Shown: positions 1-32,000 of the stretch, piece by piece | Numbering within the stretch: position 1 is the stretch's first letter | How the letters are laid out: every line of letters starts with the position of its first letter | Notes under the pieces: model-generated | Told to the model about the DNA's origin: nothing | The model's database searches: none | The model's input: the letters and a program-made list of their open reading frames with translations, nothing else | Translations under genes and position numbers: made by a program | Assembly (NCBI RefSeq): GCF_000283555.1 | Contig: NC_016012.1 | Location: forward strand, 960,001 to 992,000 | Length of the DNA stretch: 32,000 nucleotides | Reading direction: 5' to 3' | From: Candidatus Arthromitus sp. SFB-rat-Yit | Lineage (GTDB): Bacteria > Bacillota > Clostridia > Clostridiales > Clostridiaceae

Positions 1-1
1 T

Positions 2-502
2 AAAAAAGGCGAAGTTCGTGGAGAAGTTGTATATAAAACTGAAGAGGAATTATTTGCACTATATAATAAAGAAGAATTACAAGAAAAACCTGAACAATTA
101 TCTATGCGTGGTGGTGCTAAATATTCTGATGCTGCATGTAATCTGATTCAAAGTATTTACAATAACACAGGCGATATACAATATGTAAACGTAAAAAATA
201 ACGGTGCTATATCAGACATACCAAATGATTGTGCTGTTGAGATTGCTTGCAGGATAACGGCAGATGGTCCAAAGCCAATTGCAACAGGCAATTTAAAACT
301 TCAAATAAGTGGATATATACAAATGATAAAATCATTTGAAAGAATGGTTGCTGATTGTGCTATAAGTGGAGATAGAAATCTTGCTGTTACTGCACTCAAC
401 ATGAACCCACTTTGTCCTAGTGACACTATTGCAAACATTGTTATTGATGAGCTTATCGAAGCACACAAAGAATACTTACCACAATTCAAAAAAAAGATGT
501 AG
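2..502 (+). CDS. Glycoside hydrolase family 4 phospho-glycosidase (6-phospho-beta-glucosidase CelF/LicH-like), C-terminal part; the 5' end lies outside the window
   Basis: The reading frame is open from the window edge (KKGEVRGEVVYKTEEELFALYNKEE... precedes the first Met at 104). The C-terminal sequence NGAISDIPNDCAVEIACRITADGPKPIATGNL...MNPLCPSD...EAHKEYLPQF matches my memory of GH4 enzymes. Stop at 500-502. Confidence 0.7.
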   Translation, partial: KKGEVRGEVVYKTEEELFALYNKEELQEKPEQLSMRGGAKYSDAACNLIQSIYNNTGDIQYVNVKNNGAISDIPNDCAVEIACRITADGPKPIATGNLKLQISGYIQMIKSFERMVADCAISGDRNLAVTALNMNPLCPSDTIANIVIDELIEAHKEYLPQFKKKM

Positions 503-518
503 CTTAATGCTACATCTT
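494..518. terminator. Bidirectional intrinsic terminator hairpin between the convergent GH4 and ulaE genes
   Basis: Perfect 10-bp stem AAGATGTAGC (494-503) / GCTACATCTT (509-518) with loop TTAAT. An A-run lies upstream and T/A-rich sequence downstream. It overlaps both stop codons. Confidence 0.6.
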
Positions 519-1358
519 AAACACATCATCCAAAATATTCCTCAAAAATTTCACAGCATCCACACAAACTTCTCTCCAATTTTCATTACCAACATACCAA
601 AACTCACCATTAAACATTCTAACTCCCATTTCTCTAAGAAGTATCACATTCTCTTTGAATTCCGTATGACCACGCCCAAACTCTATTTCTCTATAATGGT
701 TAGGTATCGTTTCCTTAAGGTGTGCTGCAAATATATGACCTTTTCCACTTTTTATATCATCATTAACACTATGATTATACAAAAGGCTCGCATTTTTAAG
801 ATTCCCAATATCTGGATAAACTCCAAGATATGGACTATTAATTATATTTACATAATGCATTGCCTTCTTAACTGTGTCCATAAAACTTGTTTCCATAGTT
901 TCAAACCCAAGAATAACACCCTTAGTTGATGCAAGTTCTACGCATTTATATAAATTTTCTTCAAATATTTTTTCAGTTTCACTTGTTGATTCTTCATAAT
1001 AAACATCATACCCAGCAAGCTGTATTATTCGAACTCCTAGATCACTTGCGATATTAATAGCTTTCTCCATTATATCAAGAGATTTTTTTTGTATTTCTTT
1101 ATCCAAATGTCCTAAAGGGAATTTTCTATGAGCACTTAAACATATAGAGTTTATTTTTTGTCCACTCTCAAAAATATCATCTCTTAAAGACTTAATTTCA
1201 TGAGAAGTCCATTCAAGTCTTTTTAATTTTTCATCAGTTTCATCAATGCTCATTTCCAAATAATCAAATCCAAATTCACGATTCAAAGTTAACTTATCAA
1301 TCCAACTCAAATTTGATGGCATACTTTTTTCATACTGACCTAGCAAATAAGGTTTCAT
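510..1358 (-). CDS. ulaE: L-ribulose-5-phosphate 3-epimerase (L-xylulose-5-P 3-epimerase), xylose-isomerase-like TIM barrel
   Basis: 282-aa ORF. The translation (LGQYEKSMP...WIDKLTLNREFGFDYLEMSIDETDEKLKRLEW...IQLAGYDVYYEE...GFETMET) resembles UlaE/SgbU. It is the last gene of a ula-type operon. Confidence 0.85.
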   Translation of the reverse strand: MKPYLLGQYEKSMPSNLSWIDKLTLNREFGFDYLEMSIDETDEKLKRLEWTSHEIKSLRDDIFESGQKINSICLSAHRKFPLGHLDKEIQKKSLDIMEKAINIASDLGVRIIQLAGYDVYYEESTSETEKIFEENLYKCVELASTKGVILGFETMETSFMDTVKKAMHYVNIINSPYLGVYPDIGNLKNASLLYNHSVNDDIKSGKGHIFAAHLKETIPNHYREIEFGRGHTEFKENVILLREMGVRMFNGEFWYVGNENWREVCVDAVKFLRNILDDVFKM

Positions 1359-1364
1359 TTAAAA

Positions 1365-2063
1365 TCACCCCTGTCCATAATAAGAGTTTGGTCCATGTTT
1401 CCTCTTAAAATGTTTATTTAAAAGTACTGTATCCATTTTTTCTAATTTATTACCTGTTAATTGATTACTCAAATATGCCATATTTGCACATTCTTCAAGT
1501 ACAACAGCATTATGAACTGCATCAAAAGCATCTTTACCCCAAGAAAAAGGTCCATGACTTTTAACAAGCACAGAAGGAACATGGTTCGCATCTATATTTC
1601 TTGTATTAAAAGTTTCAACTATAACTTTTCCAGTTTCAGCTTCATACTCTCCATTTATCTCTTTTTCATTCATATCCCTTGTGCAAGGAATATCTCCATA
1701 AAAATAATCTGCATGAGTAGTTCCCAAAGCTATTATATCTCTTCCAGCTTGTGCCCAAGCCGTAGCATATCTCGAATGAGTATGAACAACACCTCCCACA
1801 TCTTTAAAATTCTTATAAATTTCAATGTGAGTCATAAGGTCAGAACTAGGTTTTAAATTTCCTTCAATAACTTTACCATCCAAATCACAAACAACTATAT
1901 CGCTTTCTTTCATAACCTCATAATCAACACCGCTAGGTTTTATTAAAACTAATCCAGTTTCCCTATCAATTGCAGAAACATTTCCCCAAGTCATAATTAC
2001 AAGATTATATTTTGGCAATAATAAATTTGCCTCAAATACTTCTCTCTTTAAATTTTCTAACAC
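1365..2063 (-). CDS. ulaF: L-ribulose-5-phosphate 4-epimerase (class II aldolase/adducin fold)
   Basis: 232-aa ORF. Motifs [38 protein letters not shown] and [16 protein letters not shown] are typical of AraD/UlaF/SgbE. A 6-nt gap separates it from ulaE. Confidence 0.9.
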
Positions 2064-2075
2064 AATAACCCCTCC

Positions 2076-3119
2076 TTAATCTTCAACAATATAAACAACA
2101 GCCTCATTTGCAGTGTGGTTTGCACTCAAAATCAAATCCCTATTACCTTCATTTACTAAATGCAGATTTGCAGGACCTACACCCTTGTCTATTATATTAG
2201 TAACAAATTTTCCATCAACATATTGAACATAAAATAACTCAGCATCTATACGTCTAACTCCTGCAATAAATGTTGGAACACCTCTCAAGGTTCCAGATGT
2301 AAGTGAATGTGCAAAATCAATTTCATTCTCATAAGTATAAACTTTTTTATACTCTCCATCTATCATCTTGTGAATATGAATTTTGTTTCCGTGAAATGCC
2401 TCTATTGTCATAATTTCCTTAACTCCATCATTATCAATATCGATTAAAGAAACCTCTCCAACCATTCCATCCATAACTTTCTCCACACTCCACTCACCTC
2501 CTAAATTTTTAGGTGGCTTAACCTTATAAAGACCATCATCACAACCAAAGTAACCGCAAACACTTCCATCTGAATCATAATCTCTAGAATATCCATGATT
2601 TCTGAACATTCCATCTCTTAAAACTTCAACTTTCAATTCTTCTTCTGGACTTTCTGGGAGAACTCCTACATAAATTTTCCCAGCACGACTCCAATCCTCT
2701 TTGTTATCTTTTAATTCAGCTATAGTTGCAACTATAAAATAATTCACATCTCCAACTCTATAAATATCAAATCTATGAATATATGGGATTTGTAAAATAT
2801 CTTTATATTCCCACTTCCCATCAACAAGTTTTCCCCAAACAACCTTAGCAAGAGATGGTGAAACTTTCATATAAAATTCTTGAATTGCAAGGAACTCTTT
2901 TTCCTTATTTGGTATCGGGATAAGTGACATACATCCCCCTGCCTTTTTCCAAAGCTCGCAATCAAATTCAAAATTTTCTCCCTTAAAACTTTCACAAATA
3001 ACATCAGGATCTTCACTTGCAAAAATGTAATGATTTACACCATCATAATTCATGCTACTAACTGCATAACATCTTTTGATATCATCTAACTTCTTTTTAG
3101 TAATCTTCATTTTAAACAC
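2076..3119 (-). CDS. Hypothetical protein X, probably a beta-propeller (FG-GAP/VCBS-like D-x-D-x-DG motif); function unknown
   Basis: 347-aa ORF with a good RBS (AAGGAGTG 6 nt upstream of the ATG). It has no signal peptide and is beta-strand-rich. The motif LIDIDNDGVKEI resembles FG-GAP/VCBS calcium-binding loops. It sits inside the ula operon between ulaB and ulaF. Confidence 0.6.
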   Translation of the reverse strand: MFKMKITKKKLDDIKRCYAVSSMNYDGVNHYIFASEDPDVICESFKGENFEFDCELWKKAGGCMSLIPIPNKEKEFLAIQEFYMKVSPSLAKVVWGKLVDGKWEYKDILQIPYIHRFDIYRVGDVNYFIVATIAELKDNKEDWSRAGKIYVGVLPESPEEELKVEVLRDGMFRNHGYSRDYDSDGSVCGYFGCDDGLYKVKPPKNLGGEWSVEKVMDGMVGEVSLIDIDNDGVKEIMTIEAFHGNKIHIHKMIDGEYKKVYTYENEIDFAHSLTSGTLRGVPTFIAGVRRIDAELFYVQYVDGKFVTNIIDKGVGPANLHLVNEGNRDLILSANHTANEAVVYIVED

Positions 3120-3143
3120 TCCTTAACAATTTTCAGATACAAG

Positions 3144-3168
3144 AAAAGCTACCTTTACGGTAGCCTTA
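3144..3168 (-). terminator. Terminator-like hairpin (possible internal attenuator) between ulaB and ORF X
   Basis: The minus-strand RNA reads AGGCUACC-GUAAA-GGUAGCUU followed by UUUCUUG. The stem is 8 bp including one G-U pair. It starts 2 nt after the ulaB stop. Confidence 0.4.
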
Positions 3169-3169
3169 A

Positions 3170-3469
3170 TTATTTTATACCAGCACCAAGTAAAGACTCT
3201 TCAATTTCCTTTACTGACATAACGTTTTTCAATCCAACAATTTTTGTTCCTTTTTTCTCTGCATCTTGAAACATTGGAACAAAGTTCTTAGAACATAATA
3301 CGACGTCATATTGTGATGCTAATGATTTCCCTTCTGATATTGCACAATGGTAAATTGATTGAACATCTAAACCAATTTTTTTAACAACCTTCTCAACATT
3401 TAATTTTATCATCATACTAGTTCCTGCACCATTTCCACAACAAACTAGCAATTTTAATTTTCCTGCCAT
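3170..3469 (-). CDS. ulaB: PTS ascorbate-family EIIB component
   Basis: KLKLLVCCGNGAGTSMMIKLNVEKV carries the active-site Cys context of UlaB/SgaB-type IIB. The ORF track begins at a GTG (3478), but the ATG at 3469 has GAGGTG 6 nt upstream, so I prefer 3469. Confidence 0.85.
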   Translation of the reverse strand: MAGKLKLLVCCGNGAGTSMMIKLNVEKVVKKIGLDVQSIYHCAISEGKSLASQYDVVLCSKNFVPMFQDAEKKGTKIVGLKNVMSVKEIEESLLGAGIK

Positions 3470-3483
3470 AATATACACCTCAA

Positions 3484-4938
3484 TTATTTATTAGTCTTTT
3501 CTTTATAAGCTTCCCAATCTTCAACAATCAAGAAATAAGTATCTGGTCTTTTACGATATTGAAGCTGTGGAATAATAATTAGAATTAGAACAACTATAGC
3601 TATTCCAATATATCCAGCAAACTTCATAATAACTGTAAATATTGGCCATACAGTAGCCCAGTCAAACATTCCTATATATCCTCCAAATGCCGCAAGTCCA
3701 ACCCATCCTGCAATAAGAGCTGAGCCAAATACTTGTATAAGTCCAGATATAAATGGAAATAACATCGCTGCTCTTATTCCTCCGCGGTTATCTGCATAAA
3801 CAGCTATTACCGCATTATCAAAGAATAAAGGCACAAATCCCGCGATAATAAGCGTTGGAGATTTAATAAGTAAAAGGATTAAAATAGCCAAAAATTGTCC
3901 TAATGCTCCCATAATAAATCCAACAGTTACTGCATTAGAAGAACCAAATCCAAACACTGCAGCACAATCGATTCCTGGAACAGATCCTGGTAAGAATGAA
4001 TTTGAAATTCCTTGGAAAGATTGAGTAAGTTCTGTTACAAACGTCCTAACTCCAAGTTGCAATATCGATAAATAAACTGCAAAGTTTAATGAAGTTGTTA
4101 ATGTATAGAAGAAGAAATTATCACTCGCACTAAGGAATTGAGATTGAACTAAATAATCTTTTCCCAAAACTGCAAGTATAATTCCAAAGAACACGAACAT
4201 TAAACATGAAGTCGCAACTATATTTTCATTAAATATTGATAAAAATCCTGGAAACTTTATGTCATCAAGTTTCTTACCGTCGGCTCTCTTAAGTTTCTCT
4301 GCGAGTTTTGAGAAAATAGCTATTCCAAACATTTGTTGGTGAGCTATACAAAACCCTCCACCATCAGTTAATTCTTGAGTAATCTCAACTGTTAAGTTTG
4401 AACCAACAGCCCAGTAAAGTCCCAATATAATTCCCATTGTTATAAGTATCCAAACATCATTTAAAAATGGGAAACAAAATAGTATAAGCCAAAAAGCAGT
4501 TGATGCCTGTTGTACTTGAACGTGACCTGTTGTAAATACCGCTCTCATTTTTGTATATTTTTTAAATTTAACCAACAATAAATTCATTATAAAAGCAATC
4601 AACAACAATATTAAAACATTAGAAAAAGTTCTACCAAAAACTGGTGACAAACCTGCATTTACAGCATTCTGTCCAAAATAAGGATCAATAACAGCTGCAC
4701 TTAAATTAAATCTCTCTTTAAGTCCAACAAGAATTGGTCTAAAATTATTTACAAGTCCTGATGATCCAACCGATAAGATCATATATCCAACGGTAGCTTT
4801 TATAAAACCAGAAAATGCATCATATACAGGTTTTTTTAACAATAAATAACCAATTAAAACCATAAAACCTATAAGATAAGCTGGCTTAGTTAAAATATTG
4901 TTCGCAAAAAATTCCCAAATACCAATTAAAAATTCCAT
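3484..4938 (-). CDS. ulaA: PTS ascorbate-family EIIC permease
   Basis: 484-aa polytopic membrane protein of UlaA/SgaT length. It lies between the IIA and IIB genes. Confidence 0.9.
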   Translation of the reverse strand: MEFLIGIWEFFANNILTKPAYLIGFMVLIGYLLLKKPVYDAFSGFIKATVGYMILSVGSSGLVNNFRPILVGLKERFNLSAAVIDPYFGQNAVNAGLSPVFGRTFSNVLILLLIAFIMNLLLVKFKKYTKMRAVFTTGHVQVQQASTAFWLILFCFPFLNDVWILITMGIILGLYWAVGSNLTVEITQELTDGGGFCIAHQQMFGIAIFSKLAEKLKRADGKKLDDIKFPGFLSIFNENIVATSCLMFVFFGIILAVLGKDYLVQSQFLSASDNFFFYTLTTSLNFAVYLSILQLGVRTFVTELTQSFQGISNSFLPGSVPGIDCAAVFGFGSSNAVTVGFIMGALGQFLAILILLLIKSPTLIIAGFVPLFFDNAVIAVYADNRGGIRAAMLFPFISGLIQVFGSALIAGWVGLAAFGGYIGMFDWATVWPIFTVIMKFAGYIGIAIVVLILIIIPQLQYRKRPDTYFLIVEDWEAYKEKTNK

Positions 4939-4948
4939 AATAATACTC

Positions 4949-5410
4949 CTATTTGTATTTATCTACAATTTTTCGGAACTCCTGTTCATTATCAGCCTCT
5001 AAAAGTTCTGATACCAATTCTTCATTTTCCAATACTTCCATTAAACCTTGTAAATTTTTAATGTGCTCCTCGTTATCCCGTATTGAAAGTGAAAAAAATA
5101 ATCGTGCCTGCTTTTCACTATCATTGGGATCAAATATTACTGGTTTTTTCACTTTCATGAAAGCTATACTAGTTTCTTTACACCAATCTTCATTTACATT
5201 TGAATGGGGCATCGCTATATCTTTCATAAGAACGATATAAGGTCCATATTCTTCTACACTTTTAATAACAGCATCTACATAAAAATCGTTTACAATTCCA
5301 TTTTTAAGAAACGGAACATAACTAGCTTTAATTGCTTCTCTCCAATCGTCAAAACTTTCATGAAATGAATAATAAGATTTATCTAATATTTTTTTTAGCA
5401 CTAAAATCAT
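4949..5410 (-). CDS. ulaC: PTS ascorbate-family EIIA component (mannitol/fructose-type IIA fold)
   Basis: 153 aa. GPYIVLMKDIAMPHS contains the phosphorylatable His context seen in UlaC (GPYFVLAPGLAMPHG in E. coli, from memory). Confidence 0.85.
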   Translation of the reverse strand: MILVLKKILDKSYYSFHESFDDWREAIKASYVPFLKNGIVNDFYVDAVIKSVEEYGPYIVLMKDIAMPHSNVNEDWCKETSIAFMKVKKPVIFDPNDSEKQARLFFSLSIRDNEEHIKNLQGLMEVLENEELVSELLEADNEQEFRKIVDKYK

Positions 5411-5413
5411 CTC

Positions 5414-6472
5414 CTATAAAATTGAACGGAATGGAACGTTAGGTTCATCTGTGAAACAATCTTCAAAACCTCTTCTATAATGATACTGACGCTTATCTTT
5501 ATCATTTGGATAAATAAATTTTCCTCCAACATCCCAAATAAATGGTTTAAACTTATATTGAAGTACATCTTTCTTGTACTCATAAAGCATATTAACTTCT
5601 TGAGGATCAGCTTTAAAATTAGTCCAAACATCATAATGGAAAGGAATTACAACCTTGCATTGAAGTGCTTCAGCCATACGCAATACGTCAATTGATGTCA
5701 TTTTATCTTGATTTCCAATAGGATTTTCCCCAAAAGATCCAAGAGCAACGTCTATTTCATAATCTTTCCCATGTTTTGCGTAATACACAGAATAATGTGA
5801 ATCTCCACTATGGTATATACTTCCAGCATCAGTCTTTATTAAATAGTTAACAGCTTTTTCATCCATATCAGTTGGACAAACTCCTCTGATATCTTCATCA
5901 GCAGTAACCAAACAAGTTCTATCAAAACTATCTAAAACTACAATTTCAACCTCATTTATCTTAACTACATCACCAGGTTTAACTTCAACACATCTATCAG
6001 CAGGCACTCCATAAGAAAGCCACTTCTCTATACATTTTTTAGGTCCAATGAATGGAACTTTTTTCTCAACATTTTTCATAACTGCAGCTGCATAAAAAGG
6101 ATCTATATGATCGTTATGGTAATGTGTGGATAAAACTGCATCAACATTTTTAACAGCAAATGGATCAAATACAATTGGAGCTGCCCTTAAATTAGGCTGA
6201 GTTGCTCTACCACCCGTCATATTTCTCATTTGATGATACTTATCCATTTCTTTAACTTTTTTACTTCTTTTACCATTTCCAAACCATAAATCGATTGAGA
6301 TATTAGTATTTTGATGAGTTTTAACCCAAATACCTGTACACCCAATCCACCACATTGCAAATGTTCCTTTTTCTACAACTTCTTCATCTATCTCTTCATT
6401 AAGCCAAGTTCCCCACTCAGGAAATGCCCCAAGTATCCAAGACTCTCTAGTTATTTCATCTATCTTACTCAA
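5414..6472 (-). CDS. ulaG: L-ascorbate-6-phosphate lactonase (metallo-beta-lactamase superfamily)
   Basis: [33 protein letters not shown] and YHSGDSHYS are collinear with E. coli UlaG. The ORF is open to an ATG at 6490 that has no RBS. A TTG at 6472 is preceded by AGGGGTG plus 6 nt and matches the E. coli N-terminus, so 6472 is preferred. Confidence 0.9.
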
Positions 6473-6533
6473 TTTAAACACCCCTAACATTTATTATATA
6501 TATTTTAAATTTACTATAAGACATTGTCTAAAT

Positions 6534-6592
6534 TCAATTGTTTTTAAGAACATTTTTATTTTTATATGATCATTTTTATTTAATCAATTGTT
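6534..6592. promoter_or_regulatory. Candidate DeoR/UlaR operator repeats in the ulaG-ulaR divergent intergenic region
   Basis: TCAATTGTT occurs at 6534-6542 and 6584-6592, exactly 50 nt apart, and contains the CAATTG palindrome. CATTTTTATTT occurs at 6551-6561 and 6571-6581, 20 nt apart. Confidence 0.3.
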
Positions 6593-6611
6593 AATAATAA
6601 TATAATAATAT

Positions 6612-6642
6612 TTGACAAACCATAATTTTAAACAGTTATAAT
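6612..6642 (+). promoter_or_regulatory. Putative sigma-A promoter for the DeoR regulator
   Basis: TTGACA (6612-6617) and TATAAT (6637-6642) are both perfect hexamers, but the spacer is 19 nt, longer than optimal. Confidence 0.4.
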
Positions 6643-6698
6643 AAAATTAATCATAAGTGCAATGGTACAATTATTTATTTGATAAAGTGGTGAGTATT

Positions 6699-7445
6699 TT
6701 GAAAATATCCAAGAAAATAATCAATACTCGTAGAGGCAAAATACTAATGGAAATACAAACCTCCGACAAAGTATTCGTAAACACTCTTTCTAAAAAACTT
6801 AAAGTATCCCCTCTAACAATTAGACGTGATTTACAAGTACTTGAAGACAATGGTTTTATTGAGAGATTCTATGGAGGTGCAAAATTTAAAAACAAAAATT
6901 TATACATAAAAGAAAGGAAGGATTATATTGATTCAATCGCAAAAATAGCTTCAAATTATGTTGAGGATAATGATATTATTTTTGTAAACACTAGTAAAAT
7001 AACTTTAAAAATGCTTGAATATATACACAATAAAAATGTAAATGTTATCACAAATAACGCAAACGCTATACTCATAAATAATCCAAACATATCAGTTATT
7101 TTAACTGGCGGTGATTTAAACACAAACAAAAAATCATTAACTGGTGAACTTGCAGTTAGAACATTGAATAATATTATTGCCACTAAATGCTTTCTTGGAT
7201 GCAGTGGAATCACTACAAATGGATTTACCTCAATAATCCCACAAGAAGCCTGCGTAAATGAATGCATGATTAAAAGATGTATTGGAAATGTATTTATCTT
7301 AGCCGAAACTTCAAAAATCGGACGTGAATGTAACTTTTTAAGTGGTACGATAAATATGATAAATACTTTAATAACTGACTCTTCTCCATCCGATGAACTC
7401 ATAAATATCCAAAAAAAGGGTATAAAAATAATTTATTCCCATTAA
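6699..7445 (+). CDS. ulaR: DeoR-family transcriptional repressor (UlaR-like) with HTH plus sugar-phosphate-binding C-terminal domain
   Basis: RRGKILMEIQTSDKVFVNTLSKKLKVSPLTIRRDLQVLEDNGFIERFYGGA is a typical DeoR N-terminal HTH. The gene is divergent from the ula operon. The ORF is open from a GTG at 6657. A TTG at 6699 has GGTGAG 5 nt upstream; an ATG at 6747 is another option. Confidence 0.8.
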   Translation: MKISKKIINTRRGKILMEIQTSDKVFVNTLSKKLKVSPLTIRRDLQVLEDNGFIERFYGGAKFKNKNLYIKERKDYIDSIAKIASNYVEDNDIIFVNTSKITLKMLEYIHNKNVNVITNNANAILINNPNISVILTGGDLNTNKKSLTGELAVRTLNNIIATKCFLGCSGITTNGFTSIIPQEACVNECMIKRCIGNVFILAETSKIGRECNFLSGTINMINTLITDSSPSDELINIQKKGIKIIYSH

Positions 7446-7452
7446 AAACACC

Positions 7453-7485
7453 AAAAAGAGTATTTGAAAAACAAATACTCTTTTA
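7453..7485. terminator. Bidirectional intrinsic terminator
   Basis: Perfect 13-bp stem AAAAGAGTATTTG (7454-7466) / CAAATACTCTTTT (7472-7484) with loop AAAAA. It lies between the convergent ulaR and 86-aa ORF. Confidence 0.7.
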
Positions 7486-7495
7486 ATTTATAATT

Positions 7496-7756
7496 TTATT
7501 TTTTCCATCTCTTAATTTTAGTTTTTCCATCTTTAGTGCTAGAAATTTTTTGTACAAAGCCCTTAACTTGATCAAAAATATCCATTGCTATCTTTTTGTT
7601 ATTTTCATTTGTAACAACTGCTTTTGCTTTTCTAAAAATTTCTTTTACAGAAAATTTATCATATCCTATGGTATGAACAACATTTCTCTTTGGTTTTTTC
7701 TTAGATTTACTATCGATGATTTTCCTTAACTCAGATATATCAAATTTAAAATTCAT
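7496..7756 (-). CDS. Small lysine-rich hypothetical protein
   Basis: 86-aa ORF, very basic (KSKKKPKR, KTKIKRWKK). It lies 15 nt downstream of cutC on the same strand, between cutC and a terminator. I recognise no family. Confidence 0.45.
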   Translation of the reverse strand: MNFKFDISELRKIIDSKSKKKPKRNVVHTIGYDKFSVKEIFRKAKAVVTNENNKKIAMDIFDQVKGFVQKISSTKDGKTKIKRWKK

Positions 7757-7771
7757 AACTATACTTCTCCT

Positions 7772-8530
7772 CTATTTTTCAGAGTAATTATTTAAAATAT
7801 TTTTTGCTTTTCTTATCTCATCTTCGTTCGTTACCCACAATTCATATTCACTTAACCCTTGTACACCCATACTCACATTGCTATTTCTAAATTTCATTCC
7901 ACTATCCAAAACCTGTTTAGCTGACATATGAAACGCTTTAACTTTGGTTTTCAATAAAAATTCCTTCATCACATCTGTATTCATACCTGAACCTGCCATT
8001 ATAGAAATTTTACCACTCGATTTTTCATTCAAATTATTTATTAAATCAATTCCATTTAAACAATTATTTTGTTGCCCAGAAGTCAAAATTGTATGAATTC
8101 CAAGATCTATTGATTGATTCAACACTTCAAATGGATCTCGACAAACATCAAAAGCTCTATGAAGTACGATATTTATATTCCCACTAACTTCCTTTATCTC
8201 TTTCATAAAATCATAATCAAGTTCCCCATTACTTTTTAATGCTCCTACAACAATTCCATCAGCTCCAGCATCACGAAATAGTTCGACCTCATATTTCATA
8301 ATATTTTTTTCATAATTTGTATATAAAAAATCTCCAAATCTAGGTCTTAAAAGAACATGGATAGGTATATTAGATATCTTTCTAATTTCTTTAAACAAGA
8401 ATATACTCGGACTCGTCCCCCCAATTATCAAATTCGCACAAAGCTCTAGTCTATCTGCACCGCCATTTATTGCATTTATAGCTGATTCAACACTATCAAT
8501 ACAACACTCCAAAATAAATTTATTTTTCAT
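7772..8530 (-). CDS. cutC: Copper homeostasis protein CutC family (TIM barrel)
   Basis: LECCIDSVESAINAINGGADRLELCANL..GGTSPS, LRPRFGDFLY, HRAFD and ILTSGQ are collinear with E. coli CutC from memory. Confidence 0.85.
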   Translation of the reverse strand: MKNKFILECCIDSVESAINAINGGADRLELCANLIIGGTSPSIFLFKEIRKISNIPIHVLLRPRFGDFLYTNYEKNIMKYEVELFRDAGADGIVVGALKSNGELDYDFMKEIKEVSGNINIVLHRAFDVCRDPFEVLNQSIDLGIHTILTSGQQNNCLNGIDLINNLNEKSSGKISIMAGSGMNTDVMKEFLLKTKVKAFHMSAKQVLDSGMKFRNSNVSMGVQGLSEYELWVTNEDEIRKAKNILNNYSEK

Positions 8531-8640
8531 GTAAAAGCCCTCTCACAATTAAAGATATCATTAATAATAAGATACTTTAAAATGAGGATGTTTTAAAGTA
8601 TAATTTAAATTAAAATTATATAATTTTGAGGTCACAATAC

Positions 8641-8997
8641 ATGAAATATATTTATATATTCTTAGGGGGTTTATTTTTTATAATTGGAGTAATTGGAATA
8701 GCTCTACCTTTAATACCAACAACTCCCCTATTTCTATTAACACTAGTTTGTTTTACAAAATCTTCTCCCAAACTTGAAAAAAAATTTATCGAATCTAAAT
8801 TCTACAAAAAATATCTAGAAGACTTCATGAAAAATAAAAGACTTCCTCTAAAACGCAAAATATTTTTGTTATGTTTGGCTACAACCATGATGTCTTTTCC
8901 CTTAATAATACTTGATAACCTAATAATTAAACTTATAGTTATAATACTACTTGCATATCTTTATTACTATTTTTTATTCAAAATAAAAAATTATTGA
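8641..8997 (+). CDS. DUF454 (YbaN-like) small inner-membrane protein
   Basis: GVIGIALPLIPTTPLFLLTLVCFTKSSPKLEKKF is the typical YbaN/DUF454 N-terminus. The ATG at 8641 has GAGG 9 nt upstream. The ORF-track TTG at 8626 overlaps that RBS. Confidence 0.7.
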   Translation: MKYIYIFLGGLFFIIGVIGIALPLIPTTPLFLLTLVCFTKSSPKLEKKFIESKFYKKYLEDFMKNKRLPLKRKIFLLCLATTMMSFPLIILDNLIIKLIVIILLAYLYYYFLFKIKNY

Positions 8998-9053
8998 GAC
9001 CATAATTCTTTTAATGTATAATTAGGAATATAGTAAATTTAAGGAGGTTAATG

Positions 9054-9488
9054 ATGTTAGATTTTAAAGTTAAAAGTATAATAAAAGACTGCGTTCCAGT
9101 ATTAAGAGAACGTGGAGTTGAATTAACAGAAAATTTTTATGATTTAATGTTCACCAACAATCCAGAAGTTAGACCTCTTTTTGATGAAGATAGACAAAAA
9201 AGTGGTAAACAAGCTAAAGCCTTAGCTGCTTCGCTTCTTGCGGTTGCTCAAAATATCGATGACTTAGAAAAAATTCTTCCAACTGTTAAAAAAATTGGAG
9301 AATCTCATGTTAAAGCAAAAGTTTTACCTGAACACTACCCAATAGTTGGAAAAAATCTCTTATTAGCAATCAAAAAAACTTTAGGTGATGCTGCAACAGA
9401 TGATGTTATTAATGCATTTTCTGAAGTTTACACATATATTTCTAAAATATTTATAGACGTAGAAAAGGAACTTTATAATAATCTTTAA
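9054..9488 (+). CDS. Single-domain bacterial globin (Vgb / flavohemoglobin N-terminal-domain type); no reductase domain
   Basis: About 144 aa. VLRERGVELTENFYDLMFTNNPEVRPLF...QKSGKQAKALAASLLAVAQNID...IGESHVKAKVLPEHYPIVGKNLLLAIK follows the Hmp/Vgb globin pattern, with distal Q and proximal H contexts. AGGAGG lies at 9042-9047. The ORF stops after the globin fold. Confidence 0.8.
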   Translation: MLDFKVKSIIKDCVPVLRERGVELTENFYDLMFTNNPEVRPLFDEDRQKSGKQAKALAASLLAVAQNIDDLEKILPTVKKIGESHVKAKVLPEHYPIVGKNLLLAIKKTLGDAATDDVINAFSEVYTYISKIFIDVEKELYNNL

Positions 9489-9496
9489 CATAGTAA

Positions 9497-9546
9497 AGAG
9501 GAACAATTAATTATTTTTATTAATTGTTCCTCTTATCATTTTTTAG
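9497..9546 (+). terminator. Intrinsic terminator after the globin gene
   Basis: AAGAGGAACAATTAA (from 9497) pairs with TTAATTGTTCCTCTT (9520-9534), followed by ATCATTTTTT. Confidence 0.7.
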
Positions 9547-9642
9547 ACAATTAAAGTTGTATTGAATATCTTTTTGTTGTAAAATCCAAAATATAAATAA
9601 ACAATTACCTAATTTTTTTTAAATATAAGGGGGATACACATA

Positions 9643-10266
9643 ATGAATCAAAATAACAAAGAATTTATACAAGATCCTTGGGCAAGAGTAACTACAAGAA
9701 ATGGTCTTGCTGGGGATGAGGTTATATCTTCACTACAAAAATGTATAAGACGTGGACTTGTTGAGGAAGCTTGTAAATTTGCTTACGAAATGTATATAAC
9801 ATCACCCCAAATGGAGGATAAACTTTGGAGAAGACTCATCACTATAACTGTTGAAGATATTGGTATGGGTGACGTTAATGCTCCAATACTAATAAACAAC
9901 TTAAATGAAATGAGAAAAAATTATGCTTACGCTGATGGCGATAGACCAATATTTTTCATACACGCAATCAGATATCTATGTGAGTGCCAAAAAGATCGCT
10001 CAAGTGATTTACTTAAAAATATAATTATAAAGAATTTTGCTATGGGCTTTGTTCCTGAAATTCCAGATTTTGCTTTAGATAAGCACACTATAAGAGGAGC
10101 AAAAATGGGAAGAGATTCATTCCATTTCTTGAATGAAGCAAGTAAAGTAATTCCTCAACTCCCTATAAACAACGACTATAAAGAGCGTTACGAAGAAATA
10201 TTAAAAAAATATAATCCTAATGATGTTTGCGATTCAGCATTTAAATATAATCCTTGGCAGGAATAA
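9643..10266 (+). CDS. Standalone MgsA/RarA (WRNIP1) C-terminal-domain-like protein, with no AAA+ ATPase module
   Basis: 207 aa. VISSLQKCIRRG...LWRRLITITVEDIGMGDVNAP...IHAIRYLCECQKDRS parallels the E. coli RarA C-terminal region (ISAFHKSVRGS...ARRCLAIASEDVGNADP...AIVYLACAPKSN, from memory). RBS GGGGGA. Confidence 0.55.
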   Translation: MNQNNKEFIQDPWARVTTRNGLAGDEVISSLQKCIRRGLVEEACKFAYEMYITSPQMEDKLWRRLITITVEDIGMGDVNAPILINNLNEMRKNYAYADGDRPIFFIHAIRYLCECQKDRSSDLLKNIIIKNFAMGFVPEIPDFALDKHTIRGAKMGRDSFHFLNEASKVIPQLPINNDYKERYEEILKKYNPNDVCDSAFKYNPWQE

Positions 10267-10289
10267 TAAAACGAAAGGTTTAATGAGAA

Positions 10290-11585
10290 ATGAAATCGAA
10301 TTCAATATTTGAAAAACTAGATAAAACGTTATCACCAATAAGCACAAAAATAGCAAACCAACGTCATTTAAGAGCCGTTTCAACTGGTATGATGCTCACA
10401 CTACCTCTAATTGTAATAGGCTCCCTTTTTCTAATAATAGCAAACCCACCAATAAATCCAGATATAATTGATCCAAATACAACAAATATATTTTTAAAAT
10501 TTCTTCTTTCATGGAAATCGTTTGCAGTAGAAAATTATTCCTTAATCACTACTCCATATGATATGACAATGGGACTTTTAGGTGTTGCATCAGCATTTAC
10601 AATTTCATATGCTTTAGCTAATGAATATAAGATGAAAAGCATAATGTCAGGGCTTATATCAATGTGTGTATATTTTATGGTATCTGCAACTGTAATTGAA
10701 GGAAATATATCGACGGCATTTTTAGGGTCTGACGGGTTATTTGTTGCAATAATCATTGGTCTTTTATCAGTAGAAATAACTAGATTAATAGAAAAAAAGG
10801 GGTTTCAAATTAAAATGCCAGACAGTGTTCCCCCTGCTGTAACATCGTTTATAAATTCAATGTTTCCACTACTTGCAAACATCCTAATCATATATGGAAT
10901 AAACATAATAATAAAAGTTAACTTTAATATGTCAATTCCTCAAGCTATAATGTCTATATTGAATCCTGCTCTTTCTGTCGTAGATAATTTATGGGGATTT
11001 TTATTAATCATGACATTTGGAAATCTATTGTGGATTATAGGCGTTAATGGTACATCAATAATTTTCCCAATTGTATTTACTCTTGGGATAACTAACACTG
11101 GACTCAATGCTGATTTGCTTGCATCAGGTCAAACTCCAAATCTTTTAATGAACCTACAAATGTTTAGAATTACAGTTCTTGGTGGAGCTGGGAATACATT
11201 GGGACTTATAATTTTAATGATGTTTAGTAAATCTGTTCATTTAAAATCATTAGGTAAGCTATCGATTGTTCCAGGAATATGTGGAATCAATGAGCCTATA
11301 ATTTTTGGTGCTCCAATTGTATTTAATACAATGCTCGTTATACCATTTTTATTAACTCCAATAGTTACAGTAAGCATGACATATTTTGCACAAAAAATTG
11401 GATTAATAGGTCTTGGATATTTAGTTGATCCATCATTTACTCCATTCTTTGCTCAAGCTTACTTATCATCACTTGATTTTAGAAATGTTATATTTTCATT
11501 CTTTTTAGTTCTCGTAAGTCTTGTTATATACTATCCGTTCTTCAAAGTTTATGAAAAAAATACACTAATCAAAGAAACTAAATAA
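10290..11585 (+). CDS. PTS lactose/cellobiose-family EIIC permease
   Basis: 431-aa polytopic protein. The N-terminus ISTKIANQRHLRAVSTGMMLTLPLIVIGSLFLIIANPP is typical of CelB/ChbC-type IIC. It starts 23 nt after the preceding gene. No IIA or IIB gene is adjacent. Confidence 0.85.
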   Translation: MKSNSIFEKLDKTLSPISTKIANQRHLRAVSTGMMLTLPLIVIGSLFLIIANPPINPDIIDPNTTNIFLKFLLSWKSFAVENYSLITTPYDMTMGLLGVASAFTISYALANEYKMKSIMSGLISMCVYFMVSATVIEGNISTAFLGSDGLFVAIIIGLLSVEITRLIEKKGFQIKMPDSVPPAVTSFINSMFPLLANILIIYGINIIIKVNFNMSIPQAIMSILNPALSVVDNLWGFLLIMTFGNLLWIIGVNGTSIIFPIVFTLGITNTGLNADLLASGQTPNLLMNLQMFRITVLGGAGNTLGLIILMMFSKSVHLKSLGKLSIVPGICGINEPIIFGAPIVFNTMLVIPFLLTPIVTVSMTYFAQKIGLIGLGYLVDPSFTPFFAQAYLSSLDFRNVIFSFFLVLVSLVIYYPFFKVYEKNTLIKETK

Positions 11586-11593
11586 AAACAATT

Positions 11594-11630
11594 AAAAGGC
11601 ATATCAATCTTGATATGCCTTTTATCTTTT
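11594..11630 (+). terminator. Intrinsic terminator after the PTS IIC gene
   Basis: AAAAGGCATATCAA (11594-11607) / TTGATATGCCTTTT (11610-11623), followed by ATCTTTTT. Confidence 0.7.
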
Positions 11631-11739
11631 TAAATAATCTTGCAAATTTTTAGAGTATTTAAATCAAATATCGGGAATAATATTCATGTTTTATGTTCAA
11701 TAATTTTTTTCACATTGTAAATTACAAGGAGTGAGATGA

Positions 11740-13341
11740 ATGAAAGATATGGAAAACAACAATTTATTTCCAATTAGTTTGCTAATAGATCGAATAATTT
11801 CTAAATTTAATCCAACTAATTGCGAAAATTTATATATTATTTATTCGTTTATATTTGACGATAACGATCCTATATATTTAGAAGTTAAAGATGGTTTTTG
11901 TAAAATTTTAAATCATACTCCTTTACATATAAATACAACTATTAGAACAAGTCATAAAATTTGGCAAGAAATTTGTTTAAATAAAGCATCATTAAAAAAT
12001 GCACTAAAAGAAAACCTAATTAAATGTGATGGTGAAATTAAAAATTACATATTGCTATGCAACCTACTTGAAAAAGATTTACCTAATGACATAAAAAATT
12101 CCAATGCATTCTCTATCTCAAAAACTTCATCTAATGAAAACACTTCAAAAAATAAAGAGTTAACCCAAAATCAAAACACCATAACTAAAATCGAAACACC
12201 TTCAAACATAATAACCATAACAGAACCTAATCTTCCAGAAATTGAGGTAGATGAATCTACTATTTCAGATAACAAGACATCCATACTAATCAATACCGTA
12301 CCAAATGATAACATAAAAACAGAAGATAAGAATGCAAATAAAAAATCAATAAAACATCATAAAAAAAGGAAATTCAAGAAAAACATCTTTAGTAAAGATA
12401 AGAAACCTAAAAAGAATAAAACTCCCAAAATAAAATCAAACAACATAAAATATCTTTCAATAAGATCTCTATTAAATGTAATGGTAGCAAATTTTAACCA
12501 CGCTCTTGCAAACGACCTAAACATAACATACAAATTTATATTTGAAAATCCAAAACCAATTTATCTTGTAATTAAAAATAAAACTGCAAAATTACGCTAT
12601 CAATTAAATGACGAAATAAACACTACAATAATATCAAATTATAAAACTTGGTACAAAATAATTTTTAAAAATTTAAAAATCGAAACTGCACTATTGGACG
12701 AAAAAATTAAATGCATTGGGGAAACTAAAAATTTAGAGTTGTTAAACAAATTGTTTAAACATGTCGAAGAAAACAACGAACAAAAAATTACAACTTTAAA
12801 ACTTAATCCCATAATTTGGTTTGTTTTAGCTATAATACCCTGGTTATTTTACTGGACACTTTTACACATTTGTCAACCACTATTCACTTCAACTTTCGCT
12901 GTTTTATACACTACAATTTTTATAACAATCATAAAACCTAGACATTTTAAAAAAATCACAAAACTTGAAGCGTTAACATTAATTATTTTTCCATTTTACA
13001 ATCTATTTAATGTTTTAAATCCAATTGTATTTAACGATATTGTTTCATCATTTTTCCTCAACATAATATTAATTTTAACTCTTTTCATGAGTTCAGGATG
13101 CGAAAAATCAATTATGTCGGAATATTCCGAAATTTCTTATAATTCAGAAATTGCTAAAACAATTCTCTTCAAAAATATAAATAAAAATTTAACAATATTA
13201 TGGTCAATTTTATTTACAATTAGATTCATTTTATCATTAGTTTTAGACACACCTTTGCACACTATATCTTATATATTTATCGGATTTGGGATATTCATTT
13301 CATGGATATATTTGAAATTAAACCTAAATATCAAAGGCTGA
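11740..13341 (+). CDS. Hypothetical membrane protein: two SCP2-like (sterol-carrier-type) modules, a lysine-rich linker and a C-terminal polytopic region
   Basis: 533 aa with RBS AAGGAGTG. An internal duplication is visible (residues ~15-112 vs ~243-342: F.IF.N..PIYL..K, INTTI, K.W..I, AL.E.IKC.GE.KN). The KKSIKHHKKRKFKKN..KKPKKNKTPK linker is followed by hydrophobic segments from about residue 355 to the end. Confidence 0.6.
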   Translation: MKDMENNNLFPISLLIDRIISKFNPTNCENLYIIYSFIFDDNDPIYLEVKDGFCKILNHTPLHINTTIRTSHKIWQEICLNKASLKNALKENLIKCDGEIKNYILLCNLLEKDLPNDIKNSNAFSISKTSSNENTSKNKELTQNQNTITKIETPSNIITITEPNLPEIEVDESTISDNKTSILINTVPNDNIKTEDKNANKKSIKHHKKRKFKKNIFSKDKKPKKNKTPKIKSNNIKYLSIRSLLNVMVANFNHALANDLNITYKFIFENPKPIYLVIKNKTAKLRYQLNDEINTTIISNYKTWYKIIFKNLKIETALLDEKIKCIGETKNLELLNKLFKHVEENNEQKITTLKLNPIIWFVLAIIPWLFYWTLLHICQPLFTSTFAVLYTTIFITIIKPRHFKKITKLEALTLIIFPFYNLFNVLNPIVFNDIVSSFFLNIILILTLFMSSGCEKSIMSEYSEISYNSEIAKTILFKNINKNLTILWSILFTIRFILSLVLDTPLHTISYIFIGFGIFISWIYLKLNLNIKG

Positions 13342-13366
13342 ATATTTATATATTCAGCCTTTTGTT
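13334..13366 (+). terminator. Intrinsic terminator overlapping the stop codon of the 533-aa gene
   Basis: AAGGCTGAATAT (13334-13345) / ATATTCAGCCTT (13350-13361), followed by TTGTTT. Confidence 0.65.
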
Positions 13367-13390
13367 TACATTTAATTCATTTTTTTGATA

Positions 13391-13419
13391 TTGACTTAAC
13401 AATAAATTTTTTTTATACT
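13391..13419 (+). promoter_or_regulatory. Near-consensus sigma-A promoter facing a region with no convincing gene
   Basis: TTGACT (13391-13396), a 17-nt spacer, then TATACT (13414-13419). Confidence 0.4.
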
Positions 13420-13849
13420 ATATTTATGCAATCAAGTTATTGCATAAAAAATATTACAAAATATCACATAGTAATAGTTTTTTAAGAGTTGGTATTTTAT
13501 TTTATATAGAATTCATTTATAGTATGAATTCTTACATAGTAAATACTCTTTCTATACTTATATCTTTAATTTTAAATACTATAATTGGCATCTTAGTATT
13601 TGAGAATAAAAATATAAGTGTTCCTAATTAATACAATAGGTGATTTTAGCTTAGTATTTATTAATTTGAGTGTTAATTGTTTTGTAGCCTGATTAATATT
13701 CTTGCTTACGGTTTTACTAAGTTTCCCATTTACATATTTAAATAGGACAAGTTAGAGTGTAAGGCTTAATGCTTTATTCCTATTATTATAAATAAATTAT
13801 TAACTCAAAACCGATTGTAGAATAAAAAGTCAATACAATCAAAACAACT

Positions 13850-13876
13850 GGGTATAGGTTTTAAAAATCTATACCC
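13850..13876 (-). terminator. Intrinsic terminator of the spoIIA operon (may also work on the plus strand)
   Basis: GGGTATAG (13850-13857) / CTATACCC (13869-13876). It lies 16 nt after the sigF stop. On the minus strand it is followed by AGUUGUUUUG; on the plus strand by TACTCTATTTTTT. Confidence 0.55.
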
Positions 13877-13891
13877 TACTCTATTTTTTAA

Positions 13892-14653
13892 TCAGTAATC
13901 TTTTAAAATGCCTTTTAACTTTGCTAATATCTTTTTTTCAATACGAGAAACTTGAACTTGACTAATCCCAAGTACAGAAGCTACCTGTATTTGTGTCTTA
14001 TCTTTAAAATATCTAAGCATTATAATTTGCCTACTTTTCTCATCAAGTTTACTTATCATTTCTTTCAATACAAGTCTGTTTAAAATAATAGAATCATCAG
14101 ATGCCTTTTCTTCAATTTTATCAATCAAAAGAATCGGCGATCCATCATCTTGATGCACAGTATCATATAAATACTGTGTACTAGAACAAGAATCTATAGC
14201 TAAAATTATATCTTCAACACTCAACTTAGTGTATTCAGCCAATTCATAAACTGTTGGTTCTCTATTTAGCTCTTTTGTAAGCTCATCACGCTTAAACATT
14301 ATTTTTCTCGATATCCCTTTTACATTTCTGCTAATTTTAACGATACCATCATCTCTTAAAAACCTTTTTATTTCACCCAAGATCATAGGAACAGCATACG
14401 TAGAGAATTTAACATTATACTCACTATTAAAATTTTTAATAGCTTTAATAAGTCCAAGTGCCCCGACTTGGTAAATATCATCGTAGTCGTATCCTCTACC
14501 CAAAAATTTCTTACTTAGTGATGCAACTAATGGTAAATTAACCTCCAAGAGCAAATCTTCAGCTTTTTTATCTCCATTTCTTACTCTCTTTAAAAGTTCA
14601 TCATTTTCATAATGACGTAAAGCATTGCTGAAGACTGAATTTTCATATGCCAT
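13892..14653 (-). CDS. sigF: Sporulation sigma factor F (forespore-specific)
   Basis: 253-aa sigma-70-family protein with regions 2-4 (DYDDIYQVGALGLIKAIKNFN, STYAVPMILGEIKRFLRDDG, TQIQVASVLGISQVQVSRIEKK). It lies directly downstream of spoIIAA and spoIIAB. RBS GGTGAG. Confidence 0.9.
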   Translation of the reverse strand: MAYENSVFSNALRHYENDELLKRVRNGDKKAEDLLLEVNLPLVASLSKKFLGRGYDYDDIYQVGALGLIKAIKNFNSEYNVKFSTYAVPMILGEIKRFLRDDGIVKISRNVKGISRKIMFKRDELTKELNREPTVYELAEYTKLSVEDIILAIDSCSSTQYLYDTVHQDDGSPILLIDKIEEKASDDSIILNRLVLKEMISKLDEKSRQIIMLRYFKDKTQIQVASVLGISQVQVSRIEKKILAKLKGILKDY

Positions 14654-14665
14654 TATACACTCACC

Positions 14666-15118
14666 TTACTTTTTTATATACTTTACCATTTTAATATGAG
14701 TTCCCTTATCTCTGCTACTATCAACATATAATTCGTCCATAAAACTTTCCATCACTGAAAATCCCATGCCCGAACGTTCAAGATCAGGTCTTGATGTATA
14801 TAGAGGCTCTCTTGCCTGATCAATATTATCAATTCCACATCCATAGTCTATAATACTTATTGTAACTTTATATTTGTCATTGTCATTATTGTCTTCTTCA
14901 TTATCTTCAATACCAACATTAATAACTACATTAGTATTTTTATCTTCATTATAACCATGTATTATAGCGTTAGTAACAGCCTCTGACACTGCAGTTTTAA
15001 CATCGCTAATCTCTTCAAGTGTTGGGTCAAGTTGAGCAATAAATGCAGCGACAGCAACCCTAGCAAAACTTTCATTGCTAGACCTACTGCTTAAAGTTAA
15101 ACTCATACTATTTTGCAT
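14666..15118 (-). CDS. spoIIAB: Anti-sigma F factor, serine protein kinase (GHKL ATPase)
   Basis: [33 protein letters not shown] and ERSGMGF are SpoIIAB/HATPase_c motifs. The ATG at 15118 has AGGGGGA 5 nt upstream; the longer ORF to 15136 has no RBS. Confidence 0.9.
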
Positions 15119-15128
15119 ACAAATCCCC

Positions 15129-15473
15129 CTAAGCATTATTCATAACCTCTGTTAAATCACTATGTATTTTTACAATTTTATTAATACCCGACAATTCAAT
15201 AACTTTTTTAATTGTTTGATTCAAATTAACTAAAAACACTTGTCCATTCTTAGCTGTTATCTTTTTATGTCTTCCAATTATTATTCCAATGCCTGAACTA
15301 TCCATAAACGAAACATTTTTAAAATCAAAAACTAAATTTTTAGAAGTGGAAGTATCTATGTAGTAATCTATTTTTATCCTTATATATTCAGCTGAATGAT
15401 GATCTAATTCTCCATTAAGATAAGCTACAATAGTATTATTTTGCTCTTCACAAAAAACTTCCAAAAAAAACAT
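15129..15473 (-). CDS. spoIIAA: Anti-sigma F factor antagonist (STAS domain)
   Basis: [14 protein letters not shown] and the phosphorylatable-Ser context [13 protein letters not shown] are present. The ATG at 15473 directly abuts AGAAAGG, so the TTG at 15464 (9 nt after that SD) may be the real start. Confidence 0.85.
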
Positions 15474-15619
15474 CCTTTCTAAAAAACGAATTTGGGATAT
15501 CTTGAATATGTAAAAATTTTACAATATTATAATAATAAATTCAATATAAAAATGTAAATATTTTCTATATTCTTATAAAAATTCAATATACCAAAATTTT
15601 TATATGCTAAAATCTTATA

Positions 15620-16282
15620 CTACTTTACTAATTGTATAATCTTGATATCATTATTTATCCTATAAACTAAATGATCACTATTTTTCATAACAAGACAAAT
15701 ATCTTCATCATCATAAAGTTTTTTGAAAAGCTTCAATTTATTTTCAACACTCAATAAAAATTTTTCATTTATTGTTTGTATTGGAACATCATTTTTATAT
15801 GTAACAGAATCATTCATCTTATTTAATATAAAGCTCAAAACACTATCCAAATCTTCATTCAATAAATACAAATAAATCTCCATAATACATGAAAGATCTA
15901 TCTCTTCTAAAAGATCTACAAGTTTTATATACAACTTAATATCAAAATTATTTTTAAATTTCATTCCAACTAATATTGAATCGATCTTGAATAAAATATT
16001 TTTAATATCTTTATTACTAAAAATTCCATCGCAAATATTTTTGATATGTTTAATATTAATTGGTTGACTTGTATAATGCACATTTAAATTTAATCTACTA
16101 ACATAACCTTCTATAATTCCAAAAATATTTTTATTAAAATTATTAAAAATCTTATAGAAAACATTCCGAATTTCGTTTAATATAGTCGCCTGGTCAAATG
16201 AGTCTTCTAAATCATTCAATAATTTTATAACATTATAACCATCACCAAATAGGAAAAAATATCTTTCACTACAATATTTCAT
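15620..16282 (-). CDS. Hypothetical protein
   Basis: 220-aa ORF with RBS GAGGAG about 10 nt upstream. It is Asn/Ile/Lys-rich with no TM segment or signal peptide, and I recognise no family. It lies directly upstream of the spoIIA operon on the same strand. Confidence 0.5.
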   Translation of the reverse strand: MKYCSERYFFLFGDGYNVIKLLNDLEDSFDQATILNEIRNVFYKIFNNFNKNIFGIIEGYVSRLNLNVHYTSQPINIKHIKNICDGIFSNKDIKNILFKIDSILVGMKFKNNFDIKLYIKLVDLLEEIDLSCIMEIYLYLLNEDLDSVLSFILNKMNDSVTYKNDVPIQTINEKFLLSVENKLKLFKKLYDDEDICLVMKNSDHLVYRINNDIKIIQLVK

Positions 16283-16370
16283 CTATTTTTTACTCCTCAT
16301 TATTACAAAATTGTTAACTATTTATTACTATTTTAACACATTGTTAACTTTTCACACAATATATTAAAAA

Positions 16371-16394
16371 CAAAAAAACCTCCATTAGGAGGTT
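16371..16394 (-). terminator. Intrinsic terminator of the SBP-M28 bicistron
   Basis: AACCTCC (16377-16383) / GGAGGTT (16388-16394) with loop ATTA. On the minus strand it is followed by a U7 tract (the A-run at 16372-16378) and overlaps the M28 stop. Confidence 0.6.
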
Positions 16395-17334
16395 AAATAC
16401 CATTTAATATAAACTCTTTGATCAAACTTACATAATTCGTTAAACGCTCTTTTATTCTCTTGTCAAAAAAATTCTCTAGAAAGTTCATATTATCCATTGG
16501 TGTGTGAATTATTCTTCCAAACATTTCGGTCTGTGTACGTCCGTCATTTTCCCCAGCGTTCCAATTTGTCGATTCAAAATATAAAACAGGTATTCCGCTT
16601 TCAAAAAAAGGGTAATAATCGCTTTTGGTATTCGTAAAACTTACATCTTCCCCATCTCTTAAATTAACTTTTATATCTATCTCCATATTTTGAGCAATCT
16701 CCATAAGCTTCTCCAGAAATAAATTATCTGTTTCTTCAATTTTTTCATCTTTATAAACATTATAGACATACATATTATCTCCAGATACTAATGTATCCAA
16801 GTTAATCATGTATTTTATTCTTTCCTTCTCCGAATCACTCAATGACTCTACATAATTATAAGATCCGTGAAGTCCACGCCCCAATAAATTTATCTCTTCC
16901 GCTCCAAAAAATATAAATTTTAAATCATACGGGGTATTGATATCTCGAAAAATTTTGCAAAGTTCTAAGAGTATAGAAATTCCTGAACCATTGTCATCAA
17001 ATGCATTTCCTTCGATACGTCCATCATAATGTGCTCCTAAAATTATAACTTTTGAAGAATCCATACCTTTTTTATTCACTTCGATATTTTCAGTTTCGTG
17101 TCCATCGACATCAAATTTATCTATATTGACCTTATAACCCAAATCTTTCAAAACATTTTTTATGTACTTTCTTGAATTTATTTCACTTTGTGTTAAGAAC
17201 ACTCTATTCCCTATCGATGAAAATTTTAATAAATGTTTGTATGCAATATCTCCATTTATAGCCATTACATTAAACGAATCAAAATTATAAATCAATATTA
17301 ATAGAACTACAACTATATGAATATATTTCTTCAA
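16393..17334 (-). CDS. Secreted M28-family zinc aminopeptidase
   Basis: ILGAHYDGR..GNAFDDNGSGISILLEL...FIFFGAEEINLLG carries M28 metal-ligand motifs. The ORF is open to an ATG at 17352, but a TTG at 17334 follows AGGGGTG plus 8 nt. That start gives a classical signal peptide (M)KKYIHIVVVLLILIYNFDSFNVMA. Confidence 0.8.
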   Translation of the reverse strand: MKKYIHIVVVLLILIYNFDSFNVMAINGDIAYKHLLKFSSIGNRVFLTQSEINSRKYIKNVLKDLGYKVNIDKFDVDGHETENIEVNKKGMDSSKVIILGAHYDGRIEGNAFDDNGSGISILLELCKIFRDINTPYDLKFIFFGAEEINLLGRGLHGSYNYVESLSDSEKERIKYMINLDTLVSGDNMYVYNVYKDEKIEETDNLFLEKLMEIAQNMEIDIKVNLRDGEDVSFTNTKSDYYPFFESGIPVLYFESTNWNAGENDGRTQTEMFGRIIHTPMDNMNFLENFFDKRIKERLTNYVSLIKEFILNGI

Positions 17335-17356
17335 TGCAATATCACCCCTCATAATA

Positions 17357-19102
17357 CTATTTTCTCAAAATTATTTCGTCATAATAAAATGTTTTAAATA
17401 TGTTAACTGAATTTATTCCAAAAATTCTTCTATTATAAACATCAAATTTCTTACATTGAAACAATGGAATCACAGGCAAATCTTCTTTTAAAATTTCATA
17501 AGCTTCAATATAAAAATCCTTATTTGACTCTATATCAAAATTTCTATTGATATGCGTTAATATTTCATCTAATCTTTGATTCGAATAAAAAATATGATTA
17601 TCCATCCCCGACGTGTGAAAACTTCTATACCAACTACTACCAGAAATAAACCCATCGCTTACTAAAAATAGATCATAATCATTTTTCTTCGAAATAAAAT
17701 CAGAAATATTATAAATATCGAATTCTTCTTTAATCAATGAGATCCCAGCATTTTTCAAATCTAACTCTATTTTTGGATAAATATTCTGACATAGCTTATC
17801 ATTTTTTTGGACAAGAATTTTAAATTGTAAGGCTTTTCCATCTTTTTCAAAAATATCGTACCTATTTTTAATCCATCCTTGCTCATTCAAAACCCTAACT
17901 GCTTCTATTTTGTTAAAAGTATTTTTCACATTATCCTTGTCATAAAAAAATTTATAAAAAATCCTATCAATCGGACTATCTATAACATTTAATTTTAAGT
18001 TTGATACACTTTCCGCAATTTTATTTTTATCTATAGCCAAATTAATGGCTTTCCTAACAGGAATCTCCTTTAACGATTCATTTGAATGATTAATTCCAAT
18101 CGAAACATAGCCATATGAATCAAATATGTATCCATTTAAAAATTGAGCATTCGCTGTTTTTTCGATATTTTCATTATTGAATAAAACATCATACGCTATA
18201 TCAATATCACCTGAAATTAAATTTCTTATGTAATTTTCCTCGTCAACTTTTTTAAAAGTTAATGTTTCAATATCTGTTTTACCTTTATAATAGTTTTCAT
18301 TTGCTTTAAGAATTAAATAATTTTCATCCTCATAACCTAAAAATTTAAATACCCCATTTCCAAAAGGTCTCAAATTTCTTTCAAAAATTTCATTTGCCCT
18401 ACCCTGATAATAATATTGACCATAATACAAATAAGAAAGAGGATAAATATTTAAAAGTCCTATCGTTTGAACGCTTGGATTTTCCACAGTAACTCTAAAA
18501 TTATACTCATCTATAATTTCAATACCTTCAATAAAATCCACCGATCCACTGTTATACTCCCTCCAATTTTTAATATCCAAAGTTTCTCGATCAAAACTTC
18601 CTCTATAATTTGAATCCATCAAAAATTTATATGTAAAATCAACATCCTTCGTAGTGAGCTTCGTTCCATCTTCCCAAACTAAATCTTCTCTAAGCGAAAA
18701 AAAATAAGTCTTTCTATCCTCTGATACTGTTGGAAGTTGTTTCAAAATGTTTGGAAAAAACTCACCATCAAGCCCTGTTTTCATTAAAGGTTCCCAAATA
18801 GCATCAATCACCTGATAATCATAATTAGATTCAATTAAATAAGGATTAAAATTAAACTTGTTTAAATACTTTATCCCAACATTCAATATATCTTGCTTTA
18901 CGATAGCATTATTATTTGAAGAATTAAAATTGCTAGCACTTATGTATAATGTATCTTTATCAAATTTTCCCGATCCTTTATATATGTTATCAACTTGTAT
19001 TTTATTTCCTGTTTCTCCCTTATTAGATTTGCATGATGAAATGAAACAAAAAATCATAAATATACTCAAAATTAAATTAATTTGTCTTATAAATTTCCTC
19101 AT
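17357..19102 (-). CDS. ABC-transporter family-5 solute-binding lipoprotein (OppA/DppA/NikA-like), orphan
   Basis: 581 aa. The signal peptide plus lipobox is ILSIFMIFCFISSC. SBP_bac_5-like core (DAIWEPLMK, VWEDGTKLTTKDVDFTY). RBS GGAGGCA. No permease or ATPase genes are in the window. Confidence 0.8.
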   Translation of the reverse strand: MRKFIRQINLILSIFMIFCFISSCKSNKGETGNKIQVDNIYKGSGKFDKDTLYISASNFNSSNNNAIVKQDILNVGIKYLNKFNFNPYLIESNYDYQVIDAIWEPLMKTGLDGEFFPNILKQLPTVSEDRKTYFFSLREDLVWEDGTKLTTKDVDFTYKFLMDSNYRGSFDRETLDIKNWREYNSGSVDFIEGIEIIDEYNFRVTVENPSVQTIGLLNIYPLSYLYYGQYYYQGRANEIFERNLRPFGNGVFKFLGYEDENYLILKANENYYKGKTDIETLTFKKVDEENYIRNLISGDIDIAYDVLFNNENIEKTANAQFLNGYIFDSYGYVSIGINHSNESLKEIPVRKAINLAIDKNKIAESVSNLKLNVIDSPIDRIFYKFFYDKDNVKNTFNKIEAVRVLNEQGWIKNRYDIFEKDGKALQFKILVQKNDKLCQNIYPKIELDLKNAGISLIKEEFDIYNISDFISKKNDYDLFLVSDGFISGSSWYRSFHTSGMDNHIFYSNQRLDEILTHINRNFDIESNKDFYIEAYEILKEDLPVIPLFQCKKFDVYNRRIFGINSVNIFKTFYYDEIILRK

Positions 19103-19164
19103 TTATAAATGCCTCCACAATTTGTATTAAATATAGTATTTACAACAAAATTGTAATTTATTTA

Positions 19165-19196
19165 AAAAATAAAAAAGGAGAGGAAAAATCCTCTCC
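19165..19196 (-). terminator. Intrinsic terminator after paralog P1
   Basis: GGAGAGG (19177-19183) / CCTCTCC (19190-19196). On the minus strand it is followed by UUUUUUAUUUUUU. It lies 6 nt after the P1 stop. Confidence 0.7.
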
Positions 19197-19201
19197 AATT
19201 A

Positions 19202-22200
19202 TTAATACGCCAATCCCATAGAAGCAACATATTGTTTGAATTCTGATTCATTCATCATCTCACTAGCTATTTTTATTCTCAAATCTGCTAATGACTCTAA
19301 TTGTACTCTATACTCATCATATTTTCCTATCCAATATTTTTGTCCTTCTTCTTCTGGATCTCTTCCTACAACTATTTGGTACATCATTTTTATAAAATCT
19401 TCTTTGTTTAGATATCTATTTATGAATTCATCTTGTTTCATTAAGCCATAAATAAATTGAGTTACTGTTAATTCTTTAGATTCTAATCTTTGAACCCAGA
19501 ATTTCCATCCTTCAACCTCTGGCTGGCGTCCAAGTGAAGCAAGATAAATTTTTGATACAAATTCTGCAACTTTTCCAGTAGGTGGCTCTATTGCTGGTTT
19601 TGTTGTGAAAGTATTGATTTTATATCTAGTCAATAAACCATTCTCAAGTTTGAAAGTTATTTCTAGACTATTGTATTCAGTCATTGGTTTCAAGTCACTT
19701 AATCTTAAAGTTAATGTGCTTACATCCCAAGTAAATTTAATACTTTCATTGTTTAATGCTACGCTAGATATTTTAGATTGTGGATTTGAAAACAGTTCAA
19801 ACACGATTTCTGCTGTTGTATCTGTAGTAGTTATTGTAGTTCCTTTTACATCTACAGATGAAGCTTGAGGTGTAGTTATCTTTGCGTACTTTGATAAAGT
19901 TTGTTCTTTATTATCTTTATCTCTCCAAATGAAATCAAGTTTGTATACTGTTTCAGTTTTTGGCTCTAGATTTGTAAACTTCAACAATCCACCTTCTAAA
20001 ACCAACTCTACATTAGGATTATTCGCTGGCTTTTGGAAATCAATTCTTACAAATCTATCATTCAAATCATCAACTAACACTGGAATTTCAGCTTTTCTAG
20101 CCTCTAATGTCTTAGCATCAAATAAAGTTACATTAAATGCATCTGTTCCTGTTAACTCTGGACCTGTTTCGTTATCAAGATTTACACCTGGAACTTGATG
20201 AATACCTGTAGTTGTAAAAACTACTCCTGTGACTGCAGAAGGTGCTGTAGCTATACTAATATTAGTTATTTTATTAATCGTATTTAATACTTGTCTTGTA
20301 ACAAGCTCTCTCTTATCAATATCAACGTAGCTGAGTTCAAGAATTAAGAATCCATAATCTCTCTTCTCTGATAAATTGTAAAGAGTTAAGATGAAATATA
20401 TTTTGTCTTTTCCTTCAATTCTCTCAACCTTAAACTTCTCATCACCTTTGAGTCCATTAACAGTTAAATCTTTAATAGTTACATCACTATTATCAACTTC
20501 TATAACATACCTTAGAGCTGTTTTATCATTTTTAACAGCAGGCATTACTAACTTATTTGGAAGTTCAACATTTAATTTTGGATAGAATACCTCAACAGTA
20601 TCACTTCCAGAAACAGTTGATGTAAACATTCCACTTGTAGTATTAACATATTTCTTCTCTGGATCAAGCTCTATATAAAGTTTAGGCTCTGTAAAATTTG
20701 AAGTCCTAATAGATAAAGTATGAGTAAGCACAGTTGTTACTGTTGTAGTACCACTTATACTAGATGTCATTATTTGAGATAAAAATATAGTCTTTGTTAC
20801 ATCCTTTTCTTCTGGTTTTGCTGTTACATGTAACTTTCTAAATGTGTATGGAGTTGACCTCTCTAGTCCTGTTACATGCAGGTATCCACCCCTCTCTGGT
20901 TTATCTGTATCAATTAAAGCAACAGATGCTGGATATTTATTTAATCTATCATCTTCAACTTCCATTTTTGTTATAGTCTTATCTTTATCAAATATCTTTA
21001 ACGTATTAAATCTTACACTGTTACCATTAGTTCTCAATGCTATATTTGAAGCTGTAGTTGATATCATTTGTTCATAATCAAAATAAGTCGTATCATCAAT
21101 TGAATTAAAATCAATATTCATCGCTGAAGGTGTACTATTAGTATGCGTATATATCATTTCTGCTGCTGTTAATGTAGAATTATCTACCTTATAAGTTTCA
21201 AATAATGGTAGCTGTTTACCAGTCTTGAAGTTTGTCATACTGAATCCTTCAAGATAATTAACAACACTCTTTGTGTTAGGATCAGAGTAATAGGTAACGT
21301 TCTTATTAAGTGCAACAAACTGATAATTTGTATTTGTCTTCATTTTTTCAAATGCTTGGTAATCCTCAGGGTTCTTTATATCAAATCTAACAGCCATTCC
21401 CTCTGCATTTAGATTCATATTGGACGTTGTCGTTGTTCTAACATTATTAGTTACAGCGTTATTAACCAATGAATCTTCCGCTATAATACTTCTCAAGTAA
21501 TCCATACTATCTGGAAATATTGATTCCCCATCATAGAGTACTGTAACTTGCTTAGGAGAAATATCATCAACATCTTTAAATGTAAACATTAAGTTTGGAA
21601 TTCCACCAGTATAACTCCCAGTATTGGATTCAAATATTGCTCTAAGAGCCCTTGCTAATTGTGCTCTGTGAGTTATCTCTGGTATACCTGCTGGATGAGA
21701 AGGAGCAGATGTTGATAAATTAGTTCTAACTCCATTGATATCATCAATCATTTCATTTGCAGCTTTAATCATAAAATCTCTTAAACTAGCTGTTACAGTT
21801 GTTGGTGTTGTTCCTCCGGTAATACTTGAATCCATAAAAACAATATTCTGAGAATCAAAAGAAGATACAAGAGATACTGTTGCTAGAACATCAAGCACCT
21901 TACCAGTTAATATGAAATCTGCCTTCGCTTTCCCTTGGAAAGTATACATTCCACTTTCAACTGTAGTTTCTGTAGTTGATATTATTAAATCTACTCCACC
22001 AATTGTACTTCTAAACTGTGAAATAGTACCAGATGGCTTAGCTGTAGGATCTATCCTATTATCATTTATCGCTCTTGGAGTTAACCCATAAGTTGCTATA
22101 CGACTCATATCGGCTACAACATCAAAAGCATCTTCTGGAATTTCTTGAACATCAAATGAATCTTGAACATTATTATCGATTATTACTTCCTCTGTTACTT

Positions 22201-22642
22201 CATCTACTTTTTCATTTCCTTGATTATTTTCTCCTGATCCGGACATGGCAACTCCATCCTCTTGATTATTTTTTTGATCTTGTAAATCGTGTACGCTGTC
22301 ATCACTGCTGCTGTCAATTTGTATTTGACTGTCTTGACTGATTGTTTCGTCGACCTCAACAACTTTTTCAAAATCTTCTTGCTTTTCAAATTCCACTTCT
22401 TCAAAATCTCCTTCCTCCACTAATATTGTTTTCTCGTCATTAGTAGATTCTTGAGAGTTTTGAAATGATTGTTCATTTTCACTCGTGACCGTTTCTATAT
22501 GTTCTGATATTTGCACCTCTTCTACGCCTTCAGCTGTATTTTCACCAATTCTACTTTTATTAATTCCTCCATTAGCTTGCTCCATAATTTTGTTATAAAT
22601 TGTATTAAAATTTAAAGAATTATTATCGTTTTGGTCTTTCAT
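19202..22642 (-). CDS. Giant paralog P1: acidic Q/E/D-rich N-terminal region, four FN3/Ig-like motif modules and a C-terminal double DUF4214-like repeat; no signal peptide
   Basis: The ORF is open to 22681 (1159 aa). The ATG at 22642 has AAAGGAA 8 nt upstream. The C-terminus FVSKIYLASLGRQPEVEGWKFWVQRL...FIKMMYQIVVGRDPEEEGQKYW fits the DUF4214 signature (FV..LY...LGR.PD..G..YW) twice. No hydrophobic stretch occurs in the first ~200 aa. Confidence 0.85.
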   Translation of the reverse strand: MKDQNDNNSLNFNTIYNKIMEQANGGINKSRIGENTAEGVEEVQISEHIETVTSENEQSFQNSQESTNDEKTILVEEGDFEEVEFEKQEDFEKVVEVDETISQDSQIQIDSSSDDSVHDLQDQKNNQEDGVAMSGSGENNQGNEKVDEVTEEVIIDNNVQDSFDVQEIPEDAFDVVADMSRIATYGLTPRAINDNRIDPTAKPSGTISQFRSTIGGVDLIISTTETTVESGMYTFQGKAKADFILTGKVLDVLATVSLVSSFDSQNIVFMDSSITGGTTPTTVTASLRDFMIKAANEMIDDINGVRTNLSTSAPSHPAGIPEITHRAQLARALRAIFESNTGSYTGGIPNLMFTFKDVDDISPKQVTVLYDGESIFPDSMDYLRSIIAEDSLVNNAVTNNVRTTTTSNMNLNAEGMAVRFDIKNPEDYQAFEKMKTNTNYQFVALNKNVTYYSDPNTKSVVNYLEGFSMTNFKTGKQLPLFETYKVDNSTLTAAEMIYTHTNSTPSAMNIDFNSIDDTTYFDYEQMISTTASNIALRTNGNSVRFNTLKIFDKDKTITKMEVEDDRLNKYPASVALIDTDKPERGGYLHVTGLERSTPYTFRKLHVTAKPEEKDVTKTIFLSQIMTSSISGTTTVTTVLTHTLSIRTSNFTEPKLYIELDPEKKYVNTTSGMFTSTVSGSDTVEVFYPKLNVELPNKLVMPAVKNDKTALRYVIEVDNSDVTIKDLTVNGLKGDEKFKVERIEGKDKIYFILTLYNLSEKRDYGFLILELSYVDIDKRELVTRQVLNTINKITNISIATAPSAVTGVVFTTTGIHQVPGVNLDNETGPELTGTDAFNVTLFDAKTLEARKAEIPVLVDDLNDRFVRIDFQKPANNPNVELVLEGGLLKFTNLEPKTETVYKLDFIWRDKDNKEQTLSKYAKITTPQASSVDVKGTTITTTDTTAEIVFELFSNPQSKISSVALNNESIKFTWDVSTLTLRLSDLKPMTEYNSLEITFKLENGLLTRYKINTFTTKPAIEPPTGKVAEFVSKIYLASLGRQPEVEGWKFWVQRLESKELTVTQFIYGLMKQDEFINRYLNKEDFIKMMYQIVVGRDPEEEGQKYWIGKYDEYRVQLESLADLRIKIASEMMNESEFKQYVASMGLAY

Positions 22643-22738
22643 GAATTTTGATTCCTTTAAAATTAATTGATTCAATATCATTATTAGTTGTAAGAATAAT
22701 GTTTTATGACAAATTTAATGAACTTTATTTCACAAAAC

Positions 22739-22774
22739 AAAAAAAAATTAAAGAGTCAACAATAATTGACCCTT
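22739..22774 (-). terminator. Intrinsic terminator after the small embedded ORF
   Basis: The minus-strand RNA reads AAGGGUCAA-UUAUUG-UUGACUCUU (one G-U pair), followed by UAAUUUUUUUUU. Confidence 0.5.
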
Positions 22775-22813
22775 TTTATAAAAATTATACTATAGATGTT
22801 ACTCTATATTAAA

Positions 22814-23080
22814 TTACTCCATTACACTATCTATTAAGTTAGTTGTAACAACTTTAATATCATATCTTGTGTGTTCAATTACTTTTGATACAGATTTTGC
22901 TACTTCACTTAAAGCATCATTTGTTGCTCCTTGCTTTATACCTGAAATAGTTTTTGTAAATCTTCTTATCGTTCCATCATCCTCATCAAAATAAAAAGTT
23001 ATTACCAAATTACTTGTTAATGTTGTAGATGTTATAACTTGTGCATCCATTAAATCAATTTGTTCCATATTTTGTTCCAT
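22814..23080 (-). CDS. Small DUF1659/DUF2922-like protein embedded in the paralog array
   Basis: The ORF is open to a TTG at 23095 (93 aa). GGAG at 23093-23090 is best spaced for the ATG at 23080. The pattern LVITFYFDEDDGTIRRFTKTISGIKQGATNDALSEVAKSVSKVI..........I resembles my recollection of the ~70-aa Firmicute DUF1659/DUF2922 families. This is a weak, memory-based call. Confidence 0.5.
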   Translation of the reverse strand: MEQNMEQIDLMDAQVITSTTLTSNLVITFYFDEDDGTIRRFTKTISGIKQGATNDALSEVAKSVSKVIEHTRYDIKVVTTNLIDSVME

Positions 23081-23116
23081 ATTCATATTCTCCAAAAATA
23101 TATTACTTAAAAATAA

Positions 23117-23175
23117 TAGATGAACTCAATGCAAGGGGTTCTTCTGTGAAATACGGGTGAACTTGAGTTCATCTA
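23117..23175 (-). terminator. Long hairpin (13-bp perfect stem, 33-nt loop) between P2 and the small ORF; terminator or regulatory leader
   Basis: TAGATGAACTCAA (23117-23129) / TTGAGTTCATCTA (23163-23175). On the minus strand it is followed by UUAUUUUUAAG, then the RBS of the small ORF. It begins 51 nt after the P2 stop. Confidence 0.45.
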
Positions 23176-23226
23176 CTCTAAATAATATTATCTACAACAA
23201 AATTTATTACAAAAAATTTTAAAACT

Positions 23227-26200
23227 TTAATATATAAGTCCTATCCTACTCACTAACTCTTTAAATTCCGGCTGATCCATCATTTCTCTCGCTATCTTAA
23301 TTCTTAGCTGTGCGATAGTCGAAACTTCATTCCTATATTCAACATATTTTCCTTCCCAATATCTTTGCCCTTCCTCTTCTGCCTCTCTGTCTACTATTAA
23401 AGTGTACATTGTTGAAACAAATTTCGATTTAGTAAGTTCCCTGTCAACAAATTCTGGTTGAGTCATTAAATTCTCAGCTATAAATTCCGTAGCTGAAAGC
23501 TCTTTACTCTGAAGTTTTTCTATCCAGAAATTCCATCCTCCACCTTCAGGCTCACGTCCAAGAGCAATATTATATACTCTTCTTACAAATTCAGCTACCT
23601 CTCCTTTTGGTTTATTCTCATCGACAACCGTTTTAAAAGTTCCCAGTGGATATTCAACACTCTTTCCATTTTCTAAATTTATCCTTATAATTACGTTCGT
23701 GTATGTGTATTCTGGTTTAAGTCCTTCTAATTTTATTGTGTTTGTATCGTTATCCCATGTTGATTTAAAAACATTATTTAAATCATCATAAACTGATACA
23801 GATTTTACTTTTGATTTTGGCTCTGAATATGTGTTTAATTTAATATTTACCTTAGTTGGATCAACTACATTTATATCTGCAGATTTAATATCATAATCTG
23901 GTGTTTCTGTTGTTGTTAATCTAACATATCTTTTTATTTGATTCGCTTCTCTAGCAGTCGTATTATTACAATTAAATATTACAGTAAACATTCCACTTGT
24001 TTCTGGTTTCAAATCACTAAATTGTAATACAAAGTTGTCATAACTTACTTTTGCATCTGGATTATCGTCAGGATTTTTAACCTCGATTGAATCTATCCTA
24101 TTTTCCAAATCATCAATTAAAATTGGAACTCTTGCAACTCTTGCGTACGATGAACTAAAATTATCATTTAATGAAATTTGTACAGCTTCTTCAACTGGTA
24201 ATGGTTCACCCTCAGTTGTGTTATCATATTTAATGTTTTCACCTTTTGATGGATTTAATGTTGATAAACTTTTTCTAGCAATCTGAACATTTCCATTGCT
24301 ATCTAAATAATTTAATTCCAAAATTACAAATCCATAATCTTTATTCTTCGTCAAATTATTAAGCGTCACTATATAATAATTTTCCTTCTGCGTTTTATCT
24401 ATCATCTTTTCTACTCGGTATGTTTCAGAGTCCGTAAGACTTGTAACATTAAGATCTAAAACATTCCCTTGTTTATTATCAACTTTAAATACATATCTTA
24501 ATGCAGAATCAGAATTCTTAACAATGTTAGTATCAAGACCATTTGGAAGCTTAATCATCGAAGAATTCGTGCCAGCTAATTGAATTTTTGGTTCTGGCTC
24601 TTTTAATGTAACTACAGGTTCATAATTTTGTTTAACAGTTCCATTATCATAATAACCTAAATTCAATTCTTGAGTTGTCGTTCTTCCATTCATATCTGAT
24701 GTTATAAATAATTTTGTAAACACATATGGCGTACTACTCTTAAGCCCATTTACCTCAATTGAAAAAGTATCCGTATTCTCCAAAGTCAAACTACAATTAT
24801 ATCTATAACCTTGATCATCCTGAATCTCAACTCTTGATATACTTCTATCAGTATCTTTGAAAGTTATATTTCTAAATCTTATAGAATTTGTTGTAATAAA
24901 AATATCTTGCTCACTTGTCCCATATGATTTCATATCCAAATAAACGCCATCTTTAAATTGAGTGACATACATATCATTTTTAGCAGTACCTTGTAAATTT
25001 TGTGAAGTCGTTTCATATAAATTAGATTTTCCTGCATTTTTAGATACAAATAACGCTGGAGCTTTTCCAGTTTTACAGTTACTCAATCCCGTTAAAGTCA
25101 ACTTAACATCATCACCAACAGTTATATCTCGATTCACTTCCTGTTCCTCTAAAGCATTCAAAGTATAAACCGTATTAGTACGAAGCTTATCTCCAATTGT
25201 GTTTTCATTCTCATTTCTAATTACAATTCTTAAAGCAACATCACTAGCTCTTATTTCACCTTCTGAACTCATGCTTGATAAATCAATAATATTTTTAATA
25301 TACTTTTCTTTATCTGGTGCAAAGTCCGAACTCATCTTAACTTTTTTCACACCACCATTACCATCAAATGATAATTGTGCATTCATATCATCTAAAATTT
25401 TAGAAAGAGCATCACGAAGTTTTTTCCTCTCTACAGTTTCATTTGAATTTTTCTTCGCTTCCTCATATGCTTTAATAATTAAATCTCCAAGAGTGCCTTC
25501 ATCATAATTTCTTATTACATAAGTTGAAATTTTAACTTCTTGTTCTGTATCTTCTTGCTCTGCATCATCTTTTTCCGTAGTGTCTTCTTCTGTATCAGTA
25601 TTATCATCCTCTACAGAATCATCATCACCTGTAGTTCCATCTTCTCCAGGTTTTGAAGGTTCTGAAGGTTCTTCAGGTGATGGAGTAGTTTCTGATGGTG
25701 GTTGTGGTTGAGAGGTTTCTCCATTTTCTTCATTTTCATCTCCTGCTTCACCTTGACCAGGGTTTGATCCAGCATTGTCGCTTCCACTTCCATCTTGTAC
25801 ACCATCTTCAGTTTCGCCCCCTTCTACCTCATCTCCATCTTCTTCTGAACCTTGGTCACCATTTGGCTTATCGCTATCACCTTCACCTTCTGAAGGTTTA
25901 TCCACTTCTTCACCTTCTGAATTTTCTGGAGGTGTTGTTTCAATCACTTTTTTATTTAATATTTCACCTGATAATTTTAAACTCAACTCTATTGTTCCAT
26001 AAGGTGTGTATGATTCTCCAGAACCAAGCAATTCAGAACTACCTAAGCTCTTAATAATTTGAACTTGGCTTTGATTTGTTTTATCTGGTTGTGATGGTTG
26101 TTCAGGACTATTCTCAACATTAGGTGGTTCTGTACCATTTGATGGTGGAGTTACTGGTGTAGTCGACGGATCTTGAACACTATCCCCCTCACTACTACTT

Positions 26201-26445
26201 TCATCTTGATCTACAGAACTGTCGTCTGTTGTTGGGGCATCAACTACAACATCTCCATCTCTCAAACTTGAATTTAAATATGCATAAATCAATTTATTAT
26301 CTTCACCCGTTTCAACAGCCGCACGATCCAAAGCCATTGTAACTTCCATATTTTTTTTCATATTATAAGGCATAAGATGTCCTGAAAAAATATTTGATGT
26401 AATAAACATCACAACTAACATAAAGCTAACTTTCCTCTTATTCAT
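23227..26445 (-). CDS. Giant paralog P2: signal peptide, P/S/T/D/E-rich N-terminal region with a large acidic insertion, four FN3/Ig-like motif modules and a C-terminal double DUF4214-like repeat
   Basis: 1072 aa. RBS AGGGAGGG lies 7 nt upstream. The N-terminus is MNKRKVSFMLVVMFITSNIF. The C-terminus is FVRRVYNIALGREPEGGGWNFWIEKL...FVSTMYTLIVDREAEEEGQRYW. Confidence 0.85.
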   Translation of the reverse strand: MNKRKVSFMLVVMFITSNIFSGHLMPYNMKKNMEVTMALDRAAVETGEDNKLIYAYLNSSLRDGDVVVDAPTTDDSSVDQDESSSEGDSVQDPSTTPVTPPSNGTEPPNVENSPEQPSQPDKTNQSQVQIIKSLGSSELLGSGESYTPYGTIELSLKLSGEILNKKVIETTPPENSEGEEVDKPSEGEGDSDKPNGDQGSEEDGDEVEGGETEDGVQDGSGSDNAGSNPGQGEAGDENEENGETSQPQPPSETTPSPEEPSEPSKPGEDGTTGDDDSVEDDNTDTEEDTTEKDDAEQEDTEQEVKISTYVIRNYDEGTLGDLIIKAYEEAKKNSNETVERKKLRDALSKILDDMNAQLSFDGNGGVKKVKMSSDFAPDKEKYIKNIIDLSSMSSEGEIRASDVALRIVIRNENENTIGDKLRTNTVYTLNALEEQEVNRDITVGDDVKLTLTGLSNCKTGKAPALFVSKNAGKSNLYETTSQNLQGTAKNDMYVTQFKDGVYLDMKSYGTSEQDIFITTNSIRFRNITFKDTDRSISRVEIQDDQGYRYNCSLTLENTDTFSIEVNGLKSSTPYVFTKLFITSDMNGRTTTQELNLGYYDNGTVKQNYEPVVTLKEPEPKIQLAGTNSSMIKLPNGLDTNIVKNSDSALRYVFKVDNKQGNVLDLNVTSLTDSETYRVEKMIDKTQKENYYIVTLNNLTKNKDYGFVILELNYLDSNGNVQIARKSLSTLNPSKGENIKYDNTTEGEPLPVEEAVQISLNDNFSSSYARVARVPILIDDLENRIDSIEVKNPDDNPDAKVSYDNFVLQFSDLKPETSGMFTVIFNCNNTTAREANQIKRYVRLTTTETPDYDIKSADINVVDPTKVNIKLNTYSEPKSKVKSVSVYDDLNNVFKSTWDNDTNTIKLEGLKPEYTYTNVIIRINLENGKSVEYPLGTFKTVVDENKPKGEVAEFVRRVYNIALGREPEGGGWNFWIEKLQSKELSATEFIAENLMTQPEFVDRELTKSKFVSTMYTLIVDREAEEEGQRYWEGKYVEYRNEVSTIAQLRIKIAREMMDQPEFKELVSRIGLIY
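25537..25938 (-). repeat. Low-complexity acidic D/E/G/P/S/T-rich coding segment specific to P2
   Basis: P2 residues ~170-303 (TPPENSEGEEVDKPSEGEGDSDKPNGDQGSEEDGDEVEGGETEDG...EEPSEPSKPGEDG...EKDDAEQEDTEQE). All other frames are also open here, which produces spurious ORFs. Confidence 0.8.
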
Positions 26446-26464
26446 TTCAAAACCCTCCCTAGTA

Positions 26465-26502
26465 TAAAAAAAGAGATGGCAGATAAGCCATCTCTCTTTT
26501 TT
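26465..26502 (-). terminator. Intrinsic terminator between P3 and P2
   Basis: AGAGATGGC (26472-26480) / GCCATCTCT (26487-26495), flanked by an A-run and a T-run, so there is a U-tract on both strands. It lies 8 nt after the P3 stop. Confidence 0.7.
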
Positions 26503-26509
26503 GAAATGA

Positions 26510-29500
26510 TTAATATATCAATTGAAGTTTAGTCACTAACTCTTTAAACTCTGGTTGATCCATCATTTCTCTCGCAATCTTAATCCTTAACTCAGCTATA
26601 GACTTAACTTGATCTTTGTATTCATCATATTTTCTTTCCCAATAGTTTTGGCCATCACCGTCTGGCTCTCTATTAACTATCAATGAATACATTGTCGTAA
26701 CAAACTTCGATTTACTTAACTCTCTATCAACAAATTCTGGCTGAGTCATTAAATTCTCTGCAATAAATTCTGTAGCTGAAAGTTCTTTTGATGTCAATTT
26801 ATTAATCCAGAAATTCCATCCTTCAACTTCTGGCTCACGTCCAAGTGCTATTGTATAAACTCTTGAAACAAAATTTGCAATATCTCCTGTTGGCTTAACA
26901 ATTTCTTCACTTGTTGTAAATGGACTCAACTCATACTTACTTGTTAATTTATTTTCTAACGTAAATGTTGCAACAAGTTCACTATATTCTTTATTTGGTT
27001 CAAGATTATAAAGTGTTATGGTATTGGTATCTTTGTCCCAAGAACTTCTTATAACATTAGAATTTTTATCTCTAACTTCTACTGATTTAATACCTGATTT
27101 TAAATTTTCATAATAATCAAGTTTTATACTTACTTCATTTCCTTTTACACTTGCAATATCAGACTTAACATCTACTTCTGGAACAGATGGCGTCATAACT
27201 TTCAAATATCTTGTTAACACTTTATCATTGCCACTTGCATCTTTATAATTAAATTCTAGAGTTATCGTTGTAGTAGAATTAGGTTTTAATCCTGTTATAT
27301 CTAAATATGAATCTTTAAATTCAACCTTTGCATCTGCATTATTTGCTACAGGTTTAAAAGTCATTCCTGATATCCTTCCATGAATATCATCAACAAAAAT
27401 TGGAACTCTTGCTTTTCTTGCATAATCACTCTTAAACTCATCGTTTATTACCACATTGATATCATTCAAGCCTGTTAAAGCTTCCTTCTCTGTCCTGTTA
27501 TCCATTTTTGTATTATTAGGATCAGACTTATAAATATTTCCTATTGATTGTCTTGTTGATTTTTCTGTACCTGTTTCATCTTTATAGCTAAGTTCAAAAA
27601 TAACATGACCATAATCAGTGTTAGGTGTAAGATTTGTTAAAGTTACTATATAATAATTAGTTTTTGTTTTGCTATCCTCAATCTTTTTAACTTCAGATTT
27701 TTCAGTTGAAGTTAAAGAAAGAATTTGCAAATCTCCAATATTTCCTTCACTGTTATCAACCTTAACTATATATCTAAGTGCTGTAGAATCATTTTTAACT
27801 GGTTTTACTTTTAACCCATTAGGTAAAGTAACATCGTCATTTACATTACCAGAACCTAATTCTATTTTTGGTTCAGAAACCTTAGTTGTCCTAACTGTCA
27901 ATTGGTTAGCCGTAATATTATTACTTGAATCTACGTTAGCTAAATCGATAGTAACTGTTTCATCTTGCACTCCAATATTTGAAGTTACAAGAAGTTTCGT
28001 GAATGTGTATGACGTATCTCTCTCAAGGCTATTTACTTGAATATAATATCCCTTATCTTTATTTGATGGGTCAACAGGCACCAAACTACATGCATACTTT
28101 GTTCCTCTAGCATCTTGCATTTCAACTTTTGTAATTGTGCTATCTGGATCATCGAAAACTATATTTTTATATTTAATAAATGTTCCACCAGTTACTATTC
28201 CATCTTTAATATTTTGGTAATCTGTCATATCCAAATAAATTCCTGGTTTAATCATTGTTGTTATATATTTTTGTTTTTCAGTTCCTTTATTATTGCTTGC
28301 TGTAGTTTCATATATAAGAGTATTACTACTATCATTCTTAACAGTTAAAGTTGAAGGTGATTTACCTGTTCTACACTCTGGAACTGTAAAACCTGATATA
28401 AATTGATTGTCATTTGCATCAACTTTCAAACTATTTCCATCACTATTAGTTCCACCTATACCGACGAATGTATAATCGGTATTAGTTTTAAGTGTTGTAT
28501 TATCATTTGAAGCCGAACTACTTCTTATCATCATTCTTAATACAATATCTTTAGAATTAATAGTTCTTGCACTTCTCAAAGTTCTTCCTGTTGTCCTCAT
28601 ACCATTTAAATCTATAATACCTCTTACATAATCCTTGTTGCTTGTTGCATCTGGGAATATATCAGAAATAGAAACGTTTACAAGAGTTCCTTTTGGATCT
28701 CTAAACATCAATGTTTTTCCTGTATTATTATCAGAAATTACTTTTTTAAGTGCCTTTTGTAATGCTTCCCTAGCTGTTGTTACTTGTCCTGACCACCCAC
28801 TATTAGAATCTTTAATTGCTTCATCAAAAGCATTTGAAACTAATCCACTTAAATTCTCTTTATTTAATACTTCTCCTGATAATTTAAAGCTTAAATAAAT
28901 AACACCTTGAATATTCCCAGCATCACCTGTACCTACCACTTCACTTGATCCAACACTTCTTACTGGAATAATTTCTCCTATCGTTGTTTTTTCTGCAGTA
29001 GCCTGTGGAACAATACCGCTATCTTGTGTATTTTGTGGGGCAACTACATTAGCTTTATTTTGAGATTCACTAGCTGATGGTGTTACTTCTGCACTATTGA
29101 TTGCATTATTTAAACTTCCAGTATTTCCTTGAGATGAACTATTTATTTTACTATCAGTTGTATCATTTATCATTGAATCAACATCATCTTGAACAATAGC
29201 TCCACCAAATCCTGTCATAGTATTTCCATTATTAAACGAATTAACATTATCGTTTGATATTATTTCATCAGATGGAGTCATTTGATAATCTGTCATTGTT
29301 TGATCAAATAAGTTTACATCATTTGATTCTGGATTCATTTTTAAGTTATCTGTTACTTCATTATCTTGAGTTCCATAAATATCGTATGGAGCTACATCAT
29401 ATGGAGCTACATTATTATCAAAATTATTTTTTTCATCTATTATTGATGTTTCATCTATAATTTCATCACCATAATTAACATTTGGATAAGTTTCAGAACC

Positions 29501-29722
29501 ATAATCTTGTGAAGTGTTATTAGTATAAGGATTATTTACTCCATATCCATCTCCTGTATATTCCGTAACAGTTCTATCTGCTGCTCTTCTAAATCCACCC
29601 TCTCCTTGTGCTACATTTGCACCATTATCCGCACTTTTATTGTTATTTGATGTGCAACCTGTTAACATACTTGAGGCAACAACTAATCCAGTTAATAGAA
29701 GTGTAATCTTTTTTCTATTCAT
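26510..29722 (-). CDS. Giant paralog P3: lipoprotein signal, N/S/T/D-rich N-terminal region, four FN3/Ig-like motif modules and a C-terminal double DUF4214-like repeat
   Basis: 1070 aa. MNRKKITLLLTGLVVASSMLTGC has the lipobox L-T-G-C. The C-terminus is FVSRVYTIALGREPEVEGWNFWINKL...FVTTMYSLIVNREPDGDGQNYW. Confidence 0.85.
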   Translation of the reverse strand: MNRKKITLLLTGLVVASSMLTGCTSNNNKSADNGANVAQGEGGFRRAADRTVTEYTGDGYGVNNPYTNNTSQDYGSETYPNVNYGDEIIDETSIIDEKNNFDNNVAPYDVAPYDIYGTQDNEVTDNLKMNPESNDVNLFDQTMTDYQMTPSDEIISNDNVNSFNNGNTMTGFGGAIVQDDVDSMINDTTDSKINSSSQGNTGSLNNAINSAEVTPSASESQNKANVVAPQNTQDSGIVPQATAEKTTIGEIIPVRSVGSSEVVGTGDAGNIQGVIYLSFKLSGEVLNKENLSGLVSNAFDEAIKDSNSGWSGQVTTAREALQKALKKVISDNNTGKTLMFRDPKGTLVNVSISDIFPDATSNKDYVRGIIDLNGMRTTGRTLRSARTINSKDIVLRMMIRSSSASNDNTTLKTNTDYTFVGIGGTNSDGNSLKVDANDNQFISGFTVPECRTGKSPSTLTVKNDSSNTLIYETTASNNKGTEKQKYITTMIKPGIYLDMTDYQNIKDGIVTGGTFIKYKNIVFDDPDSTITKVEMQDARGTKYACSLVPVDPSNKDKGYYIQVNSLERDTSYTFTKLLVTSNIGVQDETVTIDLANVDSSNNITANQLTVRTTKVSEPKIELGSGNVNDDVTLPNGLKVKPVKNDSTALRYIVKVDNSEGNIGDLQILSLTSTEKSEVKKIEDSKTKTNYYIVTLTNLTPNTDYGHVIFELSYKDETGTEKSTRQSIGNIYKSDPNNTKMDNRTEKEALTGLNDINVVINDEFKSDYARKARVPIFVDDIHGRISGMTFKPVANNADAKVEFKDSYLDITGLKPNSTTTITLEFNYKDASGNDKVLTRYLKVMTPSVPEVDVKSDIASVKGNEVSIKLDYYENLKSGIKSVEVRDKNSNVIRSSWDKDTNTITLYNLEPNKEYSELVATFTLENKLTSKYELSPFTTSEEIVKPTGDIANFVSRVYTIALGREPEVEGWNFWINKLTSKELSATEFIAENLMTQPEFVDRELSKSKFVTTMYSLIVNREPDGDGQNYWERKYDEYKDQVKSIAELRIKIAREMMDQPEFKELVTKLQLIY
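26736..26893 (-). repeat. 158-nt block about 92% identical to 30001-30158 (first DUF4214 repeat of P3 vs P4)
   Basis: My hand alignment gives 13 mismatches in 158 nt, with perfect runs of 25 and 32 nt. The encoded NFVSRVYTIALGREPEVEGWNFWINKLTSKELSATEFIAENLMTQPEF is identical in P3 and P4. Confidence 0.8.
29385..29414 (-). repeat. In-frame 15-bp tandem duplication in the P3 N-terminal region
   Basis: tatggagctacatca (29385-29399) and tatggagctacatta (29400-29414) match at 14 of 15 positions. They encode the repeated VAPYD-VAPYD. Confidence 0.8.
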
Positions 29723-29774
29723 AACCTTCTTAAAACCTCCTAATTCATAAATAACATTTGTTAATTTATATCAA

Positions 29775-32000
29775 CTAATAATTTAATCCCAATGAAGTTA
29801 CTAAATCTTTAAATTCTTTTTCATTCATCATTTCTCTTGCAATTTTAATTCTCAAACTTGCAACTGTACTTGTTTGTTCTCTATATTCGTTATATTTTCT
29901 TTCCCAATAGCTTTGTCCATCTTCATCTGGAGTTCTGTTAACTATTAATGAATACATAGTTGTAACAAACTGTTGTTTATTTAATTCTCTTTCAATAAAC
30001 TCTGGTTGAGTCATTAGGTTTTCTGCAATAAACTCTGTAGCTGAAAGTTCTTTTGATGTTAATTTATTAATCCAGAAATTCCATCCTTCAACCTCTGGCT
30101 CACGCCCAAGAGCTATTGTATAAACTCTAGATACAAAGTTTGCAACATCTCCTGTTGGTTTTGGAGTAACTGTTCCAGTTTTAAATGTAGTTAATGGATA
30201 TTCTACAATTTCTGTATTTTCAAGAGTAAATTTAGCTATTAATCCTTTAAATTCTGTATTAGCATCCAATCCTTGTACAAGAATTGAATTTGTAGCAGAA
30301 TCCCAATTAGAAGTATATTTTTTACCTGATGAATCTTCAACTGATACAGATTTAATAGGTGATTTTGGAGTTGAATAATAATCAAGTTTAATTGTCGCCT
30401 CATTATCTTTAATAGTAGCCGTATCTGTTTTAATATCTAAATTTCCTATAACTGGAGTTTTTATAGTTACATATTTCCTAATGCTTTGCTCTGTATTTGA
30501 ATCATTATTATAAACAAATTCAAGGGTAATAGTTGTATTTGTATTTGGAGTTAAACCTGATACGTTTACATAAGAACCATCATACTCAACTTTAACATCA
30601 GGATTTGATTCTAATGGAATATAATTCATTCTAACGAATCTTCCATTCATATCATCAATGAATAAAGGAACTCTTGTACTTCTTGCATAATCAGACTTAT
30701 GGTTTGTTTCAATATCTACTGTAAAAGTACTTTGTCCATTAACAGGGTTATTTTCTGTTACGTTATCAACTGTTGCATCATCTCTCTTGCTATTGATTTG
30801 AGCTAATGTTGTTCTAAGAACCCCATTTTTACCATCATAATCTTTATAATCTAATTCTAAGTTAACAAAGTTGTAATCTGTTGCTTTAGAAAGATTACTC
30901 AAAGTTACTACATAATAATTAATCTTAGCTTTCTTATCTACTATTTTTTGAATCTTAGACTCTTCTCCTGGTCTTAAACTTGTTACTCTTAATTCACCGA
31001 TATTATCTTCAGAATTATCAACCTTCAATACATATCTTAATGAAGTTGCATCGTTCTTAACAGCTTGTACGTTTAATCCTCCTGGAAGCGTAACCATTTG
31101 TTTAGGTCCACTTGCTCCTAATTCTAATTTTGGCTCACTAAATGTTGTTGTTTTAATCGGCTTAGTATTTTTAGTTGCAGCTCCGGTTGTTTGCTTCTCT
31201 TTTAATTGAAGAACACTAACTTGTTCTTTACCATCAGTGTTTGAAGTTATATCAATTTCAGTGAAAATATAGTTACTATCAGTTCTTAATCCTGAAATCT
31301 GTAAATACTTACCTTTTGTTTTATCGTCAGGATCAACTTGAATTAATGATCCTGTATAAGTTTTATCCTCTGAATCCTTCATTTCAATCTTTACTATACT
31401 ATCATCAGGATCAACAAATTTAATTCCTTTAAATCTTATAGTTGTACCTCTAGCCTCAACATTATCAGCACTAGTAAAATCAAAATCTCCTACATTAAGA
31501 TAATATTTTTTTGCTAACTGGCTTGTATAAAATGTTCCACTAACCTGTGTAGTAGTCGTATTACCACCAGTAGTAGTTTCTTCATATATTGCATTATTCA
31601 TTACATTTATAGTAGAAGGGGCTTTTGCTGTTGTCGCTTGAGGAATATTTAATCCCGTTAAAATTTTATCATCTTTTATTGGAAGCTCATTATTTTTAAT
31701 ATTGCTTCCTGTTAAACCAACAAATGTATAATTTGTATTTGTAGCTAATTCATCATTACCTTGTCCATCCGCACCTTGTAATCTCATAATAAGAGTAATT
31801 GGAATATCTTGTGAAGTAGCTCTTACAGATCTTTGTCCACTTCCTTTATACATACCATCAATATCAATTATTCTTCTTACGTACTGTGAATTTTGATTCT
31901 TTGGAGGACAGATATTAGCAGCAGTGTATGGTATATTAACTATTTGACCTTTGCTATCTTGGAATGTAAAATTATTACCAGCTGTCACATTAAATATTTC
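29775..32000 (-). CDS. Giant paralog P4 (N-terminus outside the window): four FN3/Ig-like motif modules and a C-terminal double DUF4214-like repeat
   Basis: The ORF-track start at 31988 is a GTG, and the frame stays open to the window edge (EIFN precedes it). The visible 741 aa align with internal regions of P2 and P3, so the gene continues upstream. Stop TAG at 29775-29777. Confidence 0.85.
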   Translation of the reverse strand, partial: EIFNVTAGNNFTFQDSKGQIVNIPYTAANICPPKNQNSQYVRRIIDIDGMYKGSGQRSVRATSQDIPITLIMRLQGADGQGNDELATNTNYTFVGLTGSNIKNNELPIKDDKILTGLNIPQATTAKAPSTINVMNNAIYEETTTGGNTTTTQVSGTFYTSQLAKKYYLNVGDFDFTSADNVEARGTTIRFKGIKFVDPDDSIVKIEMKDSEDKTYTGSLIQVDPDDKTKGKYLQISGLRTDSNYIFTEIDITSNTDGKEQVSVLQLKEKQTTGAATKNTKPIKTTTFSEPKLELGASGPKQMVTLPGGLNVQAVKNDATSLRYVLKVDNSEDNIGELRVTSLRPGEESKIQKIVDKKAKINYYVVTLSNLSKATDYNFVNLELDYKDYDGKNGVLRTTLAQINSKRDDATVDNVTENNPVNGQSTFTVDIETNHKSDYARSTRVPLFIDDMNGRFVRMNYIPLESNPDVKVEYDGSYVNVSGLTPNTNTTITLEFVYNNDSNTEQSIRKYVTIKTPVIGNLDIKTDTATIKDNEATIKLDYYSTPKSPIKSVSVEDSSGKKYTSNWDSATNSILVQGLDANTEFKGLIAKFTLENTEIVEYPLTTFKTGTVTPKPTGDVANFVSRVYTIALGREPEVEGWNFWINKLTSKELSATEFIAENLMTQPEFIERELNKQQFVTTMYSLIVNRTPDEDGQSYWERKYNEYREQTSTVASLRIKIAREMMNEKEFKDLVTSLGLNY
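30001..30158 (-). repeat. 158-nt block about 92% identical to 26736-26893 (P4 copy)
   Basis: See the partner feature at 26736-26893. Confidence 0.8.

Follow-up and report, generated by a model that had tools for sequence, protein, structure and literature searches.

The closest described relatives of the genes analysed here come from the same group of organisms. Pamp et al. 2012 (Genome Res, PMC3371716) were the ones to describe the SFB family with its DUF4214 C-terminus, which they noted to be PBS-linker-like, and Jonsson et al. 2020 (PMC7474095) put forward anchoring through a C-terminal motif. This idea was repeated in 2025 (PMC12780176) and 2026 (PMC13174671), so that interpreting DUF4214 as an anchor is an existing hypothesis. 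The Th17 antigen p3340, which immuno-EM locates at the wall, is one of at least 14 predicted surface proteins that share this C-terminal motif (PMC7474095). SFB were described as having no sortase, SLH or other usual wall-binding modules (PMC7474095, PMC12780176), and in human SFB 12 lipoproteins were predicted and no sortase was found (Jonsson et al. 2020, PMC7474095). The proteins of Pamp et al. 2012 (Cluster.1 and Cluster.3) and of Jonsson et al. 2020 resemble the four proteins reported here (P1 to P4) in their DUF4214/PBS-linker-like C-terminus, in their predicted secretion, in a weak FN3 signal and in the surface-structure and anchoring role proposed for them. The two descriptions do not mention a lipobox and a DUF4214 tail in one protein, nor a conserved signal-less subclass, and a domain-level model is not given.

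In the case of the phycobilisome linker domain (PF00427; PDB 2KY4, 3OSJ, 3NPH), the whole 130-aa SFB tail can be superposed (TM ~0.55), although sequence identity is only 12-18%. To our knowledge, phycobiliproteins are absent from a Clostridium-like gut bacterium, and because of the presumed extracellular location the partner of the SFB tail must differ from that of the PBS linker. Psh of P. putida (RTX + DUF4214) resembles the SFB proteins in being secreted to the surface and in having a helical domain of the DUF4214 type. According to its description it sits on a cell-surface glycan and binds LPS O-antigen (bioRxiv 10.64898/2026.09.02.748959), and by analogy it may be a precedent for glycan docking by DUF4214. 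Psh and the RsaA-type S-layer proteins are Gram-negative, use type I secretion (T1SS) and carry RTX repeats, the RsaA-type being anchored to LPS O-antigen, whereas the SFB proteins show a reversed domain order, Sec/lipoprotein signals and Ig-like rods. SbsB and C. difficile SlpA/Cwp (SLH/CWB2 anchors) are, like the SFB proteins, large, acidic, multi-domain, beta-rich surface proteins with few or no cysteines, and the families likewise are multigene, with one conserved attachment module and varied functional regions. Unlike them, the SFB proteins have an N-terminal lipobox and no SLH or CWB2, and lattice formation is without support. [quoted passage not shown]

The window (the whole analysed stretch of 32,000 nt) is from Candidatus Arthromitus sp. 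SFB-rat-Yit, and its four minus-strand genes are RATSFB_0872 and three adjoining genes, which encode exact matches to SFB-rat-Yit proteins and all carry the product name "DUF4214 domain-containing protein" (Table 1). A preliminary description had reported four large minus-strand paralogs; this was borne out by the ORFs (19202-22681 for P1, 23227-26445, 26510-29722, and 29775 to beyond 32000) and by BLASTP, in which P1 to P4 are mutually paralogous (33-48% identity, E 1e-105 to 0). They had also been called consecutive, but a DUF1659 gene interrupts the array between P1 and P2; its likely ATG start is at 23086 and it is kept at the equivalent position of the mouse SFB locus (L001). The array itself is syntenic in mouse SFB, with all four genes in the same order at 65-84% identity; it is bordered by Polysacc_deac_1 at one end and by SBP_bac_5, followed by an M28 peptidase, at the other. 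Tandem copies are present in further SFB-like metagenome-assembled genomes. All four ORFs are uninterrupted and longer than 1000 codons, and the proteins have a pI of 4.5-5.1 and few or no cysteines. P1 to P4 almost certainly belong to a DUF4214 surface-protein family restricted to SFB, and among the clusters of Pamp et al. 2012 'Cluster.3' is the most likely one. They form a lineage-specific family of large proteins that are probably located at the surface, and this location had been proposed from the DNA. The label 'uncharacterised' is correct experimentally but not otherwise, the family having been described already in 2012 (PMC3371716).

Table 1. Features of the DUF4214 array in the window (aa, amino acids of the protein named).
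Feature	Position	Strand	Details
Terminator-like hairpin then T-run, downstream of P1	19177..19196	-	
P1 = RATSFB_0872 (BAK81434.1)	19202..22642	-	1146 aa from MKDQNDNN
P1 double-DUF4214 tail, 132 aa	19205..19600	-	Pfam PF13946, two stretches; alignment A3
Terminator-like hairpin, downstream of DUF1659 gene, upstream of P1	22750..22775	-	
DUF1659 small gene between P2 and P1	22814..23095	-	Pfam PF07872, E 1.7e-10
P2 = BAK81435.1 / WP_014094895.1	23227..26445	-	1072 aa
P2 double-DUF4214 tail	23230..23625	-	Pfam and alignment; DNA repeat family D1
P2 degenerate lipobox F-S-G-H	26377..26388	-	His in place of Cys
Palindromic terminator-like hairpin and T-run between P3 and P2	26472..26495	-	
P3 = BAK81436.1 / WP_014094896.1	26510..29722	-	1070 aa, 100% match to SFB-rat-Yit protein
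P3 C-terminal helical domain, 2 x DUF4214, eight helices	26513..26911	-	Pfam; AF2 tail model pLDDT 90.6
P3 conserved ectodomain, aa 246-937	26912..28987	-	AF2 model ma431f46b1fca, pLDDT 84.2
P3 low-complexity N/S/G/D/T-rich spacer, aa 24-245	28988..29653	-	Composition profile; length and sequence vary
P3 motif RRAADRTVTEY, aa 45-55	29558..29590	-	Constant distance past lipobox Cys
P3 lipoprotein signal peptide, lipobox L-T-G-C, aa 1-23	29654..29722	-	G+LPP regex match
P4, C-terminal 741 aa; gene continues past window edge	29775..32000	-	
P4 double-DUF4214 tail	29778..30173	-	Pfam, alignment and DNA repeat

The four proteins share far more than the C-terminal scaffold of ~430 aa initially described: this part is indeed collinear, but in BLASTP the collinear homology extends over ~740-840 aa and so takes up about 70% of the length of each protein. 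The landmark motif LP.GL....VKND..ALRY..VDN was present in all four genes, at 1311-1359 nt from the stop, a slightly wider placement than the ~1260-1320 nt first given. In the AF2 model, the conserved ectodomain of P3 consists of an alpha/beta head, a beta domain and four Ig/FN3-like beta-sandwiches; with a pTM of 0.54, the model leaves uncertain whether these domains are arranged as a rod or more compactly. Foldseek matches in the PDB were tandem Ig/FN3/cadherin ectodomains, among them NCAM2, titin/MyBP-C, CD45, cadherins, the S-layer protein SbsB and the adhesin SraP. Thus both the model (pLDDT 84) and Foldseek agree with the FN3/Ig-like scaffold that had been read from recurring strand signatures. 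By position these signatures, A to D, sit in four successive predicted beta-sandwich domains; with the regexes used, B and C were found in P1 to P4 as claimed, but A and D only in P1 to P3, with no match in P4. A profile search found only 31 relatives among 1.84 billion representatives. Between rat and mouse SFB, ectodomain identity is 78-85%.

Judged by its sequence, P3 is a full-length member of a lipoprotein class. Its N-terminus MNRKKITLLLTGLVVASSMLTGC fits the G+LPP lipoprotein pattern, as do the three mouse orthologues, those of P2 and P4 among them, and ~30 relatives; most full-length relatives show the pattern. Within this class the signal peptides are near-identical and are followed, ~20 aa past the Cys, by RRAxDRTVTEY, which occurs in 43 of the 46 sequences (near-identical members of the same clusters included). 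In the case of P4, the mouse orthologue SFBM_1027 (1084 aa) has the lipobox F-T-G-C. P2 has the same layout of signal peptide, spacer, conserved ectodomain and DUF4214 tail, with an extremely acidic insert in the spacer, but its lipobox is degenerate: the codon is CAT in rat P2 and TGC (Cys) in mouse SFB. The His recurs in an independent sequence, P0026. P1 matched neither G+LPP nor a hydrophobic N-terminus, so a signal peptide is absent, and its N-terminal region is acidic over ~190 aa. Its orthologues P0031, P0036 and P0037 (50-53% identity) likewise have no signal peptide. RefSeq starts P1 at 22681 (1159 aa), but the 13 codons that this adds upstream do not keep the frame of the mouse orthologue.

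The N-termini are therefore not simply unrelated, as had been stated: the lipoprotein class shares its signal peptide and RRAxDRTVTEY, and P2 93-166 and P3 215-289 have a short pre-domain segment in common (37% identity, BLASTP). It is the spacer that varies. Spacers consist to 60-90% of D/E/N/S/G/T/P/Q and are the most variable region, with 40-63% rat-mouse identity and many indels (63% and 43 gap positions in P3); in the relatives, the first folded segment begins at aa 208 to 391 by the marker used. In addition, Pfam showed no SLH, CWB2 or other usual wall-binding modules in the four proteins, and neither LPXTG nor a C-terminal hydrophobic segment was present. The broader statement that no classical Gram-positive anchoring module exists fails because of the N-terminal lipobox in P3, in the mouse P2 and P4 orthologues and in the ~30 relatives. 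The adjoining OppA-like SBP_bac_5 gene also carries a lipobox, and therefore the lipoprotein pathway is in use in this genome.

At the other end of the proteins, the double DUF4214 was recovered as anticipated, with two PF13946 stretches in each protein above the gathering score (E 1e-13 to 1e-15, Pfam). The top 26 Foldseek matches of the tail model are all phycobilisome linker domains (TM ~0.55, probability 1.0), and P1 gives a weak PF00427 sequence match below the Pfam threshold (E 0.003). Comparison of the tail with the LPS-binding RsaA N-domain was not significant (E ~1, TM 0.28-0.43). A C-terminus of a hydrophobic residue followed by Tyr, proposed earlier, does not hold for P4 (GLNY); the invariant pattern across 22 relatives is L-x-Y. 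Conservation rises towards this end: rat-mouse identity of orthologous tails is 89-94%, and the tails of P2 to P4 are 73-78% identical to each other as compared to ~40% for the scaffold. With a dS of 0.8-1.35 and dN/dS of ~0.18, the tail is the most constrained part and under purifying selection.

We consider it reasonably probable that these proteins form an SFB surface family with a lipid-tethered N-terminus, a spacer, an ectodomain rod and a DUF4214 docking tail. Proteins of the P2/P3/P4 class would be exported by Sec, lipidated at the lipobox Cys and tethered by the N-terminus on the outer membrane face; rat P2, having lost the Cys, would be released or retained through an uncleaved signal peptide. 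The variable low-complexity spacer would serve as a flexible stalk across the thick wall, and the ~690 aa ectodomain, its alpha/beta head and five beta domains (four Ig/FN3-like), may make up a rod that lies on the wall surface or outside it. The ~130-aa C-terminal domain, with its two DUF4214, PBS-linker fold and L-x-Y end, would then dock to a shared and conserved partner, for which a wall-associated glycopolymer is the likeliest candidate and an outer-layer protein the alternative. This motif would be common to other SFB surface proteins including P3340, whose N-terminal 399 aa showed no similarity to P1 to P4 (BLASTP). The P1 class, with the same ectodomain and tail but an acidic N-terminus and no export signal, might arrive at the surface in some other way or function within the mother cell, DUF4214 being its sole attachment device. 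One mechanism thus cannot cover all four genes, since rat P2 is without the Cys and P1 without a signal. Further points count against the favoured model: a lipid tether at one end combined with a wall-binding tail at the other makes for awkward geometry, the resemblance of the tail to the RsaA N-domain is not significant, and what is known of the PBS-linker fold is contact between proteins within phycobiliprotein rings and not the binding of glycans.

The tail could instead be the primary, non-covalent wall anchor, SLH/CWB2-like, with peptidoglycan or a secondary wall polymer as its ligand, and the N-terminal signal would serve export only. This is the reading of the preliminary description and of the published literature, and we regard it as possible but rather unlikely. 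It draws on the missing sortase, SLH and usual wall-binding modules of SFB (PMC7474095; PMC12780176), on the equally negative Pfam, LPXTG and hydrophobic-segment searches in P1 to P4, on a tail that is the most conserved part and shares its motif with wall-located p3340, and on the reported O-antigen binding of Psh; for P1 and rat P2 the tail is also the only anchor candidate, because both are without a lipid anchor. However, a lipobox conserved in most family members argues that lipid tethering matters, the PBS-linker fold binds protein in its only characterised context, and the 2025 paper leaves the shared domain unnamed (PMC12780176). The step from missing anchors to the tail as the best anchor had relied on a premise that the lipobox removes; in the lipoprotein class DUF4214 need not be a membrane or cell anchor, and a second docking module, placed at the opposite end of the protein, is the better interpretation.

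A role as host-facing adhesins or as determinants of host specificity, in which the Ig/FN3-like rod and variable N-terminus contact the ileal epithelium and DUF4214 is structural only, seems to us improbable. The folds are indeed similar to cell-adhesion ectodomains of eukaryotes and to adhesins of bacteria, for example SraP, and SFB proteins predicted to be extracellular show faster divergence than the average of the proteome (PMC7474095). Nevertheless, tandem Ig-like folds are generic, SFB attach by the tip only, and variability is found in the membrane-proximal spacer and not at the distal end. Accelerated host-specific divergence is not evident, since the rat-mouse identity of the ectodomain is close to the quoted proteome average of 83.4%. 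Very improbable is an evolutionary leftover, that is, one functional gene with P1 and rat P2 as decaying duplicates, to which the missing signal peptide and the Cys to His change would point. The four intact ORFs, their order kept in mouse SFB, the low dN/dS of the tail and a signal-less P1 class kept in at least three further lineages all speak against decay, as do mass-spectrometry peptides that match the P2 orthologue. In detail, NFETGTLGDLIK is an exact match in the mouse P2 orthologue and EMMDQPEFK in both P2 and P3. Both peptides were reported from gut fluid by mass spectrometry (PMC6034559), and this identity suggests that genes of the array are expressed.

The array of four large minus-strand genes, here P1 to P4 (P4 extends past the window edge), is a real feature that was correctly spotted in the preliminary description, and it lies within an already described family. 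BLASTP between the four long reading frames gave identities of 33-48% with E from 1e-105 to 0, confirming that they are paralogues, and P3 is 100% identical to the SFB-rat-Yit "DUF4214 domain-containing protein". Some details required adjustment. The collinear homology, described before as about 430 aa, spans alignments of 740-840 residues. The landmark motif was found again as VKND..ALRY, with a distance to the stop of 1311-1359 nt instead of 1260-1320 nt. The genes are not strictly consecutive, as a DUF1659 gene splits P2 from P1, and the proposed ending of a hydrophobic residue followed by Tyr is, over 22 relatives, an L-x-Y signature. Terminator-like hairpins were detected 3' of P3, of the DUF1659 gene and of P1, so that the array is probably not a single operon. 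A sigma-70 promoter scan gave counts no higher than a shuffled control. In mouse SFB (segmented filamentous bacteria), the order is identical: Polysacc_deac_1, P4, P3, P2, DUF1659, P1, SBP_bac_5 and M28, with SFBM_1026 and SFBM_1027 among the mouse orthologues identified.

Features of the array and its surroundings (nucleotide positions within the window)
Feature	Position	Strand	Remarks
P1 (RATSFB_0872)	19202-22681	-	Exact look-up: BAK81434.1, 1146 aa; RefSeq WP_242821385.1, 1159 aa
P2		-	Exact look-up: BAK81435.1 / WP_014094895.1
P3		-	Exact look-up: BAK81436.1 / WP_014094896.1
Acidic insert of P2	25530-25940	-	~aa 169-305
Lipobox position of rat P2	26377-26388	-	F-S-G-H, His codon CAT; mouse orthologue F-S-G-C, Cys codon TGC
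RTVTEY motif, P3 copy	29558-29590	-	
DUF1659 gene	22814-23095	-	Own terminator-like hairpin; mouse SFB counterpart at same position (mouse locus L001, 16836-17093)
spoIIAA-spoIIAB-sigF operon	13892-15473	-	STAS (spoIIAA), HATPase_c_2 (spoIIAB)
533-aa ORF	11740-13341	+	GC 23-26%
Globin-family ORF	9051-9488	+	145 aa

Pamp et al. 2012 described an SFB-specific Cluster.1 of 19 secreted proteins with a common DUF4214/PBS-linker-like C-terminus, and a Cluster.3 with a similar C-terminus and one FN3-containing member; both were proposed to be components of surface structures (PMC3371716). The four genes share two features of these clusters, a restriction to SFB and their close relatives and a PF13946-like C-terminus. 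Jonsson et al. 2020 counted at least 14 proteins with the C-terminal motif, p3340 among them, and postulated that it serves as anchor (PMC7474095), and a 2025 cryo-ET paper, whose PRIDE entry PXD060041 comprises HDX-MS data alone, considers DUF4214 a likely surface-anchoring domain (PMC12780176). Thus, what had been taken for an uncharacterised family was already described and is annotated as such, and the idea of anchoring through DUF4214 coincides with an existing published hypothesis.

An exhaustive search of 1.84 billion representatives with a profile of the scaffold (the conserved ectodomain, tail left out) retrieved 31 proteins, of which 20 reached E <= 1e-30; named family members were all from Ca. 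Arthromitus. Genome scan matches came only from Ca. Arthromitus, Ca. Dwaynia gallinarum and one Clostridiales MAG, and SFB-like MAGs again showed tandem arrays with near-identical signal peptides. Peptides from gut-fluid mass spectrometry (PMC6034559) exactly match the P2 orthologue and P2/P3. Two SFB antigens have been reported to share this motif or domain: P3340, the immunodominant Th17 antigen with the conserved C-terminal motif (PMC7474095), and SFBNYU_003240, a DUF4214 protein reported as CD8 antigen in a 2026 preprint (PMC13174671). The CD8 epitope SGLIYVTL was not found at this locus in rat or mouse, and the CD8 antigen is therefore a different DUF4214 protein. In the case of the Th17 antigen AID45212, the 399-aa fragment showed zero similarity to P1-P4 or the window and gave no match as query for the full-length sequence, so that its shared tail rests on PMC7474095.

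Analysis of the N-termini changed the view on anchoring. Signal peptides were found in P2 and P3 and none in P1; the start of P4 lies outside the window, and its mouse orthologue has one. The P3 N-terminus, MNRKKITLLLTGLVVASSMLTGC, fits the Gram-positive lipoprotein pattern G+LPP, which is also matched by the mouse orthologues of P2, P3 and P4 and by most full-length relatives, and is unmatched in rat P2 and P1. The OppA-like neighbour gene carries a lipobox too. Therefore, the earlier statement that classical Gram-positive anchors are lacking does not hold, and with it one premise of the interpretation built on it is false. Regarding other anchor types, no matches in P1-P4 were obtained for SLH, CWB2, choline-binding or LysM domains in Pfam at E up to 0.1, or for any NCBIfam model. 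The proteins lack LPXTG, hydropathy in their final 60 aa peaks at no more than 0.51, and sortase is absent in SFB (PMC7474095).

At the lipobox position rat P2 carries His in place of Cys, and the same His is found in an independent sequence, the relative P0026. From these sequences, it seems that one paralogue has lost lipidation in a lineage-specific manner. Around 20 residues past the lipobox Cys, the motif [KR][KR]A[ST][DE]RTVTEY was present in 43 of 46 lipoprotein-class sequences, a count that takes in near-identical members of the same clusters (relatives P0002-P0035). The motif may serve for processing or docking and sits inside an otherwise hypervariable low-complexity spacer.

P1 represents a different case. 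The 13-codon extension in RefSeq and the mouse extension are in different frames, which makes MKDQNDNN at 22642 the likely P1 start. Its N-terminal ~200 aa are strongly acidic, and P1-class relatives, P0039 included, have 36-63 D+E residues among their first 200 aa. The orthologues P0031, P0036 and P0037, from at least three other SFB lineages (50-53% identity), are likewise signal-less with very acidic N-termini, and the family thus consists of two conserved classes.

After the RTVTEY motif, the spacer is rich in N/S/G/D/T, and the first folded segment begins between aa 208 and 391, according to the marker used. P2 has in addition an extremely acidic insert of ~140 aa, rich in Pro/Glu/Asp/Gly, with up to 92% D/E/N/S/G/T/P/Q and a rat versus mouse conservation of only 40%. 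The insert interrupts the first folded domain, setting a short conserved piece (aa 126-168) apart from the remainder.

For the ectodomain, P3 residues 290-1070 were modelled with AlphaFold2 from 22 sequences, with a mean pLDDT of 84.2 and a pTM of 0.54. In the model, an alpha/beta head is followed by serial beta domains and an eight-helix tail. The expected string of beta-sandwiches was thus predicted, with an Ig/FN3-like fold at structure level only. The four strand signatures A-D, read earlier as FN3/Ig-like recurrences, map by position onto four successive beta-sandwiches; as patterns they were less general, the A and D expressions missing P4. Foldseek against the PDB returned tandem Ig, FN3 and cadherin ectodomains (NCAM2 with E 1e-11, MyBP-C/titin, CD45), with the S-layer protein SbsB and the adhesin SraP also among the matches. 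Because this likeness is of a generic beads-on-a-string kind, no family was assigned to the ectodomain. PF00041 (FN3) appeared in P3 alone, at 18 bits and E 0.0034, below the 25-bit gathering score, and the relative P0014 has a precomputed PF00041 match. PDB sequence searches with P3 and with the tail profile gave nothing significant.

In the C-terminal tail (~130 aa), the expected two PF13946 stretches were found in each of the four proteins at 50-58 bits (gathering score 23.2). A tail-only AlphaFold2 model showed eight helices with a pLDDT of 90.6, and its top 26 Foldseek PDB matches were all phycobilisome-linker domains (TM ~0.55, 2KY4 first). The two repeats are thus predicted to form jointly one PBS-linker-like domain, a likeness already reported for the SFB DUF4214 C-terminus by Pamp et al. 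2012 (PMC3371716). A tail-only homologue search for DUF4214 domain partners in SFB, such as peptidoglycan hydrolases, returned six short fragments only, and a metagenome-contig scan with the tail alignment zero confirmed loci.

Conservation rises along the proteins. Between rat and mouse orthologues, identity is 40-63% with many indels in the spacer, 78-85% in the scaffold and 89-94% in the tail; between paralogues it is ~21% (P3 versus P2) in the spacer, ~40% (P2-P4) in the scaffold, and in the tail 73-78% among P2-P4 and 52% to P1. The last 300 nt of P2-P4 are the most similar DNA stretch (75-84%). Recent gene conversion as origin of this similarity was rejected, given a tail dS of 0.8-1.35 and longest identical runs of 18-32 nt. 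Together with a dN/dS of ~0.18, the dS values attribute the similarity to constraint, and substitution rates thus indicate strong purifying selection on the tail.

Altogether, we propose an arrangement in which the N-terminus would be tethered by lipid, a variable stalk (the spacer) would cross the wall, a conserved Ig-like rod would come after it, and a common DUF4214 docking domain would lie at the far end. P1 and rat P2 would be attached through the tail alone. As likely ligand of the tail we would suggest a wall glycopolymer, on two grounds: the analogy to P. putida Psh, an RTX and DUF4214 protein reported to bind LPS O-antigen (2026 preprint, bioRxiv 10.64898/2026.09.02.748959), and the abundance of invariant Trp and Tyr residues in the tail. 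RTX/T1SS Psh-like proteins differ in carrying RTX, for which (RTX/HemolysinCabind) zero Pfam matches were found in P1-P4; the SFB proteins have instead Sec-type signals in a monoderm organism. Foldseek matches of the tail model to the LPS-binding N-domain of RsaA were insignificant. A less likely rival reading, in which the tail itself is the primary anchor, agrees with the published postulate and loses its premise of missing anchors with the lipobox. With low probability, the proteins could also be host adhesins, SraP being one of the structural matches of P3 next to SbsB and the generic Ig-like ectodomains. Finally, a tandem array could consist of decaying duplicates, but conservation rules against pseudogene decay of its members: synteny is kept in mouse, the tail dN/dS is low, and the P1 orthologues are signal-less as well.

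In the cryo-ET work, SFB offspring bear an S-layer and filaments a hair-like layer, both reported as molecularly undefined (PMC12780176). P2-P4 might conceivably be repeating subunits of the hair-like layer and/or the S-layer on intracellular offspring, with P1 supplied by the mother cell, although we consider this improbable. The spacer would then be the stalk, the Ig-like rod the 'hair', and DUF4214 a lattice or wall-polymer docking knob. By our estimate, five or six beta domains and a helical knob would measure ~25-30 nm, against a length of 34 +/- 6 nm for the hair-like structures. P1 might be made in the mother-cell cytoplasm and deposited from outside on offspring or spores, like spore-coat proteins, which would account for P1 needing no export signal. 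P1-P4 are large, acidic and cysteine-poor, as are S-layer proteins.

SFB are the model commensal for Th17, IgA and CD8 induction, and their surface proteins are antigens and host-contact machinery. The subject bears on how proteins are retained at the SFB wall without sortase, SLH or CWB2, and on the make-up of the S-layer and hair-like layer. To this, the present analysis adds modestly: the co-occurrence of lipobox and tail in most subfamily members, a conserved class without export signal, the RTVTEY motif, purifying selection on the tail and a confidently predicted domain model. These additions narrow down which experiments are required.

The remaining window is ordinary low-GC Clostridia chromosome (GC ~30%), with PTS sugar genes, CutC, a DeoR regulator, an M28 peptidase and the OppA-like SBP_bac_5 lipoprotein. 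The S. aureus DUF1659 protein is SroA, which regulates sigS mRNA stability. DUF1659 co-varies with endospore formation (PMC2955703). The spoIIAA-spoIIAB-sigF operon lies ~4 kb downstream of the array, and its presence is consistent with a sporulating lifestyle. The 533-aa ORF, located where the window is richest in AT, is annotated only by an SCP2 / Alkyl_sulf_C-like central domain. Lastly, a globin-family ORF is present in this anaerobic gut symbiont.
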